Origin: a bacterium
Lineage (GTDB): Bacteria > Patescibacteriota > Minisyncoccia > Portnoybacterales > GWB1-42-6
DNA length: 64,000 nt
Direction: 5' to 3'
NCBI GenBank assembly: GCA_043800535.1
Contig: JAZDMV010000002.1
Location: 11,378 to 75,377 of the forward strand
Below are positions 1 to 64,000 of the stretch, in pieces (the first letter of the stretch is position 1; every line of letters begins with the position of its first letter). A program made the translations under genes and the position numbers. The notes below the pieces were generated by a model. It did not search any database. It saw nothing but the letters and a program-made list of their open reading frames with translations, and was not told the origin of the DNA.

Positions 1-409
1 CAGTGCATCCCATATAACCGGCAGGGTAAAGATAATAGCGATAAGCGTAGCTGCCGCCGCAAGTCGAGCCGCCGACCGGGTCCTGCGGGACTTTTGACAA
101 AAAGCTTCCATCCTGCAATGGCTCAATAAAAAACTTTCCGTCCCCGTCATTATCAACGGTTGAAGTATCCCAGCCGCCGCAACCCGCTTCCGCCTCGCCA
201 TAAGAAGAGGTCGAACCGGGGTAATGATTTTGGTTTACGTCATAATACATTTCCAGCGCAGTAACAATTGCTTTCACGTCGCTTAAGCGCTTGGTATCCC
301 GTGCTTTTTTGCGCGCGCTGTTCAGCGAAACCGTTACAACCGTAGCTAAAATACCAATAATGGCTATGACGACCAAAAGCTCTATGAGCGTAAATCCTTT
401 CTGCTTCAT
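1..409 (-). CDS. type IV pilin-like protein (prepilin N-terminal methylation motif), 3' end truncated by window edge
   Basis: Reverse-strand ATG at 409. Translation [35 protein letters not shown] is a class III signal/N-methylation motif. Not in the ORF track because it runs off the window. Confidence 0.6.
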   Translation of the reverse strand, partial: MKQKGFTLIELLVVIAIIGILATVVTVSLNSARKKARDTKRLSDVKAIVTALEMYYDVNQNHYPGSTSSYGEAEAGCGGWDTSTVDNDGDGKFFIEPLQDGSFLSKVPQDPVGGSTCGGSYAYRYYLYPAGYMGCT

Positions 410-446
410 ATTTTATCTGAGGAAACCAAATAGTTTATTTTTAATA

Positions 447-935
447 TTATTGATGATTCTTAACTTGCCCAAAATATATCCCGATATCATCATAACTTGA
501 ACTCGGGCTTGAACAGTTTGCGGTCTGGCTTATTACGTGTTCACAATTAACACTCTCGGCCCCGTTGCACATCGCTTTATTCGGTCCAGCGCTTAAAACC
601 ATGGTGCATTCATCAATACAACAACCCGGATTGTGCCATTGGTAATCAACTCCCCATGGATCTTGCGCGGGAAATTTCCCATAAGGAGTCAAAGCTGCGT
701 TCAAACATGCGCTCACTGCACCCTCGTTAAAACAAGGAAAAGTATTATTGGCATTATAATACATCTCTAAAGCCGTGTAGTATTGTCTTAGTTCTGATTT
801 TGATTTGGCGACCCGCGCCTTATCTCTAGCGCTATTTAAACTCACCAAAATAATGGAAGCTAAAATACCGATAATCGCAATCACTACCAAAAGTTCCATT
901 AGAGTGAACCCGCTGCGCTTGAAAATTCCTTTCAT
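447..935 (-). CDS. type IV pilin / pseudopilin (prepilin-type N-terminal cleavage/methylation domain)
   Basis: N-terminus [28 protein letters not shown]. Cys-rich C-terminal half. Confidence 0.8.
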
Positions 936-941
936 TATTTT

Positions 942-1823
942 TTATTGAGCTCTATTTTCCGAGCCGAACATCTTTATCTTCTCCGCCACCACTTTTTTCA
1001 TTATCTCAAACGGCGGAGTCAGGATTTTATATGGCGTTGTTTCCTGCGGCTTCTCTTTCAATTGTTTGTCCAAGGCCTCTTTGAAAGCGACCCGCAGCTC
1101 CGTGTTGATATTAACCTTGACGATGCCAAGCTCGATCGCCTCTTTTATGTCTTTATCGGGAATGCCTGAGCCGCCGTGCAAAACTAAAAACACTTTACCG
1201 CCTAACTCATTTTTAATATCGGCTAGCCGTTCAAGATTCAGCTTTTCCTCGCCCTTTAAAAAAATGCCGTGTGCGTTTCCAATAACAACGGCCAGCGAAT
1301 CCACTCCCGTTTTTTCAACAAATTCTTTTGCCTGCTCCGCGCCGGTCAAGTCCGTTTCTTTTATTTCAAGCGCCTCCTCGTGCAGGGATGAGGAGCCGCG
1401 TAAATAGCCCAATTCGCCCTCCACAATGATCTGGCTATCAAAAGTTTTTTCAACATTCCGGATGTAATCAACCAAAGATTTTGTCTGCCGGATATTTTCT
1501 ATATATTCGAGGCCCGAGCCGTCAAAATGTATGGCATTATATCCGGCGGCCACGGCTTTTTTTATTAAAGGCAGGTGCTTGCCGTGGTCAAGATTTAAAA
1601 TTATCGCCAATTTTGTGGCCGCCCGCCAGGCACCAACCAAAGCCGCGGCTTCGCGCATTCCGATAAAATCCGCTTCGCCTTCGGAAGTTGAAACAATTAT
1701 GGGCGAATTTAATTCTTTGGCCGCCAAAACAATCGCCTTCAAAATCTCGGCAGTTGAAAAATTAAACGACCCTATCGCGTATTTCCCTTCCTGGGCAGAT
1801 TTTAAAATCTCATTTGAACTCAT
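942..1823 (-). CDS. fba: class II fructose-bisphosphate (ketose-bisphosphate) aldolase
   Basis: 293 aa with family-typical segments LNLDHGK, HFDGS and VLHGGSG. Confidence 0.8.
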   Translation of the reverse strand: MSSNEILKSAQEGKYAIGSFNFSTAEILKAIVLAAKELNSPIIVSTSEGEADFIGMREAAALVGAWRAATKLAIILNLDHGKHLPLIKKAVAAGYNAIHFDGSGLEYIENIRQTKSLVDYIRNVEKTFDSQIIVEGELGYLRGSSSLHEEALEIKETDLTGAEQAKEFVEKTGVDSLAVVIGNAHGIFLKGEEKLNLERLADIKNELGGKVFLVLHGGSGIPDKDIKEAIELGIVKVNINTELRVAFKEALDKQLKEKPQETTPYKILTPPFEIMKKVVAEKIKMFGSENRAQ

Positions 1824-1881
1824 CTAATAAATCGCAATAGCGGAAAAATAGACAGAAAATCGAGATGAGCGAGGCGTTAAG

Positions 1882-2010
1882 AAATTGCCGAGCGACGAGA
1901 GAAACGAGGAGTTTACGAGGCAATTTTAGCTGAGCGAATCCGATTTTCTCTATTTTGAAGCGTGCGAGAGCTTTTTGGTTACTTTTTCTCGGCAGAAAAA
2001 GTAACTTTTG
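1882..2010 (+). repeat. intergenic repeat family D copy 1, ending in a perfect hairpin gttactttttctcggcagaaaaagtaac
   Basis: Shares ttgccgagcgacgag..gaaacgag.agtttacgaggcaatttt..agc.gagcgaatc.gatttt with 3352-3482. Shares the terminal hairpin ctacttttt-N-aaaaagtag with 3352-3482 and 15343-15425. Confidence 0.6.
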
Positions 2011-2032
2011 CGCCGCTTTAATAAAGCGGCAT

Positions 2033-3286
2033 TTATTTCAACTCAATATATCCTTTCTCTAAATTTTCCACCACCATTTCCTCCAATTTTTCTTCTCCCA
2101 TATATTCAATAAAGATCTTATTCCAAAGAGCTTCCTGCTGATGATAAAGATATTTGCCGAGCCCCCCGCGAGTCAAAGAGATAACATTGTCCAAGAGGTC
2201 AAAGCTGACAATATCTTCACCTTTTTTCCCCGCAGGCAATATCGTCCCGACAAAATCATCGACCCCCCGCCAGAAATCCATTTTTGCCCGCGGATTTTTC
2301 TCGGCCATCGCATCCATCTCTTTTTCTGCTTTGAGCCAGTGGATGGTTTCAGGATTAACGTGCGGCTCAAACAGGCGCGGATCGTTTTCGTCAATCTTTG
2401 CCAGATACCGCACGACTATCCGCCACAAAATTTTTCCGTCCTCTTCGGGCATGGAATCAGTTATCGCGCCAGACAGAAGCTTTACGAGATTCTGCCCAAA
2501 ATTCGGCGCGGCCGAATATTTCTTAAAAAGCTTTGAATAAAAATCAATCTCATGAAGATAATGGAGCACCAAGCTGAATGTTTCCAGAGATTGGCCGGCA
2601 AACTGTTCTTTTTTCAAAGGCAGAATAAAAATAAAGCCAAGTTCCTTTAGGTGGCTGATATTGTGAAGTTTTTTGCCGACAAATTTTTCGCCGATTTGGG
2701 TCCATTTTGGCGAAAGCACAGCAATTCTCAATTCTCTTTCCTCGAAATTGTCACCGCGCAAATCGTTGTAGGGATGGAAAAAAACGTGATTGAGCCATTT
2801 TTCGTCTTCAACAAAACGCAAGGCGGCAAAAATCTCATAAAGGTCCTCTTTTTCCACCATCTCCTTTATGTTGTTATACCCCAGTGCCTTTAAAATATTC
2901 TTTGGCGGGTTCAAAAATAAAAAGTCCCGCAGCTTTTCTTTTTTGACAAAAAATCCCTTTGTGATATTGGCCGCATTCTTTAAAACATCGATCATCAGAT
3001 TGCAGCATTCTTGTTTGGCAAAATCCGGCCTGCCCAGAAATTCAAAAAAAGCCTCGTCCGCCTCTTTGGTTTTTTTCAAAAGCTCGCGCTCAACATATTG
3101 CGCGTCGGCTTTTTCTTCCGCAATGCCAAGTTCCGCGAGCTTACGTTTAATTACCGCCCGGTTCTCCTCAAAAATTTTATCCGCAACGCCTTTTTTGCCA
3201 GTCAATTTATCCATGCGGCTAAACAAATCGGCCAGAACATTTTCCGGCGTCCGTAAAAGTTTTGCGATATACTGAATTGAGTTCAT
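2033..3286 (-). CDS. hypothetical protein (417 aa, no family recognised)
   Basis: Long intact ORF in an operon-like context. No motif I can assign. Confidence 0.5.
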   Translation of the reverse strand: MNSIQYIAKLLRTPENVLADLFSRMDKLTGKKGVADKIFEENRAVIKRKLAELGIAEEKADAQYVERELLKKTKEADEAFFEFLGRPDFAKQECCNLMIDVLKNAANITKGFFVKKEKLRDFLFLNPPKNILKALGYNNIKEMVEKEDLYEIFAALRFVEDEKWLNHVFFHPYNDLRGDNFEERELRIAVLSPKWTQIGEKFVGKKLHNISHLKELGFIFILPLKKEQFAGQSLETFSLVLHYLHEIDFYSKLFKKYSAAPNFGQNLVKLLSGAITDSMPEEDGKILWRIVVRYLAKIDENDPRLFEPHVNPETIHWLKAEKEMDAMAEKNPRAKMDFWRGVDDFVGTILPAGKKGEDIVSFDLLDNVISLTRGGLGKYLYHQQEALWNKIFIEYMGEEKLEEMVVENLEKGYIELK

Positions 3287-3351
3287 AAATGATGGATCCT
3301 CTGTCGCGCATCGAAAAATTTTGTCATAAAATCGCGATGGGCTAGACGTAT

Positions 3352-3482
3352 GAAAAATTGCCGAGCGACGAGTGAAACGAGAAGTTTACGAGGCAATTTT
3401 TAGTCGAGCGAATCTGATTTTATCAAAATTTTATCGCTGCGCGTGGTCTTTTGCTACTTTTCTGCCACCAGAAAAGTAGATA
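3352..3482 (+). repeat. intergenic repeat family D copy 2 with terminal hairpin gctacttttctgccaccagaaaagtag
   Basis: Near-identical core to 1882-2010. Confidence 0.6.
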
Positions 3483-3487
3483 AAAAT

Positions 3488-4495
3488 TTATATTTTATAA
3501 CTCTTCACCTCCACCCTCTCCCACGGTCCCCATTCCCCTTTTTTTAAAAGGCCGGTTTTGGCGCCAAGATTCTGGACGGTTCCGGTCGCGTTGGCTGTAC
3601 CTAGCTGCACAGCGTATTCAATTGCTGAAGAATCTTTTTTCCAGTCGCCTCTCTGCAAAAGTCCGCTCAAAAATCCCGAGCCAAAAGCGTCGCCAGAACC
3701 AGTTCTGTCAACCAGGCCCGATCTTGGTATGCCGGCAGTATAAATATTACGGCCATCAGACACCATTACCCCTTCATGTCCCTTGCTCATAACCGCCACA
3801 CCCTTTATCCAAACGTCCAGGCGCTTAAAAATTTCTTTTTCCGAGTTGTATGGCAAACAGGTTAATTTCGCCGCTTCTTCTTTGTTTAGAATAAAAACGT
3901 CTATTTTATTTAATAGCGGCTCAAGCCGGTCAATGCCAAGATTCAACTGCGCCTCTCCAGGATTAACCGCGATTTTTATTCCATTTTCATAAGCAAAATT
4001 AATTAACGGTTCAAAAAGCTCTGCTGATTTTCCAGAAAGGCCTGAGATATAGAACCATTTAGTTTTTTTGAGTTCGGCCCACGAAATTTCTTCTTTTGTT
4101 AAATTATGGCAAGCTCCTTGATACACCAAGATCGTTCGTTCACCCCCCGGCACCGAAAGCACAATTGAATAAGCAGTTTTTGATCTTTTGTCTTTTGTTA
4201 CAAACCCGCTGTTCACGCCAAATTTTTTAAGCTCCTCCAGAATTGCGTTTCCGCCAGTGTCATCCCCGACTTTTCCGACATAAGCGGTCTTTAGGCCCTG
4301 CAAAACGAAAGTGACGGCGGCATTTGTTCCTCCGCCGCCCGTCTCAAAAACTACGTCTTCAACATAAATTTTTGAGCCGGAAGGCGCGCAGACCCCTTTG
4401 CCAGTCGCAAAATCATCAGACCTTATTGTCTTAAAATTTTTGCTTATGACGAACATGTCCCGCGTGGCGGAGCCGAATGTGATGATGTCGAACAT
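3488..4495 (-). CDS. PfkB-family carbohydrate kinase (ribokinase-like)
   Basis: 335 aa. GG dipeptide region (ETGGGGTNAAV) and C-terminal DRTGSGDAFGSGF anion-hole motif typical of ribokinase/PfkB. Confidence 0.75.
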   Translation of the reverse strand: MFDIITFGSATRDMFVISKNFKTIRSDDFATGKGVCAPSGSKIYVEDVVFETGGGGTNAAVTFVLQGLKTAYVGKVGDDTGGNAILEELKKFGVNSGFVTKDKRSKTAYSIVLSVPGGERTILVYQGACHNLTKEEISWAELKKTKWFYISGLSGKSAELFEPLINFAYENGIKIAVNPGEAQLNLGIDRLEPLLNKIDVFILNKEEAAKLTCLPYNSEKEIFKRLDVWIKGVAVMSKGHEGVMVSDGRNIYTAGIPRSGLVDRTGSGDAFGSGFLSGLLQRGDWKKDSSAIEYAVQLGTANATGTVQNLGAKTGLLKKGEWGPWERVEVKSYKI

Positions 4496-4498
4496 AAT

Positions 4499-4942
4499 TT
4501 ACCTAATTATTTTTAAAATATATTTATCAACAATTTCTCCGCTGCAAGCATAAAAGAAAACAATGTCTACAACCCCTTCCTTTTTCGGTGTAATAATAGT
4601 GTAATTATTTTTATGGCATATACTCGATCTTTTATCTACAAAACTAATATCATAATAATCGCTTGTTTTGGCACCAACAGGACACCCCCCGGGTGCACCA
4701 TCTTCTGGAACACAAATATCTTCTTCGTCAGTTCTTACAATAATACTCTCGCCAATTTTAACTGTCATATTATTTTCAATCCTCTGAAGCTTTATATCGG
4801 TTAATCTAAAATAAATTTTCAAACCAAAAAAACCAATAATTAAAGCTATAATTATTACAAATAATGCTTTAAGTTTTTTACTTCTCCAAAAGCTTGTTTT
4901 TTGTGGATTATTTGGTTGGGGCGTTTCCATGGTTTTTGTCAT
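4499..4942 (-). CDS. hypothetical membrane-anchored protein
   Basis: Single N-terminal TM helix (LKALFVIIIALIIGFFGLKIYF). The ORF-track start at 4990 reads through a repeat element, so I place the start at MTKTMETPQ (4942). Confidence 0.45.
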   Translation of the reverse strand: MTKTMETPQPNNPQKTSFWRSKKLKALFVIIIALIIGFFGLKIYFRLTDIKLQRIENNMTVKIGESIIVRTDEEDICVPEDGAPGGCPVGAKTSDYYDISFVDKRSSICHKNNYTIITPKKEGVVDIVFFYACSGEIVDKYILKIIR

Positions 4943-5037
4943 TCCTGCCCGCGCTACGCCGAAAGGCTTCGGCGAGGCGAACAAAAGCAAAAATTCAGAT
5001 TGTTTTTCTTCTGGATTCCGGCTTTCGCCGGAATGAT
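4938..5037. repeat. palindromic repeat family B copy (gtcattcc...ccggaatga termini)
   Basis: Termini gtcattcctgcc ... ggattccggctttcgccggaatga resemble copies at 19321, 22861, 26531 and 13294. Confidence 0.5.
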
Positions 5038-5046
5038 ACCAAAAAG

Positions 5047-7350
5047 CTACAAAGCGCCTAGTATTTTCTTCTTCAATCCTTCCACATCAAATTCAGCGAA
5101 TTTATATACTTCATCCACCGCGCCGGATTTAAGGAAGCGGTCGATCCCGATAACCCGTTTCTGATAATCGCCGGGCAGAATGAAAGGGTTCAAAAACGCC
5201 GGCCAGCCATTGTGCAGAGTTATGACATACTGACGCTCTTCGTCTGGCAAAATTGAATCGGCTTTGGCCGGATCGTTCTTTTTCAGCTCTTCAAAAAGCT
5301 CGGGTGAAGTGACCGCGATAATTTTTATATCCGCATTCTGCTCCAATTCAGGCAAACTTGCCAAAACATTAGCCATCACTTGCCCGCCGCAGATGGCAAA
5401 AATAACTTTTTTCTTGCCGTTTTCCGCGAATGGCTTGTAAACATAAGCGCCATTTATTGCCTCTTTAGCAGGAGGCACTCCGTTTTCGCGTTTTAAAACC
5501 GGCGTTCCCGGCCGCATGATAGATAACGCGATCGGCTCCTGTTTTTCCATCGCATAAAACAGCATCTCAATTGTTTCATTGGCATCCATGGGTTTATAAA
5601 CTTTTATTCCCGGATAAGCGTTAAACAGCGACATCCAGAATAGCCCATGATGCGTTTCGCCGTCCTCGCCCGTTTCCGGGCCGTCGTGAGCCGCCAGCAT
5701 AATAAAAAATCCTTTACGCTTTGGGTTGACGTAATTATTGATCAACGCCATGCGCACCGAATTGGCCATAATTGAGGTAAACACGCCATATGACGCAAAG
5801 ACGCTCATTGCCTGATATCCGCCCGGCAGAATATCCTGGGTCAAACTGCTTCCCATCATAGCCATATTCTGCTCGGCAATGCCGTAGCGGAAACCGCGGC
5901 CCAAAGGATTGCTCGGACTGATAATCCCATAAACATTCTCCGCATTTTTGGTCAAAATAGAACCAGCCAGATCGCCGGAACCAACGTAGAAAAACGCTGA
6001 CTGCTTCATCATCCATTCAAAAAATGCTTCAGTCGCTTTTCTTGTGGCGATTGCTTCGCCTTCCTTGAAAACCAGTTCCGGCGGCAAAACATCCGGCCGC
6101 TTAATAGATTTATAATCAGCCATCGGCCGGTCTTTTAACACTTCCGCCATTTTTCCAGATAGCTCTTTTTCCGGCCTAATCCTTTCTTTATCAACGTTCA
6201 GGCGGTCAAATATATATTCAACATCCTCTTGAGTCAATTGAGAGATCACAACATCAATGTCTTTTTGCGTATCGCCCTCAATTCCGGGAATATCAAAGCC
6301 GATCGCTTTCATTATTTCAACGTAATCCGGATGTGCGACAGGCGCGCCGTGCGAGCCGGCCGTGCCGGCCAGCTTGCCGTAAAACTTCCCTTTGATAGTA
6401 TGGCAAATAATAACTGTGGCTTTTTTATTTCCAAACCCCTGATAGGCCTTATGATAAGCATAAGCGATCTCAAGAGGGTTATGGCCGTCAATTTCAATAA
6501 TGTTCCAGCCCGGGCCAAACCAATAATTATCAATGGGCAAGCTTATGACTTCGCCAATCGGCCCGTCTATGCCAAAATTATTATTATCAAGAGTAACGAT
6601 AATATTATCGGCGCCCATTGAAATAATGGAATTGCGCGCCTCATAACTTATTCCCTCTTCGGTTTCCGCGTCGCCCGCGATAACGTGCACTTTTGCGTCC
6701 AGCCCGTTTGATTTTTGCAAAATTGCCAAGCCAAGCCCGACAGAAAAACCATGCCCCGAAGAACCGGTTGAAGCGTCAGCCAAAGCATAACTTGATTCAA
6801 CATGGCCACTCGGGCCGTCGCAATGCCTGAAACGAGTCAGGCAAGAAGGCGTTGAATAGCCAAGCGCGTCTTTATCCAGCTTCACGCCTTTGCGCGACAT
6901 TACCTCCCAAATGAGCGCAAGCAAAGAATGTTGCAATGGCGTGCAATGCCCGGCGGACCAGACAATGCGGTCCCGGCCGGGATTTTTTGGGTCCTGCGGG
7001 TCAAAGGCAAAAATGCCGGAAAACAGCAAGCTTAATAAGATCTCAGTCTTTGAAGAAGATCCTCCCGGATGGCCAGATTTAATTCCATCCATCGCGGCAA
7101 AACTTAAACCGCGCACAACTCGCGCGATGTTTTCTATTCTAACGATATCAACTCCATCAATAGGTGCCAATTCAAGTCCTTTTAGATTTAAATAAACCCC
7201 CACACCTTCTTCTGCTTGATTATTTTTTTGGCTAGTTTCGGAACTCGCTAAGGTGTGGGGGTAAAAACCGCCTTCGGCCTGATACTGAAAGCGCTGCGGC
7301 TCCTTCTCCTTAAGCATGCCTAATTCCTTCTCATCGAGAATATTGTACAT
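5047..7350 (-). CDS. tkt: transketolase (full length, with about 80-aa N-terminal extension)
   Basis: Contains GHPGGSSS and EGISYEA segments, which I recall as transketolase TPP-binding signatures. The N-terminal extension includes an in-frame palindrome (7197-7261). Confidence 0.8.
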   Translation of the reverse strand: MYNILDEKELGMLKEKEPQRFQYQAEGGFYPHTLASSETSQKNNQAEEGVGVYLNLKGLELAPIDGVDIVRIENIARVVRGLSFAAMDGIKSGHPGGSSSKTEILLSLLFSGIFAFDPQDPKNPGRDRIVWSAGHCTPLQHSLLALIWEVMSRKGVKLDKDALGYSTPSCLTRFRHCDGPSGHVESSYALADASTGSSGHGFSVGLGLAILQKSNGLDAKVHVIAGDAETEEGISYEARNSIISMGADNIIVTLDNNNFGIDGPIGEVISLPIDNYWFGPGWNIIEIDGHNPLEIAYAYHKAYQGFGNKKATVIICHTIKGKFYGKLAGTAGSHGAPVAHPDYVEIMKAIGFDIPGIEGDTQKDIDVVISQLTQEDVEYIFDRLNVDKERIRPEKELSGKMAEVLKDRPMADYKSIKRPDVLPPELVFKEGEAIATRKATEAFFEWMMKQSAFFYVGSGDLAGSILTKNAENVYGIISPSNPLGRGFRYGIAEQNMAMMGSSLTQDILPGGYQAMSVFASYGVFTSIMANSVRMALINNYVNPKRKGFFIMLAAHDGPETGEDGETHHGLFWMSLFNAYPGIKVYKPMDANETIEMLFYAMEKQEPIALSIMRPGTPVLKRENGVPPAKEAINGAYVYKPFAENGKKKVIFAICGGQVMANVLASLPELEQNADIKIIAVTSPELFEELKKNDPAKADSILPDEERQYVITLHNGWPAFLNPFILPGDYQKRVIGIDRFLKSGAVDEVYKFAEFDVEGLKKKILGAL
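7197..7261. repeat. palindrome cccccacacctt...aaggtgtggggg lying in-frame in the tkt N-terminal extension
   Basis: 12-nt perfect inverted termini. The same cccccacac motif recurs at 50693-50760. Confidence 0.5.
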
Positions 7351-7378
7351 AAATTTAATTAATTAAAATCTTATTTTT

Positions 7379-7897
7379 TTACCAAGTGCTTCTGGCCGCT
7401 GCTGTTGAAACTTGCCAAGCCCCAGTTGGTCTAACGGGGTCATAAAAAGGATCTGTGGCTAAATACCCTGTCTCTGGCGTGCAATGAGCCAAAACTTTGT
7501 AGTCGACACCATTTGAATAATAAAGATAGCAGCAACCAGCGCCGTTGGCATTATGACCTTTTGGGTCAAGCGGCAGTTGCGCCATATACGCGGGCGCCAA
7601 ATTCGGAACATAGCCGTCGCTACCCGAAAGAGCGTGGCTTCCAAAACTATCGCATTCGCCCCACCACCCCGGCACAACCGGGTAGACGCCGCTAAAATCA
7701 TAATACATTTCCAAAGCCAGCTGAATTTGACTTAAATCCGTTTTACGCTTAGCGTCCCTCGCTTTTGCTCTGGCACTGCTAAGAGAAACCAACACAACGC
7801 CGGAAAGTAATCCTATAATCGCAATCACAACCAAAAGTTCCATCAAAGTGAACCCTTTTGTGCGGTTTTTAATTTTGATTCCAAGCCATCTTGACAT
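7379..7897 (-). CDS. type IV pilin-like protein
   Basis: [20 protein letters not shown] prepilin motif after a 15-aa leader. Confidence 0.75.
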   Translation of the reverse strand: MSRWLGIKIKNRTKGFTLMELLVVIAIIGLLSGVVLVSLSSARAKARDAKRKTDLSQIQLALEMYYDFSGVYPVVPGWWGECDSFGSHALSGSDGYVPNLAPAYMAQLPLDPKGHNANGAGCCYLYYSNGVDYKVLAHCTPETGYLATDPFYDPVRPTGAWQVSTAAARSTW

Positions 7898-7918
7898 CTT
7901 TAAATTACCGCTCAGCTC

Positions 7919-8320
7919 TTACTTTACAATAAGTTTCTGAACCTGCACTGTGCCGTTGCTCAGGCGACCGTCCACTGTCACGCGATTCCCCACGCCTAAT
8001 TTTGAAACGTTGCACACAGATTCTTTGCCCGCAATTGTGCATAAACTGCCGCCCGAAAAAACTAGTTTTGCGGTCAACGCCGCCTGGCCAGGATTTTCAT
8101 ACAATAAATACCACATTCCCCTCTCCATGCCTGGATTGTTTTTGACAAGATTTCCGGTGTGCGAAAACCCAATACTCTCTAAATTATTTGCGTTTATCGT
8201 TTCCACAAGCGGCTCTTCTGTCTGTAACCACCAGACAGCCAAAGCTGCCGCCACTGACAATATCACTATTATCACAATAGCCAGACTTATCCTTTCTTTA
8301 GCCAGGTTTCTTTTTGTCAT
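7919..8320 (-). CDS. hypothetical membrane-anchored protein
   Basis: N-terminal TM helix, then soluble domain. Lies next to pilin genes. Confidence 0.45.
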   Translation of the reverse strand: MTKRNLAKERISLAIVIIVILSVAAALAVWWLQTEEPLVETINANNLESIGFSHTGNLVKNNPGMERGMWYLLYENPGQAALTAKLVFSGGSLCTIAGKESVCNVSKLGVGNRVTVDGRLSNGTVQVQKLIVK

Positions 8321-8436
8321 TATTATTGTTATTCCTGCGGAAGCAGGAATCCAGGTTCTCCTATCTGCCTCCTGATGCTAATCTGGATTCTCGCTCCAAG
8401 CATGTCCTGCGTTTGATACAGGACTGAAATAACAAA

Positions 8437-9087
8437 TTATATTATTATATTTTTTAATTTTTCAATTGAACCTTTTATATCAGCACTTCCAAATATGGCA
8501 GAGCCGGCAACTAAAATATCGGCCCCGGAAGCAGCCGCCTTTTTTCCCGTTTCTGCATTTATCCCGCCATCCACCGCAATTTTTATATCGCTGTATTTTG
8601 AGCGCAGATCAAAGATCTTTGGCAGAACGCGTTCCGAAAAAGGATGGCCGTAATAGCCGATTTCCTGAATGCCCATCAGCTGAATAACCTGAAAATTGGG
8701 GAATTGAGAAATTGGGAAATTTTCCAAAACATTAATGGGGGTCTGAAGATTTAAAACAAGCCCCATTTCCATTCCGGCCGCTTTTAATTTTTCCGAAATT
8801 TCAGTCAGCTTTTCCGTTGACTCGTAATGAATTAAAATTCTTTTAACGCCAGAAACAATCCATCTGTCAATCTCTTTTTCGGGCTCAGAAATCATTAAAT
8901 GAACTTCAAAATTAAGCTTGGTCTCTATCTTTTTCAAATCTTCCGGATTGTCCCAGGTTTTTGTCGCTGTAAATTTGCCGTCACCAATGTCTAATTGCAC
9001 CCAATCTACATATGGTTCAACCAGCTTTATCTTTTTTTTCAGGTCATCAAAGTCCTTGGCAAGAATGGCGGGAATTATTTCAGGCAT
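8437..9087 (-). CDS. rpe: ribulose-phosphate 3-epimerase
   Basis: IPAILAKDF, HLMI and VDGGIN segments. Start placed at MPEIIPAIL. Confidence 0.75.
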   Translation of the reverse strand: MPEIIPAILAKDFDDLKKKIKLVEPYVDWVQLDIGDGKFTATKTWDNPEDLKKIETKLNFEVHLMISEPEKEIDRWIVSGVKRILIHYESTEKLTEISEKLKAAGMEMGLVLNLQTPINVLENFPISQFPNFQVIQLMGIQEIGYYGHPFSERVLPKIFDLRSKYSDIKIAVDGGINAETGKKAAASGADILVAGSAIFGSADIKGSIEKLKNIII

Positions 9088-9227
9088 AAAAATAAAAGAT
9101 TCAAATTTCAAAATCCAAATTTCAACTTCTCGACAAGCTCGAAGAATAAATTATTATTCGAGCGAAGGAGTCCCTTTAACGGGACGACTGAGTCGAGAAT
9201 TTGACATTTGAGCTTTGGATTTTTGAC

Positions 9228-9671
9228 TTAGTTTCTTTCTATGTTCTCTATCTTCTCAATCCTCCTTAAATGCCTTCCTTCCGCGACGAACTCCGTGTCC
9301 AGCCACATTTTCACCAATTTTTTGGCAATATCATCGTCCAGCACTCTGCCGCCAAGACAAATGATATTTGCATTCAAATGTTCAGCCGCGCTTCTGGCTG
9401 TAAATTCGTCATAAACCAAAGCGGCGCGGATGCCGTCAACCTTATTTGCCGTGATGCAAACGCCTTGTCCCGTGCCGCAGATCAAAATGCCTTTTGAATC
9501 TTCATTTTCAACCACATTTTGCGCCAAGCGATATGCAAAATCAGGATAATCGTCAGACGGATCAAGCTGTTCATTCCCCAGGTCCTGGACGTCAAAACCA
9601 AGCTCAACCAAATATGGCCTCAACGCTTCTTTTAACGGATATCCCGCGTGGTCCGCGGCGATGAATAGCAT
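9228..9671 (-). CDS. rpiB: ribose-5-phosphate isomerase B
   Basis: ICGTGQG motif, 150-aa LacAB/RpiB size. Start placed at MLFIAADHAGY. Confidence 0.75.
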   Translation of the reverse strand: MLFIAADHAGYPLKEALRPYLVELGFDVQDLGNEQLDPSDDYPDFAYRLAQNVVENEDSKGILICGTGQGVCITANKVDGIRAALVYDEFTARSAAEHLNANIICLGGRVLDDDIAKKLVKMWLDTEFVAEGRHLRRIEKIENIERN

Positions 9672-9716
9672 GCTAGCGATTAGCAAATAGCGACTGGCGA
9701 CTAGTCATACTAGTGG

Positions 9717-10463
9717 CTAGTTGCTAGTGGCTGACTTTTTAACTCTCCACTCTTTAATCTTCTTATGGTCTCCCGACAAAAGAACCTCCGGCACTTTCCA
9801 TCCCTTAAATTTTTCCGGCCTTGTGTACTGCGGGTATTCTAAATAGGTGACAACCGTCGACCGCTTACCGTCGACCGCCCTTGAATTTTTTTCTGACGGT
9901 TGTCGTTCGTCGGTAGTCGGTAGTCGGTTCGAGAAGCTTTCTTCATCTAACGACTCCTTTTTCCCCAAAACGCCCGGAATCAATCGGGACACCGCATCTA
10001 CCATTATCATAGCAGGGATTTCGCCGCCGGTTAAGACAAAGTTACCCACAGACACCTCTTCGTCGGCTATATACTCGGCCACCCGCTCATCCACCCCCTC
10101 ATACCGGCCGCATATCAATATCAGCTGGTCATATTTGGCCAGTCTCCGCGCGTCCGCCTGCGTGAATTGTTTGCCTTTGGCACTGAATAAAATTATCCGC
10201 CTCTTAATTTTTAATTTTTCATCTTTAACTTTTAACTTTTTTAAAGTCGCAACCGCTCTCCAAAGCGGTTCGACTTTAAAAATCATCCCCGGCCCACCCC
10301 CATACGGGCTGTCGTCAACGGTTTTGTGTTTATCGTCCGTCCATTGCCTGAGATCGTGCACGCTAATCTCCAGATGACGGGCTTCCTGCGCCCGCATCAA
10401 AATACTCTCCTTAAAATATGAGTCAAAAATTCTTGGGAAGATTGTAATAATGTCGAATTTCAT
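9717..10463 (-). CDS. trmD: tRNA (guanine37-N1)-methyltransferase, carrying an in-frame insertion of about 26 aa
   Basis: MKFDIITIFP N-terminus, GGGPGM region, and C-terminal YPQYTRP..LLSGDHKKI. The insertion RLPTTDERQPSEKNSRAVDGKRSTVV is encoded by a palindromic/direct-repeat DNA segment (9843-9925). Confidence 0.8.
   Translation of the reverse strand: MKFDIITIFPRIFDSYFKESILMRAQEARHLEISVHDLRQWTDDKHKTVDDSPYGGGPGMIFKVEPLWRAVATLKKLKVKDEKLKIKRRIILFSAKGKQFTQADARRLAKYDQLILICGRYEGVDERVAEYIADEEVSVGNFVLTGGEIPAMIMVDAVSRLIPGVLGKKESLDEESFSNRLPTTDERQPSEKNSRAVDGKRSTVVTYLEYPQYTRPEKFKGWKVPEVLLSGDHKKIKEWRVKKSATSN
9843..9925. repeat. palindromic plus direct-repeat insert inside trmD (tgacaaccgtcg...cgacggttgtc; tcggtagtcggtagtcggt)
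   Basis: Inverted 10-bp arms and tandem tcggtag units. The insert is in-frame. Confidence 0.5.
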
Positions 10464-10525
10464 TGAAATAAACAAAAACTGCGCCATCTTTATGATAGCA
10501 CAGCTTTTGTGTAATTGCGAAAATT

Positions 10526-10855
10526 TTACAGTTGAAGTTCGTCAACCACCTGGTCAACGTTTCTGGGACCCTCGCTGGGAGTTTCCTGTCGCGGAACGCG
10601 CCCGCCTTCCGGCTCTTCAATCTTGAAGTTCACGCGGGCATTGTGTTTTGCACCAATCACCCGGAGTAAAGTTCTGATTGCGCGGGCCGTCGAACCCTGT
10701 CGGCCAATCACCTGACCCATATCCTCGGGGTTGACTTTGAGCGTCAAAAGAACGCCCATTTCATCAATCTTTCGGTCGGTTTTCGCTTCGTCAGGATGGT
10801 CAACAATGCTCTTGATGATATATTCCACGAACTCTTGGTCTATATTTTTAGCCAT
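10526..10855 (-). CDS. KH-domain RNA-binding protein (YlqC/KhpA-like)
   Basis: 109 aa with a GRQG motif (VIGRQGSTARAIRTLL). Conserved position between rpsP and trmD. Confidence 0.7.
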   Translation of the reverse strand: MAKNIDQEFVEYIIKSIVDHPDEAKTDRKIDEMGVLLTLKVNPEDMGQVIGRQGSTARAIRTLLRVIGAKHNARVNFKIEEPEGGRVPRQETPSEGPRNVDQVVDELQL

Positions 10856-11172
10856 ATCTTTCTTAAAATCAATGAGGCATTACTGATATTCGTAGTTCGA
10901 CCTTCAAAGCATACCTGCTTGAGTGCTACTACGTTATTCACTATTATCCGCCGTTGGAATAGATAAGTCAACCCCGTTAGAGATTTTCAACGTTTTGCCA
11001 TTTTTCACCGAACTAAGCCGAAGGCGAGTTCGCTTGATGAGAATTGAACTACCAGGCAACTTTATTGAATCTCTAACGGGGTCAAGATTTTTTGTAAACT
11101 AAAAGCCCCGACCGTTTTCGCGACAGGGCTCGTTTCTTATCAAGCTTTATAAAATTATTTCTGGGTCGGCTC

Positions 11173-11637
11173 TTACTCTTTTTGTTCCGGTTCAACCGAC
11201 TCTTCATTCTCCTCAATCGATTCTTCCTTTTTCTCTTCCTGCGCTGGCTCGACTGCAGGCTCGTTATTTTCCGCGACTGCGGCTGGCTCTGCTTCTGGCG
11301 CTTTTTCCGCCTTCGCTAAAGCTTCGGCGGACACGTCCGCTTTTGGTGTTCCGGCGGCGACACCTTCTCTCTTTTTTGGCCGCCAGGCCTTAACCTTCTC
11401 GCCCTTGATCACATCCGAACTAATCAACAAATTATTCACTGTCGGCGAGCATTTTGCGCCTTTGCTCATCCAATATAAAATCCGCTCTTGTTTAAAAGAT
11501 TTGCTTTTGAGCTTTGGATTATAAAACCCCAATTCCTCAAGGAATTTACCCTTAACGGGATTTGAGCTTTCTGTAACCACCAGCCGAAAGCTGGGATCAT
11601 TCCTCCTGCCGCGTCTTGTTAATCTTATTACTAACAT
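11173..11637 (-). CDS. rpsP: 30S ribosomal protein S16 with acidic C-terminal extension
   Basis: MLVIRLTRRGRRNDPSFRLVVT N-terminus. Confidence 0.85.
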   Translation of the reverse strand: MLVIRLTRRGRRNDPSFRLVVTESSNPVKGKFLEELGFYNPKLKSKSFKQERILYWMSKGAKCSPTVNNLLISSDVIKGEKVKAWRPKKREGVAAGTPKADVSAEALAKAEKAPEAEPAAVAENNEPAVEPAQEEKKEESIEENEESVEPEQKE

Positions 11638-11664
11638 TGTTTTTTATTGTTATCTGTTATCTAC

Positions 11665-12378
11665 CTATTGTCCATTCCATCCCTTCTTCTTCAGCCCATT
11701 TTCCGCCGCTTTTTGCTGGGCCTCCTGCTTGGAAGGCCCTTCGCCTTCGGCCACCAATTCTTCGTCCAGAAACACACCGACTTTAAAATGCTTGGAGTGG
11801 TCCGGTCCCCATTCGGCCATAACTTCATAACTTGGCGTCACGCCTACCCTTTCCTGCGACTCTTCCTGAAACTTGCTTTTGGCGTCTCGGTAGCTTCCCT
11901 GCTCCAATATCGTAGGCAGAAGGACTAAAACATTTTTATTCACAAACTCTGTTGCCTTATCCATCCCCTGGTCGTAATAAATCGCGCCGATCAACGCTTC
12001 AAGTGCGTTGGCCAAAATATAATTTCTGGCGCGTCCGTTATCTTTGGCCTCTCCGCGGCTAAGCATCACATGGCTGTTTAAGTCAAGCTCAAGAGCAATT
12101 TCGGCCAAGGTTTTTGCGTTAACCAGCGCCGCCCGCCAATTGGTCAGCTCGCCTTCAGGGTTTGGGTAATTGCGGTAAAGATATTCCGTCACCGCCAACT
12201 CCAGCACCGCGTCACCCAAAAATTCCAGCCGTTCATTTTGGCCGACGGCAAAATCTGGATTCTCGTTCAAGTATGAACGGTGCACTAAGGCCTGCTGAAG
12301 CAACTTCTCGTCGTTAAACTTGATACCGATCTTTTTCTCAAAACTTGCTAAGTCACTCATCTCTAAGTCAAAAATCAA
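11665..12378 (-). CDS. rnc: ribonuclease III
   Basis: ERLEFLGDAVLEL catalytic signature, C-terminal dsRBD. Confidence 0.85.
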   Translation of the reverse strand: MIFDLEMSDLASFEKKIGIKFNDEKLLQQALVHRSYLNENPDFAVGQNERLEFLGDAVLELAVTEYLYRNYPNPEGELTNWRAALVNAKTLAEIALELDLNSHVMLSRGEAKDNGRARNYILANALEALIGAIYYDQGMDKATEFVNKNVLVLLPTILEQGSYRDAKSKFQEESQERVGVTPSYEVMAEWGPDHSKHFKVGVFLDEELVAEGEGPSKQEAQQKAAENGLKKKGWNGQ

Positions 12379-12476
12379 AAGTCAAAAGTCAAAATTGCAG
12401 GTCAAAATTAAAAAGTATTTGAACTTTAAAACTTTTAGCTTGAACTTTTGGCTTTTGAGTTTTGAATTTTTAAAGA
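12379..12476. promoter_or_regulatory. about 100-bp AT-rich imperfect hairpin immediately upstream of rnc
   Basis: tcaaaagtcaaaagtcaaaa... mirrored by ...ttttgacttttgagttttga. Candidate RNase III autoregulatory or processing stem. Confidence 0.4.
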
Positions 12477-12914
12477 TTACTCGTCTTTCTGCGGCTCGCC
12501 GATCTCCCGATAAATCGTCCCTAAGACTCCGTTGATAAATTTGCCGCTTGACTCTCCGCCAAAACTTTTAGCCAGCTCAATGGATTCATTAATGGCGACT
12601 TTAGGCGGCACTTCTTTTCTGTCGCCAAAAAGCAGTTCATATAGCCCAAGCCGCAGGATATTTCTATCAACTATGGTTATTTGTTCAATCGGCCATTCGG
12701 GAGCAGATTTTGAAATTATTTTGTCCAATTTTACCAGATTTTCTACTACGCCTTTAACAAGCCGCTCAATAAATTCAACCGAATCCAAACCAGGGCCGAA
12801 CTCCTTGATGTTGCGGCTGATTATTTCCTTTAACTGCGAATTGTCTTTGCCGGCAAAATCCCATTCATAAAGGGACTGCATGGCAATGGAACGGGAAAGA
12901 TGTCTGTTAGCCAA
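12477..12914 (-). CDS. nusB: transcription antitermination factor NusB
   Basis: [13 protein letters not shown] NusB signature. Confidence 0.8.
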
Positions 12915-12972
12915 TTTATCAATTTCCTGATTTCCAGATTGCCTAATGTCGGAAGCCAGGACATTATGATAT

Positions 12973-13251
12973 TTATTTTACGCTAAGACTTTCCATGCTC
13001 GTTTCTTTTTTCGTTTCTTTCTCCTGCTCTGCCATCTCCTTTTCCTTGTCGCGCCGCTCTTTTTTGGTCAGTTTCTTCAACACATCAATAACTTCTTTTC
13101 CTTTAAAAGTTCCACAATTTAGGCAAGTCCGGTGCGGCAGAACGCTCTTCCCACACTTCGGGCACACGCCCAAGATCTGCGCTTTTAGAGCGTGGTGCGA
13201 ACGCCTTCTGTTCCTCCGCGATTTTGTATGTCTCTGTTTCGGTACCGGCAT
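12973..13251 (-). CDS. rpmF: 50S ribosomal protein L32 with Lys/Glu-rich C-terminal tail
   Basis: [23 protein letters not shown] plus CPKCG..C zinc ribbon. Confidence 0.8.
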
Positions 13252-13293
13252 ATTCTGAATTTTTGCGGTCAAATTAAAAATGACACCACAATT

Positions 13294-13376
13294 GTGTCAT
13301 CCCGAGCCCCGTAACTGGACGAGGCAACCTTATTTCAGAATCTCGCTTCGGGACTCTAAAATAAGACTAGAATGAC
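13294..13376. repeat. palindromic repeat family B copy (gtcatcccgagc...ctagaatgac)
   Basis: Terminal inverted motifs resemble the family. Intergenic position. Confidence 0.4.
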
Positions 13377-13477
13377 TTTACTTCGCAGTATAGCAGACAA
13401 TTTTACTCCTGACAAGAGATGACAAAGCCCGCATAACCAAAAAGGCCAACGGGCTATTTTTTCTTACTGTCTTTTTG

Positions 13478-13789
13478 CTATCTGTTAAACCAGATCCACT
13501 TCATTCCAATAAACTCTTCGTAGTCGGGTAAAAAATCGTCATAATTCAAGTCAAGCCCCAGGCGGATGTTTTCATCTGCCAACGTAAAAATCACATCATA
13601 GCATCCGGAGCTCTTGTCAAAACGATGCCGTAATCTGGTTATTTTACCTGATATCTGATAACCATATAACTCATTTATTAGGCAATTGGGCGTAGCCGTG
13701 CAAAAATATTCTTCTTCAACCATCTTCCAAAATTCGTCTTTGGTTATCATAGGCCCTCCTTTTTGAATTAAAGAACTTCGGTGCGTCAA
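13478..13789 (-). CDS. hypothetical protein
   Basis: Intact ORF. No recognised motif. Confidence 0.4.
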   Translation of the reverse strand: MTHRSSLIQKGGPMITKDEFWKMVEEEYFCTATPNCLINELYGYQISGKITRLRHRFDKSSGCYDVIFTLADENIRLGLDLNYDDFLPDYEEFIGMKWIWFNR

Positions 13790-13814
13790 GATATAACAAA
13801 TTTTATTCCTAAAA

Positions 13815-14435
13815 TCAACCCTTGCCTGTTTTTAAATTTTTAACAGGCCTGAAACTTCGGCGGTGAATTTTACACGGTCCGTGTTTTTTTATGGCTTCAA
13901 TATGCGATTTAGTTCCATAGCCCTTGTGCTTTTCAAATCCGTATTGCGGGTATTTTTTGGCGTAACGGCACATTATGCGGTCTCGCGTCACTTTGGCAAT
14001 AATTGAGGCGGCGGCGCAGGAAAAAATTTTTTCGTCGCCCCTGATAACTGCCTTCTGGCCGAAGGCCAGGCCGCGAATTGTAAAATTCCCGTCTAAAAGC
14101 AAATAGTCCGGTTCTGTTTTCAAACAAACTATCGCTTTTTTCATAGCCAGCTTCGTCGCCTCAAATATGTTGATCTGGTCAATTATTCTGTGCGAAACAA
14201 TGCCTACTCCCCATTTAATATCGGGATGCCTCGTCAAAATTTTATACCATTCTTCCCGCTGCCTCGCCGTCAATTTCTTTGAGTCGCGTATTGTATGAAA
14301 TAACTCCCCCTCGCCCCCTCTTAATTTAAGAGGGGGGTGGGGGGCGTTATAATTATTTACCGTGACAGACACCGCCCCTGCCACGACCGGCCCGGCCAAG
14401 GGCCCCCTCCCAGCCTCGTCCAAACCGACAACCAT
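13815..14435 (-). CDS. rnhB: ribonuclease HII with in-frame palindromic insert
   Basis: MVVGLDEAGRGPLAGPVV N-terminus. Insert NNYNAPHPPLKLRGGEGELF is encoded by palindrome cccctcttaatttaagagggg (about 14315-14336). Confidence 0.75.
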   Translation of the reverse strand: MVVGLDEAGRGPLAGPVVAGAVSVTVNNYNAPHPPLKLRGGEGELFHTIRDSKKLTARQREEWYKILTRHPDIKWGVGIVSHRIIDQINIFEATKLAMKKAIVCLKTEPDYLLLDGNFTIRGLAFGQKAVIRGDEKIFSCAAASIIAKVTRDRIMCRYAKKYPQYGFEKHKGYGTKSHIEAIKKHGPCKIHRRSFRPVKNLKTGKG

Positions 14436-14570
14436 CTTCGCTCCTTTTCGCCACAACTGCCTCTCTTCATTAAAATTCGGAAAATTTTTAATCCTTGATC
14501 TTCGTTTTTTATTTTTCATCTTTTTATCCTGAGTTTATCGAAGGACTATCTTTTATTTTACCACGCGGGC

Positions 14571-15218
14571 TTGTTTATCGCCACTAAATTTTCTATAATA
14601 GACTATATGCAAGAAACCACCCAGAGAATAAATCTAAACTGGTCCGCCGTTGAAAAGGCCCTTGCTGAAGGAACTTTTTCTGGCTATAAAATCGGCATTC
14701 TGGAAACCGAAAAGGTATTTGACGGGTTTCTGGCCGCCAAAAAAATTCCCGGCCTCACAATTGACGCAAAAATTAAATATGTGGCTGATTTTTTAAGCCG
14801 GGCCGAACAGCTAAGATACGCCCGCCAGATGTATAAAAAAATTCTGGAACAGCCGCATTTTGAAATTTCGCGCGAGGAAACCAAACAGGTTGTTTCGGCC
14901 TATTGGCAGGCAATGCTGGATCTGGAAGAAGCGCTTCAAACACTGTCCGCCTGGCAAAAAATGAATCTGCGGCTGCGCTATTTTTACGCCCAGGTCATCC
15001 GCAAAATAAAGATCATCGGAGCGGCTCTGGCCGGCTTTATACTCTTTATTTTATTCTTTAACGACACGATCCTAGGCAAAAAAATAATCATCAACATCGG
15101 CAAAAGCGTTCATTTTCTTGCTTTCACGGCCGGCCCATGGATTTTGGGAACGGTTGCCGCCGCCGTGCTTTTGTGGCTGGGCATGAAAGTGCTTGGGAAA
15201 AAAAGACCGGAATTTTGA
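14571..15218 (+). CDS. hypothetical membrane protein
   Basis: Two C-terminal TM helices. No family recognised. Confidence 0.45.
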   Translation: MFIATKFSIIDYMQETTQRINLNWSAVEKALAEGTFSGYKIGILETEKVFDGFLAAKKIPGLTIDAKIKYVADFLSRAEQLRYARQMYKKILEQPHFEISREETKQVVSAYWQAMLDLEEALQTLSAWQKMNLRLRYFYAQVIRKIKIIGAALAGFILFILFFNDTILGKKIIINIGKSVHFLAFTAGPWILGTVAAAVLLWLGMKVLGKKRPEF

Positions 15219-15342
15219 TTTAAAATTTAGTTTCGAGAAAATCGCCATCCAAAAATTTTGTTTTAAATTCAGGCCGAGGCGAGCGTAAAATTTGCGTGTT
15301 TATGCCTTTGGGCCCCGCAGCAGCGGGGTGCATAGCAAATTT

Positions 15343-15425
15343 AGTGAGACGAGGCCTAGAATTTATCAAAATTTTATGGCTGGCGAGAGCTTTTTGGCTA
15401 CTTTTTGTCGACACAAAAAGTAGCT
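15343..15425 (+). repeat. repeat family D copy 3 (partial) with hairpin gctactttttgtcgacacaaaaagtagc
   Basis: Matches the tail of copies 1 and 2. Confidence 0.55.
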
Positions 15426-15448
15426 TAATAAATAATGAAATTTACTCA

Positions 15449-15541
15449 CTTACACCCCGTAAATCCCGCTACGCGGGACACGGCGTAAAGCCGCGAGGCG
15501 GCCACGCCGCTTTTCGCGGGGCAGGCGTCCACTATATAATA
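15449..15541 (+). mobile_element. about 95-bp GC-rich element inserted at the dnaE start codon; the 18-nt start segment is directly repeated on both sides
   Basis: atgaaatttactcacttacac at 15427 and atgcctaaatttactcacttacac at 15542 flank the insert. The first copy encodes MKFTHLH then hits a stop. The element shares cccgtaaatcc and gcgtaa.gc.cga blocks with 40196-40300. Confidence 0.5.
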
Positions 15542-18500
15542 ATGCCTAAATTTACTCACTTACACGTTCATAGTCATTACAGTCTTCTTGACGGTCTGCC
15601 AAAGATCGACGAGCTTATTGACCATGCGCTGGCGCAGGGAATGGATTCACTTGCCTTAACAGACCACGGCTCGCTTTACGGCGCAGTTGAATTTTACAAA
15701 AAAGCCAAAGCCAAAGGGCTAAAACCGATTATCGGCTCAGAAATGTATATTGCGCCGGGCGGCATGCTTAACAAGCGATCTAGAATTGACGACAAACGCC
15801 ATCATCTTGTCGTTCTGGTTAAAGACAAAACCGGTTATGAAAATCTCGTTAAACTTACAACCAAGGCATGGCTTGAGGGATTTTATTATAAACCGCGCAT
15901 AGACAAAGAGCTCCTGCGCCGGCATTCAGGGGGTCTGGCCGCCCTTTCTGCCTGCATAGTCGGCGAAATACCTTCGGCTATCAGAAATGGTGACCCCAAA
16001 AAAGCGGAGGCGCTGGCCGAAGAATACCAGGATATTTTTGGCAAAGGAAATTTTTTCCTGGAAATAGAACATCATCCTGGAATTAAAGAACAGGAACAGG
16101 TCAATCAGGAAATCATAAAAATCGGCAAAAAATTAAAAATTCCTATTGTCGCTACCAACGACGTACATTATTTAAAGCCCGAAGACGCCGAAGCCCAGGA
16201 TATCTTGATGGCGGTCAACACCAACGCCGCGCTTGATGCGGGCGAACGCCTCTCCATGCGTTCGGACGACTTTTCACTTAAATCGCCCCAGGAAATGGCT
16301 GATTGGTTTCCGGCCACACCCGAAGCGATTGAAAACACCCAAAAAGTAACTGGTCTGTGCAATTTTGATTTTACGCTCGGCAAAATCCAGCTGCCTGAAT
16401 TTAAAGTGCCATCCGGCAAGTCCGATTTTGAATTTTTAAAAGAACTTGCCTATTCCGGCATCAGCCGGCGCTACAAACAAACTTCCAAAGAAATCCTTGA
16501 TCGTCTGGAATATGAACTTGGCGTCATCAAGCAGACCGGTTTTGCTTCTTATTTTTTGATCGTCCAGGATTTCGTCAACTGGGCAAAGGAGAATGGTATT
16601 GTTGTCGGGCCAGGCCGCGGCTCAGCTGCGGGGTCACTGGTCGCCTATCTTTTAAACGTCACCGACATTGATCCCTTAAAATACGACCTCCTGTTTGAGC
16701 GGTTTTTGAATCCCGAAAGAATTTCTATGCCTGATATTGATATGGATTTTTCCGATATCAGGCGAGGCGAAGTGATAGATTACGTACGAAAGAAATATGG
16801 AGACGACCATGTGGCGCAGATCATTACTTTTGGGACAATGGCTGCCCGCGCCGCTATCCGGGATTCGGGCCGCGCCATGGGTTATTCCTACAACTTGTGT
16901 GACCAGGTGGCAAAAACCGTGCCCTTTGTTGTCGGCCAAACGCTCGAGCGCGCGCTGCATGAATCAATTGAGCTACACCAATTATATGATTCCGACGAAC
17001 AGGTTAAAAAATTAGTTGATACGGCCATGAAGCTTGAGGGCGTGGCGCGCCATGCTTCAACCCACGCCGCCGGCGTCGTCATCACAAAGGAGCCGCTTGA
17101 AAAAACCGTGGCACTCCAGCATCCAACGCAGGACGACGCCACAATTGTTTCTCAATTTGAAATGCACGCAATTGAGGATTTGGGCCTTTTGAAAATGGAC
17201 TTTTTGGGGTTGAAAACCCTGACGCAGATCGAAAACGCCATTAATATCGTCAAAAAAACCAAAGGAGAAACAATTGATTTGCCCAACCTGCCGCTAGATG
17301 ACAAAGAAACATTTAAGCTCCTGCAGGAAGGCAAGGCCACGGGAGTTTTCCAGCTGGAATCAGGCGGAATGAAAAGAGTTCTGCGCGAACTTAAGCCGAC
17401 CGAATTTGAAGACATAATTGCTATAGTTGCGCTCTATCGCCCTGGTCCAATGGACCTTATCCCGGAATTTATTGCCCGCAAACACGGCCTTAAAAAAATT
17501 GAATACCTGCATCCTTTACTTGAAAAAATCCTCAAAAAAACCTACGGTATCTGTGTATATCAGGAACAATTGATGGAAATTGCAAAAGAACTGGCCGGTT
17601 TTTCACTCGGCGAGGCGGATGTTTTAAGAAAAGCTGTCGGCAAAAAAATCAAAAAACTGCTGGATGAACAGCGCGAAAAAATGATCCAGGGAATGACGCG
17701 CGGCGGCATTGACACAAAAACCGCCGAAAAGATCTGGGAATGGATTGAACCATTCGCCCGCTACGGCTTTAATAAATCGCATGCCACCTGCTATGCATTA
17801 ATCGGCTATCAAACCGCCTATTTGAAGGCTCGTTATCCGACAGAATTCATGGTTGCCATCATGAATTCTGACGAAGACGACATTGAACGCATCGCCTTTT
17901 TGGTCAATGAATGCAATGCAATGAAAATAGAGGTCCTGCCACCCGATATTAATGAAAGTTTGGAAAGTTTTACTGTTGTCAAAGACGGAATAATCCGTTT
18001 CGGGCTGGCTGCGATAAAAAACGTCGGGCAAAATGTCGTTGAGGCGATCGTGCGAGAACGCAAGGCCAATGACCCCTATGCTTCAATCTCGGACTTTGTC
18101 GAAAGAGTGCGAGACAAAGATCTGAATAAAAAATCCCTGGAAAGCTTGGTTAAATGCGGGGCCATGGATAAACTCGGCGAACGCGGCCAGCTGCTTTTCA
18201 ATATGGAACATATCCTCGATTTTTCACGCGAAATTTCCAAATCAAAAATCAACGGACAAAGCGGTTTATTTGACGCACTGGCGGCCGATTCAAAAATCAA
18301 CGGCCTGCCACCGCTAAAACTGCAACCCGCGCCTGAGGCCGGCAAAAAAGAAAAGTTATCATGGGAGAAAGAACTACTTGGTCTTTATGTTTCAGAACAT
18401 CCCGTCAAAGAGTATCAGGCCTATATAGATAAAACAGCGCTCACCTGCTCGAAAGTTTCTTCGCAATTTGTCGGCAAGAAATTGGCCGTTGGCGGAATTA

Positions 18501-18745
18501 TTTCTAAAATACATAAAATAATCACTAAAACTGGCAAGCCGATGCTTTTTGTCACGCTTGAAGACACAAAAGCAAAAATTGAAGTTTTGGTTTTTCCGCG
18601 AACTCTTGAACAAACCGCCACTGTCTGGCAGGAAGACAAACCAATCATCGTGACCGGCCGGATTGACGATAAGGAAGGAAATATAAAGCTGCTGTGCGAG
18701 GAAGTGCGGGAATTAAACCAAAATCATCTAAAAAACCAATACTGA
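15542..18745 (+). CDS. dnaE: DNA polymerase III alpha subunit
   Basis: MPKFTHLHVHSHYSLLDG PHP domain, then polymerase core and OB fold. The ORF-track start at 15296 is a read-through of the inserted element. Confidence 0.9.
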   Translation: MPKFTHLHVHSHYSLLDGLPKIDELIDHALAQGMDSLALTDHGSLYGAVEFYKKAKAKGLKPIIGSEMYIAPGGMLNKRSRIDDKRHHLVVLVKDKTGYENLVKLTTKAWLEGFYYKPRIDKELLRRHSGGLAALSACIVGEIPSAIRNGDPKKAEALAEEYQDIFGKGNFFLEIEHHPGIKEQEQVNQEIIKIGKKLKIPIVATNDVHYLKPEDAEAQDILMAVNTNAALDAGERLSMRSDDFSLKSPQEMADWFPATPEAIENTQKVTGLCNFDFTLGKIQLPEFKVPSGKSDFEFLKELAYSGISRRYKQTSKEILDRLEYELGVIKQTGFASYFLIVQDFVNWAKENGIVVGPGRGSAAGSLVAYLLNVTDIDPLKYDLLFERFLNPERISMPDIDMDFSDIRRGEVIDYVRKKYGDDHVAQIITFGTMAARAAIRDSGRAMGYSYNLCDQVAKTVPFVVGQTLERALHESIELHQLYDSDEQVKKLVDTAMKLEGVARHASTHAAGVVITKEPLEKTVALQHPTQDDATIVSQFEMHAIEDLGLLKMDFLGLKTLTQIENAINIVKKTKGETIDLPNLPLDDKETFKLLQEGKATGVFQLESGGMKRVLRELKPTEFEDIIAIVALYRPGPMDLIPEFIARKHGLKKIEYLHPLLEKILKKTYGICVYQEQLMEIAKELAGFSLGEADVLRKAVGKKIKKLLDEQREKMIQGMTRGGIDTKTAEKIWEWIEPFARYGFNKSHATCYALIGYQTAYLKARYPTEFMVAIMNSDEDDIERIAFLVNECNAMKIEVLPPDINESLESFTVVKDGIIRFGLAAIKNVGQNVVEAIVRERKANDPYASISDFVERVRDKDLNKKSLESLVKCGAMDKLGERGQLLFNMEHILDFSREISKSKINGQSGLFDALAADSKINGLPPLKLQPAPEAGKKEKLSWEKELLGLYVSEHPVKEYQAYIDKTALTCSKVSSQFVGKKLAVGGIISKIHKIITKTGKPMLFVTLEDTKAKIEVLVFPRTLEQTATVWQEDKPIIVTGRIDDKEGNIKLLCEEVRELNQNHLKNQY

Positions 18746-18940
18746 AACTCATTATTGACAACTGCCCGGGAAACCGATATTCTTATATTACAAGAGCAAT
18801 GACACGGCCTCACCAACCCTTCGACAGGCTCAGGGCAAGCCGCCCAAAAGCATGTCAGACATTGTTCTCGCAGGATACCGGCGAAATAGGCGCCAAAAGT
18901 GGTCCCGCGTAGCGGGGCAACTTGGGTGGAACCACGGGTA

Positions 18941-19000
18941 AAAAAATAACCCCGTCCCAAGAACTTGCTGTTTTAGCGAATTCTTGAGACGGGGTTTTTG
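18941..19000. terminator. bidirectional intrinsic terminator
   Basis: ccccgtcccaagaa...ttcttgagacgggg stem flanked by A-run and T-run. Serves dnaE (+) and the convergent Zn-ribbon gene (-). Confidence 0.6.
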
Positions 19001-19005
19001 TTGGT

Positions 19006-19230
19006 TTATGCCGAGAAAATAAAGTCGGCGCAAAAGTTACCATCGAGTGTTATCGCGCTCTGAAAGAGAATCCTGCTGCCGCATTTTTCACAACCAGAAA
19101 CCTTGCTCGGCTTAACAAGAAACGTGAACATTCTCGACCTTTCGCCAAATGGCACTTCTTCCATTTGACCCTCAATCTTGATATCCCCTCCGCAATTTAT
19201 ACAAGGAACTTTAATATAGTTTTCCATCAT
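19006..19230 (-). CDS. small zinc-ribbon protein
   Basis: CINCGG ... CEKCGS pairs. Confidence 0.5.
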   Translation of the reverse strand: MMENYIKVPCINCGGDIKIEGQMEEVPFGERSRMFTFLVKPSKVSGCEKCGSRILFQSAITLDGNFCADFIFSA

Positions 19231-19320
19231 CGCTCTCCCTTCAAACTGAATTTTATTAAAAACTTAACATTAAAATAACAATAAGTCAATTAATTTTTGG
19301 GTATTTTTTTACACCCGTTT

Positions 19321-19388
19321 TGTCATTCCGGCCTTGAGCCGGAATCCAGATCCTAATTTTCTGGATTCCCGCTTTCGCGTGAATGACA
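19321..19388. repeat. palindromic repeat family B copy in thrS 5' region
   Basis: tgtcattccggccttgagccggaatcc ... ctggattcccgctttcgcgtgaatgaca. Confidence 0.55.
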
Positions 19389-19399
19389 GAAAAAATAAA

Positions 19400-21139
19400 A
19401 TGGATAAACAATCTAAACTTGATATATTAAGGCACTCAACTGCGCACATACTCGCCGCCGCGGTTTTAGATATGTTCCCCGAAGCAAAATTTGCCATCGG
19501 TCCGACAATTGAGGATGGCTTTTATTATGATTTTGATCTGCCGCGAACTTTAATTCCCGAAGACCTTCCGCTACTTGAAGAAAAAATGCGTGAGATTATC
19601 AAGCAAAACTCTCCATTTGAGCGCTCGGAAATTTCCGTCAAAAAAGCCCAGGAACTTTTTAAAAAAGCCAAACAGCCATATAAAGTTGAACTGATAAAAG
19701 ACCTAGTCAAAAATGAAAAAGCGAAAAATGTTTCGGTTTATAGAACCGGAAGTTTTGTGGATTTATGCCGCGGCCCTCACATTGATTCAGCCGGCGAAAT
19801 AAAATTTGATGCTTTTAAATTATTAAAAATCGCCGGCGCTTATTGGCGCGGCTCGGAAAAAAATAAAATGCTTCAGCGCATCTACGGCACGGCTTGGGAG
19901 AGTAACGCTGATCTTGAAACATACCTCCGAAAACTTGAAGAAGCCGAAAAGCGCGACCACAGAAAACTCGGCCAGCGCCTCGGATTATTTTTCTTTGATG
20001 AAACCGCGCCTGGCATGCCCTATTGGCTGCCAAAAGGCCTGCATATAATAAATTCCTTGATTGATTTTTGGCAGAAAGAACATCAAAAACGCGGCTATGT
20101 TGAAATTTCTACACCGCTTTTGAACAAAAAACAGCTCTATGAAACTTCGGGCCACTGGGAGCATTACCGAAAAGAAATGTTCCTTTTCCAAACCGAAGAG
20201 AAAGAAACCTACGCCCTAAAACCCATGAACTGCCCGAATGCCATGATCGTTTACAAACACGAGCCGCGCAGCTACAAAGAATTGCCCTTGCGACTTGGCG
20301 ACACAGATATTTTACACAGAAACGAATTAAGCGGAACTTTAAGCGGGCTTTTTCGTGTCCGCGCCCTCCGCCAGGACGACGCCCATATTTTTATCACCGA
20401 GGAGCAAATCAAGAGCGAACATGAAAACATTTTTGAAATTGCCGATCTCTTTTACTCGCTTTTTGACATTGACTACTATTTTCGCTTAAGCACGCGGCCG
20501 GATGAATTTATGGGTGATAAAAAGTTGTGGGAAAAAGCAGAAAAAGCGCTAGAAGACATTTTGAAAGCCAGCGGGAAAAAATATATTATCGGCGAAAAAG
20601 AAGGCGCGTTCTACGGCCCGAAAATTGATATCTTGATGAAAGATTCGCTCGGCCGCGAATGGCAGACAGGCACTATCCAGCTTGATTTTCAGCTGCCGCT
20701 TCGCTTCAACTTGACTTACACCGACCAGAACGGCAAAGATAAAACTCCGGTGGTAATACATCGTGTGATCTACGGGTCGCTGGAAAGATTTATCGGGATT
20801 TTGATTGAACATACTGCCGGCGCTTTCCCGGTTTGGCTGGCTCCGGAACAGGTCTGGATTCTGCCCATCGGCTCGCGCCACGAAGAATACGCTGTTAAAG
20901 TCGCTGAGGCATTAAAGACGCAAAATATCCGCATCACCGTCAAAAACGAGAATGAAACCATCGGCAAAAAAATCCGCGAAGGCGAAATGCAAAAAATCCC
21001 CTATTTATTAATCGTCGGCGACAAAGAAGTTGCCGCCGACTCCGTGGCTGTCCGCGAACGAGGCAAAGGTGACTTAGGACCGATGAAATTGGATGAATTT
21101 GAAAAAAAGGTCATAGACGAGATAAAAAATAAAAAATAA
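19400..21139 (+). CDS. thrS: threonyl-tRNA synthetase lacking the N-terminal TGS domain
   Basis: Starts near the HSTAHIL editing/SAD motif, then class II core and anticodon-binding domain. The upstream extension in the ORF track is a repeat read-through. Confidence 0.8.
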   Translation: MDKQSKLDILRHSTAHILAAAVLDMFPEAKFAIGPTIEDGFYYDFDLPRTLIPEDLPLLEEKMREIIKQNSPFERSEISVKKAQELFKKAKQPYKVELIKDLVKNEKAKNVSVYRTGSFVDLCRGPHIDSAGEIKFDAFKLLKIAGAYWRGSEKNKMLQRIYGTAWESNADLETYLRKLEEAEKRDHRKLGQRLGLFFFDETAPGMPYWLPKGLHIINSLIDFWQKEHQKRGYVEISTPLLNKKQLYETSGHWEHYRKEMFLFQTEEKETYALKPMNCPNAMIVYKHEPRSYKELPLRLGDTDILHRNELSGTLSGLFRVRALRQDDAHIFITEEQIKSEHENIFEIADLFYSLFDIDYYFRLSTRPDEFMGDKKLWEKAEKALEDILKASGKKYIIGEKEGAFYGPKIDILMKDSLGREWQTGTIQLDFQLPLRFNLTYTDQNGKDKTPVVIHRVIYGSLERFIGILIEHTAGAFPVWLAPEQVWILPIGSRHEEYAVKVAEALKTQNIRITVKNENETIGKKIREGEMQKIPYLLIVGDKEVAADSVAVRERGKGDLGPMKLDEFEKKVIDEIKNKK

Positions 21140-21162
21140 TTTTAAATTTTAGAAATTTTAGA

Positions 21163-21198
21163 TATGAAAAAGGAGAGCTCTTTTGGCTCTCCTTTTTT
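21163..21198. terminator. bidirectional intrinsic terminator
   Basis: aaaaaggagagctcttttggctctcctttttt. Confidence 0.7.
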
Positions 21199-21223
21199 AC
21201 TTAACAGACTAAATAGCAAATGT

Positions 21224-21595
21224 TTAAGGAACATGCGAAAGCAATAAGCGACGGAATGGACACCTTTCCCTGTGCTGACAAGGTTCTTTGCATTCGTTTA
21301 CGTCGCTGACCAAGCAAAACTTCAAAGAAAAATCTGGTTTTTGAGCTGTACACCGAAACTCCTCCAAAATTATACGTTTAACTACACCCTCATAATTCTC
21401 TTCGTAGTTCTCGATAATGGACGCAACAACAAATATTTTGCCCGGTTTTGGCCCGCAAATATCGTAATCTCCGACCACATCAAGCACCAGATCCCCTTCC
21501 CTCAAAAGATCCTCGCCCTTTTCTTTCTCGGAAAATTGAAAAGCCCTGTGCTGTCCATCTAAATAATGCGCTTCCATTACAAAGTACTTAGCCAT
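21224..21595 (-). CDS. hypothetical protein
   Basis: 123-aa intact ORF. Cys-rich C-terminus. Confidence 0.4.
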   Translation of the reverse strand: MAKYFVMEAHYLDGQHRAFQFSEKEKGEDLLREGDLVLDVVGDYDICGPKPGKIFVVASIIENYEENYEGVVKRIILEEFRCTAQKPDFSLKFCLVSDVNECKEPCQHRERCPFRRLLLSHVP

Positions 21596-21671
21596 AACGC
21601 ACCTCCTCTGTCTTGATAGAATGTTGAATTTCTAATATTCTAAGAAATATTGTGTATTAAGAGCTAATTGA

Positions 21672-22850
21672 ATGAAATATTACATAATTACATATGGCTG
21701 TCAAATGAATGAAAGCGATTCTGAAAAGATCGTTGTTTTATTGCAGCGCCAGGGCCACAGACCCGCAAAATCAGAAGCTGACGCCAATTTGATCGTTCTT
21801 AACGCCTGTTCTGTGCGTCAGGCCGCCATGCATCGCGTCTACAGTAAAATAAATCAATATTCGGGTAAAAAGAAGGTAATTCTAGCCGGCTGCGTTTTGC
21901 AAAAAGACAAAAACGCGTTAAAGGAAAAAGTCAGCGAAATTTGGCATCCGGACAGCTATTTTGAATGCCCCTCAGTGTCATTGCGAAGCGCGCCGCCAGC
22001 TGGCGGCGCGCTGAAGCAATCCCGCACTAATACCTCCGTCCACGGGATTGCCACGCTCCCTCCGGTCGCTCGCAATGACGCGACGCCCGCCTATGTGCCC
22101 ATAATGACCGGCTGCAACAATTTTTGTTCTTATTGCGCCGTGCCTTACACGAGAGGACGGGAAAGATCACGGCCGGCGGACGAAATTATTGCCGAAGTAA
22201 AGGCGCTGGTAAAAAAAGGCCATAAAGAAATAATGCTGTTGGGACAAAACGTGAATTCGTATAAATCAAACAGCGTGTCATTGCGAGGAGCCACGTCTCC
22301 TGCGGGGCGACGCGGCGATCCCGACCGTTTACCGCCGTCCACGGGATTGCTTCGCTCCGCTCGCAATGACGTTAATTTTGCAGTTTTACTCAAAATCATC
22401 AACTCCCTCCCCGGCAATTTCCGTCTATCCTTTATGACCTCCCACCCCAAAGACATGTCGGACAAGCTTATTGCAACGATGGCCAAATGTGAAAAATTGG
22501 CAAAAAATCTGCACCTGCCAATTCAATCCGGCGACAATACAATTTTGCGCAAGATGAACCGACATTACACCACAAATCATTATCTGATACTGCTCAAAAA
22601 AATCCGCAAAGCGATTCCTGATATAAAAATTTCAACCGACATAATCGTCGGCTTCCCGGGCGAAACAAAAAAACAATTCCAAAGCACTGTCGCGCTGGCC
22701 AAAAAAGCCAAGTTTTCGGGCGCGTTTGTTGCCAAATATTCCCCGCGCCCCGGCACCGCCGCCGCCAAACTGAAAGACAATGTACCAGTTGAAGAAAAAA
22801 AACGACGTTGGCGGATTTTAGACACGTTGATTAATAAATTCGAGCATTAA
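21672..22850 (+). CDS. miaB: MiaB/RimO-family radical-SAM methylthiotransferase with two in-frame repeat-derived insertions
   Basis: MKYYIITYGCQMNESDSEKI MTTase N-domain, CNNFCSYCAVPYTRG radical-SAM cluster, TRAM end. Inserts SVSLRSAPPAGG... and SVSLRGATSPAGRRGD... are encoded by elements at 21975-22080 and 22275-22370. Confidence 0.8.
   Translation: MKYYIITYGCQMNESDSEKIVVLLQRQGHRPAKSEADANLIVLNACSVRQAAMHRVYSKINQYSGKKKVILAGCVLQKDKNALKEKVSEIWHPDSYFECPSVSLRSAPPAGGALKQSRTNTSVHGIATLPPVARNDATPAYVPIMTGCNNFCSYCAVPYTRGRERSRPADEIIAEVKALVKKGHKEIMLLGQNVNSYKSNSVSLRGATSPAGRRGDPDRLPPSTGLLRSARNDVNFAVLLKIINSLPGNFRLSFMTSHPKDMSDKLIATMAKCEKLAKNLHLPIQSGDNTILRKMNRHYTTNHYLILLKKIRKAIPDIKISTDIIVGFPGETKKQFQSTVALAKKAKFSGAFVAKYSPRPGTAAAKLKDNVPVEEKKRRWRILDTLINKFEH
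21975..22080. repeat. palindromic element family A copy 1, in-frame inside miaB (gtgtcattgcga...ctcgcaatgacg)
   Basis: Terminal inverted repeats. Shares ccgtccacgggattgc with copy 2. Confidence 0.7.
22275..22370. repeat. palindromic element family A copy 2, in-frame inside miaB
   Basis: gtgtcattgcgaggag ... gctcgcaatgacg. Confidence 0.7.
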
Positions 22851-22860
22851 CTAAAGTTTC

Positions 22861-22956
22861 TGTCATTCCGAGCGTGCGAGGAATCTCCCGCGTATGCGGG
22901 ACCCCGTTGCCGACATTCATCGGAAATCCTTCGGCGTAACGCGCCTCAGGATGACG
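22861..22956. repeat. palindromic repeat family B copy downstream of miaB
   Basis: tgtcattccgagcgtgcgaggaatctcccgcgtatgcggg ... caggatgacg. Confidence 0.55.
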
Positions 22957-22975
22957 CTTTATGGAAAATAAAAAA

Positions 22976-22993
22976 GGACCGATTTCTCGGTCC
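22976..22993 (-). terminator. hairpin ggaccgatttctcggtcc after the 23025-23309 gene
   Basis: Perfect 6-bp stem with U-run on the minus strand. Confidence 0.4.
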
Positions 22994-23024
22994 CGAAAAG
23001 GTGAAAGAAAAGAGTACAATGATT

Positions 23025-23309
23025 TTACCCTTTGTCGGCGCGGGTATGAAACGTCAATACCATGGCGGTTTCAATGTCGTACCCAAGTGGTTTAATGACT
23101 TTAACCACGTTCATTATTTCCGGCACAAAATTGCTGATAACCCGCAGAAAAGGCATCTCTTCGCCCTTGAGGTTTTTTGCCTCGTCGTGATAAACGGTGA
23201 CGACGATGTCTTCAAGGCACTTTAACCCCGATGATAAAAGGCAATCTGCGACGATCTTTTTGACAACCTCCGAACCCTCCCCATATCCATGAAGCTCAAT
23301 ATTAGGCAT
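23025..23309 (-). CDS. hypothetical protein
   Basis: 94-aa ORF. Confidence 0.4.
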   Translation of the reverse strand: MPNIELHGYGEGSEVVKKIVADCLLSSGLKCLEDIVVTVYHDEAKNLKGEEMPFLRVISNFVPEIMNVVKVIKPLGYDIETAMVLTFHTRADKG

Positions 23310-23353
23310 TTTGCTCCTCCTTTTGTTAAAGAATTTTGATATAAAATCATATC

Positions 23354-24337
23354 ATGCTAGATAATAATTGTCAAGATAAAGATGCTCCAAAGCTAATCGT
23401 CGTTCTCGGCCCGACTGCTTCCGGCAAGTCGGATTTAGCTGTGGAAATCGCCCACAAATTCAATGGCGAGATTATTTCCGCTGATTCGCGGCAGGTTTAT
23501 CGCGGAATGGATATTGGGACCGGCAAAATTACAAAAAAAGAGATGCAAGGTGTTCCTCATTATCTGCTGGATGTCGCTGACCCAAAACGCCGCTTTACTG
23601 TCGCCCAATACAAAAAATTAGCGCTGGCCGCAATAAAAAAGATACAACGCAAAAATAAAATCCCGATTATCTGCGGCGGGACGGGGTTTTATATTCAGGC
23701 GCTAGTTGATAATATTTCTATCCCAGAAGTCAAGCCGGATTTGAAACTTCGCACGCGCCTGGAAAAAAAATCTGTCGGAGAACTATTCTCCGAGCTGAAG
23801 TGGCTTGACCCAAAACGCGCCAAAACAATAGACCCCAAAAATCCCCGCCGACTCATCCGCGCGCTTGAAATTATTTATAAAACCGGCAAACCTGTGCCGC
23901 CGTTAAATCCTCCCCGCCCCTCCCTAAAGGGAGGGAGTCCCCCTCCTTTAGGAGGGGCTAGGGGAGATTTTTCTACCCTCTTCATCGGCGTCAAAAAATC
24001 GCCGCATCAACTACGGCGATTGATTTATAAACGCCTGCTCAAACGATTGCGGCAAGGCATGATAGAAGAAGTCAAAAACTTGCGTAAATCTGGCATCTCC
24101 TGGAAACGGCTGGAAGACTTTGGCCTGGAATATCGATACACCGCTAAATATTTACAGAAAAAAACCCTTCGACAAGCTCAGGGTAAATTATACTATCAAG
24201 AAATGGTTTCGCGTCTCCAAAAAGAAATTGAGCATTACGCCAAAAGGCAGATGACGTGGTTCAAAAAAAATCCAAGAATAAAATGGATAGAAAGCGAAAC
24301 TCAAGCGCAAAAATTAGTAAAAAAATTCATAGAATAA
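23354..24337 (+). CDS. miaA: tRNA dimethylallyltransferase with in-frame palindromic insert
   Basis: IVVLGPTASGKSDLAVEIA P-loop; SADSRQVYRGMDIGTGK. Insert PPRPSLKGGSPPPLGGARGD is encoded by cccctccctaaagggaggg/ccccctcctttaggagggg (about 23910-23975). Confidence 0.8.
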   Translation: MLDNNCQDKDAPKLIVVLGPTASGKSDLAVEIAHKFNGEIISADSRQVYRGMDIGTGKITKKEMQGVPHYLLDVADPKRRFTVAQYKKLALAAIKKIQRKNKIPIICGGTGFYIQALVDNISIPEVKPDLKLRTRLEKKSVGELFSELKWLDPKRAKTIDPKNPRRLIRALEIIYKTGKPVPPLNPPRPSLKGGSPPPLGGARGDFSTLFIGVKKSPHQLRRLIYKRLLKRLRQGMIEEVKNLRKSGISWKRLEDFGLEYRYTAKYLQKKTLRQAQGKLYYQEMVSRLQKEIEHYAKRQMTWFKKNPRIKWIESETQAQKLVKKFIE

Positions 24338-24345
24338 AAAAGAAT

Positions 24346-24378
24346 GAGGGCTGACTGTGATTTCACAGTCAGCCCTCG
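24346..24378. terminator. bidirectional terminator gagggctgactgtgatttcacagtcagccctc
   Basis: Perfect 13-bp stem between convergent genes. Confidence 0.65.
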
Positions 24379-24384
24379 CGTTGT

Positions 24385-25071
24385 TTAACGTTTGAGCGAG
24401 ATCTTCCCGCTCATGAACTCCATTGGCTCGCCCCAGGGATTCTCTGGCGTGCTCTGCCAGGTATCACTGTTGCAAAGCCCCTTCATCTTATTGCCGCCGT
24501 AGAACATGCGGCAATAAATGCTGCCCTGTCCCGGGTCTGCGCCGTCCACATTGATCGTAATCCCGACGGCCTTATTCCCGGTCCAGTTCAATTCAATCCT
24601 TCCCGACCCAAATCTTTTGGACAGTTTTTTGTCCAAAAAAATCTGCATGTCAGCCCAAGTTTCCGTGTACGGCTGACAATCGGGGTACTCTGGTGGACAA
24701 GGATACGTCACTTTCTGCGTATCGCCCGCCAAGAAAAAAACGTTGAACGAGTCAGACGTTTCGTTCAGCTGGACGTCAACCGAGTTCAGCTCCATTCGTC
24801 CATTCCAGAAGCCCTCAACATAGGGCTCGGTACCACCACAATAGCCGATGCACTCGAACCCCGGGACCTCTCCACCCGCCTTGGCCGTAGGTAAAAAGAA
24901 CAGGCCAACCATCACCATCCCGAAGAACAACCACCCCATAAGCCACATTCCTCTTGCTCTTCCTTCCATAACCGCACCTCCTGTTTTTTGGGATTTTGAA
25001 GCTATTTTTGAATATCTATTATTATAGCACCTTATAACTTTCTTGTCAATACTTGACAGTAAATAGTGCAT
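24385..25071 (-). CDS. hypothetical secreted/anchored Cys-rich protein
   Basis: Probable start at MEGRARGMWLMGWLFFGMVMVGLFF (24969), a signal-anchor. Confidence 0.45.
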   Translation of the reverse strand: MHYLLSSIDKKVIRCYNNRYSKIASKSQKTGGAVMEGRARGMWLMGWLFFGMVMVGLFFLPTAKAGGEVPGFECIGYCGGTEPYVEGFWNGRMELNSVDVQLNETSDSFNVFFLAGDTQKVTYPCPPEYPDCQPYTETWADMQIFLDKKLSKRFGSGRIELNWTGNKAVGITINVDGADPGQGSIYCRMFYGGNKMKGLCNSDTWQSTPENPWGEPMEFMSGKISLKR

Positions 25072-25127
25072 ATGCTATATTAGAATATTCGTACCTAACA
25101 CAAAAAATATCCTAAGGAGGTGGGTAT

Positions 25128-25601
25128 ATGAAGCCAGTGGGGCATGTTGTAGCAGGCGGCATTTTAGGAGGAATCGGCCTAGTTTTTGTGGGCTGGACCG
25201 TGGCGATTGGCGCCTTCCTGGGTTCTCTTCTGCCAGATTTTGACCATATTCCCTCTCACTGGCGGATAGACCCAAAAAGCGTCTTCAGTTTTTCTAAATC
25301 TCTGCGCATTGCCGAAATGCTTTATCGACAACACGCGCAGAAACCTTGGTTAGAGTTGGCCTTCCTACACACTATTGAGTTCTTCTTTTTTATTTTTTTA
25401 CTGGCACTTATCTTTCATTCTGCGTTCTTTTGGGCGATACTGGGGGCAATGCTTCTACACGCTTTCCTTGATTATCTAAGTATTGCTACACGCCTGGAAC
25501 CTCTTAGCCTCCGATGCTGGTCAGTTATCCAGTACTTCGTCCGAAAGCACCGGGGTGAAAAAACGTATTTTAATCTTTGGCCACGCGGTGGCGGTCCGTA
25601 G
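25128..25601 (+). CDS. hypothetical integral membrane protein
   Basis: Strong RBS aaggaggtgggtatATG. 4-5 TM helices. Confidence 0.55.
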   Translation: MKPVGHVVAGGILGGIGLVFVGWTVAIGAFLGSLLPDFDHIPSHWRIDPKSVFSFSKSLRIAEMLYRQHAQKPWLELAFLHTIEFFFFIFLLALIFHSAFFWAILGAMLLHAFLDYLSIATRLEPLSLRCWSVIQYFVRKHRGEKTYFNLWPRGGGP

Positions 25602-25616
25602 CGTCAAAAAGTAATC

Positions 25617-25649
25617 AAAAAAAGACCGTTTGCGAGAATTCTCGCAAAC
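25617..25649. terminator. bidirectional terminator aagaccgtttgcgagaattctcgcaaacggtctt
   Basis: Perfect palindrome between convergent genes. Confidence 0.65.
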
Positions 25650-25676
25650 GGTCTTTAAAATTTTACATAATATTTT

Positions 25677-27224
25677 CTATTTCAACCGCTTCTTCAAGAT
25701 TTCCTCAACCATCTGCGGATTGGCGCGGCCTTTGGTCGCCGCCATCACTTTGCCGATCAAAAACATCAGCGCTTTTTCTTTGCCGCCTTTAAACTCGGCC
25801 GCGGGCCCCGGGTTTTGAGAAATAGTTTCAGCCACCGCTTTTTCAAGTTCTTCCTCATCACTCACCTGCGCTATCCCCTTTTCTTCTATGACGTGCGACG
25901 GGTCAACACCTGTTTTAAACATTTCGGCTAAGACCGTCTGCGCGCCGCTTGAAGAAACAACGCCCTGCGCGGTCAGCTTTATAAATTCCGCAAAATTCTC
26001 GGCCGTAATTTTTAAATTTTCAAACGGCTGGCCTGATTGGGCAAGCAATTTCTGCAATTCCGTTATCAGATAATTTGCCGCCAGTTTCAGCGCTTTGACG
26101 CAGTCAATTTTTGGCTCGGCCGAGCATGCCCATTCTTTCAGTTCACTCGCCACCCGCTCAAAATAATCGCCCAGCGCTTTATTAACAACGAAAATTTCAA
26201 CGTCGCCATCTGGCAAATTATATTCTTCAACAAATCTTTTTTTACGACTAGCCGGCATTTCGGGCAAAGATGATAGTTCGGCAACAATCTCCGCAGTTTT
26301 TAATGGCGGCAAATCCGGCTCAGGAAAATAGCGATAATCATGCGCTTCTTCTTTGACTCGCTGGGAAACTGTCATCTGTTTTTCGTCAACCCATCCGCGC
26401 GTCTCCTGAATAATTTTTTCACCGGCTTCCAGGGCTTCGGCCTGCCGTTTTATTTCATAATCAATGCCCCGCTCAACCGCCCGGAAAGAATTCAAATTTT
26501 TTATTTCCACTTTAGTCCCTAAAGGCGCTCCGTCATTCTGAGGCAAAACCGAAGAATCTCCCAGCTTGTTTGGGATGAATCCCGCATTCGCGGGTGATTC
26601 CTCGCTACGCTCGGAATGACTTGTGGACGGTCGTAGACTAATATTCACCTCACACCTCATCTGGCCCTTTTCCATATCAGCGTCAGAAACCCCAAGATAC
26701 CTTAAAATAAGCTGAAGTTCCTGGCAGAATTTTTTGGCCTCTATGCCCGAACGTATATCCGGCTCTGTCACCAATTCCATCAGCGGCACGCCTGCGCGGT
26801 TCAAGTCAACCAAAGAATAATCAGTCCCTGCCGGATGCAACAATTTGCCCGTATCTTCTTCCAGATGTATTCTGCGAATTTTTATTTTACAGCCGTCAAT
26901 TTCCAGCCACCCGTTCTGCGAAAGCGGCTTGTCATACTGGCTTATCTGATAGCCCTTGGGCAAGTCTGGATAAAAATAGTTTTTGCGGTCAAATTTGGAA
27001 AATTCCGGAATTTCGCAGTTGAGCGCCCGCGCGGTCTGCAAGACCATTTTCACCGCTTCTTTGTTTGTCACGGGCAAACTGCCCGGCTGGCCTGTGCAGA
27101 CGGGGCAAATGTGGATATTGGGTTCGCCTTCCAAACCAAAACCATTCTCACATCCACAAAACATTTTTGTTTTGGTCTTAAGCTCAACATGAACCTCCAT
27201 TCCGATAACCGCTTCATATTTCAT
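25677..27224 (-). CDS. gatB: Asp/Glu-tRNA amidotransferase subunit B with in-frame repeat insert
   Basis: MKYEAVIGMEVHVELKT N-terminus. Insert RPSTSHSERSEESPANAGFIPNKLGDSSVLPQNDGAPL is encoded by the family B element at 26531-26630. Confidence 0.85.
   Translation of the reverse strand: MKYEAVIGMEVHVELKTKTKMFCGCENGFGLEGEPNIHICPVCTGQPGSLPVTNKEAVKMVLQTARALNCEIPEFSKFDRKNYFYPDLPKGYQISQYDKPLSQNGWLEIDGCKIKIRRIHLEEDTGKLLHPAGTDYSLVDLNRAGVPLMELVTEPDIRSGIEAKKFCQELQLILRYLGVSDADMEKGQMRCEVNISLRPSTSHSERSEESPANAGFIPNKLGDSSVLPQNDGAPLGTKVEIKNLNSFRAVERGIDYEIKRQAEALEAGEKIIQETRGWVDEKQMTVSQRVKEEAHDYRYFPEPDLPPLKTAEIVAELSSLPEMPASRKKRFVEEYNLPDGDVEIFVVNKALGDYFERVASELKEWACSAEPKIDCVKALKLAANYLITELQKLLAQSGQPFENLKITAENFAEFIKLTAQGVVSSSGAQTVLAEMFKTGVDPSHVIEEKGIAQVSDEEELEKAVAETISQNPGPAAEFKGGKEKALMFLIGKVMAATKGRANPQMVEEILKKRLK
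26531..26630. repeat. palindromic repeat family B copy, in-frame inside gatB (gtcattctgagg...ctcggaatgac)
   Basis: Terminal inverted repeats. Internal gaatcccgcattcgcgggtgattc hairpin. Confidence 0.65.
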
Positions 27225-27286
27225 AAAATCATAATAACACAATAATTCAACAGAAAAAAGAACCATCCATTGGATGGCTCTTTATA

Positions 27287-27892
27287 TTAGAAATTTAATG
27301 ACCCAACTATTTCCCGGTGGATTTCCTGTAAATTTCTTTCCCCATTCACCACCAAAACATCCGGAAACATTCTGCATATTTTTCGATAATTCTCCAAAAC
27401 CTTCTCTAGTTTATCTCTTTTTTCAAAAAACTTGATTCCTTCTCCTCTTTTTTTAATCCGCCGCAAGCATTCTTGGGCACTTACGTCCAAAAAAATTATC
27501 TTGTCTGGATAAAGAAAATCATCATTTAGGGCAACCAGTTTTCCAATCGGCACCGCCAAACCGCCAAAAGCCAATGTTGAAAAAAAATAACGGTCAGAAA
27601 TTACAGTTTTTCCTTCTTTTAGGGCTGGCACAATTTCTTTTTCCAGATGTTCGGCCCGATCCTCGACATACATTTTTTGAAACTTTAAAGGATCACCTGT
27701 CTCCGTCTTTCCATCAAGCGCATCATTAATCTTCTTGCCCGCCTCTGTCCATTTTGTCGGCTCCTTCGTAAAAAAAACAGCCTTGCCTTGTGTCATTAAA
27801 TAACGAGATAGCAAATTTGCTTGTGTGCTCTGCCCCGAACCATCCAATCCTTCAAAAACAATAAATTTGCCGCCGTAAATATTCTTTTGCAT
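27287..27892 (-). CDS. tmk: thymidylate kinase
   Basis: GKFIVFEGLDGSGQSTQ P-loop. Start placed at MQKNIYGG. Confidence 0.8.
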   Translation of the reverse strand: MQKNIYGGKFIVFEGLDGSGQSTQANLLSRYLMTQGKAVFFTKEPTKWTEAGKKINDALDGKTETGDPLKFQKMYVEDRAEHLEKEIVPALKEGKTVISDRYFFSTLAFGGLAVPIGKLVALNDDFLYPDKIIFLDVSAQECLRRIKKRGEGIKFFEKRDKLEKVLENYRKICRMFPDVLVVNGERNLQEIHREIVGSLNF

Positions 27893-27973
27893 AATTGCCT
27901 CCCTGTTCAAAAATAAAGGGGGCTCGCTGGTTATTTTAACCCAACAACCCCCATAAAGTCCACAATTCAATAT

Positions 27974-28741
27974 CTATTCCATCTCCTTGTTCTGCAGATA
28001 AACTCTTAATTGGGCGATTGCCCAGGCATATTTATAAATATGCAATCCTTTGCTGTAAGCAATCGTCTCGCCCGGCTCAACGCCAATCTCTTTTGCCATA
28101 TATTCTTTCAGAAGCTGTAAAGCGCCAAGATTTACGGGGAAACCGTTCCAGAGGTCCCAAGACCTGAAATAGACAAAAAAATGGAGCTTCCCGTAGCGAA
28201 GGCGCGTATCCACCATTCTTAAGCAAGGCGGATCGCCCAAAAGCACGTCTTCTGGTCTGCCGACTTCCATTGTCGTTTGATTGGTGTGAGGCCCGAATTT
28301 TTTGTAAATTTCTATCACTTTTTCGATCTGGTTCGGCCCGACAATTACAGGATCTTCATAGTCATCCTCTCCGGTCTTTTTGTTCCGGTGCCGCTTAATA
28401 AGTATCCCGCTGAGGCGTTCGCCATAAACATAATACTCATTGTCATCCTTAACCCCCGTAAAAATCTTCTGCTCATAGTAGGTCTGCAAATATCCCGGTT
28501 CAACTGGGCATGGAATGTTCAGGCCAGGCGGAATATCTGGCTCCATCGGCCTAACATGCGGATGGGTTATAGTTATCTTAAAATCGTCAAATTCTGACCT
28601 TGATTCCTCACCCGCATAGCTTCCGTGCGCAACAAAATACCGATAGCTATCTTTGACATTATTCCGCACACACTGGAACCAAGCGTCAGGAATATCCCTG
28701 GCCACAAGCACAGTTGCTTTTAACCAATTTTTTCCATTCAT
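27974..28741 (-). CDS. divergent thymidylate synthase (ThyA-family) / dUMP-modifying enzyme
   Basis: DPPCLRM..GKLHFFVYFRSWDLWNGFPVNLGAL lines up with ThyA LPPCH..[27 protein letters not shown]. Flanked by dCMP deaminase and tmk. Confidence 0.6.
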   Translation of the reverse strand: MNGKNWLKATVLVARDIPDAWFQCVRNNVKDSYRYFVAHGSYAGEESRSEFDDFKITITHPHVRPMEPDIPPGLNIPCPVEPGYLQTYYEQKIFTGVKDDNEYYVYGERLSGILIKRHRNKKTGEDDYEDPVIVGPNQIEKVIEIYKKFGPHTNQTTMEVGRPEDVLLGDPPCLRMVDTRLRYGKLHFFVYFRSWDLWNGFPVNLGALQLLKEYMAKEIGVEPGETIAYSKGLHIYKYAWAIAQLRVYLQNKEME

Positions 28742-28759
28742 GCATCCTGCCTCCTCTCG

Positions 28760-29260
28760 TTATTTTTTTGCGGCTATTTCAATACTACCATCAGCTAACC
28801 AATCTTCTACATAATACCGTTTGATATCGCTCGCTTTATTTCCTGTGATCACTATTTTAATCCCTGCGTTTACAATCATCCGCTTGCATAGTCGACACGC
28901 CTCAAATTGAAAATACTCCTCTTCTTTTTCTAAATTCTCGCCGTACACATAAAGAGTTCCGCCGATTGCGTCGCGTCTTGGAACAGAAATAATAACATTT
29001 TGTTCTGCGTGGACACCGTTACATTCATCATATCTTTCCCCAGCAGGAATACCCGCTTTTTGCCGCGGACAAAATCCTTCGTCAACACAATTCTTAGATC
29101 CGCGAGGAGATCCCACATAACCAGTTCCTCTGATTTCGTCTTCATTTACCAAAACCGCGCCATATCGTCTTCTTATACAGGTGCCTCTTTTTGAAACGGC
29201 TTTCGCGATTCCCAAATAATAATTGTCTTTTGACGGCCTTTCCATAGTCGTTACCTCCAT
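28760..29260 (-). CDS. dCMP deaminase (CMP/dCMP deaminase zinc-binding family)
   Basis: HAEQNVI and CRLCKRMI zinc-ligand motifs. Confidence 0.75.
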   Translation of the reverse strand: MEVTTMERPSKDNYYLGIAKAVSKRGTCIRRRYGAVLVNEDEIRGTGYVGSPRGSKNCVDEGFCPRQKAGIPAGERYDECNGVHAEQNVIISVPRRDAIGGTLYVYGENLEKEEEYFQFEACRLCKRMIVNAGIKIVITGNKASDIKRYYVEDWLADGSIEIAAKK

Positions 29261-29320
29261 ATTAGATTTAAAAAGGACTAATCCTCCTTTTTTGTTATCT
29301 TAACCTATCACGCACAAAAA

Positions 29321-29352
29321 CAAAAAGCAAGGCGGCTCACCTTGCTTTTTTA
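29321..29352. terminator. terminator gcaaggcggctcaccttgc with flanking A/T runs
   Basis: Downstream of rplK on the minus strand. Confidence 0.5.
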
Positions 29353-29498
29353 ACAATACGATAATAGATTCTATTACTCCACTTTTATACCCATGCTCCT
29401 GGCTGTTCCCTTCCCGATTTTGTTCAAATCTATGATTTGATAACAAAATCGAGGATCCGCGTCCGCGATCCTTTGGATCGGGACGGGACAATAATTTT

Positions 29499-29921
29499 CT
29501 ATTCAACCTTAATCCCCATAGAACGTGCAGTGCCTTCTATGATCCGCTCCGCCGCGTCAATGTCTTCGGCATTCAGATCTTCCATCTTTTTGGTCGCAAT
29601 CTCGCGAATTTGCGCTTTGGTAACTTTACCGACTTTATCTTTTAACGGATTAGCCGCGCCTTTTTCCACGCCTGCCGCTTTGCGAAGCAGATCGGAAGTC
29701 GGCGGAGTTTTTAATTTAAACTCAAAAGTCCTGTCCTGATAAATAGTTAATTCCACCGGAATGATATCGCCTACTTTATCCTTTGTCGCGTCATTAAAAC
29801 GCGCGCAGAATTCGGCGATATTTATGCCGTGCTGGCCGAGCGCCGGCCCGATCGGCGGGGCGGGATTGGCGGCCCCGGCGGGCACTTGCAGTTTAACTAA
29901 TGCTTTTATAGGTTTTGCCAT
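29499..29921 (-). CDS. rplK: 50S ribosomal protein L11
   Basis: [32 protein letters not shown]. Confidence 0.9.
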
Positions 29922-29925
29922 TGTT

Positions 29926-30468
29926 TTATATTTTCTTTATCTGTAAAAAATCTAATTCAACGGGCGTCTCGCGGCCAAACATAGAAACCAGCACCTTGAC
30001 CCTGCCGCGTTCTTCGTCAATTTCAGAAATCTTGCCGTCCGTGTCCTTGAACGGCCCATCCGTTATTTTTACCGGGTCGCCAACCGCCACGTCTATCTTG
30101 AACTTCGGCTCCTCAACACCCATGCGTTTCTGCAGATCGGCGATCTCTTCGGCAGATAGAGGAGTCGGGATGGTGCCTGAACCGATAAAGCCGGTCACGC
30201 GAGGCGTGTTGCGCACAACATACCAGGAGTCGTCCGTCACTATCATTTCAACCAGAACATAGCCGGGGTAAATTTTTTCTTCCACGACTTTGCGCTTGCC
30301 CGCTTTTATTTTAATTTTTTTCTCAACCGGCACAAGAACATTGAAGATCTTATCTTCCATGCCCATTGATTCTATACGCTGTTTCAGGTTTCTGGCGACT
30401 GCCTCTTCATATCCTGAATATGTATGCAGCGCATACCAATTTCTGCCGCGAGATATCTGCTTTGGCAT
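29926..30468 (-). CDS. nusG: transcription termination/antitermination factor NusG
   Basis: [14 protein letters not shown] domain and C-terminal KOW. Confidence 0.85.
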
Positions 30469-30565
30469 GCCAATGTGATTAAAATTTACGAGCACTCAAT
30501 GCGAAGTGTAAGCTTATGCTTGCATCCAGCCCATAAATTTATGGGCTGGATGGTTGCGCAAGGCA

Positions 30566-30724
30566 ACCATTTTACTATCACATTGAGCACCCCGCCCTCT
30601 ATGCCATTTGATAGATTACGGATATTTTTTTGATAATTACCTTATTTGAGATTTTTAAAACTATCCAACAGCTTAGAGGGCGGGGTAAAGGTTTTGTTAT
30701 CCCGCTTAGCGGGAACAAAGCCCT
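30566..30724. repeat. repeat family C copy 1 (attgagcaccccgccctcta ... tagagggcggggtaaaggttt ... cccgcttagcgggaa)
   Basis: Terminal inverted repeats. Second copy at 36139-36300. Confidence 0.55.
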
Positions 30725-30910
30725 TTACAATACAAATCTACTCAATAACAACTGAAATATATAATCTAATCCGCCCAAAAAAATCGCCACACCCGCCGAG
30801 ACACCAATAACCAATAAAGTGTATTTTATTGTTTCTTGCCGTGTGGGCCAGGTGACCTTTTTTAATTCAACTTTAACTTCTTTTAAGAAGTTAGCGATTT
30901 TTGCAAACAT
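30725..30910 (-). CDS. secE: preprotein translocase subunit SecE
   Basis: 61 aa with single TM. Conserved position before nusG. Confidence 0.75.
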   Translation of the reverse strand: MFAKIANFLKEVKVELKKVTWPTRQETIKYTLLVIGVSAGVAIFLGGLDYIFQLLLSRFVL

Positions 30911-31004
30911 ATCTAATCAGTTTCCCAGTTTCGGTTGCTTCGCAACCTTTCAGTTTTTCAGTTAAACTGACAAACTGTTAAACTGACAAACTGACCCATC
31001 TATC

Positions 31005-31025
31005 TAAAAAGCCCCGCAGGGCTTA
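31005..31025 (-). terminator. intrinsic terminator agccctgcggggct+UUUUU on the minus strand after the RT gene
   Basis: Hairpin and T-run read on the minus strand. Confidence 0.55.
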
Positions 31026-31068
31026 ATTAAACCCATTATAGCACTTCCTGTTTTGCCGTCAAGGGACG

Positions 31069-32172
31069 TTAAGATTCAGTCAAAATTTTATCAATTCTCG
31101 CCTTAATTTTATGCCCCTGACAATGTTTCAATATCCCAAAATATGACTGCAAGGTTTGACCAAAAGACGCTTCAGAGATCAGACCCGTCCGCAAACCTTG
31201 CCGCCTATTTATCATCTTCTTCAGTATTCTCTTTTTAGTTTTTGTCCGCAAAACCCGATAATACGGCAAAACTACATAGCCAAGAAAGTCAATCCCCTGA
31301 CGATACTTTCTGATTATTATTTTATCAGGATGTAAAGTTAATTTCAATCTTTCTTCAAGAAAATCGCTGATCAGCGGAATCAATCCGTTTAAATATTCTT
31401 CGTTTTCGCCCAAAATCACAAAATCATCGCAATAACGCAAATAGTATTTTTCTCTTAATCCGTGCTTAACAAATTGGTCAAGCTCGTTCAAATAGATATT
31501 GGCAAATAGCTGGCTGGTGACATTGCCAAGAGGCAAACCCTTGTTAGGCGATTTTTCAAAGCTTTTGATTATTGCTTCAATCAGCCATAAAATATTTTTC
31601 TCTTTGACTTTCTGCCTGACTAATTCCAACAAAATTTCATGATCAACTGAATCAAAAAACTTTCTAATATCGCATTTTAAAGCAAAAAGATCTTTTGTGT
31701 TATTTTGGCTTAATTTTCCGGCGAATTTTTCCAGTCGGCTGACTGCCCGATGTGTGCCCTTGCCCAAACGGCAAGAATATGAATCAAAGATAAAACTTTT
31801 ATCAAAAATTGGATACAAAACTCTAAATACGGCGTGGTGCAAAACTCTGTCGCGTACGCAAGCTTTGTGAATCCGCCTTGGCTTTGGGTCACATATTGAA
31901 AACGCGGTATAATGGGAGTGACAATAAGCTTTCGCTTTTAATTCATGATGGAGCTTGAATAAATTATCCTCTAAATTAAATTCAAATTCCTGAACGTCCG
32001 GTTTATTGCCTTTGCCTCGCTTAAATTCCCGCCAGGCCAAAAACAAATTTTCCAGCGAAATTATTTGCTCAAAAACTTTCCATCCTTCGGATGGTCGCCC
32101 GAAGGGCAATAACTTTTCACTTTTAACTTTAAACTCATGACTTATAACGCCCCCCCCCAGCGGGTTCAACAA
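31069..32172 (-). CDS. diversity-generating retroelement reverse transcriptase
   Basis: RT motifs: SICDPKPRRIHKACVRDRVLHHAV (motifs 1-2), LPLGNVTSQLFANIYLNELD (an SQ-type motif 4 that I recall as typical of DGR RTs), RYCDDFVILG (YxDD). Cognate TR/VR lie adjacent. The start may instead be a TTG about 60 nt downstream; a G9 tract lies at codons 6-8. Confidence 0.85.
   Translation of the reverse strand: MLNPLGGGVISHEFKVKSEKLLPFGRPSEGWKVFEQIISLENLFLAWREFKRGKGNKPDVQEFEFNLEDNLFKLHHELKAKAYCHSHYTAFSICDPKPRRIHKACVRDRVLHHAVFRVLYPIFDKSFIFDSYSCRLGKGTHRAVSRLEKFAGKLSQNNTKDLFALKCDIRKFFDSVDHEILLELVRQKVKEKNILWLIEAIIKSFEKSPNKGLPLGNVTSQLFANIYLNELDQFVKHGLREKYYLRYCDDFVILGENEEYLNGLIPLISDFLEERLKLTLHPDKIIIRKYRQGIDFLGYVVLPYYRVLRTKTKKRILKKMINRRQGLRTGLISEASFGQTLQSYFGILKHCQGHKIKARIDKILTES
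32150..32158. repeat. C9/G9 homopolymer at the RT 5' end / avd-RT divergent promoter
   Basis: acgc ccccccccc agcgg. The only run of this length I noticed in the window. Confidence 0.8.
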
Positions 32173-32188
32173 GTTTGAAGTCCCTGTT

Positions 32189-32506
32189 TTGCATAGAATT
32201 TTTGAGCTGTATAAATTATTTCACAAATGCCTGATATTATTCCCAAAACAAGAAAAATATACGCTGGGACAAAAAATAGAAAATACGATTTTGGAAACAC
32301 TTGAGCTAACCCTATCGGCAAGCTATTCTAATATCTACAAAAAGGAAATTCTAACAAAAGCAAATAATAAAGTTGACCTTTTGAAATATCTAATCCGGCT
32401 TTCCCACGAGACAGATTCTGTCAAAATCAAAAGTTGTCTGACGCTGGAAGAAATAATCATTGAAATCGGAAAAATGATTGGCGGCTGGCGGCGTTCTCTC
32501 AAATAA
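32189..32506 (+). CDS. avd: Avd-like accessory protein (four-helix-bundle family)
   Basis: 105 aa. LYKLFHKCLILFPKQEKYTLGQKIE and C-terminal EIGKMIGGWRRSLK resemble the FPK.EKY ... EIGKML.GLIKSLK pattern of PF05635/Avd proteins. Divergent from the RT, which is unusual. Confidence 0.65.
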   Translation: MHRIFELYKLFHKCLILFPKQEKYTLGQKIENTILETLELTLSASYSNIYKKEILTKANNKVDLLKYLIRLSHETDSVKIKSCLTLEEIIIEIGKMIGGWRRSLK

Positions 32507-32523
32507 AATTGGCTTTAACTTTG

Positions 32524-32554
32524 AAAAGAAGCCCCGTGTCTTACGGGGCTTCTT
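32524..32554. terminator. perfect hairpin gaagccccgtgtcttacggggcttc between avd and TR
   Basis: 9-bp stem. Terminator for avd. Confidence 0.5.
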
Positions 32555-32571
32555 TGACTATACTTAGCACT

Positions 32572-32691
32572 ACCGACAAACAAAAGACCGGAAGAATAGT
32601 TGTCGTTCGCGTTGCCCAGATTGCCCCTGTTGTCAAAGTTGAGCCTGTCATCATTGGCCTTGAAGTTAAGCGAATAGTCCGACGACTGTCA
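32572..32691 (-). repeat. DGR template repeat (TR), sense strand = minus
   Basis: 120 bp nearly identical to 32943-33062. Sense strand is Asn-codon rich: QSSDYSLNFKANDDRLNFDNRGNLGNANDNYSSGLLFVGS. Every mismatch to VR is at a TR adenine. Confidence 0.85.
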
Positions 32692-32886
32692 ATAATTTGT
32701 TCTTTCCCGCCCCAAGCCACCAGAAGAGCATAAACTGCGCTTCTTGTATTTTATTCGGTCCCGGCTGGACCATAGAAAAGGACAAGGAGTGCTATAAATA
32801 TATTCGGCGACCTTGATTTGTTAAAAACCAAGATACATTAGCCTACGAATTTATTATACCAAAAAAATAAAAAGGGCGTAACGTGA

Positions 32887-32916
32887 TACTCATCGTTACG
32901 CCCTTGCAAAGATTCA
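32887..32916. other. 10-bp-stem hairpin gggcgtaacg-N10-cgttacgccc about 25 bp downstream of VR
   Basis: Position matches the DGR hairpin/cruciform reported to promote mutagenic homing. Also serves as the target-gene terminator. Confidence 0.5.
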
Positions 32917-32935
32917 AAGATCAAGGGACAAAGAA

Positions 32936-33898
32936 TCAACTCCCGACAAACAAAAGACCGGAAGAATAGCTGCCGCTCGCGCCGCCCAGATTGCCCCTGC
33001 TGCCAAAGTAGAGCCCGCCATCATCGGCCACGAAGCAAAGCGAATAGTCCGACGACTGCCAACTTAAAGCCGATAAATCCAATCCTGGCGTGTACCAATC
33101 TCTGGCAAGGACATCTGGATACATCGCCAGTGCGATGGCCGTGTCAAAGCCGCCAGCCATCAGTAAAGATTCCGGAAGATGGAATAATTGTTCCCGGCTT
33201 GCCAGAACAGAAAACCCTTGCAAGGGGTTAGGGAAATAAATCGCGACTACATAGCTCTTTATCATATTAAAAACGAGTTTCTCATGCCGCGTTCCTTCCA
33301 CGATACCCACCTTGCCCTCCAGCTCGTTTTCCCGGTAACTATAAAACTTCCTGCCGGGAAATTGTTTCTCGAAAGAAAATTTAACGGCCGGCAGAAAAAT
33401 CCGTTCCAGGGCCCGACCATAGTCCTCAATGCTTTCCAGCTTCGGCAGGATAATCGGCAGATAAACGCCATTGAGTAAATTGACAATCTTTTTGTTGTCT
33501 TTAATTTGGCCAATCAGCTCGTTGGCTCTGCCTTCGAATTCAGCAACTGACATAAATAGGCCGGGCTTGAAAGCTTCCTGAAAATAGACAAGCCGATTTG
33601 CATAACCATCAATGGTATTCAAGCTCGGCTGGACAAGATAAAATTTCTTGTCCGGATCGCAAACCGCGTTTTTCAAGCCCTTTGCCGGAATTACGCGGCC
33701 GTTTTTGTCCGCGAGCTTCGAAACTCTTTCAATGAGTTTAACTTCAAGCTCGTCCCTCAAAAGTGCATCAAGCTTCTCTTCGTCGCCACCGCAAACCTTG
33801 CTTAAAATAGCGACAATCTGGCCCCCGGTTCGTCCTCTCAAAATTTCTAAAGAGCTTCCCATATCACACCTCCTGGTTTTGAGCTTTTTATTGCCCAA
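32936..33898 (-). CDS. DGR target protein (320 aa) with C-terminal variable region
   Basis: C-terminus ...WQSSDYSLCFVADDGGLYFGSRGNLGGASGSYSSGLLFVGS overlaps VR. No signal peptide seen. Fold unassigned. Confidence 0.7.
   Translation of the reverse strand: MGNKKLKTRRCDMGSSLEILRGRTGGQIVAILSKVCGGDEEKLDALLRDELEVKLIERVSKLADKNGRVIPAKGLKNAVCDPDKKFYLVQPSLNTIDGYANRLVYFQEAFKPGLFMSVAEFEGRANELIGQIKDNKKIVNLLNGVYLPIILPKLESIEDYGRALERIFLPAVKFSFEKQFPGRKFYSYRENELEGKVGIVEGTRHEKLVFNMIKSYVVAIYFPNPLQGFSVLASREQLFHLPESLLMAGGFDTAIALAMYPDVLARDWYTPGLDLSALSWQSSDYSLCFVADDGGLYFGSRGNLGGASGSYSSGLLFVGS
32943..33062 (-). repeat. DGR variable repeat (VR) encoding the last 40 codons of the target gene
   Basis: 16 mismatches to TR counted by eye, all at TR sense-strand A positions (A->G about 13, A->T about 3). 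The 3'-terminal about 27 nt are identical (IMH-like). Confidence 0.85.
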
Positions 33899-33963
33899 AA
33901 CATTGGCCTCTTCCCTTGGCCGTTGGGGCTTTTTAAAGCAAAATTAGCATATCACATAAAATA

Positions 33964-36108
<2,145 letters not shown>

Positions 36109-36138
36109 TTAAAATTTATGAGCGGAGCTCAAGCGTAG

Positions 36139-36300
36139 CGAATAAATTTTTAGCTACAACATTGAGCACCCCGCCATCTAAGCTGTCGGATAATTTATTA
36201 AGAATTTGAGTTTCTAATTCTTCTATAGACCCCCGTCGGTTTATTAGACAGCATAGAAGACGGGGTAAAGGTTTTCTTGCTAAATTTTCGGCTCCCGCTT
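36139..36300. repeat. repeat family C copy 2
   Basis: attgagcaccccgccatctaag ... gaagacggggtaaaggttttcttgc ... ggctcccgcttcgcgggatt. Parallels 30566-30724. Confidence 0.55.
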
Positions 36301-36329
36301 CGCGGGATTGAAAATTCAGAGAAAGCCCT

Positions 36330-38459
36330 TTATCTTCTAATTCCCCACCCTTTCTCTTCCACTGCCTTAATAATACCCGTCATTAATTCGTTAACTTCTT
36401 TATCTGTTAAGTTCCGCTCGTCGGACTGAAATGTCAGACGGAAAGCAAAACTTTTTTTATTGTCAGCCACGCCTTCGTAAATATCAAAAAGGTCGGTATC
36501 TTGCAGAAGCTGCCCGCCGGCTGTTTCTATGACGTTCAGCACGCTTTCGGTCTTTGTGTCGTTATCTACCAGAACGGCCAGATCGCGCATGATGGCGGGA
36601 TATTTTGAAGGCGGCATATACATTCTTTCCTCCGAGGCGAGCCGCATTACTTTTGCAAAATCAAGCTCAAACGCAGCCACTTTTTCTTTTATTTCGCAGG
36701 ATGACAAAATATCTTGTTTAATTTCTCCGATCCAGCCGACTAATTCATCACCCGATTTAATTTCCGCCACGCGCGACTGATGCAAAAATTCCAGCCACCA
36801 CTGTTTTTGCGCGATGGCGTCATCAAACCATATATCGCCGATTCCCAATTTTGAAAATAAAATTTCGAGCCCGCCTTTGAGCTCCAGCAAGTTTTCTGTT
36901 GGCTTTGCGTTTTTATGACAGACAACCGCCCCGATCTTATTTTCCTCAAAACGCTCCCCTGCTTCTCTCCTGAAAACGTGGCCAATTTCAAAAAGCCGTA
37001 TATTATCAAAAAATTTAATATTTTCTCTTACGTTCTTCAAAAGATTCACAATTAAAGTCGGCCTCAAATATTTCTGGTCCTGTGAAAAAGGGTTTTTTAT
37101 TTCAATGTGGTTTGAAAAGTCAAATATTTTGCGGTCGCTTTCGGAAATAAACGAATAATTATAAACTTCATTCCAGCCGGCGCCAACCAAAATATCTTTT
37201 ATTTTATCTTCATAAATAAGTGACTCTTCGCGCAGGGCCGGGATTAAAATACCTCTTGGGGTATCAATCGGAATTTTGTCATAGCCGACGAGCCGTACCA
37301 CCTCTTCGGCTAGATCTTCCTGAGCCTGCAAGTCAAGCCGGCTTGTCGGGATTGAGGCTTCAATAAAGAGCTTACCGTCTTTTTTAATGATTTTGGATAA
37401 AATACCGAGTTCTTTTAATACTTCTGTCATCTTTTCGTCTTTAATATCTACACCCAGCAGCCCCTGCGCCCAGGCCACATCCATTAATACTTTTCGCAGT
37501 TTAGTTTTTTTCTCACACACATCAATCACTCCACTTGCGACTTTTCCCCCGGCAAATTCAACCATAAGAGACAAAGCACGCTCCAGCGCCTCAATTGTCA
37601 ATTCCGGATCAAGCCCGTTTTCAAAGCGCGTGGAAGCGTCTGTTTTTAAATTAAATGCTTTTCTTGTGCGGCGGATATTTGTCGGCTCAAAATTAGCGGA
37701 TTCAATTGCCACAATCTTTGTCTTTTCATCAATTTCCGGGCCTTCTCCTCCTTTTATGCCGGCGATGCCGATGGCGACTTTTTCATCCGCGATCACTAAA
37801 TTTTGCGGACTCAAATTGTATGATTTGCCTTCAAGCGTCGTAATTTTTTCGCCTTCATTTGCTCTGCGCACAATTATCTTTCCAACCGTGTCATTGCGAG
37901 GAGTCTGCGACGAAGTCTCCCTTTGGGAGATCTCCCGAAGGGAGACAATCCCGAGAACGGCTATGGCGCGAGGCGCCACCTTATCAACGTCAAAGGCATG
38001 CAGCGGCTGGCCGGTTTCCAGCATCACATAATTTGTGATATCAACAATATTTGAGATCGGCCGCAGACCGCATGCTTGCAGCCGCTCCTGGAACCACTTT
38101 GGCGACGGAGCAACCTTTATATCCGTTAAAACACGCATGCTGTAGCGCGGGCACAGGTCCGGCACCTGAACTTCAACCGAAATAAAATCTTTGGCTTTGA
38201 ATTTTTTGTCCTCGGACAGCTTCACTTTTGGGCCTATAAATCCGACACCTGAAATCGCGGCTAACTCCCTGGCAATTCCGATATGCGACATGCAATCATG
38301 CGCGCGGTTTGATAAAATCTTTATGTCCAGCACTGAATCCTGCCCGAATTTTTCGCAGCTTTCCACCTCAAACGCATGCATGGTCAAAAGCTCGACCATT
38401 TTTTCAGGCGCCAGAGATTTTTTTAGATATTCATTTAGCCAGTTGGCGGAAAATTTCAT
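36330..38459 (-). CDS. pheT: phenylalanine--tRNA ligase beta subunit with in-frame repeat insert
   Basis: 709 aa with B3/4, B5 and anticodon-binding regions. Insert VSLREISQRETSSQTPRNDT is encoded by the element at 37888-37975. Confidence 0.8.
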   Translation of the reverse strand: MKFSANWLNEYLKKSLAPEKMVELLTMHAFEVESCEKFGQDSVLDIKILSNRAHDCMSHIGIARELAAISGVGFIGPKVKLSEDKKFKAKDFISVEVQVPDLCPRYSMRVLTDIKVAPSPKWFQERLQACGLRPISNIVDITNYVMLETGQPLHAFDVDKVAPRAIAVLGIVSLREISQRETSSQTPRNDTVGKIIVRRANEGEKITTLEGKSYNLSPQNLVIADEKVAIGIAGIKGGEGPEIDEKTKIVAIESANFEPTNIRRTRKAFNLKTDASTRFENGLDPELTIEALERALSLMVEFAGGKVASGVIDVCEKKTKLRKVLMDVAWAQGLLGVDIKDEKMTEVLKELGILSKIIKKDGKLFIEASIPTSRLDLQAQEDLAEEVVRLVGYDKIPIDTPRGILIPALREESLIYEDKIKDILVGAGWNEVYNYSFISESDRKIFDFSNHIEIKNPFSQDQKYLRPTLIVNLLKNVRENIKFFDNIRLFEIGHVFRREAGERFEENKIGAVVCHKNAKPTENLLELKGGLEILFSKLGIGDIWFDDAIAQKQWWLEFLHQSRVAEIKSGDELVGWIGEIKQDILSSCEIKEKVAAFELDFAKVMRLASEERMYMPPSKYPAIMRDLAVLVDNDTKTESVLNVIETAGGQLLQDTDLFDIYEGVADNKKSFAFRLTFQSDERNLTDKEVNELMTGIIKAVEEKGWGIRR
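37888..37975. repeat. palindromic element family A copy 3 (partial), in-frame inside pheT
   Basis: gtgtcattgcgaggagtctgcgacgaagtctccctttgggagatctcccgaagggagacaatcc. Confidence 0.6.
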
Positions 38460-38460
38460 A

Positions 38461-39465
38461 TTAAAACTGTTTTAAGAAGCGCATGTCGCCAAAATTCAAC
38501 AGCCGGATATCGTTGATCTTATATTTCATCATGACGAGCCGGTCCAGGCCCAAACCAAAAGCAAATCCCTGCCATTCATAAGGGCTGTAGCCGGCGGATC
38601 TAAAAACGAAAGGATGCACCATGCCCGCCCCCGCCATTTCAAGCCAGCCAGTCTGGCCGCAGACACGGCACCCTTTGCCTCCGCAAACAGCGCACGACAT
38701 ATCAACCTCAAAGCTTGGCTCCGTGAATGGGAAATAGCTTGGCCGCAAACGAATTTTGACTTCCTGTCCGTAAAGACGTTTGAAAAATTCAAGCATCACT
38801 GCCTTAAAATTTGCCACGGATATATGTTTGTCAACCATCAGGCCTTCCACCTGATAAAACTGCCAATCGTGAGAAGCGTCGGTTGCGTCGCGCCGGAACA
38901 CGCGACCCGGCACTATTATGCGCAAAGGCGGGTTGTGTTTTTCCATGTAACGCACCTGCATAGGAGAAGTGTGTGCGCGCAGAAGCATTTCATCGCCTAT
39001 CTCAAAAGTGTCCTGCATGTCGCGCGCCGGATGATCTTTGGGAAAATTGAGCGCCTGAAAATTGTAATAATCAGTCTCCATCTCCCGACTATCAATAACC
39101 GAAAATCCCAGCGACTGGAAAATTTCTTCAACCTGCCGCATAACTTGAGTCCTTGGATGTAAGTGCCCCGCCGGCAATTTTTTGCCCGGCGCCGTTATAT
39201 CTATCCACTCCTTAGCCGCCTCAAGCGACTTGCCGAGCTCCTTTCTTTTTTTCTCAATCATTCCGTCAAGCTCGTGTTTCAGCTGATTGGCAAACTTGCC
39301 GACTTTTTGCCGTTCTGCCTCGGCCATATCTTTTAAGCCACGCAAAATTTCCGTAAGTTCGCCCTTACGGCCAAGATACTTTATTTCCAGCTTCTCCAAT
39401 TCCTCTAGGTTTTTGACGCCAAGCACTTCTTTAAGCGCCGCGTCTCTTAGCTCTTTTAAATTCAT
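38461..39465 (-). CDS. pheS: phenylalanine--tRNA ligase alpha subunit
   Basis: Class II core (motif 2/3). Start placed at MNLKELRDAAL. The ORF-track N-terminal 47 aa is a read-through of repeat element A4. Confidence 0.85.
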   Translation of the reverse strand: MNLKELRDAALKEVLGVKNLEELEKLEIKYLGRKGELTEILRGLKDMAEAERQKVGKFANQLKHELDGMIEKKRKELGKSLEAAKEWIDITAPGKKLPAGHLHPRTQVMRQVEEIFQSLGFSVIDSREMETDYYNFQALNFPKDHPARDMQDTFEIGDEMLLRAHTSPMQVRYMEKHNPPLRIIVPGRVFRRDATDASHDWQFYQVEGLMVDKHISVANFKAVMLEFFKRLYGQEVKIRLRPSYFPFTEPSFEVDMSCAVCGGKGCRVCGQTGWLEMAGAGMVHPFVFRSAGYSPYEWQGFAFGLGLDRLVMMKYKINDIRLLNFGDMRFLKQF

Positions 39466-39477
39466 GCCAGATACTTT

Positions 39478-39603
39478 ATCATTGCGAGCAAAGCGAAACA
39501 ATCCCGTAGTTTTTGCTACATGCCACGGAATTGTCTCCCTTCGGGGGATCTCTCGAAGGGAGACCGCGTCGCCCCGATTAAGTCGGGACTCCTCGCAATG
39601 ACG
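39478..39603. repeat. palindromic element family A copy 4 (tcattgcgagcaaagcg...ctcctcgcaatgacg) upstream of pheS
   Basis: Complete terminal inverted repeats. Internal ggagaccgcg/gtctccc hairpin shared with copy 3. Confidence 0.65.
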
Positions 39604-39728
39604 CAAAAAGCTTTAAATTCTTACCTTCATTTTAACCTGTTTTAACGCAAATTGCAACCCCAAAAAGTGGATAAAAACAAATAAAAATACGGCTAGAAAA
39701 CCGTAATCCGTACCCTCCTTAAAAACGG

Positions 39729-40103
39729 CTATTCTGACTTCCGCAGAGCGAAAAATTCAGCCGCTAAAACCAGCACCAGCAAAACCAAGCTGCTTTCCCA
39801 CCAAAAAATACGGTATGTGCGCAAAAAAAGCGAACCGGCCAGAAGCAACGAAAGAAGCGTCCCTTGCCTGAAAGAAATACCCAAAAATCCCGAATGGCTA
39901 TGACTTCTGTACTTTTTTACGCGGGCCAAAAATCCAAATAAGCTAAAAAAACCGGCCAGGCCGATAAACAAACTGAAAAACAAAAGGCCAAGCACAAAAG
40001 CATCGGCGGCTTCGGGCGAAAAAAATCCTACTATTAGAAAAAAAGACGCCAGTGCCAGAACCGTAGTGAAAATGATGCCGGCAAGATAAAGTTTAAGGGT
40101 CAT
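39729..40103 (-). CDS. hypothetical integral membrane protein (4 TM)
   Basis: Highly hydrophobic 124-aa ORF. Confidence 0.5.
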   Translation of the reverse strand: MTLKLYLAGIIFTTVLALASFFLIVGFFSPEAADAFVLGLLFFSLFIGLAGFFSLFGFLARVKKYRSHSHSGFLGISFRQGTLLSLLLAGSLFLRTYRIFWWESSLVLLVLVLAAEFFALRKSE

Positions 40104-40169
40104 ATGTATATTTTACAAAATAACTGACATATTTACAACCAGACTACGCAAACAAGAGCTTGCTTAATC

Positions 40170-40199
40170 ACGACTTTTAATGTAGAATACAGGAGTATT
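40170..40199 (+). promoter_or_regulatory. sigma70-like promoter TTGCTT-17-TAGAAT for the tRNA cluster
   Basis: ttgcttaatcacgacttttaatgtagaat. Predicted transcript start is near the start of the 40196-40300 element. Confidence 0.45.
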
Positions 40200-40300
40200 T
40201 ATCGCGGGGTAGATCCCGTAAATCCGCCAGGCGAATCATGGGATTTATTACCAAAGCGTAATGCGCGACTTATGTCGCGTGATGAGCGTAGCGAATTATA
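40196..40300 (+). ncRNA. GC-rich leader element related to the dnaE-start insert; possible small RNA or precursor leader
   Basis: cgcggggtagatcccgtaaatccgcc...gcgtaatgcgcgacttatgtcgcg hairpins. Its 5' end mimics the tRNA acceptor 5' strand gcggggtag. Confidence 0.3.
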
Positions 40301-40306
40301 CGCGAC

Positions 40307-40378
40307 GCGGGGTAGAGAAGAAGTATCTCGGGGGTCTCATAAGCCCCAGACCCCGGTGCAATTCCGGGCCCCGCAACA
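40307..40378 (+). tRNA. tRNA-like sequence, anticodon CAT, atypical (3-bp D stem, no GG, T-loop tgcaatt); possible pseudo-tRNA or unusual tRNA-Met
   Basis: Acceptor gcgggg/ccccgc. Anticodon stem ggggt/gcccc with loop ctCATaa. T stem cccgg/ccggg. Confidence 0.4.
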
Positions 40379-40451
40379 CTTTTGATCTGAAAAAACGCCG
40401 ATGGTTAAATGGTGACAGTGTTTAATTTTGGCGTTATATTTATTTTAGCGA

Positions 40452-40524
40452 GGCGGGGTAGCTCAACTGGTAGAGCGTGGGACTCATAAGCCCAAGGTCG
40501 TGGGTTCAACCCCCACCCCCGCTA
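40452..40524 (+). tRNA. tRNA-Met (CAT; could be Ile2/lysidine type)
   Basis: Clover-leaf: ggcgggg/ccccgct acceptor; gctc-aactggta-gagc D arm; loop ctCATaa; T arm gtggg-ttcaacc-cccac. CCA not encoded. Confidence 0.75.
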
Positions 40525-40539
40525 CAATAAGTCATTTAT

Positions 40540-40615
40540 GGACCGTTAGTGTATCCTTGTCTAACACGTCTCCGTGTCACGTAGAAGAGCGCGGGTTCAA
40601 TTCCCGCACGGTCCG
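40540..40615 (+). tRNA. tRNA-Asp (GTC), one anticodon-stem mismatch
   Basis: ggaccgt/acggtcc acceptor; T arm gcggg-ttcaatt-cccgc; anticodon loop gtGTCac. Confidence 0.6.
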
Positions 40616-40626
40616 CAATAGTTTGG

Positions 40627-41370
40627 ATGCAAAAAAATTCCAATAAAGTAATCTTTTTTGATTTATACCAAACTCTTCTTGACGTTGAACTAAGTATCAA
40701 TAATCCAAACCACGAAATCGAGGGGTGGAATATTTTTGCAAAAACTTTACTCAAATATGGTAAGGAAATTAACGGCTTGGACTTTCAAAAACTATACATC
40801 AAGACACGAGATGATTTTTATTCCAAAAAAAGTAAGAAAATTTATCACCACAATTTATTTGAGATAACGTCTAAAGTTTTGGAAGAAGATTTGGGACTAG
40901 AGCTTTCGAAAGAAGAAATAACGGAGCTGATTTATATTCATCGCAAAGCGAGCCGCGGCCATCTTCGTTTGTACCCTGGTGTTTTTGATACGCTCTCTCG
41001 TCTTTCGGAAGGATACATATTATCAACAGCCAGCCATACGCAAGGTTCATTTACGCAGCTTGAGCTACGCGAATTAAATATTGAACAATTCTTCTCTTAC
41101 TTTGTGTACAGTTCAGATATTGGATTTCGCAAAGAATCTACAGAGTTTTATAAGCGCGCCCTGGAGATTGTTGGGAAGAAAGCGGTTGATTGTGTGATGG
41201 TAGGAGACAACTACGACGTGGATGTGCTTGTGCCGCAACAATTGGGTATTCGCACAATCTGGATAAAAAATCCCAATACCGCTGATAGATATCTAATAAA
41301 AAAAGAACCTCCGAACACTCTCAGTCTTGATAGTTTCGAAGATCTATCGAAGTTGATTGAAAGAATTTAG
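40627..41370 (+). CDS. HAD-superfamily hydrolase
   Basis: VIFFDLYQTLLDV motif I and MVGDNYDVDV motif IV. Noticeably AT-richer than its neighbours. Confidence 0.65.
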   Translation: MQKNSNKVIFFDLYQTLLDVELSINNPNHEIEGWNIFAKTLLKYGKEINGLDFQKLYIKTRDDFYSKKSKKIYHHNLFEITSKVLEEDLGLELSKEEITELIYIHRKASRGHLRLYPGVFDTLSRLSEGYILSTASHTQGSFTQLELRELNIEQFFSYFVYSSDIGFRKESTEFYKRALEIVGKKAVDCVMVGDNYDVDVLVPQQLGIRTIWIKNPNTADRYLIKKEPPNTLSLDSFEDLSKLIERI

Positions 41371-41606
41371 ATGTGACCGTAGCCGCCCTTTCTATTTTTT
41401 GCAAGGCTGGCTATTCATTAAAAAATAATCTAATCTTTGAATATCAGCTCCGAAACCATTAATAACGGCTTGCCAATCCATAGTTCTAAAGTCATTGCGC
41501 AAGCCCCGCCAAATTTGAAACACCCCGCATAGGGTGTTTTTAGTCAATTGTGCAAAAGTTAGCTTCACGCTTTCTCGCCTATCTGTTAGAATAGAGCCAG
41601 GAGAAT

Positions 41607-44063
41607 ATGTTTATCATTGACTATTTTTTGTGGCACTATCTGCAGGCGCCCAAGAGAATCTTACAGATCTGGGGCAATTTTTTGCGTTTTTTTATTTTCT
41701 ATTTTATTCCCGTTCCCCAGCTTCTGCGCACCCTCCTCTCTCCCTGGAAACGCGATGTCACCGGCTACGGTAAGGGATTTGATTTCAAAAAATTCTTTGA
41801 GACCTTCGCCTTTAACCTAGTCAGTCGATTTCTTGGCGCTGTTGTCAGAACAATAGTGATAGCGCTGGCGCTGGTTTTGGAAATTTTCGCCGTTGCCGGC
41901 GGTTTTTTATTTCTGCTCTTCTGGCTTTTCTGGCCGTTTTTCCTTGTGGGGTCGCTTGTCTATACTATATATCTTCTTTTCCAGCCCGGCATGGCAAAAA
42001 TTGCCAGCATCGGGCTGGTTGGCTTTGACATCGCGACTATTTTTGTCTTTTTGCTTTTTTACCGCATCGCCAAACAAAGAGCGCCAAGCGAGCTTTCTTT
42101 AAAAGAAATTTTTGAACAACCCTGGGCAGATATCGTCTGCGAGCGGCTCGGCCTGCAAAAGCAGCAGATACCCCAGAATGTTCTGCAGGAGCCGGAAAAG
42201 TTTTTGGACGAATTTTTGAAACAAATTTCTCTTCCAAAAAAAGATTTTTCAACGTTTCTTGAATGGCAGATAATGACCCAAGACGAAATTCAGCGCAAAA
42301 AAAGATTCTGGGAAAAAGAAAATCTTTTTAATTCAGGCGGCATCGGCCGCTCCTGGATATACGGCTGGACAAATACGCTTGACCAATTCTCACATCCACT
42401 GCAGGAATTTCGCGGCTCTCTGCATCTCGTCGGCCGGCAAAATGAATTAAAAGCAATGGAAAGGATTTTATGCAAGCAGCAGCAGAGCAACGTTTTAATT
42501 GTCGGCGAGCCTGGTGTCGGCAAAATGACGTTCGTGCGCCAATTCGCAAAACTTATCAGCGAAGGCAAAATTGCTTCTCCTCTGGCTTTTCGACGCGTTA
42601 TTGAAGTTGACCTGAACAGCGCCCTGTCCGGCCTGACTAGCGCCGGACAAATTGAAGAGCGGTTAATCCGCCTTTTTAACGAGGCAGCCGCGGCCGGCAA
42701 TGTAATTTTAATCGTTAATGATTTTCATAATTTCGTCTCTGAAGAACGCAATATCTCCCCCATTCTGACTCCGTTCATTGAGGGCTCGTATTTTCAGCTC
42801 ATTGCCCTGACCACCTATCAAAATCTGCATGAGGAAATAGAAAAAAATCCCGGCCTGCTCAAATTTTTTGAAAAAATAGAAATAAAGGAACCCGGCTTAG
42901 ACGAAACATTTTTAATAATGCTGGATAATATGATTGACCTTGAAAAAAGAGCCGGCCGGAGAATAACCCTGCAGGCGTTAAAGGAAGTTATAAAAACCTC
43001 AGACCAATATATTTCCGACGTGCCGATGCCAGAAAAAGCCATGGACCTGCTTGAGGAAACAACGCTTTATGTGGCCGGCAGCACCAAAGAATATTTTGTT
43101 TCACCCGCTCATGTTGATCTGGTTATTTCGCAAAAAACAGAGATCCCTGTCGGCCAGTTGCAGGCCGCAGAAAAGGAAAAACTGCTTAATCTGGAAGAAT
43201 TTATCCACGCGCGAGTGGTCGGGCAGGATATCGCTGTCAAAGAAATTGCCTCGGCCATGCGGCGCGCCCGGCTTGAAGTTGCTTCCAAAAACAGGCCAAT
43301 GGGCAGTTTCTTATTTCTTGGTCCCACGGGAGTCGGCAAAACCGAAACCGCCAAAGCACTGGCCGAAGCGTATTTTGGTTCAGACACCCGCATGCTGCGC
43401 TTTGATATGTCAGAATACCAGGGCGCTGCGGCCACTGAGCGGATACTCGGCTCGGCCTTAACAGAGGCGCCGGGCATTTTGACAACCGCCGTGCGCGAAA
43501 ATCCTTTTTCGCTCCTTCTGCTGGACGAAATAGAAAAAGCAGACACAAATGTGCTCAATTTATTTTTGCAGGTTCTTGATGAGGGCTGGCTGACCGATGC
43601 TTTCGGCCGCAAGGTTAATTTCCGCAATTTAATTATTATCGCCACCTCCAACGCCGCCACCGAGCTTATCCGCGAAACCGTCCAGCAGGGCAGCGACCCG
43701 AATTCCAGCAAACAAAAAATCCTTGACTACATACAGCAGCAAGGAATTTTCAAACCGGAGTTTTTGAATCGTTTTGACGGAGTCGTGCTGTTCCATCCGC
43801 TTTCACAGGAAGATATTTTAAAAATCGCCCGGCTGCAGCTGGATGCCTTAGCCAAGCGTCTGGCAACCCAGGAAATTATTTTTAATTCCGGCGAAGCGCT
43901 TGCTGAAAAAATTGCCCGGCTGGGATACGACCCGAATTTTGGCGCCCGCGCCATGAAAAGAGTTATCCAGGATAAAATCGAAGACCTTATCGCCAAAAAA
44001 ATGCTTAAAGGGGAAATACAGAAACAAGTGCCGTTTGAGATAAAATCTGAAGAAATAGATTAG
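41607..44063 (+). CDS. Clp/Hsp100-family AAA+ protein with N-terminal transmembrane domain and degenerate first ATPase module
   Basis: N-terminal about 170 aa has 4 TM helices. NBD1 Walker A is GEPGVGKMT and Walker B is LIVNDFH (DE lost). NBD2 is canonical (GPTGVGKTETAKALA, LLLLDEIEKA, sensor GARAMKR). Confidence 0.75.
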   Translation: MFIIDYFLWHYLQAPKRILQIWGNFLRFFIFYFIPVPQLLRTLLSPWKRDVTGYGKGFDFKKFFETFAFNLVSRFLGAVVRTIVIALALVLEIFAVAGGFLFLLFWLFWPFFLVGSLVYTIYLLFQPGMAKIASIGLVGFDIATIFVFLLFYRIAKQRAPSELSLKEIFEQPWADIVCERLGLQKQQIPQNVLQEPEKFLDEFLKQISLPKKDFSTFLEWQIMTQDEIQRKKRFWEKENLFNSGGIGRSWIYGWTNTLDQFSHPLQEFRGSLHLVGRQNELKAMERILCKQQQSNVLIVGEPGVGKMTFVRQFAKLISEGKIASPLAFRRVIEVDLNSALSGLTSAGQIEERLIRLFNEAAAAGNVILIVNDFHNFVSEERNISPILTPFIEGSYFQLIALTTYQNLHEEIEKNPGLLKFFEKIEIKEPGLDETFLIMLDNMIDLEKRAGRRITLQALKEVIKTSDQYISDVPMPEKAMDLLEETTLYVAGSTKEYFVSPAHVDLVISQKTEIPVGQLQAAEKEKLLNLEEFIHARVVGQDIAVKEIASAMRRARLEVASKNRPMGSFLFLGPTGVGKTETAKALAEAYFGSDTRMLRFDMSEYQGAAATERILGSALTEAPGILTTAVRENPFSLLLLDEIEKADTNVLNLFLQVLDEGWLTDAFGRKVNFRNLIIIATSNAATELIRETVQQGSDPNSSKQKILDYIQQQGIFKPEFLNRFDGVVLFHPLSQEDILKIARLQLDALAKRLATQEIIFNSGEALAEKIARLGYDPNFGARAMKRVIQDKIEDLIAKKMLKGEIQKQVPFEIKSEEID

Positions 44064-44138
44064 AATAACCAATAACCAAGACACAATAATCAAACAGATT
44101 CCATTGGTTATTGTTTTTTGATTATTGGAGCTTTAAAA

Positions 44139-44161
44139 AAATCCGCTTTCGCGGATTTTTT
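44139..44161. terminator. bidirectional terminator atccgctttcgcggat with A/T runs
   Basis: Lies between convergent genes. Confidence 0.6.
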
Positions 44162-44682
44162 TAAATCATTTCCAGTTCCTTCAACGCCGCTTCGTAGGCC
44201 CTAACCGCGCTTTCAACCTGATATTTAATCACAATCGCATTTGATTGGTGGACTATCAAATCCCGCAGGCGGTGCGCGTCCTGCACGTCATCAAGTGCGT
44301 GCAGCTGTTGGGTGGTTAGCTTTTCCAGACGCTCGCCCAAATCTCTACCCTCAATGCCCATTCTTTTTAAAACATCTTCCAGCAAATTATCCGCCTCAAT
44401 CACGGCCAGCTTTAAATTCGCCTCGTCTTCCTTTTCCATGCGGTCCTTTATCCTCTGCCAGTCATGTTCCATGCGCTGGGGCAAATTTGGCTTGCGAAAC
44501 GAGTCAATTCCTTCCGATAGCCACCAGGTCGCCCGCGAGCGGGAAAGCAAAACAACTATAGACACCAAAAGGACGGTGCAGACAATTGATGAAGCCACTT
44601 TTATCCAAAGAATCGTATTCGCAAATCCTGTGGACTGAAAATAAGAGACCAAATTGTCATAAATATCCAAAAGATAATTCAT
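44161..44682 (-). CDS. hypothetical membrane-anchored protein
   Basis: One TM helix, then a coiled-coil-like charged region. Confidence 0.45.
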   Translation of the reverse strand: MNYLLDIYDNLVSYFQSTGFANTILWIKVASSIVCTVLLVSIVVLLSRSRATWWLSEGIDSFRKPNLPQRMEHDWQRIKDRMEKEDEANLKLAVIEADNLLEDVLKRMGIEGRDLGERLEKLTTQQLHALDDVQDAHRLRDLIVHQSNAIVIKYQVESAVRAYEAALKELEMI

Positions 44683-44706
44683 TATAGGGATATCTGACTT
44701 TAATTA

Positions 44707-46161
44707 CTAATTATGAGAACGCTCGTAGGCCAGCGCCGCCTCAAAAATTATTGGTTCGCCCGCATGCGGGCCGATAATCTGCAGGCCAACCGGCAAATTC
44801 CCGATCTTGCCGCAATTCATTGAAAGGGCCGGAACGCCTGCCAGATTTATTGATACCGTATAAATATCGGACAGATACATTTTTACCGGGTCGGCAATTT
44901 TTTCTCCAAATTTAAACGCGGGAGTGGGAGAAACCGGCGTCATAATAACATCCACATCTTTAAACGCGCTTTTAAAATCATTTTTTATCAATGTCCGCAC
45001 TTTCTGCGCTGCCAGATAATAAGCGTCATAATACCCGGCTGATAAGCTGTAAGTCCCGAGCATTATCCGACGCCTGACTTCATCGCCAAAACCGCGCTGC
45101 CGGCTTTTCAAATAAACACCCATCAGGTCGCTGGCAACTCCATCAACTTCGTTCATTGTTGAATATCCGTATTTTATGCCGTCAAACCGCGCCAGGTTCG
45201 CCGAAACCTCCGAAGCCATAATTATATAATAACATGCGAGAGCCAAATCCGAATGCGGCAAGCTTACTTCTTTTACTTTTGCGCCCATTTCCTGGAACCT
45301 GAAAATTGCCTGTTTGACCAGCCCTTCAACTTCTTCGTCAATACCTTGGGCAAAATATTCTTTGGGCATGCCGATCCTTAAGTCCTGAATCTTGAAACCT
45401 GCCCCTCGACTTCGCTCGGGGTAAAAATTAAAATCAACGCTTGTTGAGTCCAAGCTGTCTTTTCCTTTTATCGCGTCAAAAACCATCCTACAGTCTTCAA
45501 CCGTCTTGCCCAACGGCCCTATCTGGTCAAGCGACGAAGCCATCGCCATCAGGCCAAAACGAGAAACTGCGCCATAGGTCGGCTTGAGCCCAGCCACCCC
45601 GCAGAACGAAGCCGGATGACGGATCGAGCCGCCAGTGTCAGACCCAAGAGCATAAATTGTTTCTTCGGCCGCCACCGCCGCGGCCGAGCCGCCCGAAGAC
45701 CCCCCCGGGACGCGCGTCAAGTCGCAGGGATTTTTTGTCGGCCCGAAAGCGGAATTTTCGGTTGAAGAACCCATGGCAAACTCATCCATGTTTGTTTTTC
45801 CGACAAAAACCGCCCCTACTTCTTTCAGTTTTTTTATTACCGTCGCGTCATACGGCGCCACAAAATTCTCCAGAATCTTTGAAGCTGAAGTGCATTTAAG
45901 GCCTTTTGCCAACATGTTGTCTTTCACAGCCACGGGGATACCGGCCAGGTCATTCAAATCCTTGCCTTTACTTCTTGCTTCATCAATTTCTTTGGCCCGC
46001 GCCAGCGCCCCCTCTTCATCCAATGAGAGAAAAGCGTGGATATCCGCGTCTTTTTTCCTTATCTGCGCAAAAACCGCCTCGGTCAGCTCAGCGGAGGAAA
46101 ATTCTTTTTTCTTGAGACCTTCTGCGGCCTGCTTAATTGTCAGCTCGTTCAAGCTCAACAC
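44707..46161 (-). CDS. gatA: Glu-tRNA(Gln)/Asp-tRNA(Asn) amidotransferase subunit A
   Basis: Amidase signature GGSSGGSAAAVAA and catalytic region. Confidence 0.9.
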   Translation of the reverse strand: MLSLNELTIKQAAEGLKKKEFSSAELTEAVFAQIRKKDADIHAFLSLDEEGALARAKEIDEARSKGKDLNDLAGIPVAVKDNMLAKGLKCTSASKILENFVAPYDATVIKKLKEVGAVFVGKTNMDEFAMGSSTENSAFGPTKNPCDLTRVPGGSSGGSAAAVAAEETIYALGSDTGGSIRHPASFCGVAGLKPTYGAVSRFGLMAMASSLDQIGPLGKTVEDCRMVFDAIKGKDSLDSTSVDFNFYPERSRGAGFKIQDLRIGMPKEYFAQGIDEEVEGLVKQAIFRFQEMGAKVKEVSLPHSDLALACYYIIMASEVSANLARFDGIKYGYSTMNEVDGVASDLMGVYLKSRQRGFGDEVRRRIMLGTYSLSAGYYDAYYLAAQKVRTLIKNDFKSAFKDVDVIMTPVSPTPAFKFGEKIADPVKMYLSDIYTVSINLAGVPALSMNCGKIGNLPVGLQIIGPHAGEPIIFEAALAYERSHN

Positions 46162-46235
46162 TAAAGATTTAAGAATATAGATTTAAGATTTAAGAATAAA
46201 TTCATAATTCCTAAATCGTAAATCTTAAATCTAAA
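46162..46235. promoter_or_regulatory. AT-rich about 75-bp palindrome between gatC and gatA
   Basis: agatttaagatttaagaa ... ttcttaaatcttaaatct. Confidence 0.4.
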
Positions 46236-46523
46236 TTATTCCAGCACCCTCTTCACCTTTATATATCCTTTCTCCTTTGCCGGTGCGTTTTCCAAAATTT
46301 GTTTTCTTGCCTGTTCACCCTGACCTTCCATATTTATTTCGTCTTGCCGAAAAATATTAAAAACACCGGTCACCTGGGCCGTCGGCTCAACATTTTTTGT
46401 ATCTGCCTCTTTGAGCTTGGTCACAAAATCCAGAATGGAAGAAAGATCTTTGGCAAATTTTTTTTCCTCCTCTCCTGTTAAGCCCAGGCGCGCAAGCTTT
46501 GCGATATGTTTGACGTCGATCAT
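46236..46523 (-). CDS. gatC: amidotransferase subunit C
   Basis: MIDVKHIAKLARLGLTGEE. Confidence 0.8.
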   Translation of the reverse strand: MIDVKHIAKLARLGLTGEEEKKFAKDLSSILDFVTKLKEADTKNVEPTAQVTGVFNIFRQDEINMEGQGEQARKQILENAPAKEKGYIKVKRVLE

Positions 46524-46529
46524 TTTAGC

Positions 46530-46593
46530 GACGAGCGAATAGCGAATAGCGACTAGTAAAATTTTAAAATTACTAGTGGCTAGCCGTTAGTTG

Positions 46594-46595
<2 letters not shown>
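46530..46595. repeat. palindromic repeat family F (tagcgaatagcgactagt ... actagtggctag)
   Basis: Second copy at 9688-9730. Confidence 0.45.
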
Positions 46596-48720
<2,125 letters not shown>

Positions 48721-48926
48721 TTAGAGGACGGAACCCCGCACCGAATGCTTTGCACGAACTTTTCATCAACGGCTCGTGCCAGCAAAATTCTGATGCCTGG
48801 GTTAAAATTTACTCCGGTTTTACGAATTTTAATCTCAAATTCAAAAAGGCAGTGTGCGGACAACTGCCTTCATTATATGAGGTTCTTTGCACAAAATCAA
48901 TTTCTCCTGATGATATCGCCCCTGTT

Positions 48927-50114
48927 CTAATAATTAATAATTATCTGGCCATTGCCGGTTTGATAGCCGGAAGTATAAGTCGGATTTGAGCCAGAAATAG
49001 CCCAGCCTGAACCGCCGCCTCCGCCTCCTCCTCCTCCGCGGCCGCCGCCGCCTCCTCCGCCATAGTAACCCGCGCCTCCTCCTCCGCCGCCGCTGACATT
49101 ACTGACTGATACCATGCCCGGTCCGCCTGTGCCAAGAGAACCACCCGGTGACATACACACACCATAGTAATAGTTGCATCCCCCGGCTCCGCCGCTTGAT
49201 GCTGTGCCAGAACCGCCACCTGTAGCCAGCCAAGAATATGTTGGGTAAGTATTGCCATATTGATCATAAGCGCCAGCTCCGACGGTTCCGGAAGTTCCGC
49301 CACCGGCTCCGCCGTTGCCGCCGTTGTAATAATATAACTCGCCGGGACTATAAAGGCTACCGCCGCCTCCTCCTCCGCCAGCCGCCACTGCTACCCGATT
49401 TGTCAGCGCCGTTCCTCCTCGTCTAATATCGCTTGCACCTCCGCCGCCGCCGCCATAGGCACCATAAACATCGTTGCCTCCGCTTCCTCCATTATTGTAA
49501 CCGCCTGTATATCCGCTAGCGACCCCGCCGACATAAATATACAGAGTTTCCCCTGGTGTCGTGGAAATTGTTGCTTGAGTACGGCCGCCTCTTGCGCCTG
49601 TGCCGGGGGTAGCGCCAGCATAAGGAGAGTTAGCGTCATGGCCATTTGCGCCCTGCGCGCCTTTTACATCAACTGTAATAGAATTGACGTCAGCCGGCAC
49701 GATCCAGGTCTGCTGGCTGCCATTATAGTTAAAAGTAACAGTGCCAGTAGGAGGTGGAGATGGAAAATTTACTTCTATTTTCCGCCTGCTATTGGAGTAT
49801 GCACCCAAAGAATTAATGAAATTGCTTCCCCAGCTCACCTGATAGCTCGCTTTACTGTATGGCAAAAAAAACGAACCGCTTCCGCTGATAACCCCAACTT
49901 TATATTTCTGATAAAGCGAGTATTCAGCGCCCGCGTCAGCCGCGTAAAAAGCCGGGCCTGACTGCCTGACCGAATCAGAAATTTTAAGCTCGTTAAAAAA
50001 CACGCCCGAAAGGCCGACACCGATCAAAAGCGTAATGCTTAAAATCAGGAGCGTCAGTAAAATAGCAACCGCACCTTTCTGTCTCCCTGACTTTTTAAAA
50101 TCAGAAATGTTCAT
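48927..50114 (-). CDS. Gly-rich membrane-anchored protein of the pilus locus
   Basis: Start placed at MNISDF..., then one TM. C-terminal half is runs of GGxGG, with GGGGGGRGGGGGGGGGSG. Stop/start juxtaposed with the upstream pilin gene. Confidence 0.6.
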   Translation of the reverse strand: MNISDFKKSGRQKGAVAILLTLLILSITLLIGVGLSGVFFNELKISDSVRQSGPAFYAADAGAEYSLYQKYKVGVISGSGSFFLPYSKASYQVSWGSNFINSLGAYSNSRRKIEVNFPSPPPTGTVTFNYNGSQQTWIVPADVNSITVDVKGAQGANGHDANSPYAGATPGTGARGGRTQATISTTPGETLYIYVGGVASGYTGGYNNGGSGGNDVYGAYGGGGGGASDIRRGGTALTNRVAVAAGGGGGGGSLYSPGELYYYNGGNGGAGGGTSGTVGAGAYDQYGNTYPTYSWLATGGGSGTASSGGAGGCNYYYGVCMSPGGSLGTGGPGMVSVSNVSGGGGGGAGYYGGGGGGGRGGGGGGGGGSGWAISGSNPTYTSGYQTGNGQIIINY

Positions 50115-50115
50115 A

Positions 50116-50637
50116 TTATTGGTATATCCGATTAGTAATCGTGTCTTCAATCCACATTTCCGGCTGGGCCGTTGTTGAGGGATAAATATGCAGAACAACA
50201 GTCACCCGCGGCTGCTCACCCGCGCTGTTTCGAACATAAAACCTGCCATCAACTCTTATCTGGCTTGAGTTCAGCCGCGCGCTTGCCTGAACACTGCAGC
50301 TTGTTCCGATCTGACGGGTAATGGCTAGCCGTCCGTCCACCGTTGTAAAACAATAAACCACATCAACGTTATTTTGATTTTTTATTGATAAAACCGAGCT
50401 ATTGGCGCTGGTCGCGGTATAAATCTTGCTCATTCTTACTTCTTTGGCAATAACCTCCATGATGTAACGGGCGTCGTCTTGGAGATTCTGCGATAAAAAT
50501 CCCTGCCTCTGGTTTTTAAGCGCGGTTAGAAAAATAGACACTGCCATGGTCATCACGGTCAAAAATATAGCCAGCGCCACCAGCAGCTCAAGGAGGGTAA
50601 ACCCCCACACCATTGACTTGTGCCCGTGTCTTTGCAT
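50116..50637 (-). CDS. minor pilin / pseudopilin (prepilin-type)
   Basis: MQRHGHKSMVWGFTLLELLVALAIF. The ORF-track N-terminal 80 aa is a read-through of intergenic repeats. Confidence 0.7.
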   Translation of the reverse strand: MQRHGHKSMVWGFTLLELLVALAIFLTVMTMAVSIFLTALKNQRQGFLSQNLQDDARYIMEVIAKEVRMSKIYTATSANSSVLSIKNQNNVDVVYCFTTVDGRLAITRQIGTSCSVQASARLNSSQIRVDGRFYVRNSAGEQPRVTVVLHIYPSTTAQPEMWIEDTITNRIYQ

Positions 50638-50861
50638 AATACCCTTTGGGTTCCTACACCATTCATTTATTCGCTGACGCCTGTATGATTCTGGTGTGGG
50701 GGTAAATCCTTTTTTGTTTATAAAACCCAGTTTCATTTTTGAATTTACCCCCACACTTATTCCAGTGATATAGCTTGATGTTCTATCAGAGGGCGGCCAA
50801 GCCCTCTTCGCTCTCCGACAATGAAATTTAGATTGTGTCTCGTCGGAATAAGTGTGGAGGT
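50638..50861. promoter_or_regulatory. structured intergenic region with inverted repeat ggtgtgggggtaaat...atttacccccacac and palindrome agagggcggccaagccctct
   Basis: 16-nt arms separated by about 35 nt, upstream of the pseudopilin gene. Shares cccccacac with the tkt palindrome. Confidence 0.4.
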
Positions 50862-51332
50862 TTACGGCATCCAATTGTATAAATTATCTTCAACCACCGC
50901 CGAAAACTGGCCCAAAGTATCGGTCCATTTTACCTCCGAAACGACATCTATGCTGTCGCTTCCCGCATAAATATAAATAGTCCGGTAAAATTTTGTATCC
51001 GTGCCGGTGTTGTAATTATAAAACCCGTTGCTGTCTATTTTAAGCGGCAGGTTTGCGTATGCAAAGAGTGATGCGCTGTTGTATTGCGTAAGGTAAGTCC
51101 CGCCGGCCAATCCATAGTTCCAGGTCCGGCCCGCAACCCAGTTTGAATCCCTCATGCCGCGCACCATCTCTATCCCTTCTTGAGCCAGATGATTGGCCAT
51201 AAATTTTTCGTTGCTTAAACGGCCGGCCACAACAACATAACGCAGCAGCGACAGCATCGCGACCAGACCAACCATCGTTATGCCCACGGCAAAAATAACA
51301 TCAAGCAAGCTGAAGCCGGTTTTTTTATTCAT
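50862..51332 (-). CDS. minor pilin-like protein (prepilin N-terminus KTGFSLLDVIFAVGI)
   Basis: Start at MNKKTGFSLL abuts the upstream gene stop. Confidence 0.65.
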   Translation of the reverse strand: MNKKTGFSLLDVIFAVGITMVGLVAMLSLLRYVVVAGRLSNEKFMANHLAQEGIEMVRGMRDSNWVAGRTWNYGLAGGTYLTQYNSASLFAYANLPLKIDSNGFYNYNTGTDTKFYRTIYIYAGSDSIDVVSEVKWTDTLGQFSAVVEDNLYNWMP

Positions 51333-51333
51333 T

Positions 51334-51834
51334 TTACTGAATTTCAATGCTGCCATTTTTTATTACTTTTACTGTTTTTGTATTGCCGCCCTGCGTCAGA
51401 GTAAAATAAATTTCCTGCAACGCGGACGTATTGTTAAAACACGAACGCGGCTCGGGCGGCGCGAAAAAAGCAGACGTGCCCGCTGTAGCCATTGTCACGC
51501 CGGCCGGCAGAGCGATTGTCTTTACTGACAAGCGTTCTGATGTCGCCGGGCAGCCATTAACATCAGCCGCAGTGGTATTTAAAAAAAGGAGATAATTCGC
51601 GCTGTCCTGGATATAGATGCCATAACCGCCCAATGGCTGGCCCGAAGTAGTGGTCCCGGTCACTGCCATGCCCTGCGCCTGGCGCAGATCAACGGCCAGC
51701 TTCTGCGCCGCCTGCAGCAGCGAATAATTTTTTTGTCCCTGCCGGTAATTAGCCAGCGCTAAAGAAGTGATGACTATTATTATTGCCAGCACCACCAGCA
51801 TTTCAAAAATTGTAAACCCTCTGTTTCTTTTCAT
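51334..51834 (-). CDS. minor pilin-like protein (GspH/FimT-like; RGFTIFEMLVVLAIIIVIT)
   Basis: Prepilin motif. Start placed at MKRNRGFTIFE. Confidence 0.7.
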   Translation of the reverse strand: MKRNRGFTIFEMLVVLAIIIVITSLALANYRQGQKNYSLLQAAQKLAVDLRQAQGMAVTGTTTSGQPLGGYGIYIQDSANYLLFLNTTAADVNGCPATSERLSVKTIALPAGVTMATAGTSAFFAPPEPRSCFNNTSALQEIYFTLTQGGNTKTVKVIKNGSIEIQ

Positions 51835-51870
51835 TTTATGACTGCTAATACCCAAATTATCGTTTTGCCT

Positions 51871-54800
51871 TTACGGCGCTACTTCCTTCCAATTAACGGG
51901 CGCGGTAAATCTGGCAGTGACGGTTTTGGACGCATCCATTGTTACGATGCAGGAACCTGTGCCCGAACAGCCAGCGCCAGACCAGCCGGCAAAGGTAGAA
52001 CCTGAAGCAGGCGCGGCATTTAAGGTTGTCGTATTGCCGAAATTATAAACCTCGCTGCAGTCGCCACCGCAGTTAATCTTTGTGTCGACGCTGGTCACTG
52101 TGCCTGTGCCGGTGCCGGTTTTTAAAACGGTTAGCGTGGAGGTAAGAGGATTAAAAACCGAGACCCATGCCATGGCCTGAACAGGAGAGGCGCTGCCTCG
52201 CTCAACCACTACTTTGGGAGTATAGCCACCGCCTGCCGCATAAGAAATGTTTGAGGAATATGAAGTTTCTGGCCGACCGTCATATTTTGCGTCGTAGCTT
52301 CCGCAGGCCGTGGTGCAGGATTGAACGGTACTGCACGCTGAACTGCAGTTCTTCCAGAATGTATAGTTAATAGTGCCAAAAGCCGTGCCTCCCACTGTTG
52401 CGGTTAAAGTGGAACTTAAAGGAGCAGTGCCAAAAGTAGGAATAGCTGTCAAAGAAACCGAGAGCGTGCAGGCCTGGGTGTTGCAGGCTTGCGAATAAAT
52501 GCTACAGTCAGCGGCCGTACAGCTTTGCGTCCCGCCGCCGCAGGCAACCGAGCAGCTGCCGCAACCAACAGTGCAAGCCACGCAATTTTGCAGCATGATA
52601 GGATTGGTTCCCGCCACTTTATAGGCCGTCCCGGAAACAGACACTGCCGAAGGGCCGGCCGAGCCAAAATTCGCGTTAGCAATCCCAGTGCCCTGCCAAC
52701 TAGACCAAGACCAAGGACTCTGGTAGGCGCTTTTATAGATATATCCGTCAAGCCCCTGAACGTAAGCCCAGACAACTCCTCCAATATTAACTAACTTGGG
52801 CCTGGCTCCTGTGTTGCCATTTATATAATACCATCCTGTCGGAGAACCCCCCTGCCATTCGTTTGCGTATATGGCATTAGCAGCGCCAGGAACCACCATA
52901 ATCAATCTGCCCGCGCTAGTCACTCCTATTACCGCCTCAAAAAGTCCGACTCCGCCGAGTGACTGATAATTTGTGAATACCTGGCCTACGGGGCAAGAAG
53001 CATCAGCCGGAGGAGCAGGAATGGCTCCCGCACTTACCGTGACCGGCGTTGTTGCTTCGCATGTGCTGTTTCCAGTGCAGTAAACACGCGGCTCATAATT
53101 TCCAGCGTTGGCGTAGGTTGAGTTACATACGCCGGCCGGCGGACTGAAATTAACACACGTGCCGTAACCAATAGGACAGGTTTTATAACTGGATGTATAA
53201 ACAATGTTGCTTAAATTTTTGTCGCAGTACAGATAGCATACCGGCAAACCCCCGGTTGAAGCAATATTCGTTACGCTAAAAGTTACGCCTGATAAAGGCG
53301 CTGTGCCGCTTGAGGGAGTAGCAGAAAAACCGACAATCGTGCAACTGGGCGTTACGCACGCTCCGCAATCGCCCGGACAGCTTGAGCAACTTTCAGTGCC
53401 GTTGCAAGTGCCATCGCCGCAGTAGGGAGAAGGGCCACCGCTAACACTAAACGAGCAAGTAGAACAATTATTGCTTTCATTTGATTCGTTTGTAACATGA
53501 TTCCAGGCGTCAGCGCAAACAGTGGCGGTGTGACTGCCAGTAATTGCAGTCCAGGAACCGGAAACACCCTCTGAAACACCAGGACCAATGGCATTAGTCC
53601 ATCCGTCACCAAGAGAGCCGCTCGTGCTGCCAGCCATGCAATTTGTATTATCTATGCAGATGCGAGGGTTGGAAGCAGAATTCGCCGCGGCGTTTCCGCT
53701 GTTTGTTATCGTTCCTGAAAAACCCACCGAACTGCCGGCTGCCGGATTGCTCGGACAGCTCATGCTGGCTGTCATATCGGATTTAGGAACCAAACACCCA
53801 GTGCCGCAAGCGTTAGTGGGAAATGAGCCAGAACCGTCTCCATTATCACTTATACAAGAAGTCCCGCTGCATTTATATTTAATAACTTTATTAAACGTCG
53901 CGGTCACGTTTACAGGAGTGACGTAGGTCAAAGCCAAATTACACACACCGGTGCCAGAACAGCCAGCGCCAGACCAGCCGGCAAACACGCAGCCGGCGCT
54001 TGGCGTCGCAGTCAATGTAACATTGATATCGGCTGTAAAATCCTCCTTGCAGTCACTGCCGCAACTGATGCCTGTGCCGCTTACTGTTCCTGTGCAGTTC
54101 CCTGCCTTTAAAACATTCAGGGTAGAACAATTAATATACACTAAATCGCCTCCCACGTGTTCATTCGTTGTTCCGTCACTAAATATTCTTTTGCCTGTTA
54201 TTTGAATACTGACTACATTCGTAGTCACCCCATAAGTGCAGAGAGGAGAACCGATTATACTCCCTGACCCCCCCACATGCGCGGTATCAGAACTGTACGC
54301 GGCGACACCGATTTCGTCCCAAAGCAGAATATGGCCCCCTCCTGCGCCTGAATTATGCTGGGCATTGATTCTAAGCCAAAGAGGGCCGCTCCAGGATGTG
54401 GAATTACTTGTATAAGAATCAGTGGTCCACATTATCATCTCGTTTAAATCAAAGGATGTTTTGGTAAGATTCGCCGTAAAATAAGTCATCATTGAACCTC
54501 CTACATAGCCGGTGTAGGCTTCTGCCGCTCCGGCAGAAAAGAAAAACATGCCGCCTGCCACAATTAAAAACAGAATTACTGGCGCCGCCGCATTAACCGA
54601 TTTTTTCCTGAAAAAGAAAAATGCGGCCAGGCCAAGAACGCACAATGCAACAAGAATTAAAACCGCTGACGAGGAATCCAATTTTAATGAACCCGGCTTT
54701 GCTTGCGGCGGGTTTTTGCTCGTTATCGCAAAATTCCACGCGTCCAGAATTTTGCCGCTGGCGTCTTTAAGCGAAACAGCTAATTGCGGATTTAAACATT

Positions 54801-55896
54801 CGCTGGTTATCGATAAATTAAATTTCGCGGAGGTCTTGTCTGTTTTGCTTTCGGCGCTTATCGGATCAACGCAATTTCTCCCATTTTCGTTTTTAATTGA
54901 TACGTCAAATAAAACATTTCCGGGGGGAGCAGCCCCGTTTTCTGCGTTTGAATTTACCTGTATTGAAAATGAATTCCAGAAAACAGATATTTCGGCATTC
55001 TCGCCTGGTGAATAGTAATCCTTATCCGCCAACACGTTCATAATAGTTCCCGCTGTTCCTTCCAGGCCGTGAAAAAAGGAAACCGCGTTGGAAATTTGCG
55101 TTTCGTTTTTAACCAGTGTAATTTTTGACTGATAAATTTGAGAAGCGTTGCCCTGCGGTACATAAAAACTGATAATTTTCTGTTCCTGCGGCTTTATGGA
55201 AATTCCGCTGCCTGAGGTTTTTCCGTTCTCAATCAGTTCTTTTGAATTTCCGGCGTAAGTTTCAACCTGCGGCACAAAATTTATTTCTTCTTTAAAATAA
55301 CTGACCGCTTTGCAGTTGCCGATAATCTTCTGCCCGTTCTGGACAATCAAGCCGCCTTCGCTAAATAAGTGATGCTCTGCTTCCTGGCCTTCAATTGCCA
55401 GATAGCAGGAATCAGCTAGAATTTCAACAAACTGGCTGTCTCCTGACAAAGAAACACTGCCTGCCGTGTTTATACCCAGAGGCAGGCCGCGCGAGTTTGC
55501 TGAAACAACCCATATTTCAAAACTTCCCTTAAGATAAGCCGGCGCGCTGTATTCCACTTCTTTTTTGACAAGCTCCTCTTTTCCCAGGGTCAAGGCTTCG
55601 GCATAATTTTTTTCATCAATTATCTTATTATCTTTCGTCAGACGAATGCCATATCTTATATCCGGCTGGATTTTTTCGCGGTTATATATTTCAAATCCGA
55701 TTCTAAAATTATTTCCCGTTTGACTAATAATCCTTGCGTTATATATGTTGACCGTGGCGATAAGCGTGATTTGGCCACCGCTGGTATCCTGCACAGATAA
55801 TGCGTCATTTTGGGCGAAAACCGTTTTAGTGCAAAAAAAAGCCGCCGCAAAGGCCGCAAACATAAAAAGCACCAAAAATATCGTTCTATTTTTCAT
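51871..55896 (-). CDS. giant secreted surface protein (1341 aa): signal peptide, N-domain, internal TM hairpin, Cys-rich region with TSP1-like repeat, C-terminal beta-sandwich module
   Basis: N-terminal signal MKNRTIFLVLFMFAAFAAAFFCTKTVFAQ. Internal LILVALCVLGLAAFFFFRKKSVNAAAPVILFLIVAGGMFFFSAGAAEA. CSVACGGGTQSCTAADCS..CNTQAC. C-terminal FAGWSGAGCSGTGSCIVTMDASKTVTARF. Confidence 0.8.
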   Translation of the reverse strand: MKNRTIFLVLFMFAAFAAAFFCTKTVFAQNDALSVQDTSGGQITLIATVNIYNARIISQTGNNFRIGFEIYNREKIQPDIRYGIRLTKDNKIIDEKNYAEALTLGKEELVKKEVEYSAPAYLKGSFEIWVVSANSRGLPLGINTAGSVSLSGDSQFVEILADSCYLAIEGQEAEHHLFSEGGLIVQNGQKIIGNCKAVSYFKEEINFVPQVETYAGNSKELIENGKTSGSGISIKPQEQKIISFYVPQGNASQIYQSKITLVKNETQISNAVSFFHGLEGTAGTIMNVLADKDYYSPGENAEISVFWNSFSIQVNSNAENGAAPPGNVLFDVSIKNENGRNCVDPISAESKTDKTSAKFNLSITSECLNPQLAVSLKDASGKILDAWNFAITSKNPPQAKPGSLKLDSSSAVLILVALCVLGLAAFFFFRKKSVNAAAPVILFLIVAGGMFFFSAGAAEAYTGYVGGSMMTYFTANLTKTSFDLNEMIMWTTDSYTSNSTSWSGPLWLRINAQHNSGAGGGHILLWDEIGVAAYSSDTAHVGGSGSIIGSPLCTYGVTTNVVSIQITGKRIFSDGTTNEHVGGDLVYINCSTLNVLKAGNCTGTVSGTGISCGSDCKEDFTADINVTLTATPSAGCVFAGWSGAGCSGTGVCNLALTYVTPVNVTATFNKVIKYKCSGTSCISDNGDGSGSFPTNACGTGCLVPKSDMTASMSCPSNPAAGSSVGFSGTITNSGNAAANSASNPRICIDNTNCMAGSTSGSLGDGWTNAIGPGVSEGVSGSWTAITGSHTATVCADAWNHVTNESNESNNCSTCSFSVSGGPSPYCGDGTCNGTESCSSCPGDCGACVTPSCTIVGFSATPSSGTAPLSGVTFSVTNIASTGGLPVCYLYCDKNLSNIVYTSSYKTCPIGYGTCVNFSPPAGVCNSTYANAGNYEPRVYCTGNSTCEATTPVTVSAGAIPAPPADASCPVGQVFTNYQSLGGVGLFEAVIGVTSAGRLIMVVPGAANAIYANEWQGGSPTGWYYINGNTGARPKLVNIGGVVWAYVQGLDGYIYKSAYQSPWSWSSWQGTGIANANFGSAGPSAVSVSGTAYKVAGTNPIMLQNCVACTVGCGSCSVACGGGTQSCTAADCSIYSQACNTQACTLSVSLTAIPTFGTAPLSSTLTATVGGTAFGTINYTFWKNCSSACSTVQSCTTACGSYDAKYDGRPETSYSSNISYAAGGGYTPKVVVERGSASPVQAMAWVSVFNPLTSTLTVLKTGTGTGTVTSVDTKINCGGDCSEVYNFGNTTTLNAAPASGSTFAGWSGAGCSGTGSCIVTMDASKTVTARFTAPVNWKEVAP

Positions 55897-56029
55897 AGAA
55901 TTTAGACAGATTTAAAAATATCCTCCACTTAAATTATACCTTATTAGCGCCACAAACCTAAAAAAGTTTTCCACAGCCGGCAGCGGATAATTTTTTATAC
56001 TGCTACCCGCATATTATTATTTTCCCTAT

Positions 56030-59000
56030 TTATGGCGTGATCTCCTTCCAATCAACAGGCGCGCTAAATCTGGCAGTGACGGTTTTGGATGAGTCCGTTG
56101 TCACGATGCAAGAACCTGTGCCAGAGCAGCCAGCGCCAGACCAGCCGACAAAGGTGGAGCCCAAAGCGGCAGCTGCATTTAAGGTCGTCGTGTTGCCGGA
56201 ATTGTAAACTTCGCTGCAGTCCCCACCACAGTTGATCTTTGTGTCAAGGCTAGTCACTGTGCCTGTGCCTGTGCCTGTTTTTAAGACGGTTAAGGTGTAT
56301 GTAACTGGGTTGGTGACCGTGACGGCTGTCCGTGCCTGGGCAGGCGCGGCGCTGCCTCGCTCAACCACCACTTTTGGAGTATAGCTGCCGCCTGAAGCAT
56401 AAGAAACGGTTGAGGAATATGAAGTTTCCGGCCGGCCGTCATATTTTGCGTCGTAGTTTCCGCAGGCAGTGGTGCAGGATTGCACGGTACTACACGTTGA
56501 ATTGCAGTTCTTCCAGAACGTATAGTTAGTCGTGCCAAAAGCTGTGCCAGAGACCGTCGCAGTTAAGTTAGAGCTTAAAGGAGCAAGGCCAGAAGCCGGA
56601 TTGGCTGTTAAAGAAGCCGAGAGGGTGCAGGCCTGGGTGTTGCAGACTTGCGTCTCCGGATAGGTTGAGCAATCAGTGCGCGTGCAGGTTCTTGATTGCG
56701 TTCCGCCGCCGCAGGCCGCGGAACAAGAACCCCAGCTGCCGCAACTGGCGGTGCAGCCGACTGGGGTGACGACCACCGGGAAATTGGCCACGCCTTCTGC
56801 ATAGCCGCCCCAATAGCCCGCAGTGACCAAACGAACCTGGGCCAGATAATTGCCAGGAACGCTGTATTTGGCATCGCAAACGCCAATAGGCAAGGCAACC
56901 GCCCTTCTGACAAACGACGTCTCATAGTCATACGCATATGAAGCGCTCCAGTCCGACGGCTGATACGGATTGCTTATATTGCGATTGCACCAGAAATAGT
57001 AAGTCCAGCCAGAGCCCCAGTCCAAATTGGATACGCCCAAGGCCATAAAATCAATCTGCAAAGGAACGGTGCCGGAGTTAATGTCCTGCCAGCCGCCCCA
57101 GTAGCAACCATAATAATTACAGGGCCAGGACTGATTTCTTGTTTTTGTTCTAAGATATGCCTGGGCAAAATATTCCGGAGGAGGCGGAGGAGCATTGCAG
57201 GCGGCCTGACATTCGACTAAAGTTTTTTTGTAGCCAAGAAAGGAGCAGGCGACGTCACCGCCTGTACAATTGACCGCCTCGCACGTATAAGAACTGTTAC
57301 AGCGATACCAGCTGCTTACCAAAGGAACACAGGTATTGTTGCAGTTGGAGTCGGTGAAGGTGCCGTTGACATCATCCCTGGCGCAGGAAGAACCGCTACA
57401 TTTGTATTTGGGAACAACAACGCAAGCGTTGGCACAGGTGGGATCGTCTGTATAATATGTCGCTCCGCCAACGCTTTTTGCGTCATCCTGCACGCAAGTA
57501 GCGTTGCTGCATCTATAATAGCTATGAATTGGACTTTCAACATAGATATTTATGTTGGCTGAAGCTGGCCCGCAACGGCTATTGCAGGTGACTGTATAAG
57601 TATAAGTGCCGCTGCTTAAAGCACCTGTTGACTGGCTGCCTGAAGTGCCGGTCCAGCCGGCCGGCGCGACAGAACAACTTGTCGCGCCTGTTGAATTCCA
57701 GGCGATAGTCGCCGCAGTGCCGGCTGCAACTAAAATTGAACCTGCCTGGCCATTGGCAGTGATGGATGCTGTAGGCGGAGACAAAACTGTATAGCGCAAA
57801 TATTGACTGCCAAGCAAGCTCCACGTCTTATTATTTAAAGAAACCTGGCCCTTAAAATCAGCGTTGTATGTCCCGGGCGTTGATTCGGCAGTGAAAGAGG
57901 TATTTCCGTAAGCACATTTGTCTAACGACACATCCTGCCCGTTTAAAATTTCCTGATATTGAGTGGCTGTCCCGGCTCTTACCTGCAAATACGCATTGGC
58001 AACCGTATTCTCGCACGCATAATTTCCGCAAGCCGAAGCAGTCATATTGATTGCCTCGCTCGGACAATAAGACAAGTTGTCCAGGCCTATAGTAAAAGTC
58101 GCCTCTTCTATCTCAAAAGCGGCAGATTGCGAAAAGGCCTGGGCAGTTTTAACAGAAGCCAAAAAAACAACGCCGGATATCAGTAAAAATAATAAAATTA
58201 TCGCTGCCGGCGCGCTGGCTGCCTTGCCTTTTTTTCTCAAAATCATAAGCGCTATAAAACCGATTAAAACAGCCAGCCCAGGAATTATATATTTATATAT
58301 CTCCTTCAAAAAAAATTTTGTTTTTTCCGGCCCGGGAACGTTCTGGCTTTTGGCCGTGAAAGTTTTTTTGTCAAGCACGTTGCCGCTGGTCGCCTGCTTA
58401 AGCGTTACGGTCACTGCCGGGTCTTTGCAGTTTTGAATAACCGGCATAGTAAATGTCAAAGAGTCCTGGCCGGTCATTTGTCTTTCTGCCGCCTCAACGC
58501 AGGGCTCTCCAGAACTGTTCTGAATTGATATATCCAGAATAACCGGCCCGATATCGCTGCCTTCTCCTGCCCGGGAGCCAAAAAACGAATCAGCCGAAGG
58601 AGTCCAGAAAAAAGATATCTGGGCATTCTGGCCTTTTAAATAATAATCTTTATCAAGATGCAAATTCTGGATAGTGGCGCTGGCGCCTCTTAGAACATAA
58701 TGAAAAGCAATAGAATTGGAAACCGGCCTGTTTTGAAAAACAAAGCTCAATCTTGCGTCATAGGCCTGGGGCGCCAAGGCTTTTGGCAAAATTAAACTGA
58801 TTGTTTTTGTTTCCCCTTTTTTAATAGATACCTCTTGCTGGAGTTCTTTGTTATCCTCAACCGCATTGCCAAACGAAGTCCTATAATACGTCTTAAACTC
58901 GGGCGTCACGACAATATCCTTGTCAAAATGATTAATAATTTCGCAGGTGCCGATCAGCTTTTCTTCATTTGATATATCAACGCCCTGGAAGCGAGTGTAT

Positions 59001-59530
59001 TTTTTCTGCGGAGTTTCATTTTGAACGGTTAAATAGCAGGAACGATTATCTATTTCAACATATTGGCCCGTGCCCTCAAGCCCCACATCTGACAACTTTG
59101 CCACTGACAGCGTCAGGCCAGCGGAATTTCGCGCCAGAAGCCAAAGCTGATATACTCCCTTTAAAAATGGCGGCGGCGTGTATTCGATCTGCTTGGTCAC
59201 GGTCTCGTTTTCGTTCAGGTCAACTGATCCGTCATAAACCTGCTCGTCGATCAGAATGCGGGTCGTTGAGCTGACGCGGGAAAATAGCTGAACCGCATAT
59301 TTAATTCCTGACTGCGTTCCCTGGCCGTTCCCCAGCACAAACGAGATCTTAAAAGCAGGCGCGCCCGGATTTGAAATGATCTTGGCCTGATAAATGCCGA
59401 CCGTGGCCAGAAGAGTGGCGCTGCTGGTGGCGTTGGGCGGTTCCTGGGCAGAAACCGGCTTCAGGAAAATGGCAAATATCAGAAAAAACGATAAGCAAGC
59501 CAAGGAAGATAATACTGTTCTGTTTTTCAT
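56030..59530 (-). CDS. giant secreted surface protein paralog (1166 aa) with the same architecture
   Basis: N-domain about 35% identical to the 51871 gene. SWGSCSAACGGGTQSRTCTRTDC TSP1-like. C-terminal about 250 aa nearly identical to its neighbour, and the DNA is also near-identical. Confidence 0.8.
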   Translation of the reverse strand: MKNRTVLSSLACLSFFLIFAIFLKPVSAQEPPNATSSATLLATVGIYQAKIISNPGAPAFKISFVLGNGQGTQSGIKYAVQLFSRVSSTTRILIDEQVYDGSVDLNENETVTKQIEYTPPPFLKGVYQLWLLARNSAGLTLSVAKLSDVGLEGTGQYVEIDNRSCYLTVQNETPQKKYTRFQGVDISNEEKLIGTCEIINHFDKDIVVTPEFKTYYRTSFGNAVEDNKELQQEVSIKKGETKTISLILPKALAPQAYDARLSFVFQNRPVSNSIAFHYVLRGASATIQNLHLDKDYYLKGQNAQISFFWTPSADSFFGSRAGEGSDIGPVILDISIQNSSGEPCVEAAERQMTGQDSLTFTMPVIQNCKDPAVTVTLKQATSGNVLDKKTFTAKSQNVPGPEKTKFFLKEIYKYIIPGLAVLIGFIALMILRKKGKAASAPAAIILLFLLISGVVFLASVKTAQAFSQSAAFEIEEATFTIGLDNLSYCPSEAINMTASACGNYACENTVANAYLQVRAGTATQYQEILNGQDVSLDKCAYGNTSFTAESTPGTYNADFKGQVSLNNKTWSLLGSQYLRYTVLSPPTASITANGQAGSILVAAGTAATIAWNSTGATSCSVAPAGWTGTSGSQSTGALSSGTYTYTVTCNSRCGPASANINIYVESPIHSYYRCSNATCVQDDAKSVGGATYYTDDPTCANACVVVPKYKCSGSSCARDDVNGTFTDSNCNNTCVPLVSSWYRCNSSYTCEAVNCTGGDVACSFLGYKKTLVECQAACNAPPPPPEYFAQAYLRTKTRNQSWPCNYYGCYWGGWQDINSGTVPLQIDFMALGVSNLDWGSGWTYYFWCNRNISNPYQPSDWSASYAYDYETSFVRRAVALPIGVCDAKYSVPGNYLAQVRLVTAGYWGGYAEGVANFPVVVTPVGCTASCGSWGSCSAACGGGTQSRTCTRTDCSTYPETQVCNTQACTLSASLTANPASGLAPLSSNLTATVSGTAFGTTNYTFWKNCNSTCSTVQSCTTACGNYDAKYDGRPETSYSSTVSYASGGSYTPKVVVERGSAAPAQARTAVTVTNPVTYTLTVLKTGTGTGTVTSLDTKINCGGDCSEVYNSGNTTTLNAAAALGSTFVGWSGAGCSGTGSCIVTTDSSKTVTARFSAPVDWKEITP

Positions 59531-59747
59531 AAATTTAGGAATTTAAAACAGCTAAAAGAACTTTTTTTATCAAGAAAGTTCTCCCGCTTATTTTGTCATT
59601 ATCCATTGCCTTAATTATACCAGGAGACGCCACTTAAAAGAATGGACTTATCCACAAGAAAGAAGCCACCCCCAGCTGACGGAGCGGGGCGGTTTATCAG
59701 GTAAGAAAAAACGGCAGATGAATTTTCATCTGCCGCCACAAAGCAAA

Positions 59748-62024
59748 TCATTCCTTCGGTTTGCCTGTTATTTCGAACACCTGCTGCCAAGTTAAATAAG
59801 TTTCTTTGGCCACTGTCACAATTAATTTGCCCGTGCCGCCAAATGGCTTAAAATTGGCCGATCCTTTTTTGTTAGTGCCCAGCTTCTGGTTTGTTATTCC
59901 GCTTAACGCCACCTGCGCTCCTGGCAGAAATCCGCTGGTTTCAGCGTCCCTGACAACAACTTTAACGGTTTTTTTCTGTTTTCCAGTAATTGAAACCGTT
60001 ACGTCAAGCCTGTACGCTTCGATCGCTACCGCCAAAACAGCTGACCAATCAGACATAACTTGGTTATGAACAAAGCACCGCGCCCGGACTTTAATATCAT
60101 AGATACTCTCCATGCTCCATTTTTTTGAAGCCTTCAGTGCGCCAGCCGGCAGCCAACCCGAATCTGTACCGTCACCCCAATCAAAAAGATACTGCACGCC
60201 ATGGCCTAATGAACAGATGGAACCGGGGCTGTTGACAGAAAAAACATAATTCTTTCCGACATAACCGCTGGCCGGGCCAGCAATTGAAGCCGGAGAAGAA
60301 ACCGACTCGTTCCAGATATGCCAAACACGGCTTCTTGTCAGATGGCCGCCTTCCATTGAAGGATGGACGAACGGCGTTCTGTCTTTAACCTGCAATTCAA
60401 CTTTTCTGTCTGTGCCGCTGGCCACCGTAACAAAAAAAGAATCAGAGCTGACACCCGCTATTGGCACGCCGTCCACAATCCAGACAATTTCAAGCGGCAG
60501 ATTGCTGATCGGTTCCAATAAATGAACTTTAAAATCTATTGTCTGCGTTTGCGTTCCGGGAATAAAAATGTCTCCTGGCAACGGCTCTTCGCTTCCCGGT
60601 TCTATCAAGTCAATCCCGTTTTCCGGAATGCCGCCCCAGCCAGAAAAAAGCGTCAAAATAAGTTCCTGCCGGCATACGGGACAAAATCCTTGACCATCCC
60701 GCATCATGCAGTGGTTGTACGGCCTGAACATCTTTTCCTTAACATGCCCTGCCCCCTCAAATAGCCCGACTTTGTCATTAAACTTTTCTTCGGGCGGAGT
60801 CGGAATTGGCGTATCGGGCAAGATCCAATAATTCCATTTTATTTTTGCCCTATCTGTTTCTGACGTAATATTTGGCCCGCAATTTCCCAGCTCTTCGCTG
60901 CACATAAAGCAGTTTTCAGTACAGTCATAGTCATATTCGTCCCGTAGCGCGGACTCCCCGGGCCTGGAAAATGAATGACCAAACACATGGGTAGTATTGG
61001 TAATCATTGGTGGAGCAGTTGACGTAACAACCATCATGCCGCCACTAACGCCAATAATGTCGTCGTTAACAATAACGACAATGGCGTCCCAGTCGGGCAC
61101 AGCCGCAGCCGCCGCGAAAACCTTATCAAAGTCAACCACTAATTCGCGGTGTGCACTGCCGCCACTGCAATAACGTGCGTTAAAAGCGGTGTCAACAAAT
61201 GTCCCGGCTTTTTTGTCATATTGAGCCTGGGGGTCGCTACAACAGAAAAGATCATCCGCCTGACAGTCAGGCCGAAAAACTGGATGATCCGCTCCTGACT
61301 GGTTTGACGGGATAAAGAGGCCGCCTGCGTTCATTGCCTGCTTATATTCTTTAAACGGACTTATGGCCAAAAAGCCATAGATGAGCTTTCCGGCATCGGC
61401 AAAAAATTTATCTTTTTCGGTCGCCTGATAGCCTTCCGAAATTACCAAAAGATCAAGTCTGTTGTTAGGATTGCCGTTTGCCAGAATCGGCCTGACAGCT
61501 GTTTCCTGGGATTCAGCCAAAATCAGCTGATTTTGCGCCAATTCCTGCAGATCAAAAACATATTCCCGGCTGCTCTCTGCATTTTCTCCGCCTGCCACAA
61601 GACACAGCTTTGTTCCTTCTATCACCGGCAATCGCACTACAAAATGAATCAGCTCCTGTTCAGCCAGGTACCCAGCGATCCCGCCATTTGCCGCCTGGGA
61701 TTCTGCGTGCAGCACTTTGGGAATCTCAACTATTTTACTGTGAACGATCTGGCCTCCTGCGTCCTTAAGCTGCGCAAAAAATTGCTGTCTAAAACCGTCT
61801 GATGGTTTTAATTCGTTCTTTTCCGGAGATCTGATTCCGGCGCCCGGTGGCACCGCCATTTGCACAAAATAATGCTTGAGCGGCCTGATTGTTCCGTCAG
61901 CCATCTCAAAAACGATATAATGACTCAATTGCTTTTCGGCCTCTTTGCCGAAACTCTGAACATTTAAACCGAGAATCGCCAATAAAACAATACCCGCCAA
62001 AATCATCAATTTTGCCGTTTTCAT
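59748..62024 (-). CDS. secreted M64 (IgA-peptidase)-like protein with variant active site plus PKD domain
   Basis: Signal peptide. THVFGHSFSRPGESALRDEYDYD resembles M64 HEFGH...DEY but with E->V. C-terminal YLFDWGDGTDSGW PKD-type motif. Confidence 0.55.
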   Translation of the reverse strand: MKTAKLMILAGIVLLAILGLNVQSFGKEAEKQLSHYIVFEMADGTIRPLKHYFVQMAVPPGAGIRSPEKNELKPSDGFRQQFFAQLKDAGGQIVHSKIVEIPKVLHAESQAANGGIAGYLAEQELIHFVVRLPVIEGTKLCLVAGGENAESSREYVFDLQELAQNQLILAESQETAVRPILANGNPNNRLDLLVISEGYQATEKDKFFADAGKLIYGFLAISPFKEYKQAMNAGGLFIPSNQSGADHPVFRPDCQADDLFCCSDPQAQYDKKAGTFVDTAFNARYCSGGSAHRELVVDFDKVFAAAAAVPDWDAIVVIVNDDIIGVSGGMMVVTSTAPPMITNTTHVFGHSFSRPGESALRDEYDYDCTENCFMCSEELGNCGPNITSETDRAKIKWNYWILPDTPIPTPPEEKFNDKVGLFEGAGHVKEKMFRPYNHCMMRDGQGFCPVCRQELILTLFSGWGGIPENGIDLIEPGSEEPLPGDIFIPGTQTQTIDFKVHLLEPISNLPLEIVWIVDGVPIAGVSSDSFFVTVASGTDRKVELQVKDRTPFVHPSMEGGHLTRSRVWHIWNESVSSPASIAGPASGYVGKNYVFSVNSPGSICSLGHGVQYLFDWGDGTDSGWLPAGALKASKKWSMESIYDIKVRARCFVHNQVMSDWSAVLAVAIEAYRLDVTVSITGKQKKTVKVVVRDAETSGFLPGAQVALSGITNQKLGTNKKGSANFKPFGGTGKLIVTVAKETYLTWQQVFEITGKPKE

Positions 62025-62384
62025 CTCTGTCTCTCCTTTCTGTCTTCTATATAAAAATGTTAAAGTGCCAGCTTTTTGCCCTAAAACGCCCTATCTGTGC
62101 CCTCCTCAAAATCTGATTAAGTTATATCACAAAAAGCCACTTTTAGCAATATCTTGTTATGGTTCAATAGTTTGATGCCGCCTCGAATAAAAAGTCCATT
62201 TTGGGCAGATATTTGGCTAACTTAAATTTTCTTTGCACGTCTGTATAGTCTCTCGAATGAATTAAAAAAGGCAAAGTCCATAATTTAAAACTGCTTCTTT
62301 AAGAAGTTTACTCTCGTTATATCACCACTTATTTTTTCCACCAAAAAACCCATCAACAGATGGGGTATAAGTAGTATTTTTCAG

Positions 62385-63250
62385 GGCATTCTTAACAAGT
62401 TGGAACAAGATACAGTGAATTCTTCAAGTATTCATGCGGATTTTCAAAGATTTCAGGGTGGTTAAAATATGCCTCAAATTCTGCCACCACATTTTCCAAC
62501 TTGGAACAGGTAACGTGATGGTATTTTCTTCTGATGAAGGTTCAAAGATTTCCGAAGATACCTTCTATCTCGGAAGTCAGCCCGAACTGCCACTTGGAAT
62601 GAATGTCTCTTTGGTGAGTGACCGGCCATGCGTTTTGGATGCCTGGGTAATAGCCGGCGCCGTCCGTGAACAGCCTTGAACCCGGCTCAACGTGCCTGAC
62701 GATGAACTGCGATACATTCTGTTTTTCAATATACTTTTTATGAACCACCCGCAGAGTTATTTTCTTAGTGATTGTGTCTTTGGCCGCGATGACTGCCTTG
62801 CTTCTAAAAAAGCCTCATCCATCTGAATTGTGTCCCTTAGCGGAGAAAGCCAGTCTGGATCAGGGATATTTAGCCTAAAATCTTCAAACCATTTTCTGAT
62901 TGTGACTTCGCTTAATTCTGTAATTTTAATTGATTGGGTAATCGGCAAGTGATTTAACCAACACCACAAAAGCGTGTAGAATTGCTGCCAGGGCAGCTTC
63001 ATGTTGGTCAGCCAGGTGTTGCTGGTTAAGGAAAAGGGCCGGCGGCAATTTTTACACAGGTACCGATTCTCTGATTTGTAGACTGCCCTTGATTTGCACC
63101 GCGGACAGTGCAGGTGAGTGCCGAATAATATCTTTCTGACTAGCTTTTTAATTTTTGCTTCTGATGAAATATCTTTTAATTTATACATAGGAACAGATTT
63201 TTTAAAGATTTTCATCTTTATTGTATCATTGAATCTGTTCCAACTTATTT
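62385..63250 (-). mobile_element. degraded IS1595-family insertion sequence
   Basis: Imperfect terminal inverted repeats aagttggaacaagatacagtgaat (62389-) and attgaatctgttccaactt (-63246). Internal frameshifted transposase. Confidence 0.5.
62542..63215 (-). pseudogene. IS1595/ISXO2-like transposase, frameshifted/truncated (two ORFs 62757-63215 and 62542-62748)
   Basis: N-terminal zinc ribbon CPRCKS..CKNCRRPF. C-terminal LFTDGAGYY ... TSEIEGIFGNL (DDE D2 and E motifs). The middle section is missing. Confidence 0.6.
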
Positions 63251-63369
63251 AGTATACCCTATTTTCAAAGATTGACAGAACAATATTGGCAATGTATGAT
63301 AAAAAATCAAAGAAAATAGAAATTTTCTTTGAGGAAGCACATTAAAAATTTGAAAGGAGGTACCAAGCT

Positions 63370-63657
63370 ATGGAGAGGTCGGTAGAAGAGGTCAAGGCAC
63401 GGTGCTCAGCGATCCTTAATGATGGAAGAGTCGTTTCTTTAGTAAAGGCGAGCAGTAGTCCAACAGCCGCGTATGAGATGGTTTTTGTAGAAACAAGAGA
63501 CGTAGTAAAGGCAAAGGCAGGCAGATGGCTTGCGGTGTTGCGTCGGGATTATCCCGTCGAGTATCGCAATCTCGTTTTAACCAAATCTAGCCACGTCAGT
63601 AATGACAAGGCACAGACAGAAAAGGAGGATAGTTATGAACAGCAATCGGGAAATTGA
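63370..63657 (+). CDS. hypothetical protein
   Basis: Strong RBS gaaaggaggtaccaagctATG. 95 aa. Confidence 0.5.
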   Translation: MERSVEEVKARCSAILNDGRVVSLVKASSSPTAAYEMVFVETRDVVKAKAGRWLAVLRRDYPVEYRNLVLTKSSHVSNDKAQTEKEDSYEQQSGN

Positions 63658-64000
63658 GAAACTGAATCTAATCTGTCACGAAGTTCGTCGACGTATGTTT
63701 TCCACCATTTTTCTAGCAGGAATAGGGCATATTGGTGGATGTTCTTCTTCGGTAGAGCTAATGGTTTGTCTCTACTTCGGGGGAATTTTGAGATTTGATC
63801 CAAAAGATCCTCGTCATCCAAACAGGGATAGGGTGCTGGTCAGAGGCCATCTTTCCCCTTTGCGCTACAGTATTTTTTCCCTTCTCGGATGGATAGACCA
63901 AGAAGAACTCACCACTTATCTATCACTAGGGTCCAGACTTCAGGGGCATGAATCAATGGAGCATTTGCCTGGAGTAGATATTACTCCAAGTGGCATGTTA
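63635..64000 (+). CDS. transketolase N-terminal subunit (split-type), 3' truncated by window edge
   Basis: RBS aaaggaggatagttATG. GHIGGCSSSVELMVCLYFGGILRFDPKDPRHPNRDRVLVRGHLSP matches the transketolase TPP-binding N-terminus. Confidence 0.7.
   Translation, partial: MNSNREIEKLNLICHEVRRRMFSTIFLAGIGHIGGCSSSVELMVCLYFGGILRFDPKDPRHPNRDRVLVRGHLSPLRYSIFSLLGWIDQEELTTYLSLGSRLQGHESMEHLPGVDITPSGML

Follow-up and report, generated by a model that had tools for sequence, protein, structure and literature searches.

Minor pilins are encoded in Pseudomonas aeruginosa by four small genes in the order FimU-PilV-PilW-PilX, and the GspH-I-J-K genes of the type II secretion system (T2SS) follow the same order of classes. 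The large, secreted protein PilY1/PilC, which is characterized by a propeller/vWA architecture and has a conserved and a variable part, is encoded next to the minor pilins, downstream of pilX. In the Sulfolobales, SlaB/SlaA make up a two-component surface layer that consists of a membrane-anchored stalk and an outer module. The glycine-rich domain of the ALK/LTK receptors (PF12810; PDB 7lrz, 7nx0) is a ligand-binding module. In Nanosynbacter lyticus TM7x, PilX1 and PilX2 exceed the other pilins of their loci in size, lack a canonical PilD site, and bear accessory C-terminal domains that fold as a jelly roll or a seven-bladed propeller. Host binding requires PilX2, which was proposed to be the tip adhesin (PMC11623550).

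The locus described here lies in a 64-kb window, which is the whole stretch of DNA that was analysed, and its genes are designated A to G. Our preferred reading, which we hold with slightly better than even confidence, is that the locus is a type IV pilus tip/priming operon of an ultrasmall (Patescibacteria/CPR) bacterium, with separate bipartite surface adhesins encoded alongside.

Gene order and transcription signals

The seven open reading frames between 48927 and 62024 were recovered on the minus strand with the coordinates and lengths first read for them, as were the near-zero junctions at 50114/50116 and 51332/51334 and two further pilin-like genes elsewhere (447-935 and 7379-7897). No pilB, pilC or pilM gene was found within the window. 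The positions of the genes and of the transcription signals are collected in Table 1.

Table 1. Genes and transcription signals of the locus, with positions numbered along the window.
Feature	Position	Strand	Comment
Gene A, PilX/GspK-class minor pilin-like protein with glycine-rich domain	48927..50114	-	395 aa from internal ATG; last gene of operon
Gene B, PilW/GspJ/ComGF-class minor prepilin	50116..50637	-	ORF extends to 50874
Gene C, PilV/GspI-class minor prepilin	50862..51332	-	signal KKTG/FSLLDVIF
Gene D, GspH/FimU-class minor prepilin	51334..51834	-	ORF 51334-51855; signal MKRNRG/FTIFEML
Gene E (giant 1), bipartite envelope protein, 1341 aa	51871..55896	-	Pfam CARDB and Flg_new_2
Gene F (giant 2), paralogue of E, 1166 aa	56030..59530	-	architecture as in E
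Gene G, secreted M64-like protein, 758 aa	59748..62024	-	Peptidase_M64 E=1.4e-30
Terminator-like hairpin	59710..59737	-	strong; 12-bp stem then T-run; begins 11 nt past stop of G
Extended -10-like box TGgTATAAT upstream of F	59614..59622	-	read from sequence
Weak terminator-like hairpin	55987-55970	-	5' of the TATAAT box of E
-10-like TATAAT box	55933..55938	-	37 nt upstream of ATG of E; read from sequence
Terminator-like hairpin GGCAGT-(9 nt)-ACTGCC then TTTTTGA	48842..48868	-	downstream of A; read from sequence

Two of these signals were not listed by the automated scans: the TGgTATAAT box because it has no -35 match, and the hairpin downstream of A because its 9-nt loop is over the limit of the terminator scan. 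The operon probably ends at this hairpin. The likely start of D is ATG 51834, which lies downstream of the start of its ORF and 36 nt past the stop of E, and there is no terminator-like hairpin in that 36-nt gap. E is thus probably co-transcribed with the pilin genes D to A, on a transcript that would begin at a promoter upstream of E, run through the pilins and stop at the hairpin after A.

The minor pilins and the glycine-rich protein

The identification of the locus as a minor-pilin locus was borne out by matches to N_methyl, GspH, ComGF/GspJ, PilV/GspI and PilX_N profiles (Pfam and NCBIfam), with the class assignments of all four pilins falling below the NCBIfam equivalog cut-offs and PilX_N below the Pfam cut-off. 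The pilin N-methylation profile of Pfam matched D and B. For D, the Pfam N_methyl (26.7 bits) and GspH (22.7 bits) matches both exceed their cut-offs, and the NCBIfam gspH model TIGR01708 (E=1.4e-11) remains under its own. For C, two NCBIfam models matched under their cut-offs, PilV with E=1.7e-4 and GspI with E=5.4e-3; its signal has an Asp at position +5, and it matches the C-like gene of a related locus, L018 (6.4e-6). B matched Pfam N_methyl at E=2.8e-4 as well as ComGF (1.5e-6) and GspJ-type models of NCBIfam, all under equivalog cut-offs, and it matches the B-like pilin of L018 weakly. Its start is probably ATG 50637, downstream of the start of the ORF, which would give the leader MQRHGHKSMVWG/FTLLE; the class III signal motif was located by a regular expression.

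Residues 1 to ~120 of A resemble a PilX/GspK-class minor pilin, and residues ~125-395 form a complete ALK/LTK-type glycine-rich domain. The glycine-rich domain scored 25.7 bits with PF12810 against a cut-off of 24.5, while PilX_N scored 16.7 bits, under its cut-off of 25.5. The N-terminus, KG/AVAILLTLLILSITLL...AFYAADAGAEY, lacks Glu5, as in GspK/PilX. A profile built from bacterial glycine-rich domains, including that of A, matched the ALK/LTK glycine-rich domain structures with E=7.6e-10. None of the 120 best homologues of the glycine-rich domain carried a PilX_N annotation, and most of them were fused to T9SS, PKD or FN3 modules. In four related loci (L018, L002, L014 and L020), the protein encoded at the position of A has its N-terminal signature but a C-terminal module of another kind.

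The original prediction had counted three minor pilins and, apart from them, an anchored Gly-rich protein. The pilin identities and the Gly-rich character stand; since A is itself a PilX_N-type pilin-like protein that carries a PF12810 domain, it is not separate from the pilins and the number becomes four. Judged by their sequence classes, D, C, B and A make up a set of four minor pilins that keeps the canonical GspH/I/J/K (FimU-PilV-PilW-PilX) order. By analogy, the glycine-rich domain of A is the most likely candidate for a tip-exposed binding module, and the sequences make A a better candidate for the tip adhesin than E or F.

The bipartite family of E and F

E and F had been called giant proteins; the lengths of 1166-1341 aa were confirmed, and large is the more fitting word. 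Both are held in the membrane by a transmembrane (TM) hairpin according to topology prediction. The layout of the family to which they belong begins with a signal peptide and three Ig-like sandwiches, followed by a membrane anchor and a cytoplasmic loop of positive charge; after these come an internal signal peptide in which an AxA site is conserved, a variable Cys-rich module that contains one TSP1-like motif, CARDB and InlB B-repeats, and a conserved C-terminal "WKEVAP" tail. In E the elements are a signal peptide, three Ig-like sandwiches at ~49-390, TM1 at 402-432, a basic loop, and TM2 at 432-460, which ends AEA/Y and serves as the predicted internal signal peptide. The Cys-rich module of E has two InlB B-repeats, CARDB and a degenerate TSP1-like motif (~1106-1140). 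The tail is NWKEVAP in E and DWKEITP in F.

The TSP1-like label given to these proteins was retained in part: each has one Cys motif, of which the F copy (residues ~920-965) scored 23.1 bits with TSP1_CCN against a cut-off of 27 (E=9e-5, Pfam), and the E copy gave no match in the Pfam-based TSP1 search. E and F share 32% identity in the N-module and 79% in the last 243 aa, and the 3' ends of the genes show 82% DNA identity over at least 300 nt. AlphaFold2 predicted the conserved N-module confidently (pLDDT ~95) as three sandwiches and a helical hairpin, and gave the tail a pLDDT below 50 with no confident placement. Fold searches returned generic Ig/macroglobulin-like arrays only.

A profile search with the N-module found 2142 cluster representatives, in all of which the module is at the N-terminus. 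On sequence grounds, E and F are a tandem pair of paralogues within a large family of bipartite envelope proteins that has no name and extends across the Patescibacteria. Nearly all aligned members have A, V or S at -3 and A at -1 of the internal cleavage-like site, and the mean net charge of the cytoplasmic loop is +3.8. In one locus (L026) the gene is split exactly within the loop, and a regular signal peptide opens the second gene. N-only forms also occur, and free-standing modules composed of a signal peptide and a clade-matched tail adjoin family genes in four others (L015, L017, L020 and L028). The gene fission and the free-standing tailed modules indicate that the two halves are separable. 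A loose form of the tail motif was present in 94 of 141 full-length members, against a background of 0.5%. We infer cleavage at AxA and retention of the C-module, and the proteins of this family appear to be good candidates for host attachment.

The linkage of these genes to pilus genes that had been anticipated recurs in relatives. pilB or pilC lies within 10 kb of a family gene in 7 of 20 informative related loci, and in four of the 20 the family gene is directly upstream of pilB, with pilB-pilC following; this direct adjacency is well above a rough chance estimate, which by our own calculation is ~0.5% per locus. The pilus-linked loci come from two or more distinct clusters within the family. 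In L018 the order is family gene, pilB, pilC, D-like, C-like, B-like and PilX-like (599 aa), which is collinear with the present locus. Approximately two thirds of family members are located away from pilus genes, among housekeeping genes, and some of these adjoin VirD4-like, ComEA-like or T4SS-pilin-like genes.

Proposed arrangement and comparison with known systems

In the preferred reading, the analogy with known tip complexes would put A at the distal end of the filament. The N-module of E or F would be exported and kept in the membrane by TM1, the positively charged loop would remain cytoplasmic, and TM2, with its conserved (A/V)-x-A site, would serve as an internal signal peptide and export the variable Cys-rich C-module with its WKEVAP-type tail. 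The C-module may then act as a variable adhesin on the cell surface, so that the pilus would make contact and retract before the surface adhesin locks on, the adhesin not being carried on the pilus tip. The adhesive role and the tip placement of the glycine-rich domain are likewise inferred.

It is unlikely that E and F instead belong to a general envelope or S-layer-type scaffold, with an anchored stalk, a non-covalent outer module and a functionally meaningless pilus adjacency. The membrane-anchored Ig stalk, the tandem paralogues and the size, variability and mainly housekeeping surroundings of the family would fit a scaffold, but the frequency of pilB adjacency and its spread over separate clusters would not, and the domains of the C-modules (TSP1, PKD, LCCL, InlB B-repeat and CARDB) are of adhesin rather than lattice-forming type. 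We consider it rather improbable that the pilins form a short Com/T2SS-type pseudopilus for DNA uptake or for protein export through the wall, with the tailed C-modules as possible cargo. The best NCBIfam matches do include GspH, GspI, GspJ and ComGD/GE/GF; however, all are far under the equivalog cut-offs, and since T4aP, T2SS and Com systems have homologous minor pilins, such matches cannot separate them. CPR bacteria rely on DNA and nucleotide uptake, and in L007 a VirD4-like ATPase and a ComEA-like protein follow the family gene, which is also in line with a pseudopilus. Against this, relatives tie the family to pilB-pilC-pilM type clusters, and a glycine-rich module on a PilX-class subunit suggests ligand binding.

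The original prediction suggested that E and F may take the role of PilY1/PilC. As such, these Cys-rich proteins would be exported, dock on the minor-pilin complex and travel on the pilus tip as the adhesin, which we regard as quite unlikely. Like PilY1, they are large, secreted, composed of one conserved and one variable part and encoded next to minor pilins; E is directly upstream with no terminator between, and the family is recurrently linked to type IV pilus operons. Cleavage at AxA by signal peptidase, if it happens, would free the C-module from the membrane, so that it could be picked up, with the conserved tail as a possible docking strand. Unlike PilY1, however, they have no propeller or vWA domain in Pfam searches, E precedes rather than follows the PilX-class gene, and the conserved part is the N-terminal, hairpin-anchored module and not the released one. 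Most of the family lacks linkage to pilus genes, tandem paralogues and free-standing modules better suit a display system, and the operon already contains a modular PilX-type pilin. Even less credence is due to the proposal that G has a function in attachment, for instance in the processing of the adhesins or of proteins on the host surface, which we judge very improbable. G is on the same strand directly upstream, has a predicted signal peptide, carries added PKD-like and CarboxypepD_reg-like domains at the C-terminus, and is M64-like (Peptidase_M64, 106.9 bits). Alignment with the Bacteroides structures 3p1v and 4df9 of the M64 metallopeptidases (IgA peptidase family) shows that the zinc-binding His and downstream DEY are kept, but HEFGH has become HVFGH, which removes the catalytic Glu and hence the catalytic base. 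With the strong terminator-like hairpin after G and no homologue in any related locus examined, G is probably an unrelated neighbour outside the system.

Compared with FimU-PilV-PilW-PilX and GspH-K, the tip operon of the preferred reading likewise has four small genes whose classes come in that order, with three class III signals and a last gene that has a PilX_N-type N-terminus without Glu5. It differs in that the matches are all sub-equivalog, no pilY1 or pilE follows the pilins, A is enlarged by the 270-aa glycine-rich domain, and a large envelope-protein gene heads the operon. The E and F family resembles SlaB/SlaA in combining an anchored beta-sandwich stalk with a separate, variable outer polypeptide encoded together with it, with no homology detected between the two; in the family, however, a TM hairpin that includes an internal signal peptide usually joins the two halves into one protein, and the outer half combines domains of adhesin type with a short, conserved tail. 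The homology of A to the ALK/LTK glycine-rich domain spans the whole domain, which in A is bacterial and fused to a pilin. No sequence similarity was detected between A and PilX1/PilX2 of TM7x, and the accessory domain of A is, by its sequence, a glycine-rich domain of the ALK/LTK type. In its build, A parallels these modular pilins of the Saccharibacteria, which are also Patescibacteria (PMC11623550).

Organization of the locus and its minor pilin operon

The seven minus-strand ORFs of the original prediction are present where it placed them, and the two further pilin genes that it had noted elsewhere in the window were confirmed (Table). The locus is flanked by housekeeping genes (ligA, gatC, gatA, clpB-like, gyrB, pheST and dnaE), and two ORFs that have no Pfam match also lie amid such genes. 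The promoter and terminator signals of the locus are consensus matches only. The stop codon of the M64-like gene (G) is followed after 11 nt by a hairpin with a 12-bp stem and a T-run, a TGgTATAAT box is found upstream of F, and the F-E gap holds a weak hairpin and a TATAAT box. The 36 nt that separate the E stop from the likely ATG of D are free of hairpins, and a hairpin with a T-run is located 3' of A. The likely transcription units are G alone, F, and E-D-C-B-A, and read-through from F into E is possible. Upstream of its class III signal, the ORF of B extends by a further 80-90 codons or so (50637-50874), into the end of C; if B starts at the ATG at 50637, an untranslated spacer of approximately 224 nt would be present within an otherwise tightly packed operon. 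The transposase fragment upstream of G, which has only the zinc-ribbon domain, is probably the leftover of an insertion sequence just 5' of the locus.

Table. Features of the window and of related loci from other genomes (L-numbers; coordinates are those of each locus)
Feature	Position	Strand	Description
A	48927-50114	-	ORF, minor pilin with glycine-rich domain
B	50116-50874	-	ORF, minor pilin
C	50862-51332	-	ORF, minor pilin
D	51334-51855	-	ORF, minor pilin
E (giant 1)	51871-55896	-	ORF, 1341 aa
F (giant 2)	56030-59530	-	ORF, 1166 aa
G (M64-like)	59748-62024	-	ORF, 758 aa
Further pilin gene	447-935
Further pilin gene	7379-7897
ORF	2033-3286		417 aa, no Pfam match
ORF	44161-44682		173 aa, no Pfam match
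IS1595-type transposase fragment	62757-63215		152-aa ORF
3' ends of E and F	51870-52169; 56029-56328		DNA 82% identical over at least 300 nt
48-nt repeat	51955-52002; 53947-53994; 56114-56161		three copies, 83-85% identity
Trp/Gly-rich repeats of E	52800-53030		residues ~955-1100
L015	3523-4674		free tailed module
L017	12-2072		free tailed module
L020	7123-9852		free tailed module
L028	12261-13295		free tailed module
L026	9962-12671		family gene split in the cytoplasmic loop
L014, L016, L018, L020			pilB-pilC and pilins directly after the family gene
L002			complete cluster (pilB, pilC, pilins, PilX_N, pilM) 3 kb downstream
L028			PilB-like gene 2 kb upstream
L011			pilC 6 kb downstream
L007	8700-11750		neighbours: VirD4/TraG-like ATPase and ComEA-like (HHH_3, PKD) protein
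L008	1690-4212		grouped with L007 and L006 (DNA-transfer/T4SS-like neighbours)
L006	13112-14149		neighbour: weak T4SS-pilin-like protein

The minor pilins were assigned to the type IV pilins or pseudopilins by their class III signal peptides, which consist of a short basic leader that ends in Gly, Phe or Met at +1, Glu at +5 and a hydrophobic helix of approximately 20 residues. The signals of D (RNRG/FTIFEML, with the slash before +1) and B (VWG/FTLLELL) are canonical, C has Asp at +5 (KTG/FSLLDVI), and A (QKG/AVAILL) has no acidic residue at +5, as in GspK and PilX. D passes the Pfam N_methyl and GspH models (22.7 bits for the latter, cut-off 21), and GspH is also its best NCBIfam match (TIGR01708), even though the score of 44.7 bits lies below the cut-off of 80. 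C weakly resembles PilV and GspI, and B matches N_methyl, ComGF and GspJ-type models. A, the last gene of the operon, begins with KG/AVAILLTLLILSITLL...AFYAADAGAEY, lacks Glu5 and matches PilX_N only weakly (16.7 bits, cut-off 25.5). Because of these class matches, the order D-C-B-A appears to be that of GspH-I-J-K, or FimU-PilV-PilW-PilX. The three minor pilins and the Gly-rich anchored protein that had been described here are therefore better counted as four pilins, the Gly-rich protein A being a weak match to the PilX_N type. The N-terminal signature of A is common to the fourth-position proteins of L002, L014, L018 and L020 (482, 465, 599 and 466 aa, respectively), which differ in a large C-terminal module.

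Beyond its pilin N-terminus, A consists of one complete glycine-rich domain (GRD) of the ALK/LTK type (PF12810, residues 148-388, 25.7 bits with a gathering score of 24.5). Elsewhere, this domain is known from the ALK and LTK receptors, in which it binds the ligand. When A was combined with 15 bacterial homologues into a profile, the solved ALK and LTK domains were matched over their whole length (E=7.6e-10), while a PDB search with the single sequence of A returned low-complexity noise only. Bacterial GRDs are widespread, with T9SS, PKD and FN3 modules as their usual fusion partners, and none of the 120 best homologues of A had a PilX_N annotation.

G matches Pfam Peptidase_M64 with 106.9 bits, and this part of the original description holds. 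An active M64 peptidase would carry HExxH with its catalytic Glu; where the Bacteroides M64 structures 3p1v and 4df9 have HEFGH, G has HVFGH, in which the catalytic Glu is replaced by Val, and it may be a pseudo-peptidase. The C-terminal parts of G are PKD-like and CarboxypepD_reg-like. G was rejected as part of the attachment system because it has its own terminator-like hairpin and has lost the Glu, and because no homologue was found in the related loci; it is treated here as a neighbour.

The giant proteins and their bipartite family

E and F follow a common plan, which consists of a signal peptide, approximately 350 conserved residues, two hydrophobic segments joined by a basic loop, and a variable Cys-rich part (with 50 and 41 Cys, respectively) whose end reads NWKEVAP in E, DWKEITP in F. 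The conserved N-terminal parts are 32% identical, and the last 243 residues are 79% identical. Because the C-termini are so much more alike than the N-modules, a recent exchange of the 3' ends between old paralogues, by gene conversion or module exchange, is suggested. By Pfam, E contains a CARDB domain and two InlB B-repeats, and F a single B-repeat; the 48-nt repeat listed in the Table encodes the GWSGAGCSGTG core of these B-repeats in both genes.

The giant proteins had been described as TSP1-like, which calls for a match to a TSP_1-type model at its gathering score and for the pattern WSxW ... CSxxCGxGxxxR ... C. No such match was obtained for either protein: the Cys motif of F aligned with TSP1_CCN over its full length at 23.1 bits (gathering score 27) and with TSP1_ADAMTS at 16.2 bits (23.8), and the motif of E had no Pfam match in segment scans. 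True TSP_1 repeats are found in relatives (protein P0002; two of 58 family members). The Trp/Gly-rich repeats of E (…GWYYINGN…VWAYVQGLDGYIY…WSWSSWQG…) look like a small propeller or lectin module, and this region, like other segments of E and F, matched no Pfam family even at E<=10.

An initial word-index search with giant 1 returned six relatives and the picture of a rare family, which was overturned by an exhaustive profile search that returned 2142 cluster representatives (1076 at E<=1e-30). The conserved module invariably occupies the N-terminus, with 200-1400 variable residues behind it. The genomes of the relatives are labelled Parcubacteria, Paceibacterota, Moraniibacteriota, Nomurabacteria, Saccharibacteria and Patescibacteria. 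Among 58 members, no Pfam model covered the N-module, and the C-modules carried occasional Flg_new_2, TSP_1, PKD and LCCL domains. AlphaFold2 predicted three beta-sandwiches followed by a helical hairpin for the N-terminal part (pLDDT ~95 with 58 sequences), for which Foldseek found generic FN3/macroglobulin-like arrays only. By predicted topology, and with a putative cleavage site, E and F carry every element that defines this bipartite family, from the signal peptide through three Ig-like sandwiches, a first hydrophobic helix, the basic loop, a second helix with (A/V)-x-A and the variable module to a C-terminal tail of the [WFY]xE[VI]xP type.

Topology statistics were obtained from 141 full-length representatives. 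After the second hydrophobic helix (TM2), position -3 is A, V or S in 119 and position -1 is A in 108, usually with D-T-F next. The net charge of the inter-helix loop averages +3.8 and is +2 or higher in 99% of members. Such residues next to such a loop are the hallmark of an internal signal peptide, here with a predicted signal peptidase I site. The two halves also occur apart. N-only forms that end just past the first helix (TM1) were found in seven representatives and in L019 and L033. In L026, a 446-aa N-module ORF stops after TM1 and is overlapped by a second ORF (463 aa) with an ordinary signal peptide (...REVKA/DTYTG) and the end ...SPIFTEP. Free-standing proteins made up solely of signal peptide, variable region and tail adjoin family genes in four related loci (Table). 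These three arrangements show that the halves of the family can be separated.

The strict tail [WFY]xE[VI]xP ends 66 of the 141 full-length members, and a loose form ends 94, compared with 0.5% of internal windows. Among 700 ORFs of the related loci, the strict tail was confined to family members and their adjacent free modules. A pilB-adjacent clade has a different tail (...STSSEI/F), in fused and free modules alike; the free module of L020 ends in ...STSSEI, in agreement with the clade tail of the neighbouring fused proteins. Because fused and free modules share this variant, the tail tracks the local system. Known sorting signals combine a motif with a following TM helix and basic tail and have an NCBIfam model; E and F gave no NCBIfam CTERM match (LPXTG, PEP-CTERM, PGF-CTERM and others), and their chains end with the tail itself, no hydrophobic segment following it. 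The E-box of Gram-positive pilins was rejected as an explanation since its spacing differs. In a full-length AlphaFold2 model of the related protein P0004, built to see whether the tail docks on the N-module, the tail and the Cys-rich region had pLDDT <50.

Linkage to pilus genes and competing interpretations

Synteny, topology signals and domain content are most economically read as those of a tip operon of a type IV pilus, whose PilX-class subunit would present a glycine-rich binding module. Beyond these data, we infer that E, one of two bipartite surface proteins, heads the operon, that both would display variable Cys-rich modules on the cell, and that attachment would be the joint work of pilus and surface proteins.

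Three main rivals differ from this reading in the part given to the giant proteins or the pilins. The giant proteins may be general scaffold proteins of the envelope that are unconnected with the pilus. The original prediction would have been refuted by a lack of conserved linkage to pilin genes in relatives; it was not refuted in this way, but the linkage is partial: among 20 related loci that had enough flanking DNA, seven have pilB or pilC within 10 kb and the other 13 have housekeeping neighbours. The chance of pilB adjacency is roughly estimated at ~0.5% per locus, assuming one or two pilB genes per ~1000-gene genome, and the pilus-linked genes fall into at least two separate family clusters. 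The pilins, for their part, may build a Com/T2SS-like pseudopilus. The NCBIfam matches of the pilin genes all fall under the equivalog cut-offs, and no pilB or pilC homologue was found in the 64-kb window. L018 has the order family gene-pilB-(nuclease)-pilC-D-like-C-like-B-like-PilX-like and, judged by gene order, is the present locus with pilB and pilC inserted. Alternatively, the C-modules may ride on the pilus tip, as was originally proposed with the giant proteins in the place of PilY1/PilC. Neither the C-terminal PilY1/Neisseria_PilC beta-propeller that marks such adhesins nor the vWA domain often present at their N-terminus was detected in E or F (Pfam and NCBIfam at E<=0.1; Pfam segment scans at E<=10).

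A further interpretation, which we regard as unlikely, is that the giant proteins form a Patescibacteria-wide, self-contained display system coupled to the type IV pilus machine, with a stalk that captures cargo by its tail. One gene would then give rise to two polypeptides via the internal signal peptide: an Ig stalk anchored in the membrane and a variable adhesin module, which the stalk would capture by the module's short, clade-matched WKEVAP-type tail. The tail would then serve as a sorting or retention signal of a new type, and the free tailed modules would be interchangeable cargo for a common dock. We give this reading, a new display or sorting system, a minority chance. Tandem family pairs also occur in L015 and L016. 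The neighbours in L006, L007 and L008 hint that some family members may also be associated with genes for the transfer or uptake of DNA.

Comparison with known attachment systems

A large part of bacterial diversity belongs to the Patescibacteria, most of which seem to live attached to other microbes. To our knowledge, few attachment molecules are known, and these come solely from oral Saccharibacteria. The present locus provides two candidates, namely a tip-class pilin that bears a glycine-rich domain, and a very large unannotated family with an unusual two-part topology and a conserved tail that repeatedly heads pilus operons. If the family is a pilus-coupled adhesin display, it would open a general way to study how hosts are recognized throughout the radiation, and the display reading, if true, would add a new bacterial sorting signal. 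The minor pilin operon itself is of a known kind; in the literature searched, neither the fusion of a PilX-class pilin to a glycine-rich domain of the ALK/LTK type nor a description of the bipartite family was found, and Pfam and NCBIfam have no family model for either. In Saccharibacteria, epibiotic growth was reported to require pili as well as several adhesins (PMC10633639), and a two-step attachment process like that envisaged here has been proposed (PMC11623550). In TM7x, PilX1 and PilX2 have accessory domains and no PilD site, and PilX2 is required for host binding and was proposed to be a tip adhesin (PMC11623550). The A-position proteins resemble these Saccharibacteria PilX1 and PilX2 proteins in that each is a pilin with an accessory C-terminal domain (PMC11623550).
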